Shown here piece by piece: positions 1 to 64,000 of a stretch of DNA of 64,000 nt. Each line of letters begins with the position of its first letter. Positions within the stretch are counted from its first letter, which is position 1. A model generated the notes under the pieces. That model was not told the DNA's origin. It saw nothing but the letters and a program-made list of their open reading frames with translations, and made no database searches. Origin of the DNA: Thalia democratica (taxonomy: Eukaryota); NCBI GenBank assembly GCA_965202585.1, contig OZ241827.1, positions 70,680,001 to 70,744,000 on the forward strand, read 5' to 3'. Made by a program: the position numbers and the translations under genes.

Positions 1-948
1 CAAGCCAAAAACTAAAAATGACTAAATTGGCCTGAGATTTGAATTCTTCACACTGTCTGATTCTGAGTGTGCGACAATTTCTTTTTGTCGAATTTGAACT
101 GTTATGATTAATGTACAAACTTATAAATTACCATTTCTCAAACTAGTTTGTATTAAATAGATAACTCCAAAAAACAGCAACTGTTTGTATTAGTATGCAA
201 CGAATAAAAATTAACTTATTTTGCCAAAAAACATAGTTTGAAAAATGAAAAAGTGTACCGAACAAAAACTTTTTTAATTTATGTCATACATATTTTTTAG
301 GTTCGTATGTACACATTTAGATATTACACGTAAAACAATAATGTAAGAAAATTGTGCATTAATTAAATTTTATCTTGATAAGTATTAAATAAATAAAATT
401 GTTTAAAATATGAGCATATTTGTTAATTGGTGTGCATAGGAATTAATTTAAAATGCAAAGAAACCCTCTAAAAAATCAAAGGTGTCAAAATAAAGAAAAA
501 ACTTAACCTTATTTCTTATTATTATGTTATTTTAAATGTTTTTAAGCACACTAAAACATAACATTTAGTAATAAAACATCTGTAATAGAAACTTAGATAT
601 AAAAAACGTGTAAAAAACAAAACTGTTTAGAAATACGTTTTAGTAAATTACTGTCCATTACTTTTGTACAAAACGGAAAACATTTAAACTTAGTTAGTTT
701 ACTAAATAGGTATTATATAACTATCTTACTAATTCGAAGCACTTTTTACACTATTTTTCAGAAAATAATTTGCTGTTGTATGAAGAAAGTTATAATGAAA
801 TTGAGACAAAAAACCTGGTGGAATGCTAACCTTCTTTTTTACATTTTTAAGGTAGTTCAGTAAAGACTTTTAATTCTTCTAAAATGTTATACAGGGACTT
901 GAAACTAAATTAACCAAAGAAATTTATCTTAAAAGATATTTTTGCTCA

Positions 949-1034
949 GCGGGCCACATTTACATGCTCGCGGGCCGCAAAATTTTCTTTCGCGGGCCGC
1001 ATTTGGCCCGCGGGCCGCAGTTTACCGACCCCTG
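949..1034. mobile_element. Right-end fragment of a hAT-like MITE
   Basis: GC-rich GCGGGCCGC subterminal repeats ending in CCGACCCCTG, the same terminus as the intact element at 21143-21466. No matching left end or TSD found. Confidence 0.6.
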
Positions 1035-3053
1035 GTTTAGATGACCGTTACGTATATGAGACATAAAACCCCATATACTCCTAAGTAAGCTAAAGTTTAT
1101 TATACTTAAAAAATTTTATAATGATTATGACGTAGTAATAATAGGTATAGTTTATTTTACAGCAAGCTGAGCTTGAAAAAGTACTAATTAGTTTGTGCAT
1201 TTTGGAAAGTTTATATAAAGTTTTTCTGTAAGTATATCTATATGTATATATATGTACTTGTAGAAAATATTGTGAGAATATAAACTAGATTACCTTCCAC
1301 AGAACCCACTTTAATGGCTTTTAAATAGTTTATTGCGAATAAATGAATTTTTAAAGAATAGTACATATACTTCATAAAAACATTAAAGTTGGTTTTTATC
1401 ATCAGCTGTTGGTTCGTAATGAATTCCACTGTGCTTAAAATTAATACAAAAATTGTACGATTTTCGGTAGAGTGCTTGATTTCGAATATTTTTGATTTGA
1501 TTAGATTGAAGATTAATTTTTGAACAAAAACTTGTATATTACATGGTTTCATAGCTTCGTCAAATTGTTTTTTTTTTTTTGTACAACTTTTGTATTAATG
1601 TTTAGCAAAGTGCAATTCATTTTGAATAGTTCATCCTAAAAGAATTTTAGAAAAGCTGTTCTGTTAAAAAATTAATTTAAGCTATTATTTTAAGCAGTTG
1701 TCATTACTAGTGCTCTACTTTTGCTTATTGCCTAACACTTTTGGCTTAAAATATTTTTTTTGTTGATTAGTTAAAACTTTTTTTTAATGGGGCTGGCTGA
1801 AGAATTACTTATACAGTGCGGCCGACAAGCAACATATTTTAGGAAAACAGACTTATAAAGAGCTGCCGACTTTAAATTTGTCAAGTTATTTCGATCAGAT
1901 TAATTTAACAAAACTTGTTTTACCGATGCAACATTAATTCACGCTAAAAAACTTTTGATATCTAAATTATTATATTTATGTTTTTTGTAGCAAGTCAGGT
2001 TGTATTAACTATACTTTTTTAATTAATTAAAAGAAACTATATGTACCAACTTGTAAGCTGATATGTATAAACTTTTAAACTAGAACATTTTTGTTTTTGT
2101 AGAGCGTCATTTCGTAAATTCTTAAAAGCAGTTTTTAATTTTAAAACTGATAACAACTTTATATCAATTTTCGGTAATGTAAAATTCGGTATACTGGGTC
2201 TACCTTAAAATATGGTTGAATGATAATAATATTATCATTGTAGTAAACAGTGGTTTTAACTATGAAATAATAATACATGAGTTTATTTTATAACTAAAAA
2301 TTTTATTTGATAGAAATAAAATAAAAACATTATGTTTAAAATAAACAACTACTTTATAATCTAACTTTTAACTCATGTTGTCCGGCAAAATACTTCTATA
2401 TATTAAGTTTGATCTTTTCAACTTGAGTTATGTTATTAAAACTACTTTGTACTGCTATATTTCTAACAGTCAGTAAATAATGTCTTTTTAAGTATTGATA
2501 TCAAACCAACTTAAGTATTTTGAATATATGATTTTATATGAGCAACATTTTCTTTTTGTCACAAATGTTTGTTTTGTTCTTAATTTTACTTTTAATTCTT
2601 ACTGCTAAGGCAAATATTTCTAAATACGTTTACAACAGGAAATGTTATTGACTTTTTTTAATGTTTTGTTTATATATATGATAAAAAATCAAAGAAACCA
2701 AATGATAGATTAATTCTCTGTTTTTTATTTATAACTAATGATCATTATGGACTAATTGTTTTAATTTTTTATATTTAAGTTTATATAAAAAGATTAAAAA
2801 AGCTTTTGTTATGTATAAAGCTTATTATTATTTAGAAACTAGTTTTTGTTTAATTTTTAGTTTAAAATATCTATAAAATACCTTATGAACATACATTAAA
2901 ATAATTTTTGATTAAGGTAAAACAGCCTTTTAATTGTCTTTTTATTTAATTTTTATATTTTTCCTACCTACTATTGAAAACTACAAATTTATAGAAGTTT
3001 AGACCAAAAATTGTTTTGGGTCAATACAAAGAGCTTTCTTTGAAATATTAACC

Positions 3054-3193
3054 CAGCTGCACATATTAAAAATGTGTTTTTTATTTCTACCTTTGTTTCA
3101 AAATCATGTGGCTGAAGTTATTTATATTTATAAATAAAGTTATCTAAAAAAAAATAAATATACTGTACCACATGTTTTTTTTCAGTATAAATA
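3054..3193 (+). promoter_or_regulatory. Core promoter of A1: three E-boxes plus TATA
   Basis: CAGCTG 3054, CATGTG 3105, CACATG 3169, TATAAATA 3186. The same order and near-identical spacing recur upstream of A2 and A3, and partly upstream of A4. Confidence 0.6.
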
Positions 3194-3919
3194 TAGGCTG
3201 AATGAAATCTTAACATAAAATAAAAAGCTATTCTTATTGTTTAACAACAGAAAATATTTTTTAGGTTAGTGAGAAGTATGTTTTTTTTTTCATATACACT
3301 TAATAAAAACATATATTTGAAAAAGTATAAATTTTTGAGTTTTGAGAATAAGTAAAAGTTCTGATATAATAAAAATTAAAACTATTTATTAGTATTAAAA
3401 AGTTAAAAATCATTGATATTAGGGAGAAAATTAACAGCATAGTTAATTTGCACTTAATAAAAGACTTTATAAAACTTTAGTACAAAAATAAAACAAAAAT
3501 GTCGTTTAAAATTTGATTTTGTTAATTTTTTTATTATAATATTTATCATGATTACTTAACTTTAAGTTGCAATATTTTTTAAAGTTACTTAAATGTTCTG
3601 CTTAAGTGGTTAGTTGTATTTAATTACACCGTTTTAAAATTTATTTGTAAGAATACTTTACATGATCAGACAACAATTTAATTATTAAGTTAATATATTT
3701 TTTAACGAATGAATCATAACATTGTCAAACTATAAAAAATTAAATTTATTTTTTTGCTAGATATTTTTTAAACAAATCTTTGCAGGTTTTCAATATGATA
3801 ACAAATTAAAAGTTAGTACGTAAATATTTAATCTATTTACAAAAACTGTTTCTAAATAATGTTATTGTCAATTTCAATTCATACAGGATTATTTAGAAAC
3901 TTGTTTTACTGAAACTAAA

Positions 3920-4069
3920 ATGCCAGAAAACCCAGACAAACCAGATAAACCTTGTTGGGATATTGTACCGTACGTACCTCCAAAAGAAAAAACTCCCCCA
4001 CCTACTCCCCCACCAACTCCTACAAAAACTCCCCCACCAAGTCCAAAGAGACAGGAAGATAATAAGTAG
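3920..4069 (+). CDS. Pro-rich microprotein A1, 49 aa: MPENPDKPDKPCWDIVPYVPPKEKTPPPTPPPTPTKTPPPSPKRQEDNK
   Basis: GC-rich island in AT-rich DNA; acceptor CATACAG ending 3886; AAA-ATG context; homologous ORFs at 8873, 18141 and 24585 with equivalent stop position and shared downstream element. Confidence 0.75.
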   Translation: MPENPDKPDKPCWDIVPYVPPKEKTPPPTPPPTPTKTPPPSPKRQEDNK

Positions 4070-4185
4070 TTGCAACGTCTGCGTTTGCCATAATTGCCCC
4101 GAGAATAAAGCAAAACTCTGTGCTCTTGAGTACTTTTGAAATGTGGCAACGTTGTTTTTTTTTTATTGCTGACATTTCGGCTCAA
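4070..4185 (+). other. Conserved post-stop (3' UTR) element of A1
   Basis: TGCCATAATTGCCCCGAGAA...AAATGTGGCAAC...GCTGACATTTCGGCTC aligns with the other three A loci. CGTTTGCCA (4082-4090) can pair with TGGCAACG (4144-4151). Confidence 0.6.
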
Positions 4186-6983
4186 ATGAAAATTCTAAAT
4201 TTTCTTAAATCTGTAAATATTAATTAATATTTTTATCAAAAGACTTTTTTATAAACACATTTATTTTTCCCGTTCAATTGATTACTTATACATTTAATAC
4301 TCGAATTTTAAATACATTTCTACTACTTAGGTTTTAGCAAAACATCATCTTCTATTATCTGTTTTACAGCTGTATAAGCTTTTAAATACTATTTATTCTA
4401 TATCATGTAACTTATATTTTAATTTTTTCGATTTTTGTAAGTTATTTTTTTGTAAATATTAAACAGTCACTTTTTATATATGTTCAGATATTTCTATTAA
4501 ATACATTTGACAGTAAGCTAAAAATTTTAAGAAAAGTTTGTGTTAGCAAAAACTAGATCTTTAAATACATATGCCAACTTTAAATTACTACCTTGATTTT
4601 ATACATTCGAGTATAAATAAGATTTTTAAACTTTGAAACAACTATTTACTTTCGTTTTAGTCAAAAAAAAAAACTTTGGGTCTTAAATAATTCAAACTTT
4701 TAAAGCAATTTAGTTAGAACATCACTATTTAACTGCTTTTTTTTATATTTGTTATTCAACCTTCTGAGAACTTAATTGTAATTAGATATAAAACGTTTAT
4801 GCAGAGACTAAAAGTTTTATTGGAAAAAGTAGTAAATACTCACAATTCCTTTGTTTAAAGCTTTAATACATAAAATTAATAATTGCACGCTTAAGCATAA
4901 TGTTAGTAAAGTTAATCTAGTTTTATTTAATAATTTCATAGAAATACATTAATTAGTTCTATACTCATTACATTCAAAAGTTGATGATATACAGACTTGC
5001 TTTGGTTATACGGTGAAGCAAAAAAAATAAAGTAAAAATAAAAACCTTTGATTCAAATTAGTATTAAAAAAAAACCTTACAAAAACACACTTAAACACTA
5101 CTAAAAATAATTACTGCTAATTTAACTCGGATTTTAGTTTTGTAAATCTTAATTTCATGTTTAATATTTCCGAACTTGTTTAAAAATATTAAGTTCAATG
5201 TTTGAAACGTTTTATACAATATAATTACACAAAACTAATCTATTTACATAATCACAGTAGCTATTTTTTAATTAAATGTAAACCACACTTTATTAGTTTC
5301 TTTTTGATAATCGAATTTAAAATAGTTAAACGTGTAAATATCTATATAGCTTTTTAAAGTAACAAAAGAATATTGTGGTAGAACTTAATAGGTAACACTA
5401 AGAAAGAAATAATGCTTAGTTTAATCTTCAATAGTTTTACAAAACATAAGAAAAATAAAATACTTCAAATGTTGTTCGATTTTGGTAGGAAATGTATCTA
5501 AATTCTGTGAGAATTAAGGCTTATTAAACTTTTTTAAAAACAATGTACCAATTGACTAAACAAGTTTCAAAACGTTTTATTTCAAAATCATAGAATATTT
5601 TCTAAAGTACTGTGTTAAGCAACATATTCAGAGACATTTTTTACTTTTAGTTTTTAAGAATATTTAAAGTAAACAGCCTAAGTATGAACAACTAACAACA
5701 ATTAAAGTACAATTTTTGAGTTGTTTCTTTATATTAAAAGTTCAAAGCTATACACTATTAATAGAATATAATTATTTTCATTTTACTTTTTTTTTCTAAA
5801 ATTACCTTTTAAACGTTAAGCTTGCAGTGATCTTCTAATTCTAAAAACCTATTAAACACCAAGATACATTTTTAATCTCCTTAAGCAATCAGTTTTAAAA
5901 AAAAAATTCTTTTCATAATTTTTATACGTCGATTGTGGTACAAAACATCCCTTATTTTGCCTTAAAATCTTAACAAGAAAAAAAACAGTTGAGAAAAAAC
6001 AGTCTTTTAAACTAACATACTAATATAAGCATGAACTTAAGAAGATATAGTTTAATAGATTTTAGTATTAGTTTGTGTTCAATCACTGTATAAAGGGATA
6101 TTAAAGTTCACAAAACTAATTTAGACTGTGGCATTTACGACAATTGGTTCAAATATAATTTAGCTACTAAATACATATATGCATGTACTTGTTTATTAAT
6201 TGTTACAAAATTTATTACACATTCAAAGGCTATACTCCAAGTATTTTGCTTTTATAAACTTATTGAAACAACTAATTGACTTTTTCGATCTTTAAATTAA
6301 ATTTTTAGATCTTTAAATCATGGGCGTTCTAAATTTTGTTTCCGACAGAATAGATGCGAAATCTAGTTTAACAGCAAATTTTTTTATTTCATGTTATTGT
6401 TCTCAACTTTAAAATTGTGTTTTATTGTGAATTAATTTAGTTTTTTATTAAATTGATTTTCTTATAGTAGATTATCTAACTAGATAACAACTTTACATCT
6501 ATTTTTAAACGCTGTTGTTAGTAATCTGAAATTTAGTATACTGGGTATGCCTTAAAATGTGGTTAAATAATGTTAATATTATCATTATAGTAAACAGTGG
6601 TTTTAACTATGAGCTTAGTAGTACATTATTTTATAACAAACACACTATTTGATAACACTAGAACAAAAACAGAATGTTTAAATTAAACAACTACTTTGTA
6701 CTCTAACTTTTGACTCTGTTGTCCAGCAAAATAATTCTATATATTAATTTTGACTTTTACAATTAAACTTTAAACGACTCAGTTATGTGATTTAAACTAC
6801 TTTTTAACGCTGTATTTCTAACAGTCAGTAAATAATGTCTTCATTAGTATAAGTATCAAACTAAATTAGGTTTTTTAAATGTTTGACTTTATATGAGATT
6901 TTTTTGTCACTAATGTTTATTTTGTCTTTAATATTATTTTTTATTCCTACTGATACAGCAAATATTTCTAAATATATTTACAA

Positions 6984-8182
6984 CGTAAAATGTTATTGAC
7001 TTTTTATTATGTTTTGTTTGAATAAATAAAACAAAATCAAAGAAATCAAATGATAGATCAAAATTGCTGTTTTTTTATTTCTAAAACTTATGATCTTTAT
7101 TGACGAATCGTTTTAATTTTTTTGTTAAAGTTTTAATCAAAAGATTAAAAAGCTTTAGTCATGTATAAAGCTTATCGATATTAAGAAACTAGTATTTGTT
7201 AAATTTTTTGTTTAAAATATCTATAAAATACCTTATTAACATATATTAAAGTATTTTTTGATTAAGGTAAAACAGCCTTTTAATTGTCTTTTTATTTAAT
7301 TTTTACATTTTTATTACTTCTTATTTTAAATTACAAATTTATAGAAGTTTAGACCAAAAATAGTTTTGGGTCGATATAAAGAGCTTTCTTTGAAATATTG
7401 ACTCAGCTGCACATATTAAAAATGCTTTTTTAATTTCTATTTTTATTTTCGAAATCATGTGGTTGAAGTTATTTATATTTATATAAAAAGTTACTTATAA
7501 AAAAAGTTAATCAGATTATACCACATGCTTTTTTTCAGTATAAATACAGGCTGACTAAAAATCTTATTATAAAATATAGATGCGTAAAATGTTATTGACT
7601 TTTTATTATGTTTTGTTTGAATAAATAAAACAAAATCAAAGAAATCAAATGATAGATCAAAATTGCTGTTTTTTTATTTCAAAAACTTATGATCTTTATT
7701 GACGAATCGTTTTAATTTTTTTGTTAAAGTTTTAATCAAAAGATTAAAAAGCTTTAGTCATGTATAAAGCTTATCGATATTAAGAAACTAGTATTTGTTA
7801 AATTTTTTGTTTAAAATATCTATAAAATACCTTATTAACATATATTAAAGTAATTTTTGATTAAGGTAAAACAGCCTTTTAATTGTCTTTTTATTTAATT
7901 TTTACATTTTTATTACTTCTTATTTTAAATTACAAATTTATAGAAGTTTAGACCAAAAATAGTTTTGGGTCGATATAAAGAGCTTTCTTTGAAATATTGA
8001 CTCAGCTGCACATATTAAAAATGCTTTTTTAATTTCTATTTTTATTTTCGAAATCATGTGGTTGAAGTTATTTATATTTATATAAAAAGTTACTTATAAA
8101 AAAAATTAATCAGATTATACCACATGCTTTTTTTCAGTATAAATACAGGCTGACTAAAAATCTTATTATAAAATATAGATGC
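6984..8182 (+). repeat. Near-identical 599-bp tandem duplication covering the A2 promoter module
   Basis: The unit starting CGTAAAATGTTATTGAC occurs at 6984 and 7583. I saw only about three differences between the copies. Confidence 0.95.
8003..8145 (+). promoter_or_regulatory. Core promoter of A2 (proximal copy; distal copy 7404-7546)
   Basis: CAGCTG 8003, CATGTG 8055, CACATG 8121, TATAAATA 8138. Confidence 0.6.
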
Positions 8183-8872
8183 TATTGTTATTGTTTAACA
8201 ACAGATTTTTTTTCTTTATTGAGAAGTATGTTTTTTTCATATACACTTAATAAAAATATATATTTAAAAAAGTATAAATTTTTGAGTTTTGAGAATAAGT
8301 AAAAGTTTGGACATTATTTTCACATATAATAACATAAAAATTTAAATTATTTAATGGTATTAAAAAGTTAAAAACTATTGATATAGGGAGAAATTATACA
8401 GCATAGCCAGTTTGCACTAACTTTAATTATACTTTAGAGTTTATAAAATTTTATTAAAAACATAAAACAAACATGTCGTTTACAAATTTGATTTTTTTGT
8501 TATAGCATTTATCATGATTACTAAACTTTTAGTTTCTAAAGTTTAATAAAGTTACTAAAGTACTTTGCTTTAGTCGTCAGTTTTATTCAATTATACCGTT
8601 TGAAAATTTGTTTGTAAGAGTACTATATATTTTTTATTATTGTATTTTTCACGATAGAAGTAAAACAGTGACAAACAATAAAAAATTAAGTTTATTTACT
8701 CGTAAATATTTCTAAACAACTTTTTGTAGTTTTTCAATATAAAAACCAATTAAAAGTTAGAATTTGAATATTTAAACTGTTTAGAAAAACTGTTTTTAAT
8801 TGGTGTCATTGTCAAATCAATTCTTATCTTATTAACAGCAATATTTAGAAACTTTTTTTTACTGAAACTAAA

Positions 8873-9043
8873 ATGGCCGGACAAGCATGCAAACCAGATG
8901 AGCCTGGTACGAATATTGTACCGTACCTAGCTACGACATTCACAAATTTAATATCACCCCCGCCAACTCCGCCGCCAACTCCGCCACCAACTTTCCCGCC
9001 AACTCCCCCGCCAAGTCCCCAACCAAGTCCAAAGAAAAAATAA
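8873..9043 (+). CDS. Pro-rich microprotein A2, 56 aa: MAGQACKPDEPGTNIVPYLATTFTNLISPPPTPPPTPPPTFPPTPPPSPQPSPKKK
   Basis: Acceptor ATTAACAG ending 8838; ACTGAAACTAAAATG start context identical to A1; shared KPD.P...IVPY and TPPP repeats; stop aligned with the A1 stop. Confidence 0.75.
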   Translation: MAGQACKPDEPGTNIVPYLATTFTNLISPPPTPPPTPPPTFPPTPPPSPQPSPKKK

Positions 9044-9055
9044 CCGCAGCATCCA

Positions 9056-9143
9056 CAGTTGCCATAATTGCCTCGAGAATGGAGCAACTATGTTCTATGA
9101 TCGTGGTCATGCATGAGAGAACTCTCAAAATGTGGCAACACTG
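9056..9143 (+). other. Conserved post-stop element of A2 (predicted stem-loop)
   Basis: CAG-TTGCCA (9056-9064) is complementary to TGGCAA-CA-CTG (9133-9143); inner TTGC-CTC-GAGAAT-GGA-GCAA. Confidence 0.6.
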
Positions 9144-11921
9144 ATTTTGACAGCTCAGCTTAAACTAGCAAGTATAAATTTTCCTACGCGTGTAAATATT
9201 AGTAAAAAATTTGTATCACGATGCTTTAATTTTGAGTGACTTTCCGATCACTTATATATTTTTTTCGTGAGTAAATAGCAATTAAGAATTCTATTACTTT
9301 GGGTTCAGCAAAATATCAGCATTAATAATCGATTCAACAATTATAATGTTTTTCTGTTAAAGCTTGTAAATACTATTCATTATGTTTAATGTAATAAAGC
9401 TTGAAATTATAACGTTTCAATAAAGTTTTTTTTGTAAAAACTAAAATAATTATTTTAAGTTTTTTTTAACATTTTTTTTTCTTATATGCTTTTAATAGTT
9501 AGATAATATTTTTAAGATTAAATGTGTGTAAAAGAAAAGCTAAATATTAAAGTATTAGTACATCCAATTATAACTAAAATACTCAGACTTAAAAGCTGTT
9601 AATTTCTTTGGTTTTGGACAAAAAACCAAACCTTGGTCTTAATTTAGGCGTCCAACTAGTTTAAACTTTTAAAGTATTTGAGTAAGAATATTTGTGTTTT
9701 TTTTTTGTTAATTAATCATTCTTCTGGGAACGTTGTTGTAATTAGATTTTAACGCCAAGTTATATCTAATTACTAATCTCTGCAGAGACTAAAAATGCTT
9801 TTAGAAAAAGTAGTAAACATTTATTCCTTTCTTTAAGGCTTAAATAAATAATAATTACTAATTGCACGCTAAGCATATTTTTAGTTTCGTAAATTTAATT
9901 TCATTAAATAGTTTGTTAGAAAAAAAGAAATAAATTCTATATTCATTACATTCAAAAGTTGTTTTTATACAGACTTGCTTTGGTTATACGGTGAAGCGAA
10001 ACAAATAAAGTAAAAATATTTGATTGTAATTGATATAATAAAAGGTACAATAAAAAAATCACAAAAGTACATTTAAATACCATAAAAACTGATTAATGCT
10101 AATTTAATTTGGGTTTTAGTGTTGTAAATTTTAATATCATGTTCAATATTTATAATTTTGTTTAAAATTGTTAAGTTCAATGTTTGAAACGCTTTATTTA
10201 TATTTATATTTTGGTTAACTAATCTATTCATAATTTAACAGTTGCTATTTAATAAAAAAAATTAATCCAAATTTTGTTCATTCCTCTTAATACTCGAAAA
10301 TAAAACTTTTAAACTTGTAAAAATCTAAACAGCTTTTTAAAGCAACAAAATAATATTGTGCTTCAACTTGATAAGTAACAACAATAAAGAAACAACGCTT
10401 AATTGAACCTTTAATAAACCACAAAATTTTAAAAATGTGAAACGTTTGCAAGTGTAGTTCAATTTAGGTAAATGTATCTAAGGTTTTGTAAGAATTTAAC
10501 CTTGTTAAATTTTTTAAAAACATTATACTCATTGAATCAATAAAGTTCAAAGCATTTTATTTTCATCATTATAAAGTATTTTCTAATGAACTGTAGTTAG
10601 CAACATATTCAGAGAGGTTGTATGATTTTATTTATTCTTTAAGTTAAAAGCCTCTAAAATATGAACAACAACTATTTTGATTACTATTCTTTATCCTGAC
10701 AGTTTAAAGCTATACACTGTTATTAGAATAAAGTAATTTTTGCAATAACATTTTCTAAAGTTACCTTTTTTAACATAAAGCTGGCAGTGATATGCTGACT
10801 TTAATAACTAGTAAACACAAATATACATTTTTATCTCACTAACCTACAAGTTTAATGAAGAAATAGTTTCTTTTCACAGTTTTCACGGTCAATTATGGTG
10901 CAAACCATGACCTTATTTGCTTTAAAATATTAAAGTTATTTAAAAAAAAAACAGTCGTTCAAACTACTAAGTTAATAATCTAACTTAAGATTTAGTTTCA
11001 TATTTTTTTATATTTGTTAGTGTTCAATTACTGTCTAAAAATAGTTTAAAGTTCAGAAAACTAACTTAAAGTGGGGCGGGCATTAACGACAATTACTTCA
11101 AAGTTTACAATCCTTAGACGTACATATTTATTGGACAAACATTAAAATACTTTATGTCAAAATATATATTCCAAGTTATTTATAAAAAAAATAAACAGAT
11201 TTGCAAAAACAATTGAGCTTTATTTTTTAAGTCACGAACGATCAAAATTTTGTTGTACGGAATAAATGTAGAATGTTAGTAATTTTTTGTTAAGTTTTTT
11301 TTTTCATTTTGAAAACCTTGTTTTGTTTTCAAATAATTTGACTTTCAAGGAAACTTTTTTTTCTTGTGATAATTTAGGATACATACTAAAACATTTTTTT
11401 ATAAATATACATAACTTTAAGATTAAAATATATTTAACTAGTTTTTTTAAGCTAACTTTAAATTAACTTCGTTGAAATAACTCACATCGGTATTATATTA
11501 AAAAGTATCTTTAAATAAAATCAAACACACCAAGTTTTAATCATAAGTTTATTTGAATTTCTATTTTAAAATACCATGCTAAATAAAGTTTTTTATAAAA
11601 TAAATAACAGTTATACATAAAACAACTTTAAAATTTAAAAATAAATACTATATACTTTATCATTTAATATAAATAAATTATTAAAAAACTCAAGTTGTCA
11701 ACTTTATTTAAAAGCATATTTCTTTAAGTCATTTTTTCACAGAGTATTATTGTTTTTAAAATTTTAGTATAAAATTAAAAATGTTATTCGCAGCATACTA
11801 TTTTTTTAACATAATTTACTTTTTTTTACAAAAAGTTACAGCACTAAAAGCTTGTATTTAAAGATTATAAATAATTAAATTAAAAACAAATGTGTTTACA
11901 CTGAAACAAGTCTTTCGTTTC

Positions 11922-13709
11922 TTACATATTTTCTGAATCAAATCTATCATTTGTAGCCTTTTTTAAAAATATATCTTTATCTGGCCTGTCCGGTACATAG
12001 TCCTCCTGTAATTAACAAATAGTCAACATAAGTAAAAATGTTAAAAATATTTAAACAGAGTTGAATATGGTTAGTTTGAGTTTTTGTTAACAAAGTTACA
12101 ACTTAGGTAAATACTTTAATACAACTCACAATAACTAATTACGCTTATTTAATTGTTTGTCGTTCATATATCAAACTAATGCTAAATAAACTACGTTTTA
12201 CATACGTATGTTTCAATGTTAAAACTAGATTATTTTTTTTAGTTTTGATCAGCCTTAAACACTTATATTCTTTTAACTTACATAGAGCATGTTCATTCGA
12301 CACTGGTGCCTGAAGTCAACAATTTCCTTTTTGTTCTTCTTAATTTTCTTGCCAAATTCTTGCTCTTGTTTCAATTTAGTCAATCTCATCTTTAATAATT
12401 TTCTGTAACAGTTAAGATTTTTTTTAATCAAATTATTTTTACAGCCTTTTGTGAGACTTGTGAGGGGTTTTTCAATTTACTTGATATGCAAAATAGGGAA
12501 GCTATAATTTTTTAACAGAGAAAGCAGTTTAATACTTCATGTAAACAATAAATTTATATAACTTTTTAAGTAATTATCAGTTTTATTATTGATATTATTA
12601 GAAAAGTATGCTGGGTTTTTTTTAACATTATAAAACTCTTAATTTCAACATAAAGTATATGTAGTCACTTTAATAAAGCCTTTTTCGAAAAATTTCTTAA
12701 TAATAAGATAGTATAAAACTATACCTGCTACTTTCTACTTGTACTTTTTTTTAAATTTAGTTTAAAATATTTATTAGTTTAGACTTTTCAAAGAGTTTTT
12801 TATACTTTTAAACGCAAACTAAGTACTAAACAAAACCTTTTACAAAAATATTTTTTTCTACAATAACGAGAATATTTTTTTCATTAATTTACCTGTCGAA
12901 GTCTGACACTGACATACTGTCCAGTTTTCTATTTGTCTCTAATATTTCCATTCTCCTGTCTTTATCTAACTTGTCTTGAAGGAAGTTATAATATAAGGTA
13001 ACCCCTTCAAGTGAATCTTGTGTAGTTTCTAAAAGTTTTTGAATAATAATAATATATAATACTGTATCGAAACATTGCGTTCTTGCAAAAAATTAGCAAA
13101 AACTAAAATGTGCATAAGTACTGCAGTGAAATTAAATATTTAAGTGTTAAAAGTGTGTAATTCTAATTATTAGGTTTAGCTTTTACCCGTAATAAATCGT
13201 TTTCGTTGCAAGGCTCTGGGTGTTTCAGTATGTTGTGAAGAATTCAAATGCTTGTTTTGAACCTGCTGTTAGTTGAAAATAAATGTTAACAACCTTTTTT
13301 AAAAATGCCAAGTTTTTAACTTTCTTAAAATATGTTATCTTAAGGTTTTTTGAAAAATTTAAGAAAATACGACATGCAGAAATTGAAGCCATTTAAAACT
13401 AAGTAATCAATCTGTCGTTCTATATCAACTAAAATATTTTATAAATAGAGTTTCATTTTGTTTTAGAGACTTTGACTAAAAAAAGTTGACTAATGAACAT
13501 AACTATTAATAGACTGTTTCATGTTACTAACTTGTTATTAAGACCATTATTCCTTACTATAACATAACGCAGAAGCTCTTAAACATTTGTTTTAATAACA
13601 GCTACAAGCTATAAAAAAAGTTCAATATATCAAAGTTAAAAAAACAAACCTCATAATTCAAATTTTCCAATTGTGAATTCTCAAAACTTTTTGGTGCTTG
13701 GTTGTCCAT
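11922..13709 (-). CDS. Five-exon uncharacterised 158-aa protein (exons 13650-13709, 13187-13262, 12893-13028, 12282-12402, 11922-12005)
   Basis: All four introns are GT-AG and the phases join into one open frame (477 nt): MDNQAPKSFENSQLENLNYEVQNKHLNSSQHTETPRALQRKRFITETTQDSLEGVTLYYNFLQDKLDKDRRMEILETNRKLDSMSVSDFDRKLLKMRLTKLKQEQEFGKKIKKNKKEIVDFRHQCRMNMLYEDYVPDRPDKDIFLKKATNDRFDSENM. Family not recognised. Confidence 0.75.
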
Positions 13710-16700
13710 TTTTATACAATTTTAACTATCAATACACTAGACACTCTATAGATAAATTTTTAGTTAAATAAAAACTTTTTTCAAACAGGTAAAAGAAATA
13801 CTTATTTTATAAATCATACAGTGTTTTTGTTAATAAGTTTTTTATTGTCTTTTATAAGTATAAAGAAGAACTATTTATTTAACAATTAAGTTTTAATATA
13901 TATTAACATGTCAAAAAACAACAAAATGTAGTTTTATCATTTTATTAGTATGTATTACGTTATCAACAACGTTTTAGTTCTTTTATTATACTATTTACCT
14001 TAATAGTATGTAAATTTAGTAAAAAATTTCCTAGCTATTATGAATTAAAATGAAAATTTTTAGTACACATCAGCTATAAACTAACTCTATATTTAATAAT
14101 TAAAATATTTCGTTTGGAAAGTATTAAATTTAGAAGTTTCGGTATTTTTTTTTAATACTAACTCTTATATGTTGCTTTATTTGCTTTTTTATTGATAAAG
14201 AACCAATTTAAAACTTTAAAATTTTATTTATCTATCCTAACCTGATACTTTGAAACCAAAAACAAAGCTTAAAAACAGCTTCAACATAAGATTTTATTTC
14301 AAATGAATTAAAGCATAACAAGTGAATATATTACACACATTATGTTTGAAATTAACTTGAAATTCTTTAAGATGCTTCTAAAATAAATGAAAAACATGTT
14401 GCAGCATTTTTTTCTTAAGAAATTAATTTCTAAATTTAATGGTATTCAAATATTTTAGTTAATTAAACTATTTCGACTTTAAGTTAAGCTTTAATTTTTT
14501 TTTTTTTGATATTAATATATTACTAGGATAAATTTATTATAGCCTGGTAGTTTTAAAGTTTATTTAAACATGTTAGATTGATTATTAAGTTGTTAGTGAA
14601 TCTAAAGTAAAAGTTCTTAAATGTTATTTAAGTGATGGCATGGTCGTTTAGTTACAATGACTTAGTTAGTTTATAATAAACTTTAAATACACATCTCAAG
14701 AACTAAAGAAAATAAATATCAGGTTTACGGAAATTTGCTTTATCATAAGTCCATTTTCAAGTGGTTTTGTTATTTGTGAATATGTATATAATATGCTACA
14801 CATAAGTTATTTCTACAATTTAAAAAATAAAATTTACTATTTTTTACAAAATACTGAATGTATTTAAAAAACAACTGCAGTTATTAGCTCAAAAACATTG
14901 ACAAGTGTACTTAATTTACAATTTTGAGCTAAAAATAAGAAAATTATTGTAGAAATTCCTTTATTAATAAGCTATGTACAAAAAATATCATAATGTAGAA
15001 CTAAATACTTAAATAATTAAATTGGCTAGTAAAAAAGCTGTTTTTAAAGTGTTTATTTGATATTTAGTAGTTACAACTTAGCACTTCATATGTAAACCTA
15101 CTAAACTACATTTTACACTCAGATATTTTTTCAGTTAAAATCTAAACTTGTTTCTCTTTAGTAGCAAAAGACTTCGGAAAATCAAAACCTTGACCTAGAG
15201 CTGTCACGAAACCTCGGTTAAAACTTCTTTAATAAAAAGAATGTATTAGATTGAGTTCACAATTTATATAAGTTCCTTAACAATAAACATGTCAGCTAAT
15301 ACAATCGACTACTAACACAAGTTTTCCCAAAAGAGTTAACTTAGAAATTTGATAAACTAGTTATGAAACTATGTATTATATATTAAGATTACAAACAATT
15401 AAACATTTATTTTGATAATATAACTATAACTTACAAGCATAGAACATTTATATGATTCACAAACTTTTTGATTGTATGAAGTTAAAACTAAATCATTATT
15501 TTGAAGAAAACTAAAACAACAGCAAAACAATTTATTCTTAAAAATAGTTTGTTACTTTAACTCTTAGTTCAGAGGAACAAAAATAAACCATTTCCAAACT
15601 TTTGTTAAAATATTACTCTGTTTAATAATAAGTTAGTTGGTACTTTCATTGTGCTGAATTTAAATCTTTTGCTTGAATTCAATTCAAATCTAATAATATT
15701 CTTATAAAAACTATTCAACATTTTTTATAAGCTTCTTTTTCTTAAACCTTTATAGTAAAGCATTTTATACTTTTAGTTATATTAAAAACCATAATCACAT
15801 TTACAAGTGAGTTCTCAAATCAACTTTGAATGCTTGAATGATCATTAATAGATTAAACGTTTAACATTCAAAATTAAGCCAAATATATCTGAAGTTAAAT
15901 GAAAACAATACAAGGTTTTTTTTTTACTTTAAAAGTTTAAACTTTATTCAATATCAATGATCAAAATAATAGGTGTATATTAATTACAAAACTATATATA
16001 TTTTATTTCCGGTTAGTATGTAGACATGTTTGTACCATAAAATTGCTAAAAAACAGTAAAACTTTTTTTTTTTTGAAGCTCAGTAAGCTAAAGATAATAT
16101 AAGTGTTTAATTGTTTTTTAACACATTGTAAAATGCACATTAAAATTGTTTATTTTTAGAAAAATTAACTCAACAGAGAAGAATAAAAAATTAGTAACTA
16201 AAGTAAAGCTTTAAACTGTTACGAAAAAGTACTAGTCAAAAGTTGTATATTAATTTCTATAAGTTATCAAATCGTTTATAGATTCTTTTATATGGAATCA
16301 TTGCTAAAATACCAAAAAATATACTGTCCTCAAATATTCTTTTAGATCAGTAGATTAAAAACTAATTTGTGATATCGGAAAGAAAAAGCTTTATGCTTCT
16401 AATTTAATAGAAATACTTTATTGTAAAACTTAAATAAATAGCGCTTTAATCTTAAAAATTCTATGACATACTTTTCCTTACTAAAATTAGTGATAGACTG
16501 TTATTATTTAATCATTTTAAATAGTTCGTTTACTTTTATAATTATTGTAGTTACAACCAAGTAAAGTTTTAATGTTGTCTAAGAAATTTCAAAAGAATAA
16601 TATTGTGTTACTTTTTAAAATTGTTTAACTGTTTTGAACTTTACGAATTTTGAGGTTTAAAAACTGAATATTACAATATTTTCTTTTTGTACGTAAGCCT

Positions 16701-17879
16701 TAGATTACGTTGATCAAGTTAGAATAATTGTAGTACAGCTTGGTAAAGCAACTAAAAAAGTAAGTGTATGAAACACGTTTTATAAACATAAAAAACTCTT
16801 AAGCATTAAATATAACATAAAAATTTTGCCAAAACTAAAACTTAATTGCAGTTAGTATGTAGTTATTGTTTTTAAAAGCTTTTATTGTCTAAGTTCTATG
16901 CCATTTAACTATCACATAACAACTTTTGTTTAACTTTGATTTGACACTTGACGTTTGGTTCATAGATTCTGCTTGAGTCTATAACTTAAAAGTTTTAACT
17001 AAAATAAGTGGAATGAATAAAAAGCTTTTGATATAGTGAGTTTAAAACTTTTTCTTTTGTTTTGATACAATAATTTAGTTTAAAAGTAAATTATCATTAG
17101 AAGAAAAAATTTAGTGCACAACTAGAAAATATTTTTCAATTTTAACGAAACCAAAAACAAGTACTTTCTACTTTTTTTTATAAACTTTTTTACGATTTGT
17201 GAAAGTTTTATATTGTATTGTAAACTTTGTGATAATTACGTTCTCAGACAATTGAGATAATAAAATTTATAATAATTTCTATCAATTTATATATGAAAAA
17301 TTAATTTAAAGTCAATTCTTTCCAATGTTTTACCATTTTGCTAGTTTTATTTTAACGAAGATTTTTTTATTTAACTAAACCCAAAGAAATTATTAATTCG
17401 ACATTTAAAAGCTTTTGGATATATTCGACCGAATTTTATTTAGGTTTATCTTTATTTAGGTTTAGGTTTATTTTAGGTAAGCATTTCGTATACATTTAAT
17501 TTTGTTTTTGAACTACTAGCTCACGATTGTTATAAGTAAGTACTAAAATAAGAAATTAATGTATTAATATCTGTATAAAAAAAAAAGTTACAGAAAAGAG
17601 TAGTTGTTACAATAATATGAAGCTACATAAAAGTTTTATCTTTAAGCCTTGATAGCATGATAACTAATAGCAATAATTTAAATAATATTTACAAGCTTCA
17701 TAAGTAACAACTTATAATCAAGCATTAAAGTACTTATTATGCAATAGTCAAAGGGGCAAAATGTTAATTTCTATTTACAAACGAAAAAGATATAAGTCGA
17801 TTTACTAAGCTATAAACTAACTAGAAAAGCAATACAAGTATTAAGTGTTATTTAAATACAAAAATGAATGTAGAACTAA

Positions 17880-17990
17880 ATGTTCGAGCTGAAATATCAG
17901 CAAAAAACAAAAACAGTGTTGCCATTTTTAAGAGGTGTATAATCAAAGTCATAGAGTTCTGCTCCGTTCTTGGGAAATTATGGAAATTTA
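17880..17990 (-). other. Conserved post-stop element of A3
   Basis: Minus strand TTCCATAATTTCCCAAGAACGGAGCAGAACTCTATGAC...AAAAATGGCAACACTG...GCTGATATTTCAGCTC aligns with the A1, A2 and A4 elements. Confidence 0.6.
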
Positions 17991-18012
17991 TGGACATATT
18001 TCAGTGCTGCAG

Positions 18013-18141
18013 CTAGTTTTTCGGTCGGGGCGTCCCCGGTCTTTCTGTCGGAGTCGACGGCCTTGGTGGCGAGGGGGGCGGGGTCGGTTTTTTCACAGGT
18101 GGATCCCCCCAATCGTTTCTGTCTTCATGATTTCCGGCCAT
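18013..18141 (-). CDS. Pro-rich microprotein A3, 42 aa: MAGNHEDRNDWGDPPVKKPTPPPSPPRPSTPTERPGTPRPKN
   Basis: Acceptor AAATTCAG 22 nt upstream; AAA-ATG-GCC-GGA start as in A2; TPPPSP motif; TAG followed by CTGCAGCA like A2 (TAA CCGCAGCA). Confidence 0.75.
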   Translation of the reverse strand: MAGNHEDRNDWGDPPVKKPTPPPSPPRPSTPTERPGTPRPKN

Positions 18142-19128
18142 TTTCTTATCAGTGTTAAAACGTCTGAATTTAATTTAATGATTTTAATTAAAACATTAGT
18201 GTAAATGTTAGTGTTAATAATCATAGTACAAAAAAAAACTACAAATATTTCAAATATTTATTAAAATATTTTTTTTTGTACAGTTTTTTCATACTAATTA
18301 CTTTGTAAATAATTAGAAAGTGATTATAAGTTTATTAAAAGTTTCAATACTTTTTATATACTTAGCTTACAATTTTTTTATTTCACAGCACACAGAATAA
18401 ACATGGGGTTAAAACGTCTAAATGTTTTAGTTAAAAGTTATTTAAATTTAAATATAAAAGTTACTTTGAAATAGTTTTCGTTTCACGGCTTAAACATTTA
18501 TAGTACTATCTCAAAATTTTATTATTTAAGAAAAGTTTTAAAATTTTCAAATTAACAAAATATAAAACTTTTTTAAGTATGTTTTATTTTTAGTTATATT
18601 GGCTTATAATGTATTTATTAATTAAGCTGTTTTTTTTCGGCAATCTTAAATATTTTAAACACTTTTAAAAAATTGCATATATTTATAAAAACTAAAATTT
18701 CTTAAAGTTTTTTGGTAACCTTATAAATTTTTGACACTTAGATGTTAAATATTAGATAAAATTATTAAAGTTAAAACATTTGTTATATAATTTAATAAAA
18801 GTCTTTTAATGACTTACATATACTTCTGCTTAACAAATACTGTGAGCTTTTTAAGTAATAAAATCAAATGCAATCACTATCATTACTAAAAATTACGATC
18901 TATGAATTATTAAAAATATGATATAATGATTATATCAGTAATTTTTTAGCTTAAAAACAGCTATGTACTATTTCTATTTATTCAAAATAATTAGTAAATA
19001 AACTCTTTTCTCATATACACTTGTTATAAAAACAAACTGCTTAGGTATTTTAAAATAAATTTTGCCGTTTAGTGATAATGACAGCATTTGTAAATGAAAA
19101 TGATAATAGTTTAATATTCACTCGTTTT

Positions 19129-19264
19129 TATTTTTAAAAAGACATGTGACATTATCTGATTCATTTAGTGTAAAATATATTTTTAGTGAATAATAATAAC
19201 TTTAACCAGATGCTTTTGACTATAAGCAAACTATTCACTTATAAAAATTTATTATGCACAGCTG
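19129..19264 (-). promoter_or_regulatory. Core promoter of A3: three E-boxes plus degenerate TATA
   Basis: Plus-strand coordinates: CAGCTG 19259, CAGATG 19207, CATGTG 19143, then TAAAAATA on the minus strand. Spacings of 52 and 64 match A1 (51 and 64). Confidence 0.55.
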
Positions 19265-19663
19265 GATGAACACATAAATAAAAGCTGTTTAAATCGCTAT
19301 ATTAAGTTTTTTTGTCCCAAGTTTATATCTATAACTTTATAGCTTTTAGTCATAAAAGAAATAAAAAGGTTTGTAGTTAATGTTTGAAGCACTTTTTTGA
19401 TTTATTGATTAAAGCTATAAAACTCGTGATAAGCACATTTAAAAAGTGATAAAAAATCTTCTTAAAATGATTTTTTATGAAATCATGCCAGTAGACCTTT
19501 AATATTAACATTAAAATAATATAAGTCCTGATCTCAATATCAAACCTAACTTCAAGGTGACACAACTTCTATTGATCTCTTTATTAATTTTTTTTTTGAA
19601 ATCATTCACAACAATTATTTTTCTTTAAACCACATGATATTTGATTTACAATTCATATGATGC

Positions 19664-19684
19664 CACATGATATTCAAGTATAAA
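19664..19684 (+). promoter_or_regulatory. Putative core promoter of B1: E-box-N9-TATA
   Basis: CACATG ATATTCAAG TATAAA, about 840 bp upstream of the B1 ATG. Same geometry as the A promoters and as 25808-25830. Confidence 0.45.
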
Positions 19685-20519
19685 ACAAAACCAAAATCAG
19701 CTTAAAGTTCAGAAGCTTTTGTTTTTCTACAGTAGAAGCTATACGTTTATAAAATGAAACAGTTTGTTCTTTTTGAGTAGAAATAAAAGAACATCTAAAC
19801 TCAAGTTTATAAACATGATAACCATGTATCAGTGAAGAATTATGCAAGATAAAAATTTGTAATTAAGTATTATAATGTTTTATTTTTACTAAGTATAGTA
19901 ATATATATTTCTGCATAAGTAAGCGTAAATAAGTATAATATGAAAATAGAAAATTAGTAAAAATACAACTTTTTAGGTATTTTGTTTTGTCTAAAGAGTC
20001 TTTAAAAAACAAAAGATAACTACAACTAATATATGTTTTTATAATTTATCAATATACAATAGTGAAAAATTTTGTTAATGGGTTTTAGAAAATAGTCTAG
20101 TAAAGAAAATTAAACGAGACCTGTTAATGTAAATAAAAGTTAAAGCAAATTTTAAAGAAAGTTTTTTTTTGGGTTGTGTTTAAATCAAAATGTGAGTATA
20201 ACTATTTAAAATAAATCTAATTTATTAAACTTTATTTTAAAACTAAAAAAGTTATAACTAAGACTGTTTATTCATTAATACTAATTTATATCATTACAAT
20301 CAATTTTAGTGTATAAAGTTTATACGGTTTAATCTGAACCTATACACTTTGTTTAACTATTTAAAATTTTTAAGTATTTTAAAAAACTTATCTCTGTTTA
20401 TATAAAGTTATTTTTTAGAGAAATTACTACTACTTGAAAATTATACTTTAAAATATTATTTCTATAAAATATAAAAGTTTGTAGGTTAAAAAACAGTTCT
20501 ACTTACTTCTAATACTAAT

Positions 20520-20621
20520 ATGGAAATGGCAAACTGTGTACTGTACACTAAATCTAATGGTGATGAAGACTTTAAAGTATCGATTAAAGACAAAACCGAT
20601 CAAACAAAAAACAACGAATAA
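20520..20621 (+). CDS. Microprotein B1, 33 aa (31 aa from the conserved second ATG at 20526): MEMANCVLYTKSNGDEDFKVSIKDKTDQTKNNE
   Basis: Candidate acceptor AACAG about 23 nt upstream; aligns at protein level with the reconstructed B2 ORF; 5' leader and downstream region are homologous between the two loci. Confidence 0.6.
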   Translation: MEMANCVLYTKSNGDEDFKVSIKDKTDQTKNNE

Positions 20622-20713
20622 CCACTATCCACTTGTGACTTCACATTAAAATAACCACTGTCTACTTGTGACGTCACATTCAAATAACAACCATCAACTC
20701 ATGACATCATATT
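20619..20713 (+). repeat. Three 33-bp tandem repeats beginning at the B1 stop codon
   Basis: TAACCACTATCCACTTGTGACTTCACATTAAAA at 20619, TAACCACTGTCTACTTGTGACGTCACATTCAAA at 20652, diverged third copy at 20685. Homologous repeats at 26720 and 26753. Confidence 0.8.
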
Positions 20714-21142
20714 TCTGAACTTCTACTTATTGTACATACATAGACTATTGATTTTTACTTTTTTTACTGAGTTTAAAAAAAAAATTCAAGTAAATGCTAG
20801 CTGAAATATTTTTAATAACACTAAAGAGCTATAAGCAAGCAAACACTACTTTTAAATTTTATTTTTAACAAAGATAAAACCACTTTCTAATCTAAAGCAT
20901 TTTCTTTCGATTTAAATAAATCATTATATATGTATATTAAAATATATATATTAAAACTTCATAGCTTTTATTAATATGATAAACATAATTTTTTGAAATA
21001 TTTTTTTCTCACCAAATTTAGTAATTAAATTGAGTGAAGCTACTTTTCAAAGGAAAATAGTGTAAATAAACATATATTAAAACAATTTCAATATAAAATA
21101 TTAAGTTATATATTTTAAAATGTGTTTTATTTGTATTTAAGG

Positions 21143-21466
21143 CAGGGGTCGGCGAACTGCAGCCCTCAAAGCAAAAATCTGGGCCCGCGAGGTACTTTTT
21201 AACTAAAAACACACTTTTATAAAAACATATAAAATGAAAAACTTTGCAAATACAACTTACAATTAGGCTCTTGAATTAAGTTACTTAACTAGTGCTATTG
21301 TACTGCTTGTATTATAAAACACAAACTTTGAATCGTATTTTTCTATAAATTTCTATGAATATTTTTGAATATAAAAACTTGAAAACTTTTTTGTAAACAG
21401 TGCGGCCCGCGAGTAATTGATTTCTGAAAAATTAGCCAGCGAGTTACAAAAGGCTGCCGACCCCTG
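21143..21466. mobile_element. Non-autonomous hAT MITE, 324 bp
   Basis: TIRs CAGGGGTCGGC / GCCGACCCCTG and a perfect 8-bp TSD ATTTAAGG (21135-21142, 21467-21474). Confidence 0.92.
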
Positions 21467-24343
21467 ATTTAAGGTAACCACTTAAATTCCCAAGTACTTA
21501 TACCTAAAGTGGTTGTCTTTAGTTTATAACAACCCATAAAATGAAACATCTCAAATCAAAATATATTTATGTTTACACTTATGAACTGAAGTTTAATATG
21601 ATATTTTTATACTCAAGGAATTGAAGTTAGCTTTGAAAAGTTATGTTGTATTTAATATTAGAGATGTTCAATTTTCATAAAGTATTTATTAAACAACTGC
21701 TACTCTTTAACACATAATTGATGCAATAAAGTTTTTTCCTATCTTTTAAAGCAAAAGTAGACATACATTTTGTAAGCAGACTTTACTCTTAATAAGAAAC
21801 ACAAAGTTAAAAAAAATAACATTGTTTCAAGAAACTAAGTTTTTATTTATACTTGGAGCTTAATAAGCTAAAATTTGTATTAAAATTTCAGTTACTTATT
21901 AAAGTTCAACTACTAAATGTTTTTTATTTGCAAATTTTATATTTTAAATTTGTGATTTTCAGAAAGAGTGTGCTATTTTAAAAGTACAAAAATATATAAT
22001 AACTGGTGTATAGCTATAAAACTTAATAATAAAGATTAAGAAATTGATTAAAAGTTATAAATATAATGATTATCAATTGCTTTATTTACTAATTTTAGAG
22101 TATTTTAGTTAAAAAAGTTGGTTTAACAATAAAAGTAAGCAAATTGTTTAATAGATAAATAAATAATTAGTTTAAAACTATTTGTCTATGTTTAATAAAA
22201 AGCCAATAAGGCATTTACAACAAATGTATGTTCGTAAAGTTTTAAAATGATTTTAATTGATATATGCCCACAAAACTTACATGAAGTTGTATTAAGTTTA
22301 TAACAAATTCACACTAAAAATACACTGAAAATACAAATAAGTACAAGTTTGCCGAACGATGTTATCTTTTAAAACATCGCTTACAAATTTTTTTTTAGTT
22401 TTTTATGTTGTTTAGCTTATAAGTTCGAATCCGAGTATTAGATTAAAAAGCTGATTTAGTTTTTATGACAAACATGTGCGGTAATTTGTTCAGCACAGTT
22501 AGATGAGATAGTTTTATGATAACAAAAGAATTAAAAAGTTTTAGAAATAGAAATTAATACAAATAATCACTTTAAAATACTAAGATTATCTAAATCACAT
22601 ATAAAAAGGGAGAACTACTTGTTTTTTTCACTCGGTGATGTTTTAGTATTAGTTTATTATAGTGCTCTCCTACTAGCTACTGTATATACTAACTTTATGG
22701 AACGGGTTTAAAAAGCATAAATATTTTTTAACGCTTTAGACACTTGTTTTAAAATATTTATACAAATGTGTGTACAAAGCTGGTAAGTAAAATATGTTTC
22801 AAATGTTTTAATACCAAGGTTTTACTTTTTCAATTTACATTTGCACAGATTGGATTCTAAAGAACTATGTTGTTTTGTGAAACAGTATAACTAAAGATTG
22901 GTTTTTCGTAGTATATCCGTAGCTTTAATTAGTTCTTTTTCTCTACTTACGAATTTACAGATTTTAAACCTATGTTGCTGTTATGTATTTTCTGATGTGT
23001 TTTTGTGATCATCAAGATAGTATACTAATTTTATCAAGTTAAATAACAAATAAAGCATGTATTTAATTATAGTTAGAAAGGGTATTAATTTTAGAAACTC
23101 TTTGACATGTTTTTATCAAAAATTATTGATAAGCAAACATGATATTTAGATTTTTAATATTTTTTTACAGAAGTTACGATTAATTTTTATTTTAGTAAAT
23201 CTTTTAAAATATATGACATGATTATTTTGTTGATTCTGACTTTTTGTAACAGTTTAAAATTTTTGAATTTGAGTATTAAATAGAAATGATAAAAAACTAC
23301 TTAATATTGATAGCAAACAGCTGATGTTCTTTAATCAATATAACTAGATAAGATTAAAATAAAAGTAAGTAAAGAAAACATGTTTTAAATATTATACTTA
23401 ATATAAACACTTTATTTTGCATGTATTGAATTTTTACTTAAACGTTTGTTAGGACTCATGGTTTATGGCAATTTTACTGAGACTTTATATGTTAATTAAA
23501 CTTTTTTAACTACATTTTATTCATAAACTTACATTAAATACTTTTTATTTAACTTGGTGGTTCCAGTTAAAGTAAATATTAACAACTGTACCATAAGTAG
23601 TAATCTTATAATTTGATCACTTACTTTTGATTTGTTAAATAAAAACTAATGTTTCAAAGTAAACATATCGTAAAACAAACTTTCAAGCGTTAACATAGTA
23701 AATGTTTACAATAACTGAAATCAAGATAAAATCAGCTTATACTTTTATAGTTCATTCTAAGATATGTAGATGTGTTTTATAGTTTTTTATTTAATTATTA
23801 TTGTCTTGTTATATAATAGTTTTAATAATTAAAACATTAACACACTAAATCACTTTATTAGATTAATCTCCTATATGTTTAAAGTAAGTTATTTTTTGGG
23901 TTTTAATTGAACCATTTACAATATTTATTTAAACCTATCAAAGTTTTAAAAATTTAATATTTTTATATGTAAAAAACTAAATATATTAAATTTAATGAAT
24001 TAGGTGATACGAAACTTGGTTAATTATTTTAATATCAAAGTTTTAGTTACATTTGTTTTTATTATATAAATGTTATCTTACATTTTCAAACTATTCGTAA
24101 AAAGTTTTCATAACAATAAAAAACCATCAAAATAATTTTGATGTTTGCTGGTTAATAACTGGATAACCGACACTAAAAGTTTACTTTGTATAAAACATTA
24201 TTTACAAGCATAAACAGTAGCGCAAAACACTATAGAGTTAATCTTTGAAGCATTTATTTTGCTCAAATCTAAGATAAAAATGTTGGTTGATATTTACAAA
24301 TAAATAAAAGTTGAAAAGTGATTGAAAAAGCTGCTATTTTAAG

Positions 24344-24432
24344 TACAATGTTGCCATATTTTAAGATTTCCCAAATTTATAATCATGATCATAGTACTTA
24401 GCTCCATTCTCGGAGCAGTTTTTGCAACTGTA
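24344..24432 (-). other. Conserved post-stop element of A4 (predicted stem-loop)
   Basis: Minus strand TACAG-TTGC pairs with GCAA-CA-TTGTA; perfect inner hairpin GCTCC-GAGAAT-GGAGC. Confidence 0.6.
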
Positions 24433-24444
24433 GATGAATAACAA

Positions 24445-24585
24445 CTAATATTTCACATCTTTCGGCAAATATGGCGGATAAGGCGGAGGTGTACGAGGTT
24501 TTTGAGGCGAACCTGGCAGAGAAGGCCGATCTGGAGGCTTGCAGCTACACTCTGTTTTATCCGGTTCGCCCGTGTATTCGGTCAT
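24445..24585 (-). CDS. Pro-rich microprotein A4, 46 aa: MTEYTGEPDKTECSCKPPDRPSLPGSPQKPRTPPPYPPYLPKDVKY
   Basis: GC-rich island absent from the ORF track; candidate acceptor TTACAAG 18 nt upstream; 5' leader AACACTAAT similar to A3 AACACTGAT; same downstream element and promoter as the other A genes. Confidence 0.72.
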   Translation of the reverse strand: MTEYTGEPDKTECSCKPPDRPSLPGSPQKPRTPPPYPPYLPKDVKY

Positions 24586-25303
24586 CTTGGATTAGTGTTG
24601 AAACTTGTAAATGTTTTTATAAATATCTATGGTGACTTTGTTTTCAAATGTAATCCTTTAAGATGAAGTTTATAATAATACACAAATTTTTATGAGCTGT
24701 TTAAGCTTAACAGTTCATAACTATACTGAAATCAAAACAAAAATGTTTAAAACATATTACTTATAAATTTTAAACTTTGTTTAAAAAAGTTATTTTCAAA
24801 AATAAAAGCTCTAACTTAACGATTAAATTGTTGTTTGAATATCTAAAGGCTCCAGAATATTTTTTTTAATTATCTTTATACAAGACAGTAGAGAAATTCT
24901 AAAATAGTTTTAGTAACTTTAGTAGTTTTAAAAAGCAGAGAATTTTTATTTATTAATAAATATTAAAAATTAAATAAACAAAATTAAACCGTTTCACTAA
25001 ATATTTGTTGTAAAAACAAAAATTATACAAAACTAAAATACACAAAAAAATTGATAATTATATTATGTATTTTTCCCTAATAGAATCAATAGTTTATTAA
25101 TTATTGAATACCATTAAATAGTTTTAATTTGTACATTAAAAAAAATCTTTTTTATTTCTACTTATTCTGAAACATTTTTTTAACTTTATTTTAACGTAAG
25201 TGCTTTTAAAAATAAATACATACTTTTTAAATTCCTAGAAACAGACTTTAGTTGTATAGGCAAATTAACAACTCATTATAATAACATTGTGTCATTTATT
25301 CTT

Positions 25304-25537
25304 TATTTATACTCAAGTATGCATGTGATATCATCTGCTTTATTCTATTTATATTAATAAAAATTTAAACAATGTTTAATCTTAAAATAAATTTTATAGT
25401 CAAATGACAACAGTAATACTTTTGATCGAAATTAAAAACATTTCAGTCTGTATTTATACTTAAAAAACATGTGATATCATCTGACTTAATCTAGTTATAA
25501 ACAATTAAAAAAAGGTATGAATATATTCAAACAGATG
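25304..25537 (-). promoter_or_regulatory. Core promoter of A4 with a duplicated E-box/TATA unit
   Basis: Minus strand CACATG-TTTTTTAAG-TATAAATA-CAGACTG (E-box at 25468) closely matches A2 CACATG-CTTTTTTTCAG-TATAAATA-CAGGCTG. Second copy at 25322; CAGATG at 25532 is 64 bp from 25468. Confidence 0.6.
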
Positions 25538-25807
25538 CATGATCTTTATATAAACTTTTTAATTAAAACTACAATCTACATTAGTAAAGTTAAACAAATA
25601 AACTAAAGCGCCATATTTATAACACAAGTTTATTCTAAACTTATGTAGTTTTATAGTTTTTAATCTTAAAAAAGGTAGCAAAGAAAAATTGTTGAAGCTT
25701 CTACACTGTTTTTTTTAATTGATGTTTATAAAAAAGTTTATAAATATGTTTTAGCGAAATTTTAAAATAAAGACTTTTTTCACTTCAATACATTACAAAT
25801 ACGATTT

Positions 25808-25830
25808 CAAATGTTGTACACTTATATATA
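25808..25830 (+). promoter_or_regulatory. Putative core promoter of B2: E-box-N9-TATA
   Basis: CAAATG TTGTACACT TATATATA, about 730 bp upstream of the B2 ATG. Confidence 0.35.
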
Positions 25831-26556
25831 TTCCTACTCACAAACAACTGTCTTAGCTTTGTTTTTTTTTATGTCAAAAATTTTCTTTGATCATATTACA
25901 ATTGTATTAATCTAATTCGATTGTTTGTTTTAACTTAACCTGTAAATATCGTATATTTTAAATTTTCATCAAAAACATAAAAAGTAATAAACTACTTTAG
26001 GTTCACTTAAAAAAAATAGTTTGTAATAAGTTTAAATCATTATTTACAAACAGCTAAAAACTACAATTTAAATGCAGCTCGAAATATAGCTCGGAACAAT
26101 ACGATGAAATTTTTTAAGTTAACCTGAAAAACCTTAAATGACTTTTAACCTCAGTAAGTAAAGTTGAAATACTAAATGTTGAAAAAACATTTTTTATTCG
26201 GCTCGAATGAGATAGTTCAGCCTTAATTTAACAAACACCGTCTTATAAGGAAAATCTTATGGCGATTCTTCGGTTTTAGGAGAAAGATGTGTTGACTCTA
26301 GTATTTTTTCTACTCATGTTTATAGATAATTACGTTGACTTAAGTTAGTTAAACAAAAACATATCTATCAAGTTACTAACAACTTACTATGTTAATATGA
26401 AGTGAAACTTGTTCACTTAGAAATGTTATTATGATTTGAAATTTTTTGTACACTTACTAAAACTGTTTACAGTTTTTTTACAGCTTTAATACTATCACAG
26501 CAAAGTTAAAATAGATACATAAAATGAGTTTTTGTTACTCTGATACAAATATAAAA

Positions 26557-26722
26557 ATGGTAAATTGTGCAAGTAAATGCGGTAGGTCTTTTTATGGGTA
26601 TCCTTTCGCTGCAACTAGGATACCCAAAAAAAAAGACCGACCAAAGTAAATATTTACTCAGCGCTGATGTAGATTACCACATAGTTATAAACGAAACCGG
26701 TCAAATAAGTAGCAAAAATTAA
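26557..26722 (+). pseudogene. Microgene B2, frameshifted by a 73-bp insertion. Reconstructed: MVNCASKYLLSADVDYHIVINETGQISSKN; as it stands it ends at 26649 (MVNCASKCGRSFYGYPFAATRIPKKKDRPK)
   Basis: Removing the insert plus one copy of its 8-bp direct repeat restores a 30-aa ORF that aligns with B1 from start to stop. Confidence 0.6.
26579..26643. mobile_element. 65-bp foldback insertion with 8-bp TSD
   Basis: Direct repeat AAGTAAAT at 26571-26578 and 26644-26651; arms GGTAGGTCTTTTTATGGGTATCCT / AGGATACCCAAAAAAAAAGACCGACC. Confidence 0.7.
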
Positions 26723-28866
26723 TCATCATTTATTTGTGACGTCATATTCAAACAACTATTATCTAATTGTGACATTGAATACAAAAAAACATTAAGAGTT
26801 TACATTTCAATAATTACCATCAACTTTGTGATTTCAGGTTTTTGCAATTCTACATATTGTATATAGGCTATTAATTTTATTTTCTTTGTTTCACTAGGTA
26901 TAAAACTAACTATTTACTGACTGAATTTTTTAAGTTAAACGAAGAGTTTTTATTTAGTAATCCTAAATAAAAAACATTTTACAAAATGCTGATCAATTTT
27001 TCGTAAAAATACGTTTTTGTGCATTAAAAAGTTTTGAAACTAACAAATTTATTCTAAACAGCTAGTTATTTGTTATTTATGTTAACTAAAAAGTGTTAAG
27101 CAAGATTTTGAGTAATGGATTTTGTGTAAATGAATATATATTTACTTAATTTGGACTTTTTTTTCAAGACTGAAAAAAGTATTTTGTATTTAAAATGAAC
27201 AGCTTATCTATGAAGTTTTGTAAAATGTGTCTATTAAAAACTTTGTACACAAGTAGACCAGAAATAATACCAAATTTGTAATAGCTAAAGTACTTGTTGT
27301 TATTAGAAAAAAAGTATAAAACTTATATATATATTGAACTAAACCAACTAAGGTTAGTATAGACAGATAAATTTTTAATTAATTTGGTGTTTTTATATTC
27401 ACAAAACTAAATGCTAGCTTTCAAAAATATTAAAATATTTTATCTTATGCATTTTTCAAAATACTTTTTGTATGATATAAATTATAAAAAGTATTTGTAA
27501 AAGAAAAGCTTTTTTTATTTTAATTTAATGCAAAATGGTTTTATTTATACTAAACTGAACGAATGCATACTAGATCTATAAATATAATTTTGATTTATAT
27601 TTTACTATTCAATAATAACTTGTGAAATAATAACTTTACAACTAAAATTATTTTACATATAAATTGAAAAGAATATTTAAAAAAAATATTTACAAAAAAA
27701 ACTAATTATATTCAGTCAGCAGCTCAAGTTACAATAGATTTAAAACCATAAATTACAAAATCTCCTTAATTATTGAACTTATAATTTAATTTTACAACAT
27801 ATAAATCGAATCTAAACAAAGATATCATTAAACTAGTTGAACATTAACCATATTTATTAAAAAGTCAGCAACAATTTTATAGTTTATTAATGTCTATAAG
27901 TCATAAAAGTCATATTTTTTGATATTTCGAGAAAACAGTGTTAAGTAAACAAAGTAATTAAGTCTTCATACCAGAGAGATAAAAAGCAAATAGAACTTTT
28001 TATTTGATCTTAAAAAATCATTTTATTTCAAGTGTAAAGCAAACAAGTTAATATCAAACAAAAAAGACCATTAAGGTAGCTAAAAAATTGATAACACATA
28101 AAAAATTATAATTTTAAAGTCAAACAGCTAAATAAACATTAAAACAGTTTATTTGATGAAAAATAGGCAGTGATAACAACATATTTGTAAGATTTACAGT
28201 GTGATTAAATTCAATCTTGTAATAGTTTCATGATAAAAAATCTTACAGTGTAATAAATATTATATTACAAAGTAGTATGTAGTAACTCTATTGAAACATT
28301 TTAAATTACTTTATAACTATCTTTTTTGTAAAAGAATGTAAATTAAAGTAACAAATTCTAAGATTATTTTTAAAGAAATGTAATACTCAAATCGAGATAA
28401 AAAAATGAAAACTCATTAAGTAGGAAAGACATAATTGAAAGAAAAATAATCGATTTTTAAGTTTAGAAAAGCTATTGCTATTTGGTAATAAAAATTTGCA
28501 TAATTTTTTTTTAAAGAACTTTTAGAGTTGGCAGAAAAGTTAAAAACTAAAAAAAATTGTCACCTTTTTAAGAATTTTAAAATAAGCTAAAAATCTTTAA
28601 AAAAAAGTACTGCTAAGTAACCATACAGTATTACCTAAATGACATGATAAAAAATGAAGATCTGAAACAAATTTAACAACTAATCTTTAAAAATAATTAA
28701 TTAGAAACTTCCTGAAATGTTAAGATTGGTATATAATTGTGGCATATGATTAAAACAGCCAAAAAAAAAACTTTTAACATTTAAGTACATTTTCAAATTT
28801 TTTATATTAAAAATAATTATTGGCAATTTTACGATTATTGATGGCAGATTTCTTGGCAATGGATAA

Positions 28867-31800
28867 TCATTTTGATGTTTTGTTGAAGAACTTGTGATTT
28901 AGTAATTCAGATGCTGTTGGTCTTTTTCTCCTTTTACTGAAATAAAGTTATTGCGATAAAAACTTAATACATTTTTAAAATTAAACAGGTCTAAACTTAA
29001 AAAATAAACGTTGTAGAAATTTTTAATTGCTTAAATGTTCAAAAAGATAGAAAATATTGTTTCCATTTAGATGTTATGTGATGGTAACTAAAATTTATTT
29101 CATTTAAAAGTAGTAGAACTGGGTACACAACAATATATATTCTATAAGTTTTGAGTTACTGTCAATTGTTTATTACAATATAAATCAAAAAAATATATGT
29201 AATATTCTAATATTATTAAGTATACCTGTACAAGCTTCTTTTTTGTTAAGCTATAGTAAAACACGTGTAATAGCTTAAAAAATATAGTAATTTCTAGTAA
29301 TTATGGACTTTTTTTCAAATTTTTCTATAGTTTTGATCTTATCAATTAGCCTTACATGAGCTTTTTATGTTCAAACTAAGACTATTTATTCGATGTTGCT
29401 CTTTAAAGATTTTTATAACAATTTAAATCGTCGCAATTTGAAAAGGCATGTAGCCAGTAGAACTACACACAAATATATTATGTAATACACTAATCTTGGT
29501 TAAAATTAAGAACTAATATATAATTGACTGATTGGTTTAGCGCATAACTTTCACAGGTTTTTAATGTCCCTAACATAGTTTAAAGCTTGTTTTGGTAAAA
29601 TATTCAATAGAATTATAAATAAGGGGAAAAAAAAATTCTAAAATATTGAAAAAACAACACATTGTATAATACAGGGTTGCTAAGGGTATTTGAAAAATCC
29701 AGATTTTGAAAATACTAGTTTTTGTCCATTTTTAGTATAAATTTAAATCTAAGGTAACAACTTGTCTTAAAATAGCATAAAAATTTTGAAAAGATACTGT
29801 AATGCTTCTTTTAATATGGTTTATGATAGAAAAATAATTTTAAAAAAACATTATATGTGATAGACTTTTAGCATTTAAGAAAACTTTAAATATTTTACAT
29901 GAAAAAACTGTTTAAAACTCAAGGTTTTTCCAGATTTTAAGTGATTTTAGCTCAAATATACAAGTTTTTCCTTTTTTTTTTTTGAACATTTTCCAAACTC
30001 AAGGTTTTTCAGGTTATTTTTGCCTTAAATTTTTAATTCCAAGCTTTTCAAGGATTCCAGGTTTTTTGACAATCCTGTGTATAAGCAATACATTGTCTTG
30101 TACAAGACCTTAAACTGTATTCAAGTGGTGTACGACTCACGATAACCGAAAAGTTTTTTTGAGCATCAGAACCCTAGAAACTAGGACCAAGTATTTAAAG
30201 CGTTTAATTTTGTCGTTCTATATAACTTACCCACTGATAAACTAACAAATAAAACTTCTTCACTAAATACTCGGTTAAAAGAATTATACTATTTAGTGTT
30301 CTAAAACAAATTCTATTTTTGCAATGAATTAATTTGCTCAAGTTATGTAAAAGCTTGAAGAATGTACAAGTTTAGTGAAATAGGAACTAATAAAAAGTGG
30401 AGGTGCCGGGCATCGATCCCGGTGCCTCGCGCATGCTGGGCGCGCGCTCTGCCATCTGAGCTACACCCCCACACGTTTAAATTGATATTGTGATGTATAA
30501 GTAGTCGTTATAACATTGAGGTGAGGGAATGATTTTGGTGTATGGTCAAGTTTAATTTTCCAGAAGCAAGTGATTGGATAAGTTAACATTAAACTTGTTT
30601 TTTACAATTGAAGAAATTAACTGCTTTATTATGTACCTATGGTGTTAGTACTGTTATCAGAAAGTTGTTTTTATGAAAACTGAAAAATTGATAGATAAAA
30701 CTTGCATTTTCTGCATACTTTGTTTTACTTGAAGCAAGTATTACAAGTCAAAAAGAATTAGAAAATTAATACTACTAAACGTTAAATATAGTTTTACAAA
30801 AACAGTTATTCATAATCTAATAGTATTGAAGTCTTAAACACATAACAACCAATGTTACAGTTTGATCGAAGCAATAGGTTTGTAACTCAGTTGTTAATTT
30901 TTTGTTGAGAATAATTAAAAATACAGATAAAAACTATTTTACTAGCCATAATTAAAAGGAACAACTGCACAATCGAACAACAAGTTTACCTACATTGAAC
31001 AGATTATCAAAAATACAGGTATAAATATAACATATACTAAAAAACTATATGAAGTATAGTGATCTACATACATTTATTTAACAATTGTCAATTTAAGCTA
31101 ACGCCGTTTCACCTAGGAGGTTCTTCAAAGCTTTTTTAAATTGACAAAAAAATAAAATGAACCACACAAATATATAGGTAAAAATACTAACAATTAACAA
31201 CTAACAATTGCAAACACATGTCGACCAATTCAATCGCTTCATCCGAGAAAGTACCGGGCAACTTGGGCATCGGTTGTTTGTTTCCAATGTGAAACATGGC
31301 GCTGATTGGTTTTTTTTCGCTCAGAGGGGGTTTCCCTGTTGCCATCTCGAATATCGTGCACCCAACTGACCTGCAGAGTTGAGCGAATTAAAAAAGTGTA
31401 TATTTCGTATAACATTATTATATTAAGTTAGTTTTGAATAAGAGTACAGCTTTACAAGTGCTAGATAGACAAATAACTAGCTAAACTATTGTTAGAACAA
31501 AAACTGGATACTTTTATTCTAGCTTAATATTTGTTTATTATTATGAATATTGCTGTTCGCTTACGAGGTTTAACCTTTTATAGCTGATCATGCACAAATA
31601 TTTTAATATATTTTCAGGTGTAAACTTCAACAACTTTTATATTAATTAAACCAATGCGTGCAGGCTTTTCTTGAGATTGGTTTATGTTTTAATACTCAGA
31701 AAATACATTTTTCGTTGTAAGTAATTTAAATTTTATTTGGAAAACTAACTTTCTCAAACACCTTGAATTCGCATTCAATATCAAGAAACACATACTTACC

Positions 31801-34800
31801 AGTACTTTATTAATCAAACAAAACAAACAAATCTTAACGGATTTCTTCAGCTTTGCAAACAGTACAACTTTATAAAGTTTAGTTCGGTTTTGTGTAAACA
31901 AAAGATAATGTTCGTGACACCAACTTTATAATAAAATCAATAAACTTATCTATACAAACAAAAATGAAAATAAATTATTGTATCTATACAAACGGGTAGC
32001 TGTCAGAATTGCACGAGGGGAAAAAATTGCGCGAAGATACTTTTGAACGAGGGGATAAAACTACAAGAAGATAAAGTTGCACGAAGACGCTTTTACACGA
32101 GCAGGAAATTTTTGACAATTTAAATTATGGAAACAATATAAAATTTTATCAAAACAAAGTTTAATACCAGTTATAGTTTTTAAACAATCCGTTTTTAACT
32201 TTGCATAACTGACTTTGTTAAGTATTTTAAAGTTAATATGCACTCTTTATATGCTAAAAAAGTTGGATTTTATACAAATTTTAGGTAGGAATTATTTTTT
32301 TTTAAATACTATATACATCTTTAGATTAATTCAGCTTAACCACATTTAGTGTCAATTATATTTTAATACTTTTTCAATGTTTTTCTATGTATGTTAAGTA
32401 ATGTGAACATCGTATTACGCTATTAATGTTATTATACGAAAGTTACACATTCTATATGAGGATGTAAAATTTTTACTTTTATTTTGATAATTTGAAGTGA
32501 AATTTATATTAGTTATAATAGCACAACTAAAACTTTTAAATTATTTATTGTCGTAATTCTTTTGTTAATCTTATTACCTATTGGATAAACATGTTCTTTG
32601 AAAAGTTAATTTAACTACACTAATTACTATGATTTTAATCAATAAATCATTCTTTTAAAGTCTGAGTTTTGCTGAGCTAAAAAACCCAAATTAGCAAATA
32701 ACTTGTTAAAGAAAAGATTTTCATAAAATTTCAAAATATTTTAACTCAAGTATTCTGAGCATTTGTGAAATATCTTATTCAATAATTTTACTGAAATCTT
32801 TCACCATCATAATCTTATTAATTCAACCTTCTGGTAAATTTTTAAGTACATTACATGATAACTAGTTTAAAATAGTTTCTAAGCTGTGACAAGGAAAAAT
32901 TCTAACTGTCACTATCTAAATTTTCACGTAACCAAAATATATTTCAAATAAACTAATACCAAAAAAACAAACCAAATATCAGCTTTAGGTATCAGCTATA
33001 GGTTAATGCTTGATGTAACATCAAACTAAAATAACGTATATCTAAGGTAAAAATTAAAAAAACATTCAAGTCTACAAGCAAATGTAGAACAGAACACATT
33101 CTAATATTAATTTGCTTATAACAACTGAAAACTCACCAAATATCAGCTTTGGGTCCATGCTTGCTGTCTTTAATAACTTCAGGTGCCATCCAGTAAGGAG
33201 TTCCTATTGAAGCCAAACCGCTCACAACAAATGGCGATTCTTTGAGAAGGTCTCCCCTAATCGTACTGTACGAGTTGTTTGCGTTTGTTTGTATGAGCTT
33301 GGCGCATCCGAAATCAATCAGCTTCACTGTGCCGTCGGGTAGTAGCATCACGTTGTTGCTTTTGATGTCTCTGCAAGTAAAACTGGTGTTGATATTAATT
33401 TAAGCAATGTTTTTGGATGAGTGTAGAATTATGTGTGGATTGCAATTTTGAAAGTAAATTACATTCCGTCTAGAAGGAGCATCACACTGTTGTTTTTGAT
33501 GTCTCTGTAAATGAAAAATGTGTATTGCAGACTTAGGTTTAATTTAGATAAAGCTCGCAGTAATGGTATGTTTATCAATCAAACATCTGGTAACATTGTA
33601 TTTCTAGCATTATACATGGTTTCCACTCTTTGAGACAAAAACTATCCAGAGTCACCATTAACTGTCCCGTGTGATCTTTACATGTCCTGAGCCATCCTGA
33701 GTTTTAAGAACCAATAAGATAAATTTTCAGATTTATTAGAAAAACTGCAACATTATCTCTGTTTGCAGTCAAGAGTTAGCTGTAAGACTAAAAAACATAA
33801 ATAATCATTCAAAATCCAAAAAAAAATACTCCAATTTTGCTTTTAAACAGATTTTATTTTCATTTTTCAAATTCAAAAAATTATACAGCACATACAACAA
33901 ACTTGTTGTAAACCTAGCCTACCATCTAGAAAAAGTTGCTCAACCCTAATCTAACTTTTAAAGGCTAGATTATGTTGGCTAATAAGTATGGTGTAGTCCT
34001 CTTAAAAAGCTTCAGTTAAAACTAATTATTTTATTGTATTAAATATACTTTACTTCTGTTTATGTACGAAAAAGTATACATTTATATTCAGTTTATATTT
34101 TAAGCTTCAGGGGTAGAATAATTTACTATACTAGAGTTTTTAAAGGTTTGTTGATTAGATTGAGATAAGGAGTTAAAAACTATAATTAAAATGAATATTT
34201 TTAAGTATGACAGTGTGGAAAAAATGTTTCTACAAATACTTAAAACAAGCTGTACAGAGTGGTTGTATTTAATTTTGCACTAATCTCAAATACTTTTACA
34301 TTTAACTAATATTTTATATTTTAATTTTTTTCACATAAATTTTATAAAATAAAAGACTAAATTTTATTATCTTTACGACTGACAATATCAAGCTTTTTTT
34401 TATCTCGTGTGCTAACTGAATAGTCTTTATACTATGCAAACAATCAAGTCTTTACATGTTTATTATTTGATTTATTTATTGATTTATTACATTAGTTTAT
34501 CACCACAAATATTACTTGAACAATATGTATTTTATCTGACGTGCTAATGACTTTGATAGTATTTACAACTTATCATTTTATGTAAATAATCAAGTCTTCA
34601 CTTGTTTACTATTTGATTAAATGTTACACTTTATTTGTTAACCACTTGATATTAAGTAACTTTGTTCTATTTATTTGTTTACATAAAGTCAAACGTACAG
34701 TAATATATTTGCAATTTATTTTTAAGTTTAAAAGAAAAAGTATTATTTTATAATCTTATAGATTTATTCGGAAAACTAGAAGCTAAAGTTAATAAAACAG

Positions 34801-37800
34801 AACTACTCTATAATTTAAAACTATAAATTTAAGTATGTTTTATTTAAATTTTTTTTTTCTGTATTACAAATTTATTTATTAATTATAGTTGGAAATACTT
34901 AAAATTATGATGATAGTTTTACATCTATAATAACAAAACTTTCTTCTGTAATATATTTTAGGTACACAGTTACTAAAGCTCATAAAATATTACTAGTCTA
35001 AACTTTAGCAATAAACTAAAAAATAAGACTTACTAGTAATAGTTTTTAAAAAAGTAGTACAGTTTTTTGTGCTTTAGGTTTATCTTATCAAACATGAAAT
35101 TAAATCAAACTTTATTTTACTGATTTTAAAACTATTACACCTTTATTTCAATAACAATGTAAAGTATTTATGATTGAAATGCTACTAAATAAAAAATAGT
35201 TTATAAACAAACAACACAAAATTCATTATATAAATGAAGTGATCATAGCAGAATTTTTTTGAAAAAATTTTTAATATGTTCTTAAGCAGCTTCAAAAGCT
35301 TTTTCTTCAACTAAGTCTGCTTAAGGTAAGTGGTGTGCATTTGAAGAATTTAAACTTTACTTACTTGAATAAAATAATCTCAAAGATTATTCTATTTAAA
35401 TTAATAATTTCAGTAGGGTCTTTTGTGTAATAACTTCCATTGAAACTAAGTGGTGTGTTCTTACTCATACACAGGGTAGTAAAAATAATGTTTATACAGA
35501 GAAAAATTTTTATCAGTTTGAAAAGACTAGTGCATTTAAAAATTAGTAGCTGGGGATAGATATCGATCTAAAAAGCACATATTATGAACTGCTTCCTTAT
35601 AAAAAACAATCATATATCAAACTAACAAAATAAGTTATAAAAAACTTGTAGAAAAAATATTTTCAATTATGGTCATAAAAATGTTTCATTTTAGTTTATT
35701 AAAAAACTCCTTATAGTACAAGATATTGTAATATTAGAAACAACATTTCTAATAACTTTAAGTAAATTGCATTAAACACTAAGAAGCACATAAAATTTTG
35801 CTAAGTTTTTTACAACTCCAAGAAAATGTGCCATAAAAAATTTATATATAATTTCTTTTAATGGTAAATTTTAACACAGAGATTATAATCTAAAAAAAAA
35901 TTGTTATATAAAAATGAACTTAAAATATATACTTCAAGATTTGGAGTAAGAGCCAATTTTAATTTTTGTAAAAAAAAAAACTTTGTACCCCTTTTTTGCT
36001 TAAAGTAAAAACCTTTTTAGTTTATTAGCTTAATTATTAACAATATACCTTGAATCTTTACTATAAAAAAAACAAAGTACCTGTGAATAACTTTTTTGGA
36101 ATGTATATATTTGACACCATTCAGTATTTGTTTTGAATACTTTTTGAACACTTTTTGAGGCAGGGGGCCATAAGTTTCAAGTATTTTGTATATGGAACCA
36201 CCACTTAGAAATTCCATGTAGATTTTCACCACATTTTTGACAAGATCAGTTCCAATAAAACTGCAAAAACATGAAGTAGTTGTGTTAACTGCTCGTAAAG
36301 ACTCAAATTATAAATCATGCACAAAAATACTTCATATTGAATACAGTACTGATTTTAAGCTTAAAAAAAATTTAACTTCAAAAATAGTATTTCAAAAACC
36401 TTAAAACTTTTTTAGCCAGAAATTCAAAAGTTGCTGTTTTTAACCCTAATGCACATATAAACCTGTAAGGAAGCTAAAGGGTTTTCTAAACATCGATATC
36501 AACTTAAAAGTCAACTTTAATACTAGAAAAAAAACAGCTTACCAAGTTTATCAATATGTATAGATATTTGTAGCAAAGTCTAATTTTAGTAAGTCAACTT
36601 GGTAAATGAACCAGGGCTTTTAATGTCACTCGCTAAAACAAGCATTCTTTTTACCTGACAACATTAGTGTGTTGCATGTTCTTCAGTATGTCAACTTCCC
36701 TCTGTAGTTTTTTGTACTGATAAATAGCTTTGTTTCTATCAACTAGTGTGAGTTTTACTTCTTTCACTGCTATCAGTTCACCTTCACTTGTCATTCCTTG
36801 CCATACCTTCAAAGTAAAAACTAATTAAAAATAACTAAAATTGTGAACTACTTTAATTAACGACTAACAACCCTTTTTTAAGGAGGTGTAATTAAAATCA
36901 TTATAAAAATTTTTATGTTGAAGTTTATTTTTCTCAATTTAAAAATTAGTGTTGTCAATTAATACTGATGTTGTAAAAAAAGTTTAGGTTTTAAACTGTA
37001 TTTTATTTTTCATATATGAAGTGTATTACATTACTTGAATACCAATAGACTCACAATCTAATTTACAATAAAATATTTCAAAACCTTTCCAAATGCACCT
37101 TTTCCAATTAGAGGTCCCTTTTTCAATTTTAAATAAAGTGAAAGGTCTTCATTAGGTGTAGTTTCTACTTCTAAACAATAAAATTTTACATTAAAATAGA
37201 CATTAAACATTTTATCACTTTTCCATTAAGTTGATTCTAAATGTTTTATTCTATTCTTTGAGTAATAAGTTAATTAATAATATCATCCTTTTTTTACAGA
37301 CTTAAATGTGTTTAAAATAAATTTAAAAAAAAAAGCTTTAACATATAACAAAAGATTTTCATGAAACTTTTAACTAAAGTCTGGAAAGTTAAAAACATAA
37401 ATTGTGAGCTATCTATTTAGAATAATAAAAAAAACATAAACCTTCATCAGTGGATGACCAGACACTGGGTTCTTCAGCATCAAAATTTTTTTGAAAAGAT
37501 TCTCCTTGAGCTGTCTCAATTTCATTAGCATTATTATTTGTTTTTGATGCAGCTTTCTGGTTTAACTCATCAGGATCACTTTTTCTGTCTGCACTTTTAT
37601 CTTTTTCTACATTCTTATTGCTTTTAACTGTCGTGCTTTTGTTATTTTGTACGTCCTTGCTTATTTGGTTAGTTATAGCATCGGAAATCATTTTTTCAGG
37701 TTCAATTGCATCTTTACTATCTTCTGAAATATCCAAGAGTTTATCTCCAGATTGTTCACTATCAACATTTTCAGAGCCATTCCCATTTTTATCAGTAAGC

Positions 37801-38486
37801 TTTACAACAGAGTCTTTATCCTCTGTTATGTCTTCATTTTCAGGAATTTTTTCAGAACTACTATACCTAGAAACAGTAGGACTGTGGGAACTAGTGTTTT
37901 CATGTAAAACTTTCTCAATCAATTTTTCATTTCTTTGGCTTGGTTTTTCTATTCTTATACTACCGAGCTTTTTATTGTGAGCATCTGATACTGAGACTGT
38001 TTTTTGCTTTGCTTTGGGATATTCATTGTTGCCAATGATTGGAAGAGAAATTTGTTTTTTCATTAATTTTTTTTGAGCTTTCACCTTAGAAGAACTCTGT
38101 TGCACTGAGCTGCTATTAAAACTGGTCAGCACAAACTGCTTGTCATTTTTAAGCGATTCTTTTTGAACTGTTTTGCTAACTTGCGGTTTGTCTTGTATTA
38201 CTTTATCATTCACTATGCTGTAAGTGATGTCCAGTGCATTGTTCAGATACGTTTTAGAAGGGTATACTTTGTTGCCAGTATTGTTCTTTGCTTTTTCTTT
38301 GGATGTTAAAGTAGTTTTTTCTTTAGATATTTTTTCAGAATATACATCTTGTATATAACTAGGAACAGAGGTCTGCCTGCTTAGGGGCAGAGGATGTTTT
38401 TGTACAATTTTGTTGTTCAAAACAACGCTTCCAGTGATGTTCAGAGCACTTTCCAAATGGTTTTTCTTTTTGTTTCTTTTGGACAT
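28867..38486 (-). CDS. MAP3K19: MAP3K19/YSK4-like Ser/Thr kinase, paralog a, 643 aa (exons 37442-38486, 37085-37170, 36655-36806, 36081-36260, 33137-33370, 31206-31370, 28867-28936)
   Basis: Seven GT-AG exons join in frame (1932 nt). Motifs [64 protein letters not shown]; long low-complexity N-terminus with a C-terminal kinase domain as in MAP3K19. Orthology judged from recalled motifs only. Confidence 0.85.
29672..30077. mobile_element. hAT-like MITE in intron 6 of MAP3K19a
   Basis: Imperfect TIRs CAGGGTTGCTAA / TTGACAATCCTG; internal CAAGGTTTTT(C)CAG repeats; approximate TSD TGTATAA(T/G). Confidence 0.6.
30392..30396 (-). terminator. Pol III oligo-T terminator of the tRNA
   Basis: TTTTT on the minus strand, 1 nt after the tRNA 3' end. 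Confidence 0.7.
30398..30470 (-). tRNA. tRNA-Ala, anticodon AGC, with atypical C32-C33
   Basis: GGGGGTG TA GCTC AGATGGCA GAGC G CGCGC CCAGCAT GCGCG AGGCA CCGGG ATCGATG CCCGG CACCTCC A: complete 73-nt cloverleaf, G3:U70 alanine identity pair, A/B boxes, T5 terminator. Confidence 0.9.
31994..32110. mobile_element. One-ended fragment related to the MULE-like MITE at 55860
   Basis: Starts GGGTAGCTGTCAGAATTGCAC (compare GGGAACAGGTCAAATATGCAC) followed by TTGCACG-type repeats. No second end found. Confidence 0.4.
32973..33016 (-). pseudogene. Relic copy of the 3' end of kinase exon 5 with a GT donor
   Basis: Minus strand CCTAAAGCTGATATTTG|GTTTG versus real exon CCCAAAGCTGATATTTG|GTGAG, preceded by a second partial copy CATCAAGCATTAACCTATAGCTGATA. 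Confidence 0.55.
33459..33504 (-). pseudogene. Relic or poison copy of the 5' end of kinase exon 5 with an intact acceptor
   Basis: TTACAG|A GAC ATC AAA AAC AAC AGT GTG ATG CTC CTT CTA GAC GGA ATG TAA, same phase as the real exon 134 bp downstream. Confidence 0.6.
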
Positions 38487-41400
38487 TATAGTTTTTCAGT
38501 AACTTGTGTTAGATCATTACTACTGTTGAAAAAGCACTGTTGTGTACTGTACTATACTATTTGAAACTATCTTAAAAGTTATTGTTAACACTAAACAAGA
38601 TTTTTTTTCAATTTCAGTGACTTTAATCATAAGTAACAAGCTTCTACAAAAGAAAAATAATAATAGCAGATTATAAAAAATTGTTTTATTGAAAACAACT
38701 GTCAGAAAACAGAAAGATCAGAATATTTAAGAAAAAAATAATAATTGAACTGACTTTTTATGCACTACATCAGTATACTATTTAAGTTACTGACTTTCCT
38801 TTTGGTAAAAATAACACTACACAACAATTTGAAGTAAAATTTCAATTTGTGCTTATCCAAAAATTAAGAAACAAAAAAAAAGTGAAAAGTTTAGAATTAA
38901 AACATATATTTATTATACTAAAAGCAGAAACTAACTAACTTGCAGCAGTAAAGGACAAATAAATTTTCATGACAAACTATACATACATCAAAAGGTCTGT
39001 ACAGCCAAAACAACTGCTTGAGTTGTACAAACTATTTCAAGTTAAGTCAACAAAAAGTTAGGACAGCTTTTTTTGATAATTATCAAAATACACCTTAAAA
39101 ACTAATAGTAGTACAAATACTTAAAATTATAACCATTTCAACTAAACTTTACACATTCAATAGTTTTAATGATATACATTAAGAATAGAATATATTTTAT
39201 GTTAAGGGATGCTATTTTGCTGTAAAATGCTACTTTTTGATTTTATACAAAATATATTGAGCCACTAGCCTTAATGAAATTTTATATAAACAAGTTTTAT
39301 ACTTACTGCATTGCAAAAAGTTTGACTCTTATAAGGAGAAGAAAAACTTATATTTTTTAGGTATAACTTTTAAGAATATTGAATATAAATGTATATTCGT
39401 ACTATTAGTAATTATACTTAATGTACAATTTTATTTATTTTAACAAATGTAAATTGCATTATGGATGATTTTAGTCTTTACAAAAAAAATTATGTGTTTC
39501 TATCAATTTTAAGAACACAATCTGAGATTTAGGAAAGTGATTAAAGGTTTTTTTTTATTATACACAACTTACAGTTAAGTAAAAATATTACAGTTTAAAA
39601 AACATTCAATTTACATTGATTTGATTTTTAAAAGAGTCATTATGCAATCTTTACTATTAAAGGAACAAAATTTGTAAGAGTTTTCAATTTATATAAGGGG
39701 GTTATCATTTTTTTACAACTTGGTTTAATTTTTAGAGTTTTAACTAAACTGTAAATTTTGTTTTACAGTTTTTAAATATTCCAAAATAATTTTGAGATAT
39801 AGCTGGTAAAATTTAAATAGTAGAAAAGGTCTCTTATTTAAGAGAAAATAAATATAAATTTATCTCTTCCTTTAATTGTTAAGATGAAAACATAAAATTT
39901 TGAAGATATGTTTCTTAAAATAATAATAAAACTTTGTTTTTTTTTCCAACATAAACAAATAAAATAAAACTGTTCTTGTTTCTTTGTTATTAAGTTTTAT
40001 TTTTTAACTTCTTTTTCATTTTTTTATTTAGGTTTTTCTTGACAATGCAAAGAACATTTCCTAAAAATTTGAGAAATTTCCAAATCTGTCATTAGGACTC
40101 AAAAGCAATCAGGCCACAATAATAATGTAAAATACAACTATAATTTAAAAATATTCATACCATTTAACAACTTTACTATTTTATCTAAAAAAATAAAAAC
40201 ACATGATCTGTTGGATTACTAATGTTTTCTTTGAAGAGTTATTTGACTACAAAATACTTAAGCTTGCACTTTGTTTCTAGTATTTTGCATTAATGAAAAG
40301 TTTGTTTGTTCAGATATTTTAAGCTTCTGTAGTGATATGTCTAATGTAAATGGTTTGCAGCTGAACTGTTTGTTTTTCAAATATCTTAGTTTTACCGCTA
40401 AAAAACTGTAAAGAGTTATAATTTTTTTGTAAACAGAAAAAGGATCAACTGATAAAGATGAACATTTCTATCGCTCAAACATTTTTTAAAAAGTACTGAC
40501 AAAGTAAATAAATTTATATACTAGATCTACAAGGTTAATTTAAAATAATCAACAACTGAAAAAGTTTATAGTCAACAACTAAATATTTCAAAAAATTAAG
40601 TGTATAAACATAGGAAATAGTAATCAAGTTTTGATAGGGTTTCAATAAAAGAATACTTTGAAATAAAAATATTCTAAATAGGTTTTAAAAGCAAAAACAT
40701 AAAGATACGCTTTTAAATAAGTTATATGTCAAATATACAAACTAAAGATAATTTTTTTATAATCAATACTAGCAACTTTTACTGTTAAATTTAAATTAGG
40801 GTTTCGGCAGCATTTTAAGATCTAGGGTCAATTTTTAAAAATTAAAATGTTCACGGGCCTGCGTTATATAAAATAAATGATGTATAACTATAAAATAAGT
40901 AAGCCCACTATTGATTTTTAAATTAAATGCTTAAGTGTAAGTTTTTACAACAACGATTTTTTTATTAACTATAAGAATATGAATTTTTTGTTCAAAATTA
41001 CACTGCAGTCCGCACATTTTTGCTTAGAAGGTTGCAGTTTTCTGAAACTATAACATACGAAGTTTGAATACTGTAGTTTTTCATTCATATTCTAATAAAT
41101 ACCTCAAAATTTACTTTTTCGGTCTTTTGGGCTCAAAATCCTAATTATATACTGTTTCATTTAATTTTAATTATATTTAATGGAAATAAGTCTACTATTT
41201 AATAACCAAAATGTGTGAAGCTTAAAAAGTATTAACACAAGAGATTAAAAGATTTTAAATAGAAAAATACGTACTTGCAAACTAAGCTTGTCAAAATTAA
41301 ACAGTTTTTTATCTTAATTTAAGAAAATAAAGCACATATAACCGCTTGGTTTTCGTCAAACTCAACTTACAAGTAGAGCAAATCAGAAAAAAAAATTAAG

Positions 41401-44397
41401 TTTAAAATTTCATCTACAATCACTGTATTAGTTTTGTTTGCAAAAATACTTTAAACAGTACAAATTAATTCATATAATAACTGTTAGTTTAACAATTAAA
41501 AAACAACAACAATGCTTTATTAAAACATTGCATTCGCTTATTAATGAAAATGTTATTAAAATTAATAGCTTAAAAGCTCTAAAAGTTACTTTGACATTGT
41601 AATGCTAATTTCATCGTTTTAATAGTTTGTTAAATTAAATTTAGATGTTTATATAATTACTATTGAAATTTTAATAACAACGTAAGAACTACTTTTATAT
41701 TTGTTAGAAATCAAAAGAAAACTGAAAATATACTTTAGATAAACCAGTATTTTTTACTTGTTTATAGTGAAAGTCTATCACTTAGACTACTAGTGAAAAT
41801 TTTAGCTATAAGCAAGGATCATAAGTATAAATTTTAAAGAATATGTTTTCTATCTGTTTACAATATGTACTAACTTTTTATTTTTATTGCTTATACTAAA
41901 GCAAGAATTTTTCAATTAATTAAAAAAAATATATGTTCGATGTTTATTTTGAATGTATTATAGCTACAAGATAAAAAAAAAACTTTTCATTACTGTTTAT
42001 ATACATCAACTAACTTATAACAAAAAACAATGTAATAAATTAACACAAAAAAAACAAAAAATATATATTAAAAAATAATTAAATTTAATTCTAACTTATC
42101 AAAAATAATTTACAGTTTACATTTACAGTTTGTATTTTTGTTTCAAAACGTTGAGTTTAAAGTTTTTTAGTTTATTAAAGACTACAGCTAACTACATATG
42201 CTGTTAAATAATCTATAGTCTTTTAGCTTCCTAAAAATGTTACTAACTAACTTCGTTTAAAGTTTGAAAAGTAAAACATTCTTATTAGCAGGGAATTTCA
42301 TATTATTTGTTTTACAGACCTTGAAAAGAAGAATGGGTATTTAATTTTATATAAAAATAAATTTTCTACTTAAACTAGTAACGAAAAACTCATTTGTACA
42401 AAAGTTGCTTTATCAATAAAATATCAAAAGTGAGCTGTAAAATAGTATCTATTAATATAAATTCTTAAATGAAGAACAAAATTTTGTTCAAAAATAACTG
42501 TAAAAACTTTAAGAAATCAGTTAGTACAAAAAATTAACTATACAAATATTTGTGGTAGAAATGTATAAGACTTTTTCATTTTACTTGTATTTCATTGTTT
42601 ATCTATAAATAAAAACGTCTTTTATAAAAAACTACAATAATGCTATTTACAGCAAAGTTATCTAGGACTTATATTAAAACTGTACAAAGAGTAAAATAAT
42701 TTAATATATAAAAAGATTTAAGAAACATTTATTTTGACCTTCGATTTCAAGATGTTCGGAACTTTGAAATGATAACAGTTTTATAAGTTTTGATTTATAG
42801 GTAAAAATGGTAATAGCAATTTTAGAATTTACTTAACTGTTTTTCTAACATTAACCAAAATATTATAAATACATCTGTTAGTTACTATACTTTTTATTGG
42901 TATTATCTATTTTCTTTATTAAGTATAAAAACTTTTTTTTTAAGTTTAGAGCTCCTTCAGACAATCCTTTAATAATATTGAAATAATGTTTGTGAGCATT
43001 TTTGAAATATACTATTTTGATACTATTGATTTCAACTTATACAATACAAAAAAATGTATTTATTGTGTAACTATTTTTAGTAATTCATCAAAAAACTATC
43101 ACAAAAAAGTATTTTTTTTGATTTGGTAAACAAAGATATTTCCTATGTAAAAAAAAAAGCTTATAGTATAAGTATTCATAATTTAATAAAAGTTCTCATT
43201 ATTCTTTAAAAACTTAACATTATGGAAAGTTATGTAAAAAATCACGAAGTATTATTGCTTTTATTTGCAAACTATTTGAAAAAAAAATATTTTATTTCCA
43301 CAAGCGAAACATGAATTAATTTTTTTTTTAGATTAATATGCTTTTGTACATTAGTTTAGTTTTTTCCGCTAAAATAAAACAATTATTTTATTACTGCTTT
43401 TATGAAATTTATCAAGGTTATTTGAATTCAATAGGGTAAATTGAAAGCTTAACTAAGGTTGATTCTTCTTTTAACTATTTAAGTTTTATTTCGGTAAAGT
43501 TTAAATTGATACATTTAATCAAAATCTAAATAACATATTACAAATAAATTTTAAATAGTTAGTAAAATTTAACTAAATAAAAAATAAAAGACCAGTAGTT
43601 TTTACAAACTATTTTAACAAAAATCGTTGTATACAGTAAAACTTAAAATTCTGCTTATTGTTTTGAATCAAAATTAAAGCTGTTTTTTTTAATTGAACAA
43701 AAACGCTTAATTCTACTTTAATGTGTGTATTAATGTTAACGTGCAATTATCGTTACGTTTTTGTTTTTGTAAAAGAGTTAAATAACACTAAATATAAAAT
43801 TAACGTTATTATCATATTAATTGTTTTGTTCTCCTTAATGATATTTATTTTCTAAAATATATAAATGCCTAAAATATTACATGCCTTGTTACAAGCGATT
43901 AAAACTTAACTTTTGTACTTATACAAAACATACAATAAACAGAGACAATTTGTTTATTTTGTTCTAACTTTTGATTGTATTTTTATATTTAATTAAAAGC
44001 TAACCACTATAAGCAAAATTAATCTCGGATTTAGTTATTTCTTTTTCTATTTCTAACACGGGTAAAAATATTTAAGCTATTGTAATTCTACAAAAAGAAA
44101 AACGTTAAAATCTTTATTTAACTTATAGTAAATAAAACTATATAAATTTTATATTTTGAATAAACAGAGGTAAACAATAAAAGAGGGAAACTGTAAAAGT
44201 ATGATCACAAAGTACATTTTATAGCTTACACATTTAATATTACTTTTCTAAAACAGAAAATCCTAAAATAAATAAGTGCTATATGATATGGTATAGATTT
44301 TTTTTTGCTTACAGTAACCTCTCGCTTATTTACGCACATTGTGTCCAGAGAAAAAGTGCGTAAAGATATGAGAGATCATAAAGATACGAGAGGTACC

Positions 44398-45036
44398 TGT
44401 AACGAACCAATCATTACATTTTATGTTTCGTTTTATTTCAGAAGAGTTAAAGTTAAAGAATTTCAATGTTTTCAGTGACGTCACAACTAGTATTGAGAAG
44501 AGAAAATGAGAAAAAGAAGCGTGAAGTAAATTTGAGAGAAAGAGTTTAAAACTTAGCTTGCAGACGCGAGTAGGCGGATTAGTGACGGGAGAGACGCGAG
44601 TCGGCGTATTACTACCGGGGGAGAGAACGCACAAAACGACGTGTTGACTATAGGATTGCGAATCGTATGATGAACAATCGAGAAGGGTTTTATTGATAGA
44701 ATGTGGATAGAATACTTGATCGTCCAGTCTACTTTCTGTACATTTCAACAAAATGTTTAGTAGTTAGTATATGTGCCTACTGGGCTCTTATCAGAAGTCA
44801 TTGGTTTTAATTTCTTTTCTTTCACTTATTTCACGATGTGTTTATTAATGTTGTATATAAAATCACGTGCACTAATAACTAGTTTTTATATTATTATTTT
44901 CATGGTAAGTACTAGTATATCAAATTAAGCCTGCGTTCCATCTGAACGTCTGTAATACTTTAAATAACCGTTTCTTGTTATCTTATTTAAGAGCAGCTAA
45001 ACCAACCTAACAACATCGTAATTGATGACGGTTACA
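44398..45036 (+). repeat. 5' LTR
   Basis: Differs from 49371-50009 at only one position that I could see (AATTTGAGAG versus AATTTTAGAG). Confidence 0.95.
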
Positions 45037-48000
45037 TGGCGTAACTCCACAACGGCCTACAAACCTATCACCTTTAAGATTAACAGTCGAATGCGCCCAC
45101 GAAGACAAATAACTATCGAACCACAAGCAAATGAGAATCAAATTACGCAAAAACTGACAACCTAGAACATAAAAGATGGACAGCGGAACCGCTCAGAGGA
45201 ATGTACAACCAACCCGGCCAGGGACTGGACATGGGAATCCAGGAAACCAACCGATTTCGTGGACGAAGAGATTGTGAATGCTAGTCAAAATTGTGAATGG
45301 ACGGCCACGAAGAGGTTGTAAATGGGATTTTTTGAGGTTTGACCAAATATTTTCAACTATAACAAGATGTTCTTTGAATAATTCAGCTCATTCGGATGTA
45401 CATCAATCTAACTGTTAGTTACTATTTCAACATTTTATACATATTAACTACATTTTTTGCCATTAATTAAAATTTGTTTATTATTTTTCAATCACCACTA
45501 CTTGTTACAATAATTACATAATAATAAATATTTAATTTTTTACATATTTTAGAATTTTATATTATAATACCTTAAAATGTAACTTATAAATTAGAAATGT
45601 AAAATTTATATGGTTTTCATTTATGTTATTTAAGTTGGTTAAAAATTAAATATTTTGATTTTAAAAATAGACAAAACATTTTCAAAACAAATTCTAAAGA
45701 CACTTAAAGTAACTCCTTCGTTTAAAACAAATCTTATTTTTCGACTAATACTAACAGTAATGACTTCACCTAATAATTATTGGTTTTAAGATTAAAACTT
45801 CAATCACTTAAATCAGGTTTTTGATTTTTTTGATACTTTGTATGTGTTTTACATCATAACTATAAAACAATAAGTTTAAACGAGAAGTATTTAAGATAAT
45901 AACAATTAAACAAGTGAAGTTATAACATTTCGAAAATAACTTTTTGTATAAGAAGTGACATAATGTGTAGTTAAATAACTTTCAGAATTGATTTAAGTGC
46001 AAATTAAATTTGTTCAAGTGTTTGCGGTGTAGGTTATAAATTTTCCCTATTTAATTCGGAAACTATTAATATGGATTAATTTGCATCTATACTTAAAGTT
46101 TTGTTAAAACTATTTTTATTCAAAATATCGAAACAATTAAAGGATTTTTTTTGTTTGTTACTACCATATACTAAATTTTAAGTTATTTTATTTTTATATG
46201 TTTAGTTGGTAAAATAAAAAATAAATATGAAAAGTACATAAAATTAAAAGATATGACAAAAAACCATAAAAAAATTGCAAATATTATATAATAAAAAAAT
46301 AAAAAAAAGTTTTTTGTTTACATTTACAAACTAATTAACTATGTCATGTGTATTATTATGTTGCTATTATTTTTGTTAGTGTGGTTTTATTAAGAGTATA
46401 AGAAGTTTAGAATGTTTTAGTATATTCTAACTACAATTTGTGTATAATAACTACACAATACTTAATAACTTTAAGAATGTTTATTTTCAAACTTTAAATT
46501 ATTACGATACAATCTTATAGCCTAACTTTAAATCTTTTTTAACAATGTTTTAAAGATTGTTAACACAACAGAAGGAGTTTAAATTATTTAACCGCACCTG
46601 TTTGTGATAAAATTCCCGTCGTATAAAAAATCGAATTTTCTTAAGATAAATTTTTAGCAGTAAAAATGTACTTTAATCATAAACAAATAGGAGTAATGGT
46701 TGACAGTTTTTGAAAATTTTCACATAAAAAATTGTCAAAAATAAATTTTTCAAACAATAACAAAATAAAACTTGCTATTTTCGTTTTACAAGCATCTGAT
46801 AATTTTTTATAGTTACTGTCGTAAAAGTTAAACTTTCTTATCAATTTAATTTTCAGTTGGATTTTATTTTTTTATCGATAAAATCTAAAACGTTAGGAGT
46901 AAATAACAATTGTTAAATTTTCATAACTTCTGGCTTTAATTTATTTAGTATGGCGTTTGACTTTAAATCTATAACAAAACAGAACCTAAAAGTACTATGA
47001 AGTTTTTCTTACCAAAACACTTAATTTTATTAACTAATTGTCTTATTAGTCTCTTGTAACATAATTTGAAAAGAAATACTTAACTCAATTTGTTGATATA
47101 TTACGTCACATTGTACGGCAAACTTGTAGTTTAATAATTAGTTTTCTCTGTAGGTTTAAAGCTATTTTGATTACTTATAGTGATTTATATCTATTGATAA
47201 AGTTATAATAATTTTTCAGTAAAAAAGTTACAAAATACAAATAATCTTTAACTATTAATTTCTATAATGATACAATAACTATCAAACATATTTCTGTGAA
47301 CATAAATTAAAAATAACTCTTATCATTTAGCTAATTTAAATAAATTATTTAAATAATAAAATAAATACATTGCTTTAAATACTTATTAACTTAGATTATT
47401 AAAATAAATTATATCAAAACATAAATTATGAGTAGCTTTATCTATTTTCAACAATCTTACTTAATGCCTAAAAACGTCCACTAATGTTTGCTTAAAAAGT
47501 GTATAAACAATAGGTATATAAACTTTTGATTGTAGTTTCACGAGCAGTTGTGATTTGTTGCGGTAACGGTAAGGTTGATATTATGCGTAAGGCATTTTAT
47601 GGGTTTAAGCATCGATGTAGGACTTTCGTTGTCTTAAATTACAAATTACTTATTAAGTTTATTCTCATTATGTCATGCTTAGAAGTATTTTATGATTTAC
47701 AGTTACTATATGTACAGTCTGTCTGTTGTAGTTTTCGTATTAATTATCTATATTCTTTTTACTTGTATATGTATATTGTTTACATTATTTGATTAAACAA
47801 TATATATTTTTGGTTTTTAAGAAAGCGCAAAAATTCTGGTCCTTTTTAAATTACTAGTTTAACTACTTAACTCGTAAGCAACTTCGCATGGCATGTTAAC
47901 AGTGAAATTTCAGTTTCTTTTACTGCTCGTAAAATGGCAAAAATGAATCTTAAATCTTTGTTATTAAAGTCAATGTCAAGTTCAATTACATAATTACGTT

Positions 48001-48343
48001 TGAAGTTTTCCTTTAGAATTTATAAGTATGTAAAGTTTCCTTAAATTTTTGATAGTTTAAATTAAAAGCATTACCTGCTTTTGTCTTTAAAAATGTTTTA
48101 TATTACAAAAATTAACTTACGAACGCCAAACACATTTTCTACATTAAAAAATGCATTTGTAAGTAAATATAATAAAACTATAAAAAATAAAAAAGTTTCA
48201 GTATTTATTTAATTATATTAATCTTAATGCATTGTATATCATAAAAATAATATAAATATAGTTTTTTTTTAAGCCAGTAGAATAACCACAAATCAAGTGT
48301 TTTAAAGTTGTCAAGTCATGACATTAAGTTAAATATGAAAAAT

Positions 48344-48640
48344 TAAGTTGACATGGAAGATGTGTGGAGACGAATAAGTTGATATGGAAGATGTGTGGAG
48401 ACGAATAAGTTGACATGGAAGATGTGTGGAGACGAATAAGTTGACATGGAAGATGTGTGGAGACGAATAAGTTGACATGGAAGATGTGTGGAGACGAATA
48501 AGTTGACATGGAAGATGATGTGTGGAGACGAATAAGTTGACATGGAAGATGTGTGGAGACGAATAAGTTGATATGGAAGATGATGTGTGGACGAATAAGT
48601 TGATATGGAAGATGATGGGTGGAAACGAAGAAGTTGACGA
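48344..48640. repeat. 31-bp minisatellite, about 9 units
   Basis: Unit GACATGGAAGATGTGTGGAGACGAATAAGTT repeated head to tail, with occasional GAT insertions and a degenerate end. Confidence 0.95.
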
Positions 48641-49370
48641 GGAATTCACAAAAAAAAAAACTTACATTGAGTTTATTGCATCAAAAAAATTAAGAAAAAC
48701 AATATTTAGGTTTTGTTATAAGTTTTTTTATGTAATTTTTTTAATTACTTAACTTTAAATAACATTCAATTTTCAAAGTAACATAAACATCAGTTTTTTT
48801 TAAGATTTAATTAGCTCAAAATAAGATTTTTAATTCTACATACACTTTTACTTACATAACTCCTGCTCTGCAAACAAGTAAATAAAAAAAATAATTGTAA
48901 ATATGTATGTTAAACAATGATTGTCTATGTTTATAATTTTTGAAACACCAAGTTTATAGTTTTTTTTATGAATTACTGACTTAATTAATTAATTTTAATT
49001 AAGAAAAGTATATACACATGTAATTAAAATACCATATTCTTGTTAAATAATTAACTTATGTACAAATTTTTTTCTATTTACTTGTATTTTTATCTTTTTT
49101 TCTTTTTTTTTATTCTACCAATGGTTTCGGAAGGAGTTTGTGGGTACAGGTACTAAATGATAGACGTAAATGATTATTGATACATTAAAAGGTAATGTTG
49201 ATATAACAATCTTAAGTATAAAAATGTTGATAGAAACTGATACTAGACAGAAATAGAAAAAAAAAAATCTTAAAATGAAGACAAAATAGAGAGGTAAGGT
49301 AAGAGACCAGATTTAGAAAAATAAAAAAAAAAGCAAGAAAAAAAGAAAAAAAAATTTAAGCAAAAGAAAA

Positions 49371-50009
49371 TGTAACGAACCAATCATTACATTTTATGTT
49401 TCGTTTTATTTCAGAAGAGTTAAAGTTAAAGAATTTCAATGTTTTCAGTGACGTCACAACTAGTATTGAGAAGAGAAAATGAGAAAAAGAAGCGTGAAGT
49501 AAATTTTAGAGAAAGAGTTTAAAACTTAGCTTGCAGACGCGAGTAGGCGGATTAGTGACGGGAGAGACGCGAGTCGGCGTATTACTACCGGGGGAGAGAA
49601 CGCACAAAACGACGTGTTGACTATAGGATTGCGAATCGTATGATGAACAATCGAGAAGGGTTTTATTGATAGAATGTGGATAGAATACTTGATCGTCCAG
49701 TCTACTTTCTGTACATTTCAACAAAATGTTTAGTAGTTAGTATATGTGCCTACTGGGCTCTTATCAGAAGTCATTGGTTTTAATTTCTTTTCTTTCACTT
49801 ATTTCACGATGTGTTTATTAATGTTGTATATAAAATCACGTGCACTAATAACTAGTTTTTATATTATTATTTTCATGGTAAGTACTAGTATATCAAATTA
49901 AGCCTGCGTTCCATCTGAACGTCTGTAATACTTTAAATAACCGTTTCTTGTTATCTTATTTAAGAGCAGCTAAACCAACCTAACAACATCGTAATTGATG
50001 ACGGTTACA
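49371..50009 (+). repeat. 3' LTR
   Basis: See the 5' LTR; followed by TSD TACC at 50010-50013. Confidence 0.95.
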
Positions 50010-53000
50010 TACCAAATATACTTACTATAATGGCTGTTTTTTGATATTGCTTCTAGTTAAAAGCAGACTGGAGACTTTCCCACTTTAATAATTGTTTACT
50101 TTATCTATAAATACGAAAACAAAAGATAAAACTATACATAAAAAAATATTTAAATTTATAAAGATATAATACTTGTAGAAAACTTTTTACTAACTCTAAT
50201 AATAAGTAGATTTTTTCTTTATCTTTGTTTATATGTGACTTATTTGATAATTAACATTTATATTCTATTGTACTTAGCAAATTCAATTTATAATTAAGCT
50301 TTCGTTTACAATTAAGAAATGGTGTGGTGTCTATATTAAAAATTTTTTCTATAGCCTTTTACAAAAATCAGCATCTGGTGCTGTAATGGACTTCTTCTTT
50401 TGAACAAAAATATATAAAATATATTTAAAATGTTTGATAAAAATTGTTCATGTTACTACAACTTTTTTTAATTTAATAAAATTTCTTATAAACAGAGGTA
50501 TAAATGTTTATGAATTAGTCAAGTAACATAAATTTACAAATTCTAAATATATAGAGAGGTGAGTTCGCATTTAAAACCATATTTTAAATTAAAAGTATAC
50601 AATAAACCTAAATTGTGCAATATTAAAAAAAAAAATTAATTTTCGAATATTTTAGAATTCTAAAGTGCGTAACTAAACGAGAGTGCGTAACGTCACGAGT
50701 GCGTAAAGATCCGAGAGGTTACTGTACCTGTTAAGTTTAATAGTTATTTTTTTTAGAAATAGTTTGTAAGTAAAACTAACTTAAAGTTTTAAAAAAAATT
50801 TAACGTTTTTTTTTACTTTTTGTGTTTAATATTCGATTATTGGGTATTTAGCGGTTATTAATGCTTTATTTTATAAAAAGCTGTTCTTCAAAGTTCAAAT
50901 GTTTGTTCTTGTCAAGTTAAGGTAAAAGCATAAAAAGAAAAAAGATTAAAACAAGTAAATTAAAGGAATTAACTTTGTATTATATCTGTATAAAAAAACA
51001 TTTTTAAAACATTTAAAACATATTTTTTATAGAAGCTATGTATGAGATGTGCTTATACTAAATTTTCAATTAATTTAGTACAAAATATAACATTTAAGTG
51101 TTTTAGATTTAGTTATTTATCAGAGTCTTTAGTTTTAATTGCAAAAAGTTAAAGTTAAGTCAAACAGTGTTTAAGTAGATTTATTAACTGTAAAAAACAT
51201 TAAAAGTATGTTTTTGTTATTCAATCAAAAATTATTGTCAAACACATTTTTTTAAGCATGCATTTACTTTTTTGTAAATACTTTTTTTTCTTATCAAATC
51301 AATTCTTAATATTCTTGACTTATTTTTCTAATATAATCTAATAATTATTTTTTTAAGGTGCTGTGTAAAAAAATTTAATGAAAGCTAGTTTTTGAATTTA
51401 GTGTTATCAATAATGATTAGTCACACTTAAAACTTCCTGATTCCAATATTTACTACTTTTTATGTTTGGTTATTTACAAAATACTCAACAGGTCTTACAT
51501 ATTCTTAAGTAATTCAATAACTCCAATATGTCAATTCTAAAAATTTTATTAGCTTTTATACTTTGTTGGATTTTGAGCGAAAAAAGTTAACTTTCCTTGC
51601 CAAGTTATCCTTGCCTTGTATCCTTGCCAAGTTATGCTGTACTTTTTGATTAAAAAAGTTTACACTTTTTTAGAGGCAAAACTAAGATGTTTAAATTAAC
51701 AAATTAGCTTAACACTATTTATTCGCTATATCACTACAGAAGCTTGAAATATCTAAATAAACAAAGCTTTCAACTGCAAATTACAAATAGCTAAGTTTCA
51801 AGTTTCAGTGTTCTAATTGAAATAGTTGTCTGCAGAAACATTAATTATAATAGAAACACTTTGTATTTTTATCTGTTTTAATGGATGAAACTTCTTAAAG
51901 GCTTATGGATATGGTTTCATAGCATATAAACATGTTGTGGATGTAGATTTTATAATTAAAAAAAAAAAAAGAATTAGCACTGGTATAGTTTTGTCTATCA
52001 AAGTAACCTACTATTTATAAAATCAAAAACTGTTATTAGATAAACTGTTTATTCATGTTTGCCACACACTAAGTGACTCAGACTAGTTTAAGTTTTAAGA
52101 AAATCTCACTCTTGCATGTAAGCTTCTTTGAAAAACTCAGACTAACTTAGTTTTCTTTTAAGTATAATAATCAAGCTAGGACAAACGGTTTTTTTCAAAC
52201 TCTTGCTAGAATTTATGACATTATAATCTTTTTTTTTATTCAAAAGTATTTGGTTTTATTTTTTTATTATGATATTTTCAAGTATTTAAACATAATATAC
52301 GTAAATAACAGTTGTTTGTTCAGCTTTTGTCTTTTGTGTTTTAATTTTTCTCATTAAGCTCAAGCTAGTTTGATGTAGTTTAGCTTAGTTTTTGGTCTTT
52401 CATATTGTTATTTTTACTTCAATTAGTGAAAATATTATTTAGTTTTGTATAAATAGATAAATGGTTATGATTGTTGTAATTTGTATTAAAAAAACAAAAT
52501 ATATAAACTTTAAACTTTCTGCATAAAACAAAATTAGTATAAATCAAATGCTCAAAATATTTAGTCCTAGGACCTAGTGCACAAAGAACCTTCTGGTTAT
52601 CAAGTTGCACACCACAGATACCTTTTAACCTCTTGTCCTGGTACTAAAGTTTTTGCACTACAGTTTACAGAAAGAATAAATAAATACTATGGTATTTATT
52701 CATTCTATTTAAACAACAACTTCTATACAAAAGCAAACTACATCTATGTACTATAATTTTATCTTTAAATGATTAAAACATTTAATAATCTAAAAATAAA
52801 TGAATTTAAACAACTATGTTTTCAAAAAAAAATCATGGCATGTCATTTTGGTTTATATCTACAAGGCTAAAATATTGGAATCAAAAACTTTTAAGTGAGG
52901 GAAAATTCTATAGCTCAAACCCAAAGAAATGATTTAGCAACTCCTCAGCTAAAAATAAAACATGTGTGCTACACATTGAGATAGTTTAAAGTTTTCTAAA

Positions 53001-54101
53001 AAGCTGACTCCTGTTCATTAAAAGTTTTTTTACTCAAAACTCAGGCTGAATTGGATTTTTTTCTAAAATCTTTAGACTTGAAAGTTAAATATTTATCTTA
53101 AGCTGAAATTTTATGAATAAACCAGCTATATAATTTTCTTACTGATTTCAATATATTATAGTTTGATTAAGGCCTTAGGGAAGTAAGTAAATTTTTACAA
53201 AACTTCTAAAAATAAATTAATATTAGGTTGTATATGAATTAATATAAGTATAAACTATTAACCAGTTTTTAAAAATATAGAAATTCCATTTAAAAAAAAA
53301 ATTATAATACAAGAATGGAGATCTTTTATTTTTTAATCAGTTTTCCCAGAAAGTAAAACTATAATAAATAAAGTCTATCTTATTTTTGACTTACTAAAGA
53401 CTCAATTTTTCAGGAAAATTTTTTTAAGATTTCAGAAAATGATTTTTTAATTTCTAAGATAGTAAAATTAAAGTTATGTATAAAAAATTAAAACTAAAGT
53501 GATTGTAAGCTATTAGATTGTTTTTAACTATTGTATTACGGAAATTATCTATAGTAATGAACTAACTTTAAGCTTTGAAAAAACTAAAAGTTAAAATTAA
53601 AATAGATTTATAGTAAATTTATGATTTGTACTTTTTACTTGCACCTCATTTTGATAGTCTTATTAAATCACAATTGCCTCAACAACTTTATTACTAGTAC
53701 CACTTTTTAAAATTTTTTTTTCATAAACTCAGACTAATTTAAGTGTTTGATGTAGCTCTGGCTAGTTATTGGTTACAAAGGCTGGTATTTTGCTTTTAAT
53801 AGTTACAGTTTTAATTACACTGAACATCCCAACTAAGTGATTACTGCCACAAAAATTATAAGCTGTGAAATATTAATTTTTGTGTAGAATGTTTTAACAC
53901 TAATCAATTAAAACTAGCTGATTTTTAGGTATGTACAAATAATAAATTAACAATTATAATTAATTTTCAAAGTTACTTGATAATTTTTTCTAGTTAAAGT
54001 AATAATAGTTTGTTGATAGATAAATTGTTTTGGTTTTAAAATAAGATATAAGTTTTTAAAAGTAAACTCATCCAAGTGTCTTTTTAGACATTTTAGCTAA
54101 A

Positions 54102-55829
54102 ATGAACAAGTCAGACAAATCAAAGACCACAAAACTCTTGGAAAGATTCAGAAATGGAAACCCAAGACCACCACAGACTTCACAACAAAAATCTAAAAGA
54201 AATGTATTAAACCAACCATCACAACAAAAATCTAAGAAAGTTCAGCTGAAACCTTCCAGACCACTAAAACCTTCCCTGGGTGAAGAAAAAAAGGACCCAG
54301 TCAAAAAATCACCAGCCAAGCCCTTTGAAAAAATAGACCTGAACCAACGGATGTTTGACTCAAAGGTCAACAGTCTTTTAAATGAGTGTGAGCAAGTCTC
54401 AAGTTCTTTGTCTGACTCACTACGTTCAGCAAAAGTTACACCAGTGAGCTCTTACAACAGTTTTTACAAAGAACCACCAGCACCAGATAGTGTAAAGTTG
54501 GGTGGCAATATGAAAAGCAACGATGACATTTTGTTCCAGTGGAGACTAAAAAGAAAGCTGGAAAATGCTAGAAAATATGTAGATGGAGAAAATGTTTTGG
54601 GTGGTTTTGGTAGGAAGAATGAATCTGCTTATCAAAATAACAAAATTTTTGACAATAATTCAACTAGGTTAAATTTAAATAAGTCAGTGTCTAACCAAGC
54701 AGCCAGCCACCAAGCTACTTATGATAATAAACACACCAGTTCAACTAAAATATATTCCACAACACATACTACCAACCAACAAGAACTTAATACCTGTCCA
54801 ACTAACTCTATTGAAACTCAAACTAACACTTCATTAATTCAACAAGATGCACAACCTCAAGAAGTAGTTTGCTCTCCAATAACCATAAATGATCTGAGAG
54901 ATTCAATTAAAGAAAAAGCAGATTCCTCATCAGAGCTGGAGAAAACTTCTAAAACAACTCAGTCAGTTCAAACTGTATTTGATCAAGAATGTGAAAGAAA
55001 TGAAACCCTTACTTTTTCAGATGAAGAAAAATGTGAAAACAGGCGTAAAACATGTCATCAAAATAAAAATTCAGTAAAAAATGATAGAAATAGTTTTCAA
55101 ATTATCAAGGAGCTTACTAATGAAAATAAAGATGATATGTATAAAACTGAAAGCAACAAAAAGTCTACAAATAAAGAGGTTAAAAAGGTCATCAGCAAAC
55201 GCCTATTTGACATTTCTGAACTTGACTCAATGTCTGACTTATCAAATGATTCAGAAAACTCAGAAGCTGGTTTTAAAGAAGAGCAAAACAAAAAAAGCAA
55301 CAAAAAATTAACCAAAGAGCTTGTGACCAAAAATGTAAGACAAAATCTAGGTACTGGTACAGAGAATCTTACATCTAAAAATAGCAAGCCTGAAAAAACT
55401 CTTTCTAAAAGTACAGAACCTGATATTCCTGGCTGCAGCAAACCTACTAAAACCAATAATTTAAAGTCTAATGTTGAGTCTAATTTTAGTAGCACTCCTA
55501 AGTCAACTCAAAATAAAAAATCAACCAACAGTGTTGCCAAGTCAAGTTCAGGTAACAGTCAGGATGAAAATTTAAAAGATGATTCTAAAACGTTACAACC
55601 TGATAGTCAGAGCAAAAGGTCAACTGAACCAAAACAACCAAACGATACACGTTCAGTTATAAGTGAGAACACTAATGAAGTCTGCATAGAAACAATCATC
55701 AAGTATGCAGAAGAAGGTAGTGACTCAGATGATTTTGACAAAGATGAGGTTCTGGCTTCACTGAGGCTGAAAAGAAAACAGTTGGTTGAAAGATTGAAAC
55801 AAATAAGAGAGCTGAAAGTAAAGGTATAA
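54102..55829 (+). CDS. PROSER3: Proline- and serine-rich protein 3-like, 575 aa, single coding exon
   Basis: Long ORF with coding-like composition; motifs LLERFRNGNP and DDILFQWRLKRKLENA and an acidic plus coiled-coil C-terminus match my recollection of PROSER3 conserved blocks. AAG|GTATAA at the end could alternatively be a splice donor. Confidence 0.6.
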   Translation: MNKSDKSKTTKLLERFRNGNPRPPQTSQQKSKRNVLNQPSQQKSKKVQLKPSRPLKPSLGEEKKDPVKKSPAKPFEKIDLNQRMFDSKVNSLLNECEQVSSSLSDSLRSAKVTPVSSYNSFYKEPPAPDSVKLGGNMKSNDDILFQWRLKRKLENARKYVDGENVLGGFGRKNESAYQNNKIFDNNSTRLNLNKSVSNQAASHQATYDNKHTSSTKIYSTTHTTNQQELNTCPTNSIETQTNTSLIQQDAQPQEVVCSPITINDLRDSIKEKADSSSELEKTSKTTQSVQTVFDQECERNETLTFSDEEKCENRRKTCHQNKNSVKNDRNSFQIIKELTNENKDDMYKTESNKKSTNKEVKKVISKRLFDISELDSMSDLSNDSENSEAGFKEEQNKKSNKKLTKELVTKNVRQNLGTGTENLTSKNSKPEKTLSKSTEPDIPGCSKPTKTNNLKSNVESNFSSTPKSTQNKKSTNSVAKSSSGNSQDENLKDDSKTLQPDSQSKRSTEPKQPNDTRSVISENTNEVCIETIIKYAEEGSDSDDFDKDEVLASLRLKRKQLVERLKQIRELKVKV

Positions 55830-55859
55830 ACTTTTTGGTTATGAGGGTATAGACGAAAT

Positions 55860-56240
55860 GGGAACAGGTCAAATATGCACAAAGACACTTTTGTATGTTG
55901 GGTCACTTTTGCACACATGGTCATTTTTGCAGAGAGTAAAAATATAAAATAGTAAAAAGAATAAGAAAAAAAATGGTTATCAACCAAGTGTAATGGTTAC
56001 AAGTAACAGCAATAGTAAAAATAAAAAACAAATATTAAGTATTAAAAGTTAATAGAAAAATAAAATAATGATAATATACTTTATTTAAAAAAAACAAAGA
56101 AAAATAAGTAAGGGTTAGGGGTAACAGTTATGGTAAACATAAAAAAATTAAGTTAACAAAAAATTTAAATAAATTTTAAAAAAAAATCAACCTGCGCTAA
56201 AATGTAAAAGTGTCATTTCGTGCATATTTGACTCCCACCC
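55860..56240. mobile_element. MULE-like MITE, 381 bp
   Basis: TIRs GGGAACAGGTCAAATATGCAC / GTGCATATTTGACTCCCACCC and a 9-bp TSD with one mismatch (AGACGAAAT / AGACAAAAT). Confidence 0.7.
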
Positions 56241-56813
56241 AGACAAAATTCTAAAACTTGATTAACTACAATAAATTTTTAGAAGTTTTTAAAATCTTAT
56301 ATCTTAATTTGTATAATCAAATCGATTTTTGATAGTACAATATACAAATTAAAATTTTAATGTCAATAAAGGTCAGATGAATAGTTTATAATACTCTTTG
56401 TTATTATGTTTTTACTTTAGACAAAATATTTGTCAAAATGAGTTTTTATATTTGCTTTTGTTTGTTTTTTAATTTAAATTAAGTTAAAACTCAAAAAAAA
56501 AGTTTTAATTTTAGCTAGTCATTACATTAAATTAATTCTGCTGTGTGAATAATTTAAAGTATGTTGTTATGGTTGATAGGTAAAACCATAAATAAATTTT
56601 AAATGAACTTAAAAGTTATTTGAAAACGAATTTTGTTTATTAAGTTAATTTAACATAATGTCAACAACTAGAATATTGATAAAATTTATTTAAATGTTTC
56701 TTATCTGTTTTTGGTTTTTATAACAATACTTTATTTATCTCTTTAAAAACCAATTAATATTTAGCATCAAAGTGGGTAAAACTTTTGAGTATGTTTATAT
56801 AACATTCTACTAA

Positions 56814-56877
56814 GGCTATAGTGGGGTCAAAATAATTTTACCAAAATTTAACATTTAAATTACGAACCCTTATGGCC
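56814..56877. mobile_element. 64-bp miniature derivative of the Kolobok-like element
   Basis: GGCTATAGTGGGG...CCCTTATGGCC, same ends as 61706-62414; flanks CTAA / TTGA resemble a decayed TTAA TSD. Confidence 0.55.
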
Positions 56878-56925
56878 TTGATAATATGTTCTTAATGAAT
56901 TATGTTAAATATTACTACAAACTTA

Positions 56926-56958
56926 AAAAGAGTAAATTTGATTAAAAAATACTCTTTT
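56926..56958. repeat. Short inverted repeat (9-bp arms)
   Basis: AAAAGAGTA-AATTTGATTAAAAAA-TACTCTTTT. Confidence 0.7.
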
Positions 56959-56977
56959 TAATTTTGTACAAGCTACA

Positions 56978-57072
56978 TAAATCGTTTTTCATTTACTTAT
57001 CAGTACAAAATGCTTTAAATTTGATTAAAAAATAAAGCATTTTATACTGATAAGTAAATGAAAAACGATTTA
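56978..57072. repeat. Long inverted repeat (40-bp arms, one mismatch)
   Basis: TAAATCGTTTTTCATTTACTTATCAGTACAAAATGCTTTA, 15-nt loop AATTTGATTAAAAAA, then the reverse complement. Confidence 0.9.
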
Positions 57073-57652
57073 TTTTTAGAACTTAAATTTAAAACTGTTT
57101 ATAACTCAACTATTTCTCTGTTAATTTATTACTATTACAAACCTACTGTTAAAAATGTTATAATCATGAGAGTTTGTACTTAGCTTTTTTTTTGCTGCAA
57201 ATTTGTCTGATTTCTGCTCTTAAACATTGTAGTAATTATGTGTTTTGTTATTGTATTTTAACTTTTAGTTATTTTATTCTTAAAAAAACATTGTTGAATT
57301 TCAGCTAAACCTGCTGTGTAGATTTGTTTGTAGTTGATTAAGGCGTTTTTTTACTATTTTATATCAATTTAGTATACTACAAATGTGCTGCATGAAAATT
57401 CAACTTTTAAATAATTGTTTAGAAATTTTGCTTTGTTTTTAATTGTACAGAACATTTTTGTTCTCTGCTTTTTAATTTTATTTTAATTCTATAATTTTTT
57501 GTAAGTATTACTTCCTTTAATACTAGTTACTCAATTTAATAGAAACAAAATATATATTTCACCTTGTTTAACAATACTTTTTTTTCAAATTATAAATTTC
57601 AGGTTGTTTTTAACAATACTAATGGTTTAACGTAAGTGACTGACAAAACAAA

Positions 57653-60600
57653 ATGATCAAAAGCAACAAAAAGAATGCTTCAAAAAAGTATTTGGAAAAT
57701 GCTCTGGACATCACATTTAGCTTGGTGAACGACAAAGTCATACAAGACAAACCAAGAATCAGTAAAAATATTCGCAAACAGTCACTTAAAAAGGAAACAC
57801 CATTTGTAGTGACTAGTTTCAACAGTAGTAGCGTGATAAACAAAAGTCCTTCAAAGGTTAAAACTCAAAAGAAATCAGTGAAACGACAGACTTCCCTGCC
57901 AAACATAGGAAATAATCAAAAAACCAAGACGAAGCAAAAAACCATTTCTGTATCAGATGCTTACGATAGGAAGCTTGGCAGTGTGAAAATAGGAAATCCA
58001 AGCCAGAAAATTGAAAAATCGACTAACAAAGCCTCACATGAAGACCCTTCTAAAGACAAAAAACCAGAAGAGCATGAAGATAAATCTAAAGTGGAGTGCG
58101 GTTACGCAATTGACAGCAGGCCAGGGTCTTCCAAACTCAATTTGATAGAGGCTTTTCCGTATGAGTCAAAGGATAAGTCAATGTATGCAAGCCCTGTGGT
58201 AAGAGCTAGACCACCAACAGGGGTGAAAAAAATCAAGCCCAAAACTCCAAGGAAAGTTAGAAATGTTGGCAAAAAGAAGCTGAGTTCTGATGAGGAAAAT
58301 TTAAAACTTTGTCAGCTGTTTCCGTTTTTTGATGAAGTGGATGTTTTAGTTGATGACTACAAAAAGTCGGAAGTTGATGATGCAGTTTTTGACGACGAAA
58401 ACTCTGAAAAGATTAGTTGGTCCTACAGCAGTTCCGGAGAAGTCCCTGATAGTGAAGACACAGTAGAAAATGTAGAATCTGCTTTGAAGTCTGCAGATAA
58501 AAATGAAAACAATGTACCTGAAAATGATGAGAAAGAACAACCTGAAAAACAGTCCACATATAAATCAGAGGGAGTACCTAAAGAAAGTAACGATGCAATT
58601 GAGTCTGAGGAATTTGTTTCAGGTCCTGAAGCTAGCCAATTAAGCATTGAAAATAATAAAAGCAGCAAAAAAACTCAACTAAAAAACTTTAGCAAGCCAA
58701 ATAAAGAGAAAAACAGAAATGTAAAAAACCAAAATACTCCTGATAAATTAAGTCAGAAAGTTCCATCAAAAACAAATACAAATGATGATAAAATTGAAAC
58801 ACCTCTAAGAGAAATTCCTCAAAAAACTGCTGAATTAAGTCAAAAAGATGCAAAAATTTCATCGAAACCCATTACAAATGATAATGTTGATGAAATTAAG
58901 AAATCTCCAGGACATGCCAAGGAATCTAATGTCTGGTCGTCTAGTGATGAAGGTTTAATTTTGTTCTCATTAATAAAAGTATGATATGCTTTGTTGGATA
59001 ATAAGTTGACAACTTAAATTTCTTACCTTTTAGACTTAGTTTAAAAGTTTTATTTTAGTGTTGTATTATTTAAGAAAGCTTGTATTTTTGTATTTGCACA
59101 AAAAATATCTGAGTAAAACTTTTTATCACTAAACTAAATTAAAACAAAGTATTTTACACCCAAATTGTTATAAAAATTTTAAAATAAGTTGTAATGTATC
59201 ATTTCTTTATGTTGTACAGACAAAGAAGAAACCACACCTAATGAAGATCTTTCACTTTATTTAAACTTGAAGAAAGGACCATTGATTGGACAAGGAGGCT
59301 TTGGAAAGGTAAATTTTTTAGGAACAACTCAAATTTTTGTATAAAGCTTCAGGTATTTATCAACGCAAAAATTATGATGCCTTTATTAAGATTCAAGTAT
59401 TGTAAAAATATCTTATACATATATTTCATCACTAGAAAGTACATGTTTTTTACTAACAGTGTTATAGAGTGAAACTTAATATGCTCAAGCTGTAATCCAA
59501 CAGTTGCATATATACCCACATACCTCAAAGCAGTATGCATTTAATAAGCGGTAATAAGTAGAAAAAAACTATTCAAGTGTTACTACTTAAAGGTGTGGCA
59601 AGGAATGACAAGTGATGGCAAACTGATTGCAGTGAAAGAAGTAGAACTCACACTAGTTGACAGGAAGAAAGCAATGTACGAATACAAGAGACTGCAGAGG
59701 GAAGTCAACATACTGAAAAACATGAAACACCCTAATGTTGTCAGGTAATTAAATACAATATTTTATAAAATTACTAACAAATAATGAAGTTTTAAGATAA
59801 ATACCTTGTGGGCAAATAAATATCATAATTATTTAAGCCAAAGGGGGTTTAAATAAGTTATTTTAAAATTTCAGTCTTTTTTTTACAAAGAAAACTAACT
59901 GTTATTTGTTTTTTGTTCTTTAGAAATATTCAAAGTAACTTTTCAAAGATAGAGAATTCAGTAGGTTATTATGGTGGGAGGCGTAAGTTAAAAAGGGGAA
60001 GATATACTTTTACACTAAAAATCTATCTCATCCTTCAGTTTTTGAGCAATTTTTATAAACTTTCTCAGTCTAGTCTTTGATAGTTTTTATAAAACTTCTA
60101 AAAAAAAGTTTTTGAATATTATTATTTTTTTTCTCATAAAAAATATTTTTTTTTTAAATCCACTTTGTACAAGTTGTTTGTATTACTAAAAAGAACATTT
60201 CCTGAAAGTTTGAAGTAAACTGCTTTAAAAATGAAAAAGAAGAAAGTTTCATGATTCCAAGAAAATTGGTCTTGAAATTTTTTTGTTTTATGCGGTTGTA
60301 TTGTTTTTTTTTAACTGGATTTTAAACTTTTTTTGTTTTTACCTATAAAAAGTACCTTATATACTCTTAACTTTTAAGTAAGAAATTAAGTCTTAATGTT
60401 ATTGTTTGTAAAAAGAAATTACAGACCACCTATGGACTTAATTGTTTAAATAATAAAGTATGACTTCATTATGTACAATGGTAAACTTTTCATATTTTAA
60501 GCATTAAGAGATAAAGAAATGTTAATATTTTTGCCTAAAACTTCTACATTTTTTACCGTTTAATCTGTAATTACATTACTGGAGTAAAAACTGTGATAGT

Positions 60601-63600
60601 TTAAAGCAGCGATTCTTAATCTGGGGTAAATTTACCCCTGGGGGTGAATTACTTTGCTTATGTTCTTGATTACAGTTCATGTAAATTTTTGTTTATTAGT
60701 TGTCTTTTTAATTTACAAGTTTGTATTTAACTGTTTATTTAAGTTAAATAAACTGTTTAAATTTTACAATTTTTTATATTTAATAAGCTTAAAGATAAAC
60801 AATCTAGTGTTTTTCCTCAAAATTAAACACTTTTTTGTATATTGGGCGTAAATTTAGTAATAACCTTCCAAAAAAAGGTAAAACATTAAAAAGATTAAGA
60901 ACCGATGAATGTAAATTAAAATGTTGTTAAGCATGACTTGTTTTATAATATTTAAATTTAAAAAAAAAACACTTAAACCTTAGCGTTTTCTTAAAAAGCA
61001 AAGCCTTTTAAATTAAGTATAAATTTTAGTATTACTTTTTTAAATAATTAGCCAAATTGAAACAAATAAATTCAAAGTAAGTTGCTTGTTAAACACATCA
61101 TTCTATTTATAACCAACTCTAGAGGAATTTACTTTTTTTAACATTTTTTTAACGTTTTCCTTATGCTTTTAGCTTCTTTGAAACTCATCTTGTCAAGAAT
61201 GTGGTGAAAATATACATGGAGTTTCTATCAGGTGGTTCCATATACAAAATACTTGAAAACTATGGACCCTTGCCTGAGAAAGTGTTTAAAAATTATTCAA
61301 AACAAATACTTAATGGTGTGAAGTATATACACTCAAAAAAAGTCATTCATCGGTTAGTGTTTTTTTGTGATAGAATAAAAATATTAAAGTTTTAAGTTTA
61401 GTTACAAAACATTTAATTGAACAGACAATACACAGTGATCAAACCTTTAGCTGAGTAAAGAGAATTTAATTAAACATTTAACTCTTGTTGGTATTTTCAT
61501 AAGTTAGGATATGGTATTCATGTAGTTTTTCAAGTTTTGTTATTTAATTGGAATTTCTACTCATAAATATTTAAGCCTCGTTATTATGGAAATTAAAATA
61601 ATGTAACTTTTGTTTTCGTTAAGTAGAGTCTAACTTAAACAAATGTTTAATGAGATAAGTATTTCTACAAAAAAAAAGTTTTTACTTTTGAAAGTTGTTA
61701 GTTAAGGCTATAGGGGGGGGGGGGGGGGGGGGGGGGTAAACCATGTTTTTTACAAGTTGATCTTATTTTATAGAGTTTTTTCTAAGCTTTGAGATGCTTT
61801 TTATTGTTTTAAAAAATTCAAATTATTTTTTGAGATATGACCAGTCAAAGTCGGGCCGCATAATAGGTTCCCTATGGGAAGGGAAAACTAAAACAGCAAA
61901 AAAAAACTATTTCATTTAAAATCTATCTCCTCCTACATTTTTCAAGCAATCTTCTTCAAACTTTCACAGTCTAATCTTTATACAATAACAAAAAAAAACG
62001 TTACTTTGGAATTTAAAAAATTTTATGTAAAAATATATTTTTTATGAAAAAAAAAACACTTTTTTTTTTAATTTTTGTGACAAAATTTTTATTTTTTTTA
62101 ATTATTAAAATTCTAAAGTAATGTTTTTTTCTTTTATTGTAAGGAACGTTTCCTGAAAATTTGAAGAAGATTGCATGAAAAATGAAGGAGAAGATAGATT
62201 TTTAGTGAATTTTAAAACTTACGATAAAATTGACCCCAAAAATTTGCGGTCCATACGTTTATACTAGAAAAATTTTACAAAAAATTAAATATCTCAAAAT
62301 TTAAATAATATTTTTGAATTCTATAAAAACTGGCTTGTAGTTTGAACTTAAAGCTTTCATATAAAAGCCAAATTCAATTTTTGTAAAAAAAAATGTTGGA
62401 CCCCCCCTATGGCCTTAAATCTAATTTAATAAGTTTTTACTAAAATTTGGTCACAGTTTACAAGTTCTACTTTTTAACTGCACACTAAAGATATATATAT
62501 ATATATATATAAAGAAGTGCAACTACTTCTAGCAAACGATTAATAAATTTGTAGTACGTTACTTTTTGTTAAAAAGTGTATAGTTATAATAAAAGTATTT
62601 AGATAAACATGCGTAGTATACATATTAAATAAAAATGTTTTTAAACTAGAAAATTTAAACTATAAAGTAAACCTGTTTAGTTTTATACTACATTATACTT
62701 GTAGTTTTCAGAATAAGTTTCTTAAAGTCAACAAAATAACTATTTATGTTGAACTTCAAAACAATAAACAAACAAAAGTTTGTTCATTTGACTTTGTAAG
62801 AATAAATGCACAATTCAAAGTTTTTTATATCAAGTGGTTAACAAATAAAGTGTAAAATTTAATTAAATAATAAACAAGTAAAGACTTGACTATTTACATA
62901 AAATAAAGACTATTCATTACGAACGTGAGATAAAAATTACATTGACAGTGATAAATTTTATTAAACTCAGAATGAAGTTTTTAGAAGTTTATGTACAAAA
63001 AAATTTAAGTGTAACATAACATTATTTAATGAAAAAATTGGAAAATTTCTTTGTACTGTGTGTTTATATCATTTGTAAAAACATTTACTGTTAAATCAAA
63101 AAATTCTTAGTTATATTATAAAGTTAAATCCTCAATACTTTGTTTTCAACCTTACCACAAAAACTTCAATAAACTTTAGTATAAAGTATGATAACACCCC
63201 TTAAACTAAAAATATTGGTTATTTATATTTATGTATATAGGTATATTTATAGGACATTTTATAGTCAACCTACATAAATCGAAATAGATTTAACAAATTT
63301 AATATAATACAAAAGTTAATTGTAGCAATTGAAGAGGGCTATATCATATCTTTTAGCCAATATTAGCTTGTAAAATTTAGATTATGGTGGGCATATTTTA
63401 AGGATGGCAGGTTCACCACAAAAAGTATTTTGTGGGCTGCACAGATTTGAAAAATTAAATAAGAACTATTTATTATAAAGTTTTAATAAAATGAGTACCA
63501 CTGAGTACTGACAAAAAAATTATGAACACATTGTTTAGTATTTGCTATAAAAAAATAATTTTGATATTTTTGTACTAGGTTTTATTTAAGCCAAAATATT

Positions 63601-64000
63601 ATTGTGGGACAGACGTTTTTGCTTGGCAGGTCGGATTGATGCTTAAGCTTTTTTTTTCAGCTCATATATATTAAATGTAATATGGTGATACTAAAATGAA
63701 CTATAAAACTTTTAGTTCATATTAAATCATACCAAGGGAAAGCATGAAGATTTCATAGGGGTAAACATCAATGATAATAAATTCAGTGTTTCTTAAGTTG
63801 CAAAGTCATTTTAAAATGAATTATTTATATAAGACATAACAATACAGGTAATTAATTCCCTATTCTGTCATCACGATTTGACATTCCCACAAGTTATAGA
63901 TACACAAATTATATTATATTGTTTGTGATTACTGTTTATCCTAACTAAAACAATTCTAACTTGCAGAGAAATAAAAAGCATCAATGTTATGTTATTACCA
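57653..64000 (+). CDS. MAP3K19: MAP3K19/YSK4-like paralog b, 3'-partial, candidate pseudokinase (exons 57653-58952, 59220-59308, 59593-59744, 61173-61352, 63967-window end)
   Basis: Same intron phases as paralog a, with exons 3 and 4 of identical length; [20 protein letters not shown]. Exon 5 begins ACTTGCAG|A GAA ATA AAA AGC ATC AAT GTT ATG TTA TTA CCA, giving HREIKSINVMLLP. Confidence 0.82.
60607..60907. mobile_element. Degenerate hAT-like MITE in intron 3 of MAP3K19b
   Basis: Imperfect TIRs CAGCGATTCTTAATCT / AGATTAAGAACCGATG; TSD not recognisable. Confidence 0.55.
61706..62414. mobile_element. Kolobok-like non-autonomous DNA transposon, 709 bp
   Basis: TTAA|GGCTATAGGGGGGG...CCCCCCCTATGGCC|TTAA: TTAA TSD with RR...YY termini. 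Its internal segment GAAC(G/A)TTTCCTGAAA recurs near 60193 and, diverged, near 40052. Confidence 0.75.

Follow-up and report, generated by a model that had tools for sequence, protein, structure and literature searches.

A lineage-restricted tandem family of predicted small two-exon genes encoding proline-rich peptides is the probable reading of a unit that occurs in six copies within one ~35-kb cluster of a Thalia democratica chromosome. The window analysed here is a 64,000-nucleotide stretch (contig OZ241827.1, positions 70,680,001 to 70,744,000), which holds four of the six copies (A1 and A2 on the + strand, A3 and A4 on the - strand) and has kinase-like genes as the cluster's neighbours. 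The two further copies precede the window by ~5 and 11 kb, at ~70.669-70.675 Mb (coding sequences -5012..-4863 and -10804..-10628 in window coordinates). A first-pass annotation had described four microprotein genes, and all four ORFs run from ATG to stop exactly as it placed them: 49 codons and TAG in A1 (3920..4069, +), 56 codons and TAA in A2 (8873..9043, +), 42 codons and TAG in A3 (18013..18141, -), and 46 codons and TAG in A4 (24445..24585, -). However, the family size is six rather than four. The wider proposal of a lineage-restricted microprotein family is borne out in part, as a tandem family of small genes on the strands it gave. Gene anatomy, reading frame, copy number and gene conversion can all be read from the DNA itself.

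Copies whose flanks can no longer be aligned retain a common order of parts, namely E-boxes with a TATA box, a GTATG donor (5/6 copies), an intron, an acceptor, the ORF, a post-stop element and TGTAAATA. In every unit the three E-boxes keep the same spacing to the TATA box, ~-132, -81 and -17, and their density is 3.0 per 150 nt in the promoter modules vs 0.39 in the background. In A1 (3054..3193, +) they read CAGCTG, CATGTG and CACATG ahead of TATAAATA at 3186-3193. A2 has a proximal module (8003..8145, +; TATAAATA at 8138-8145) and a distal copy (7404..7546, +) that is not followed by a donor and derives from a 599-bp tandem duplication, the halves of which (6984-7597 and 7583-8193) are 98.7% identical. 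The A4 promoter (25304..25560, -) likewise comprises two E-box/TATA modules in tandem; the TATA box of the distal one starts at 25458, and the proximal one has TATAAATA at 25304-25311. In A3 (19125..19264, -) the boxes are CAGCTG, CATCTG and CACATG with a degenerate TATA sequence, AATAAAAA, 991 nt from the ATG, and a scan of this copy for promoter and donor found neither a clear TATA box nor a clear donor. The distance from TATA box to ATG is 726-754 nt in the other five copies. A common upstream promoter, as earlier claimed, exists, but it sits 726-991 nt upstream of the ATG, and for A1 this is outside the start that had been given.

The GTATG donor lies 80-85 nt past the TATA box in five of the six copies, the old copy A4 included, and predicts introns of ~610-640 nt. 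The inferred 5'UTR intron of A1 (3276..3886, +) begins with the donor gagaa/GTATGT at 3276 and ends with the acceptor acag/G at 3886, leaving a predicted non-coding exon 1 of ~50-55 nt that ends at 3275, its start site being placed from the TATA box. The corresponding introns span 8226..8838 (+) in A2 (gagaa/GTATGT ... aacag/C) and 24604..25223 (-) in A4, where the donor aaaaa/GTATGT starts at 25223, 80 nt beyond the proximal TATA box, and the acceptor acaag/T ends at 24604. An acceptor AG 18-34 nt before the ATG had been proposed and is found at each copy (22 nt before the ATG in A3). By itself this is weak evidence in so AT-rich a genome, and it gains weight because a matching donor was found. 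The start codon of A2 is fixed by an in-frame TAG between acceptor and ATG, and in A4 the ATG is preceded by an in-frame TAA. ATG and stop align across the copies, with TAA in A2 and TAG in the others, so that the stop does occupy a homologous position. A shared extension by stop read-through was considered and rejected, as the next in-frame stop lies ~4 to 27 codons further on at non-homologous places (alignment by eye).

Downstream of the stop, each family copy carries the post-stop element of ~95 nt, which confirms the common downstream element of the first-pass annotation. In A1 (4082..4170, +) it reads GTTGCCAT ... GAGAAT..AGCA ... TGGCAAC, and its counterparts occupy 9056..9160 (+) in A2, 17905..17995 (-) in A3 and 24335..24432 (-) in A4. 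Further downstream, every copy has two to three exact sense-strand TGTAAATA motifs less than 400 nt from the stop. Within the predicted 3'UTR stretches these lie at 4212-4219 and 4451-4458 in A1 (4212..4458, +), 9191-9198 and 9365-9372 in A2 (9191..9372, +), 17772-17779 and 17686-17693 in A3 (17686..17779, -), and 24291-24298 and 24199-24206 in A4 (24199..24298, -); an ATTAAA follows ~389 nt past the stop of A1. Of 42 occurrences of TGTAAATA in 104 kb (both strands), 14 lie in the sense-strand 3' regions, 2.4 kb in all, where their offsets match between copies.

The reading frame is the property in which the copies agree most plainly. Of the six possible frames, forward frame 0 alone is stop-free across all five independent copies, and the frame of the first-pass annotation is accordingly the sole one to fit every copy. 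The per-copy chance of a stop-free frame 0 in dinucleotide shuffles is 0.07-0.52, and openness alone is weak evidence because C-rich sequence is poor in stops. Base composition is periodic: GC1 and GC2 are 0.56-0.68 vs 0.23-0.54 for GC3 (pooled chi-square p = 1.3e-10), and GC3 matches that of other long ORFs in the window (0.26-0.30). The ORF islands have 45-60% GC vs 22-25% in the surrounding DNA, and they are retained in A3 and A4 although the flanks of these copies are only ~50% identical to the others. The A1-A2 alignment of the ORF holds a single indel of 21 nt, whereas flank indels are of arbitrary length. At the level of substitutions, identity between A1 and A2 is 67% for the ORF vs 78% on its upstream and 66% on its downstream side, and the excess of third-position changes in the ORF is weak. 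Conservation of the ORF is therefore no better than that of its flanks, which counts against strong constraint. pN was below pS in every paralogue pair, but this is given no weight, as the codons had been aligned along the protein alignment and the sequence is of low complexity. What selection appears to maintain is an intact ORF with a proline-rich composition, and not the exact sequence.

The flank-like speed of ORF evolution is also what would be expected if the units were transcribed as functional non-coding RNA, in which the post-stop element and C-rich tract would act as RNA and the ORF would be incidental. This is unlikely, but it keeps an appreciable claim, since no block is better conserved among old paralogues than the post-stop element, an A4 variant carries an 86-nt run of the ORF without even a synonymous change, and stops are naturally scarce in C-rich sequence. 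Set against these points are an ATG and stop in frame in all copies with no other frame open throughout, a strong GC periodicity of three bases phased on the ATG, and a predicted splicing event that would drop the upstream ATGs and leave the ORF ATG 18-34 nt from the acceptor. Furthermore, the post-stop element has no covarying structure: its consensus folds at -6 kcal/mol without compensatory pairs, and Rfam covariance models found no match in window positions 1-30000 at E up to 1.

The + strand copies require a separate caution. All four sit in segmental duplicates of 4-5 kb whose alignments still extend over kilobases, with 66-84% identity, so their flank similarity largely reflects young age. 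In addition, a tract shared by A1 and the upstream copy Am1 (3753..4167, +), which takes in the ORF together with the intron end before it and the post-stop element after it, is ~100% identical between flanks of ~80%, and a read unitig at 3753-4164 has ~2x the depth of its neighbours; the pattern indicates that A1 and Am1 are homogenised by gene conversion. The units could on these grounds be inert remnants of segmental duplication, their shared blocks arising from common descent and conversion alone, and we hold this to be distinctly improbable. A3 and A4 keep only the promoter module, ORF island, element and TGTAAATA, in the same order and orientation, with the sequence between the shared blocks decayed to ~50% identity, and GC-rich islands would be expected to decay in a genome of 22% GC unless maintained. 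The earlier proposal of tandem expansion stands, but the history is more complex than it had stated; A3 and A4, in particular, are old copies that diverged separately, and not the products of one clean older duplication.

The longer opposite-strand ORFs of the track are present for A1-A3 and absent for A4, as claimed, and a true gene encoding a Gly-rich peptide on that strand is hardly credible: ORFs of 60-98 codons do cover three islands, but they were rejected as they start with TTG or GTG, change frame between copies, are in some cases interrupted and run contrary to the TATA box, donor, acceptor and TGTAAATA.

The post-stop element is not confined to the family, as it has relatives without an ORF elsewhere in the genome. 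Its 16-base box occurs with up to one mismatch at at least 15 other loci vs none in the control, some of the dispersed relatives stand in local arrays, and they match the element model at 16-61 bits. No ORF and no TGTAAATA motif was found in any of the dispersed copies examined. These relatives are few and diverged, since BLAST of one dispersed copy returned only itself and a strict two-box pattern search gave one locus. Strong matches to the 3'-element model in the 800-Mb genome occur nowhere beyond the family cluster, and 20 metagenome matches, none above 17 bits with the model, were taken as chance. The short inverted ends of the element (GTTGCCAT ... ATGGCAAC) span only 7-9 bp, with no clear target-site duplication. 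That the whole unit is a non-autonomous transposon is very improbable and was rejected: the inverted ends and dispersed relatives would suit it, but dispersal is confined to the ~95-nt element, and complete units occur in a single cluster, within larger tandem duplicates.

Searches of public data place the family outside described ones. Pfam, at E up to 10, returned no family for four of the peptides and only compositional matches for a fifth, and a word-indexed protein search, the ESM Atlas and a PDB profile search gave no homologues of the peptides. A collection of 15 billion proteins, transcriptome assemblies included, contains none of the peptides in exact form. A full HMMER protein profile search had the A4 variant as its sole match, on a DNA-like contig. 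The statement that this is not a described family therefore agrees with the Pfam, Rfam, PDB and protein searches, the A4 allele apart, and neither a known family nor a transposon was matched by the whole unit. Public sequencing runs searched with 5.9-kb and 330-nt queries gave matching runs that were all DNA-type, and contigs from DNA runs contain the stretch with visible haplotype variation. In an independent public ENA contig, the A4 variant ORF is intact and free of indels, with 43/46 residues identical; it shows four synonymous changes and three replacements, and divergence is 6.4% in the coding sequence vs 8.7% in the intron. The unchanged 86-nt run, synonymous sites included, lies in this allele.

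The predicted peptides have 42-58 residues and ~30-40% proline. All four in the window contain TPPP(S/T/Y)P, as first described, and the claim that they lack a signal peptide extends to the whole family, with short, charged, hydrophilic N-termini in 6/6 copies. They are rich in (S/T)P sites, with a basic C-terminal (S/T)P-x-(K/R) tail in most; Lys is common at both ends, and the upstream copy Am2 is alone in having frequent Gln. AlphaFold predicts no secondary structure (pTM 0.23), with confident extended geometry in the proline-rich half.

Taking the units as genes, we infer their transcription, splicing, translation, Pumilio control and molecular role from these features. Transcription would start at a TATA-box core promoter and, given three fixed E-boxes ahead of it, may be regulated by bHLH factors. 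The transcript would begin with a non-coding first exon of ~50-55 nt followed by the ~610-640-nt intron (five copies; the A3 promoter is farther upstream), splicing of which would strip 5-11 upstream ATGs, and the second exon would carry the whole 42-58-codon ORF. The 3'UTR, of ~350-420 nt by predicted boundaries, would contain the ~95-nt element and two to three UGUAAAUA, the core of a Pumilio-response element. The product would lack a signal peptide and be cytosolic, with an extended polyproline stretch and no predicted fold, and would most likely act as a short, disordered ligand of the polyproline type, as a target of proline-directed kinases, or as both. It may be made in one bHLH-defined tissue, with translation controlled through the 3'UTR.

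Standard annotation would miss such a family because its ORFs fall below calling thresholds and have no homologues, and the conserved layout of promoter, donor, acceptor, ORF and 3'UTR provides a precise, testable gene model. If the genes are real, they offer a compact case of composition and frame kept by selection while sequence drifts, an example of gene conversion within a tunicate tandem cluster, and candidate translationally controlled microproteins in a little-studied animal. Orphan low-complexity gene families are, however, common.

Several known systems share parts of this design. UGUANAUA is the response element of Pumilio/PUF target mRNAs, which the family resembles in having two to three exact UGUAAAUA per predicted 3'UTR, with matching offsets kept in old paralogues. 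However, the eight motif bases also contain a forkhead-type DNA motif, and the Pumilio reading is not exclusive, as GTAAATA would fit a forkhead DNA site too. The post-stop element recalls miniature inverted-repeat elements in its size of ~95 nt, short inverted ends and relatives at other loci, but differs in its low copy number, inverted ends of 7-9 bp and lack of a visible target-site duplication. Secreted proline-rich peptides (antimicrobial peptides, salivary PRPs, extensins) differ in being secreted, whereas none of the six salp peptides has a signal peptide. The Mst84D/Mst87F clusters of Drosophila are male-specific tiny genes for low-complexity proteins of 50-70 residues with Cys-Gly-Pro repeats, and translation of their mRNAs is controlled through a short, conserved cis element. 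The salp family too consists of tandem tiny genes with low-complexity products and a short conserved element in the predicted mRNA, but there is no homology between the two, and the Drosophila control element is in the 5'UTR.

The closest parallel in layout is with the simple genes of the epidermal differentiation complex (EDC) of amniotes, SPRR genes among them, in which exon 1 is non-coding and a single intron precedes an exon 2 that holds the entire coding region (PMC4423139). Both are tandem clusters of very small TATA-box genes with coding sequence all in exon 2 (predicted for 5/6 salp copies), with proline-rich, repetitive, fast-diverging products that lack signal peptides, and with homogenisation among paralogues. 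However, the salp peptides have no sequence similarity to SPRR proteins and no Pfam match, the SPRR/cornifin model included; they come from a tunicate rather than an amniote, are half the size, and in most copies do not show evident Gln/Lys-rich transglutaminase ends. The resemblance is most likely one of architecture only, and convergent. A fuller version, in which an SPRR-like cluster evolved independently, with Lys-ended peptides made in a bHLH-defined tissue from Pumilio-held mRNAs and serving as cross-linkable or multi-phosphorylated polyproline blocks or switches, is a long shot; if it is true, the simple EDC layout and its concerted evolution arose twice in chordates.

Six short proline-rich units, four in the first part of the window and two just upstream of it, are predicted from sequence to form a genuine orphan gene family of rather clean construction. 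The cluster occupies the first 30 kb of the window, where GC content is 20-27%, and the four reading frames proposed in the first-pass annotation lie exactly at the positions and on the strands described there (A1, 3920-4069 and A2, 8873-9043 on the + strand; A3, 18013-18141 and A4, 24445-24585 on the - strand), each as a GC island of 45-60% GC. Longer mechanically called ORFs on the opposite strand were found for three of the islands and not for the fourth. Searching with a profile of the four units located two further coding sequences on the + strand just upstream of the window, Am1 (-5012 to -4863, negative positions being upstream of its start) and Am2 (-10804 to -10628). A conserved block of ~95 nt, the post-stop element, follows each ORF; when it was modelled and searched for across the 800-Mb assembly, the six family places were the only strong matches. 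The family therefore comprises six genes rather than the four originally claimed, which are all in the window; they lie within ~35 kb, four on the + strand followed by two on the - strand.

The assigned strand and frame were borne out by several features. Forward frame 0 is the sole frame of six that is free of stops across all five independent copies; any single copy was open by chance in 7-52% of dinucleotide shuffles. Start and stop codons are aligned in every copy (TAA in A2, TAG in the others), and in A2 and A4 the stretch from acceptor to ATG is interrupted by in-frame stops, which identifies that ATG as the start. Codon positions 1 and 2 have a GC content of 0.56-0.68, and third positions one of 0.54 in A3 and 0.23-0.38 in four further copies (pooled p = 1.3e-10), a pattern whose phase matches the ATG. 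For comparison, GC3 is 0.26-0.30 in long ORFs from other parts of the window. The reverse-strand ORFs were rejected as the gene, given that their frame differs between copies and they have no common start.

An upstream module lies 726-991 nt 5' of each ATG and is kept even in A3 and A4, despite unalignable surroundings. It carries E-boxes at about -132, -81 and -17 relative to a TATAAATA box (degenerate in A3), at a density of 3.0 per 150 nt against a background of 0.39. In five of the six copies a GTATG donor is found 80-85 nt past the TATA box, and an acceptor, noted in the first pass, precedes the ATG by 18-34 nt; together these give a predicted two-exon gene model in which exon 1 is non-coding and ~50-55 nt long, the intron measures ~610-640 nt and exon 2 contains the whole ORF. 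An unspliced leader would contain 5-11 upstream ATGs. A2 and A4 each have one extra, more distal promoter copy that lacks a donor. The distal module of A2 derives from a 599-bp tandem duplication (6984-7597 and 7583-8193, 98.7% identical), and A4 has two E-box/TATA modules in tandem, ~147 nt apart. A 33-codon ORF (20520-20621) lies on the strand opposite to A3, 1.3 kb past its promoter; a self-comparison revealed no further copy next to the + strand A genes.

Downstream of the ORFs, every copy carries two to three exact TGTAAATA motifs on the sense strand, at offsets that correspond between copies (about +145, +235, +320 and +385 from the stop), and these account for 14 of the 42 occurrences on both strands of 104 kb. 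TGTAAATA corresponds to the Pumilio response element core. It also includes a forkhead-type motif, so these sites are putative Pumilio response elements. Five copies have AATAAA or ATTAAA about +350 to +395 from the stop; in DNA this AT-rich, such matches carry little weight.

The post-stop element is the block still alignable among old paralogues (75-79% identity over ~90 nt). The shared downstream element of the first-pass annotation is common to all copies, but relatives of it exist outside the family: lower-scoring model matches and a 16-base box (18 places at ≤1 mismatch; control 0) mark them at 15 or more other loci, seven on the same chromosome. Some relatives sit in local duplicates or arrays, and one array is intronic, beside repeated exon-edge copies. 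At positions 1250-1800 of a locus on another contig (G000:C10:29140284-29143299), exon-edge copies (...cttgctcggacac..tgacacgcaagcctgcag) alternate with relatives of the element. Neither the Pro-rich ORF nor TGTAAATA motifs were present in any dispersed copy examined. The element ends in short inverted repeats (GTTGCCAT ... ATGGCAAC); a search for covarying structure found none, and Rfam gave no match. We read it as a putative old repeat fragment that would have been present in the ancestral 3'UTR and retained since. A different, palindromic element, ~75-80 nt long and with ~20-bp inverted ends that start with the same GTTGCCATAATT as the post-stop element, occurs at further loci (G000:C5:29507160-29507235, C5:79314800-79314878 and C8:36014199-36014278, among others); of the two, it is the clearer candidate miniature inverted-repeat element.

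The four + strand copies lie within 4-5-kb tandem duplicates that retain 66-84% identity, and flank similarity among them tells little about constraint because these duplicates still align. Between A1 and A2, the ORF (67%) is no better conserved than upstream (78%) or downstream (66%) sequence, and the ORF alignment has a single indel, of 21 nt. A1 and Am1 have flanks ~80% identical, but between about 3753 and 4167 their identity reaches 100%. This is not an assembly artefact, since a read unitig covering 3753-4164 is twice as deep as those next to it, and the stretch is a gene-conversion tract. A3 and A4 have nothing but the modules in common with one another or with other copies. Across copies, an open frame, proline-rich composition, a TPPPxP core and a basic (S/T)P-x-K/R end have been kept. 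In the best-matching runs, each contig over A2 (8713-9183) differs from the reference (25-38 substitutions and 10-29 gap letters) at a depth 2-4 times single-copy, which suggests that A2 varies between haplotypes or in copy number; in one variant 'YLA' is changed to 'YPP', as in A1.

Among 1.84 billion representative proteins, a profile search returned one match, of 46 residues, 43 of them identical to A4. Its source is a 707-nt ENA assembly contig from an independent sample, collinear with genomic DNA including the intron. It diverges most in the post-stop element (12%), followed by the intron and 5'UTR at 8.7%, the remaining 3'UTR at 6.6% and the coding sequence at 6.4%. The ORF has four synonymous changes, three replacements and no indels. 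For the ortholog check proposed in the first pass, in which frame-disrupting indels would count against the family, this is weak support, because so few changes would seldom break a frame. Parts of A1 and A2 were also found in one run labelled as another organism.

Elsewhere in the window, two 640-bp direct repeats (44398-45037 and 49371-50010; 99.8% identical, 5 kb apart), both containing an identical short ORF, look like the LTRs of a young retroelement, and between them lies a short tandem array (48344-48644) of ~95-nt units, 89-93% identical. Gene segments at 34294-38260 and 57678-63036 are duplicated in inverted orientation, with exon-sized blocks 64-85% identical and long Ser/Lys-rich ORFs. 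At 33133-33351 there is a kinase-like exon.

The predicted peptides are 30-40% proline, with no signal peptide found and no relatives in Pfam, PDB or ESM Atlas. AlphaFold gave no secondary structure and a pTM of 0.23, with confident extended geometry across the Pro-rich half. Among known systems, the family resembles the vertebrate SPRR-type 'simple EDC genes' (PMC4423139), a likeness confined to layout.

Follow-up and report, generated by a model that had tools for sequence, protein, structure and literature searches.

A block of 85-100 nt directly behind the stop codon of four small genes of Thalia democratica is conserved among old paralogues, and sequence comparison makes it somewhat probable, in our judgement, that this block is a non-coding cis-regulatory module of linear motifs, carried by the 3′ UTRs of a microprotein family that is specific to this lineage. 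A 3′ UTR location appears the most likely one for it. The lean of the preliminary description of this DNA towards a UTR element is supported, because constraint is found at the nucleotide level and none at the protein level.

A lineage-specific family of proline-rich microproteins

The window, that is, the whole stretch of 64,000 nt that was analysed, contains no N over its 64 kb and has a G+C content of 22-25% throughout. Four small G+C-rich ORFs, A1 to A4, stand out against this AT-rich background:

3920-4069, plus strand: A1 ORF, 49 codons and TAG
8873-9043, plus strand: A2 ORF, 56 codons and TAA
18013-18141, minus strand: A3 ORF, 42 codons and TAG
24445-24585, minus strand: A4 ORF, 46 codons and TAG (24447-24445), a proline-rich microprotein

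A1 and A2 sit in two units of a tandem duplication of about 5 kb. When the four ORFs are aligned, their ATG codons coincide in a similar context and the ORFs run to the same aligned end point; since the stop stands at one aligned place in all four copies, it is ancestral. A Pfam search of the A1-A4 ORFs matched no family, exact look-ups of all four ORFs found none on record, and the sole protein found by word searches was P0001, encoded on a 707-nt ENA metagenome contig (L012) which is an allele or a very close orthologue of A4. The comparison of the A4 ORF with L012 gave a pN/pS of 0.31 in frame against 2.3-2.5 in the other two frames, and because of this difference we take the proline-rich ORF to be real coding sequence; the same comparison served as the positive control for the coding test on the tail, as we call the sequence behind the stop. 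The A genes are a lineage-specific and undescribed family of proline-rich proteins of 42-56 residues.

Beyond the window, a contig of run X3, which bears another organism code, holds a family member whose 3′ arm is ATATGCCAAT, and runs X1 and X2 contain a diverged A2-like contig that lacks one nucleotide at 9091, within the tail. No relatives were found with the antisense-ORF query as bait, and a scan of JGI metagenomes with a degenerate DNA pattern returned 11 matches, all of which were unrelated on inspection. Positions 348-362 of L012 differ from the corresponding 24375-24389 of the window by 6 changes clustered in 12 nt where the tail frame ends, and these changes bring L012 closer to A2 (GAGAG..CTCT); a complex mutation or gene conversion over a short tract could account for the cluster. 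Logan contigs from runs X1 and X2 match the A1 locus:

3753-4164, plus strand: A1 stretch matched by contigs of X1 (0 differences) and X2 (1 difference)

One contig in each of these runs joins 4164 to 9271 and omits 5106 nt, with a shorter side of 26 letters; this joint may come from a haplotype that lacks the duplicated unit of A2 or from collapse of the tandem repeat during assembly. We also observed a conserved block of about 45-60 nt some 510 nt 5′ of the ATG, at 3347-3409 (A1), 8330-8374 (A2) and 25094-25156 (A4), with the core AAAACTATTTAATGGTATTAAAAAGTTAA; A3 aligns poorly there. This upstream block is a possible promoter or first non-coding exon.

Conservation behind the stop codon

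The post-stop block runs from the stop to the end of AAAT-R-TGGCAAC-R-YTG and is present behind each of the four genes:

4070-4154, plus strand: A1 post-stop element, CxxC frame +1, TGGCAAC at 4144-4150
9044-9143, plus strand: A2 post-stop element, CxxC frame +1, GTTGCCA at 9058-9064 and TGGCAAC at 9133-9139
17914-18012, minus strand: A3 post-stop element, tail frame broken, identity to the other copies 0.59-0.64
24346-24444, minus strand: A4 post-stop element, starting right after TAG and closing with AAATATGGCAACATTG, scoring 115 bits with covariance model R1
24346-24361, minus strand: A4 3′ block AAATATGGCAACATTG, starting with the last A of the tail-frame stop, the remainder lying 3′ of that frame

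All six paralogue pairs share 0.59-0.74 of their nucleotides over the block, with z-scores of 3.6-8.6 against shuffled sequences. For the four distant pairs, the ORFs have an identity of only 0.51-0.57 (z 0.9-3.2) and the 150 nt that follow the block a z of about 0-2.7, so that in these pairs the ORF and the following 150 nt are, to judge from the alignments, close to saturation, in contrast to the block. The 64 kb contain exactly four copies of the 16-mer AAATRTGGCAACRYTG, one behind each gene, where 0.29 would be expected by chance; TGGCAAC is invariant in A1-A4 and L012; a covariance model built on the block picks out these four sites and no others in the window; and the G+C content of the block is 31-44% against 22% in its surroundings. 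Length differences within it are few, the one clear case being of 3 nt in A2, to which MAFFT adds a 12-nt gap in A1.

The preliminary description had held that the sequence after the stop is better conserved than the coding region. This is true of the distant pairs, but it does not extend to the short range: A1 and A2 have an identity of 0.64 in the tail, 0.64 in the ORF and 0.74 upstream, while A4 and L012 have 0.88 in the tail (12 differences in 99 nt), 0.94 in the ORF and 0.94 downstream (9 in 150 nt), so that between close relatives the block does not evolve more slowly than its flanks. The conservation of the post-stop block across the old paralogues is nevertheless real.

Such a pattern might be left behind without any present function, if the block were the relic of a coding C-terminus or were kept alike by copy-to-copy correction between paralogues. 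The clustered changes that make L012 resemble A2 are what a conversion tract would produce, and the short-range rate of the tail, no slower than that of its flanks, is what would be expected of a functionless stretch. We regard this explanation as quite improbable, however, given that the ancestral stop stands at the same aligned place in all four copies, that the flanks of the distant pairs are saturated where the block is not, that conversion would hardly stay confined to 100 nt at four loci which span 20 kb and lie on both strands, and that the block keeps its higher G+C content in a setting of 22% G+C. A miniature inverted-repeat element (MITE) was also considered and rejected: the 64 kb hold no copy other than those behind the four genes, a two-sided TA flank is found in A4 only, and the depth of the A1 contig is not repeat-like.

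Coding potential of the block

A peptide of the CxNCxENGA type had been read through the block in the preliminary description, and the frames given for it were confirmed: the peptide lies in frame +1 in A1 (22 codons) and A2 (23 codons), it is in frame 0 in A4 for 27 codons up to the TAA at 24363-24361, and its frame is broken in A3, where both Cys codons are TTC and a 1-nt deletion and an in-frame TGA are present. The accompanying statement that the copies differ at third codon positions did not hold. In a gap-free 51-nt alignment of A1, A2, A4 and L012, the variable columns were distributed 6/10/7 over codon positions 1/2/3 of the peptide frame, and the pN/pS of that frame (0.73) fell within the range of the other five frames (0.67-1.40). 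Between A4 and L012, the 27-codon extension differs by 2 synonymous and 9 non-synonymous changes, which corresponds to a pN/pS of 0.86. In this small sample there is no signal of purifying selection on the extension as a protein, neither among the paralogues nor between A4 and L012.

That the frame is open is weak evidence, because A1, A2 and A4 each have two of their three sense frames free of stops across the element. A3 has lost the frame, yet it is about as similar to the other copies (0.59-0.64) as A1 is, and the most strongly conserved part of the element, the block that holds TGGCAAC, lies beyond the tail-frame stop in all but its first base. Within the core C-x-N-C-x-E-N-G-A, the x codons hold most of the replacements, the pattern expected of a short constrained peptide, the Cys, Asn and Ala codons have synonymous variants (TGC/TGT, AAT/AAC and GCA/GCT), and the one clear length difference, in A2, is of 3 nt; none of these signs in favour of coding is significant, the sites being few. 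On the preferred reading, the resemblance to a peptide follows from nucleotide conservation where stop codons are scarce.

Two further sets of frames over the element were rejected. A second open frame whose ATG has a favourable context (GAGAATGGAG) runs for 21-22 codons into the TGGCAAC block in A2, A4 and L012; A1 has ATA and A3 has ACG in place of this ATG, the pN/pS is 1.06 and the differences between A4 and L012 are mostly replacements. The antisense ORFs have inconsistent starts, a pN/pS of 1.40 in the codon-aligned antisense frame and no splice signals.

Possible recoding at the stop codon

The CxxC tail could be appended to the proline-rich protein if ribosomes shifted into the +1 frame at the A1 and A2 stops and read through the TAG in A4, a recoding cassette being one of the readings offered in the preliminary description. 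The tail frames are indeed placed as this would need, +1 in A1 and A2 and 0 in A4; AAA-TAA-C of A2 is the commonest +1 site of Euplotes (PMC5011710); and A4 and L012 both retain the TAG, the open 27-codon extension and the same TAA. However, two different mechanisms would be needed inside one young family, the tail has no excess of synonymous changes, a conserved 3′ structure is lacking and A3 is broken. Antizyme frameshifting takes place at UCC-, CCC-, UUU-, GUU- or GCG-UGA, and neither AAG-UAG-U (A1) nor AAA-UAA-C (A2) is among these sites (PMC1874602). The A4 context, UAU-UAG-U, is not of the antizyme type either, and no copy shows a known shift or leaky-stop context. Shifting in Euplotes, for its part, depends on a termination system specific to ciliates (PMC10952039).

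As in an antizyme cassette, the second frame of A1 and A2 is +1 at the stop of the first ORF and is followed by conserved sequence (PMC1874602). Unlike in antizyme, the shift site belongs to none of the antizyme types, the stop is UAG or UAA instead of UGA, the second frame has only 22-23 codons and no antizyme homology, A3 and A4 are in another frame, and the block has no conserved pseudoknot or stem; in a Pfam search the tails gave only sub-threshold chance matches and no antizyme domain. The likeness to Euplotes lies in AAA-TAA standing directly before a +1 open frame in A2 (PMC5011710), but that site is found in one of the four copies, the +1 frame has no coding signature, and the host is an animal with, as far as is known, a standard termination system. 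An in-frame extension that is open in all members, as programmed readthrough would have it, was found only in A4 and L012.

An assembly slip as the cause of the frames was rejected as well. The A1 stop and its +1 offset are not such a slip, since contigs of the two runs X1 and X2 reproduce both exactly. In A2, a run of six A (9035-9040) abuts the stop, and one A fewer would fuse the ORF with the tail; no such fix exists for A1, which the A2 correction cannot explain, and a variant of A2 with a shortened run was not found among the read-contig matches listed. The recoding cassette of the preliminary description is not supported by these comparisons, given frames that differ among the copies, sites that are not of the antizyme kind and a ratio of 2 synonymous to 9 replacement changes between A4 and L012. 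With two mechanisms in a young family, no coding signature and no conserved stimulator, recoding is in our view extremely unlikely.

Possible splicing across the stop codon

The preliminary description had weighed a UTR element against recoding; it had not considered an in-frame GT-AG splice from within the ORF, which would be another route to the tail. In this exitron-type splicing, a donor inside the ORF would be joined to an acceptor before the tail, so that the proline-rich segment and the stop are removed, the first 12-17 codons are fused in frame to the Cys tail and each gene makes two small proteins. Exitrons are reportedly alternatively spliced internal parts of coding exons, as Marquez et al. 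are said to have described in 2015. An enumeration of GT/GC-AG pairs yielded the following candidates:

3970 to 4069, plus strand: A1 candidate splice, donor CC|GTACGT at 3970, acceptor TAG| ending at 4069
8923 to 9049 or 9058, plus strand: A2 candidate splice, donor CC|GTACCT at 8923, acceptor CAG| ending at 9049 or 9058
24550 to 24428, minus strand: A4 candidate splice, donor GA|GTGTAG at 24550, acceptor CAG| ending at 24428

A1, A2, A4 and L012 each allow GT-AG introns of 100-136 nt that keep the phase, with a phase-2 donor in each intact copy; the donor position is shared by A1 and A2, within an identical block of 14 nt; A4 has a good pyrimidine tract (TTGTTATTCATCTACAG) ahead of its acceptor; and the model explains why the tail frame differs from copy to copy relative to the stop. 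However, an in-phase GT is to be expected by chance (about 0.87) among the roughly five GT of each ORF, donors such as GTACCT and GTGTAG are weak, and the donor positions of A1 and A2 are not homologous to that of A4. A1 has no AG at the homologous acceptor, and no pyrimidine tract precedes the AG that would replace it. What would be excised is GC-rich coding sequence, with 0 differences in 81 nt between A4 and L012, while the tail that would be gained has no coding signature and leaves the strongest block outside its frame. The candidates thus resemble exitrons in having phase-compatible GT-AG boundaries inside a GC-rich coding exon, and differ from them in that the piece removed includes the stop codon and opens a downstream frame, and in their weak donors. 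A run search with a 10-kb query, long enough to hide an mRNA of 400 nt, yielded no RNA run. We consider exitron splicing unlikely. The broader proposition that each gene gives two products, a proline-rich microprotein and a form with the CxNCxENGA tail, via an exitron or (less likely) recoding, is hardly more probable and in our opinion still rather doubtful. An 18-nt micro-intron of A4 (TA|GTTGTT...ACAG|T) was also rejected; it is in phase, but it is far under animal intron length and has no counterpart in A1 or A2.

RNA structure

The preliminary description had proposed an outer stem between the two ends of the block and an inner hairpin, which in A4 correspond to the TGGCAAC-holding 3′ block and to these parts:

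24422-24428, minus strand: A4 5′ arm GTTGCAA
24401-24416, minus strand: A4 inner hairpin, GCTCC, loop GAGAAT, GGAGC, with the GAGAATGGAGC core conserved

Complementary arms, GTTGCCA and TGGCAAC, are present, and to this extent the outer stem was correctly seen. The helix is confidently predicted in A2 only, with a probability of 0.85 against 0.18 or less in the other sequences, as was better folding than that of shuffled sequences:

A1: fold z-score against shuffles -0.8; outer-helix probability in a 321-nt context 0.18
A2: fold z-score -2.7; outer-helix probability 0.85
A3: fold z-score +1.5; outer-helix probability 0.00
A4: fold z-score -1.2; outer-helix probability 0.06
L012: fold z-score +0.5; outer-helix probability 0.04

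The 5′ arm reads GTTGCCA in A2, TTTGCCA in A1, GTTGCAA in A4, GTTGTCA in L012 and ATTTCCA in A3. Because the 5′ arm varies in this way and the 3′ arm is the same in all window copies and in L012, the changes in the 7 core arm pairs are all one-sided or pair-breaking. The RNAalifold consensus reached no more than -5.5 kcal/mol, and its covariation term, +1.1, is penalising. Two-sided changes were found in four pairs, a number that 26 of 500 shuffles of these five sequences also reach, and the pair statistics lie within the range of unconstrained related sequences. The inner GCTCC/GGAGC hairpin is stable in A4 alone and is not a feature of the family. A search of Rfam gave no family at the gathering threshold and, at a lax threshold, only matches with E above 2. 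Fold scores, consensus energy, pair counts and helix probabilities give no support to a structured element as it had been described; covariation among the five sequences is not convincing, and a conserved fold is lacking. The GUUGCCA/UGGCAAC complementarity may, according to the folding models, form a closing helix in some copies (A2), one that is not maintained family-wide. As to known structured RNAs, a snoRNA, a miRNA hairpin, a histone stem-loop and a SECIS element were rejected, their defining features being absent from the block.

Linear motifs

The preferred reading of the block as a regulatory module of the 3′ UTR would have it act through short linear blocks, and neither through an encoded peptide nor through an obligatory fold. 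These blocks would be (C)AGTTGCCATAATTGCC, CGAGAATGGAGC, CTATGAT and, as the strongest, TCTYAAAAT-R-TGGCAAC-R-YTG. Further downstream, the sequence behind each gene contains copies of UGUAAAUA, which we take to be a Pumilio-type core, UGUANAUA:

4212-4219, plus strand: Pumilio-type TGTAAATA, 143 nt past the A1 stop; second copy at 4451-4458
9191-9198, plus strand: Pumilio-type TGTAAATA, 148 nt past the A2 stop; second copy at 9365-9372
17772-17779 and 17686-17693, minus strand: Pumilio-type UGUAAAUA behind A3
24291-24298, minus strand: Pumilio-type TGTAAATA, 147 nt past the A4 stop; second copy at 24199-24206

Exactly two copies of UGUAAAUA stand on the sense strand within 400 nt 3′ of every stop of A1-A4, the first of them at +143 (A1), +148 (A2) and +147 (A4). 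This enrichment amounts to 8 sense copies in 1.8 kb against about 0.3 expected, from a density in the window of 25 per 128 kb of strand. The motifs suggest a 3′ UTR that would extend well past the block and be under post-transcriptional control. The block would then be transcribed as part of the mRNA, sequence-specific factors would bind its linear blocks there, and these blocks and the two downstream Pumilio-type UGUAAAUA motifs would jointly set the stability, translation or localisation of the message.

Such an arrangement has much in common with 3′ UTR modules of the Pumilio/Nanos type (UGUANAUA core), in which, as here, the block lies directly behind the stop, short invariant blocks alternate with free sequence, no fold is obligatory and exact UGUAAAUA motifs follow at a conserved distance. 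Unlike in those modules, the main blocks (AAAAT-R-TGGCAAC, GAGAATGGAGC and GTTGCCATAATTGCC) match no motif that can be named and no Rfam family.

The same conserved letters might instead work at the DNA level, as a downstream enhancer or another protein-binding DNA module. Both ends of the block are one motif on opposite strands, GTTGCC(AT) and (AT)GGCAAC, presumably the half-sites that make up an RFX X-box; GGCAAC is invariant, and no conserved fold was seen. An X-box proper (GTNRCC and RGYAAC with a spacing of 0-3 nt) was rejected, since the half-sites are 53-68 nt apart and A1, A3, A4 and L012, four of the five sequences, have a degenerate left one. The place of the block just past the stop, with Pumilio-type motifs behind it, also suits a UTR better, and we think a DNA-level element improbable.

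Other features of the window

Several features of the window are recorded here as observations in their own right. The 300-nt direct repeat and the pair with 599-nt spacing are recent duplications or assembly doublets.

6984-7283 and 7583-7882: tandem pair with 599-nt spacing, 99% identical, inside the A2 unit
20520-20621: small ORF B1, with three tandem units of about 31 nt directly 3′ of its stop (20618-20715), each holding one CRE-like octamer (TGACTTCA, TGACGTCA and TGACATCA)
30397-30470, minus strand: tRNA-Ala (AGC) gene
34383-38275 and 57663-62950: large diverged inverted duplication, arms 71-93% alike
37413-38486, minus strand (357 aa), and 57653-58984, plus strand (443 aa): ORFs of the inverted duplication, with no Pfam match for either
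44398-44697 and 49371-49670: 300-nt direct repeat, 100% identical, 5 kb apart
48313-48644: tandem array of 31-34-nt units (TAAGTTGACATGGAAGATGTGTGGAGACGAA) in about 10 copies, G-rich and with strong GC skew

Significance

The block holds two cautions for scans of this kind: nucleotide conservation in a stretch that is poor in stop codons easily passes for conservation of a peptide, and two complementary 7-mers pass for a stem. The case would be of wider interest only if the minority reading were true, with two proteins made from each tiny gene through an exitron or recoding; the block would then be coding sequence and regulatory signal at once. If our preferred reading of a 3′ UTR module is right, the element is of an ordinary kind, a lineage-specific 3′ UTR control module, in an unusual setting. 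It would indicate tight post-transcriptional regulation of a proline-rich family in a chordate relative that has been little studied, and AAAAT-R-TGGCAAC would offer a defined motif with which to seek the factor that binds it.
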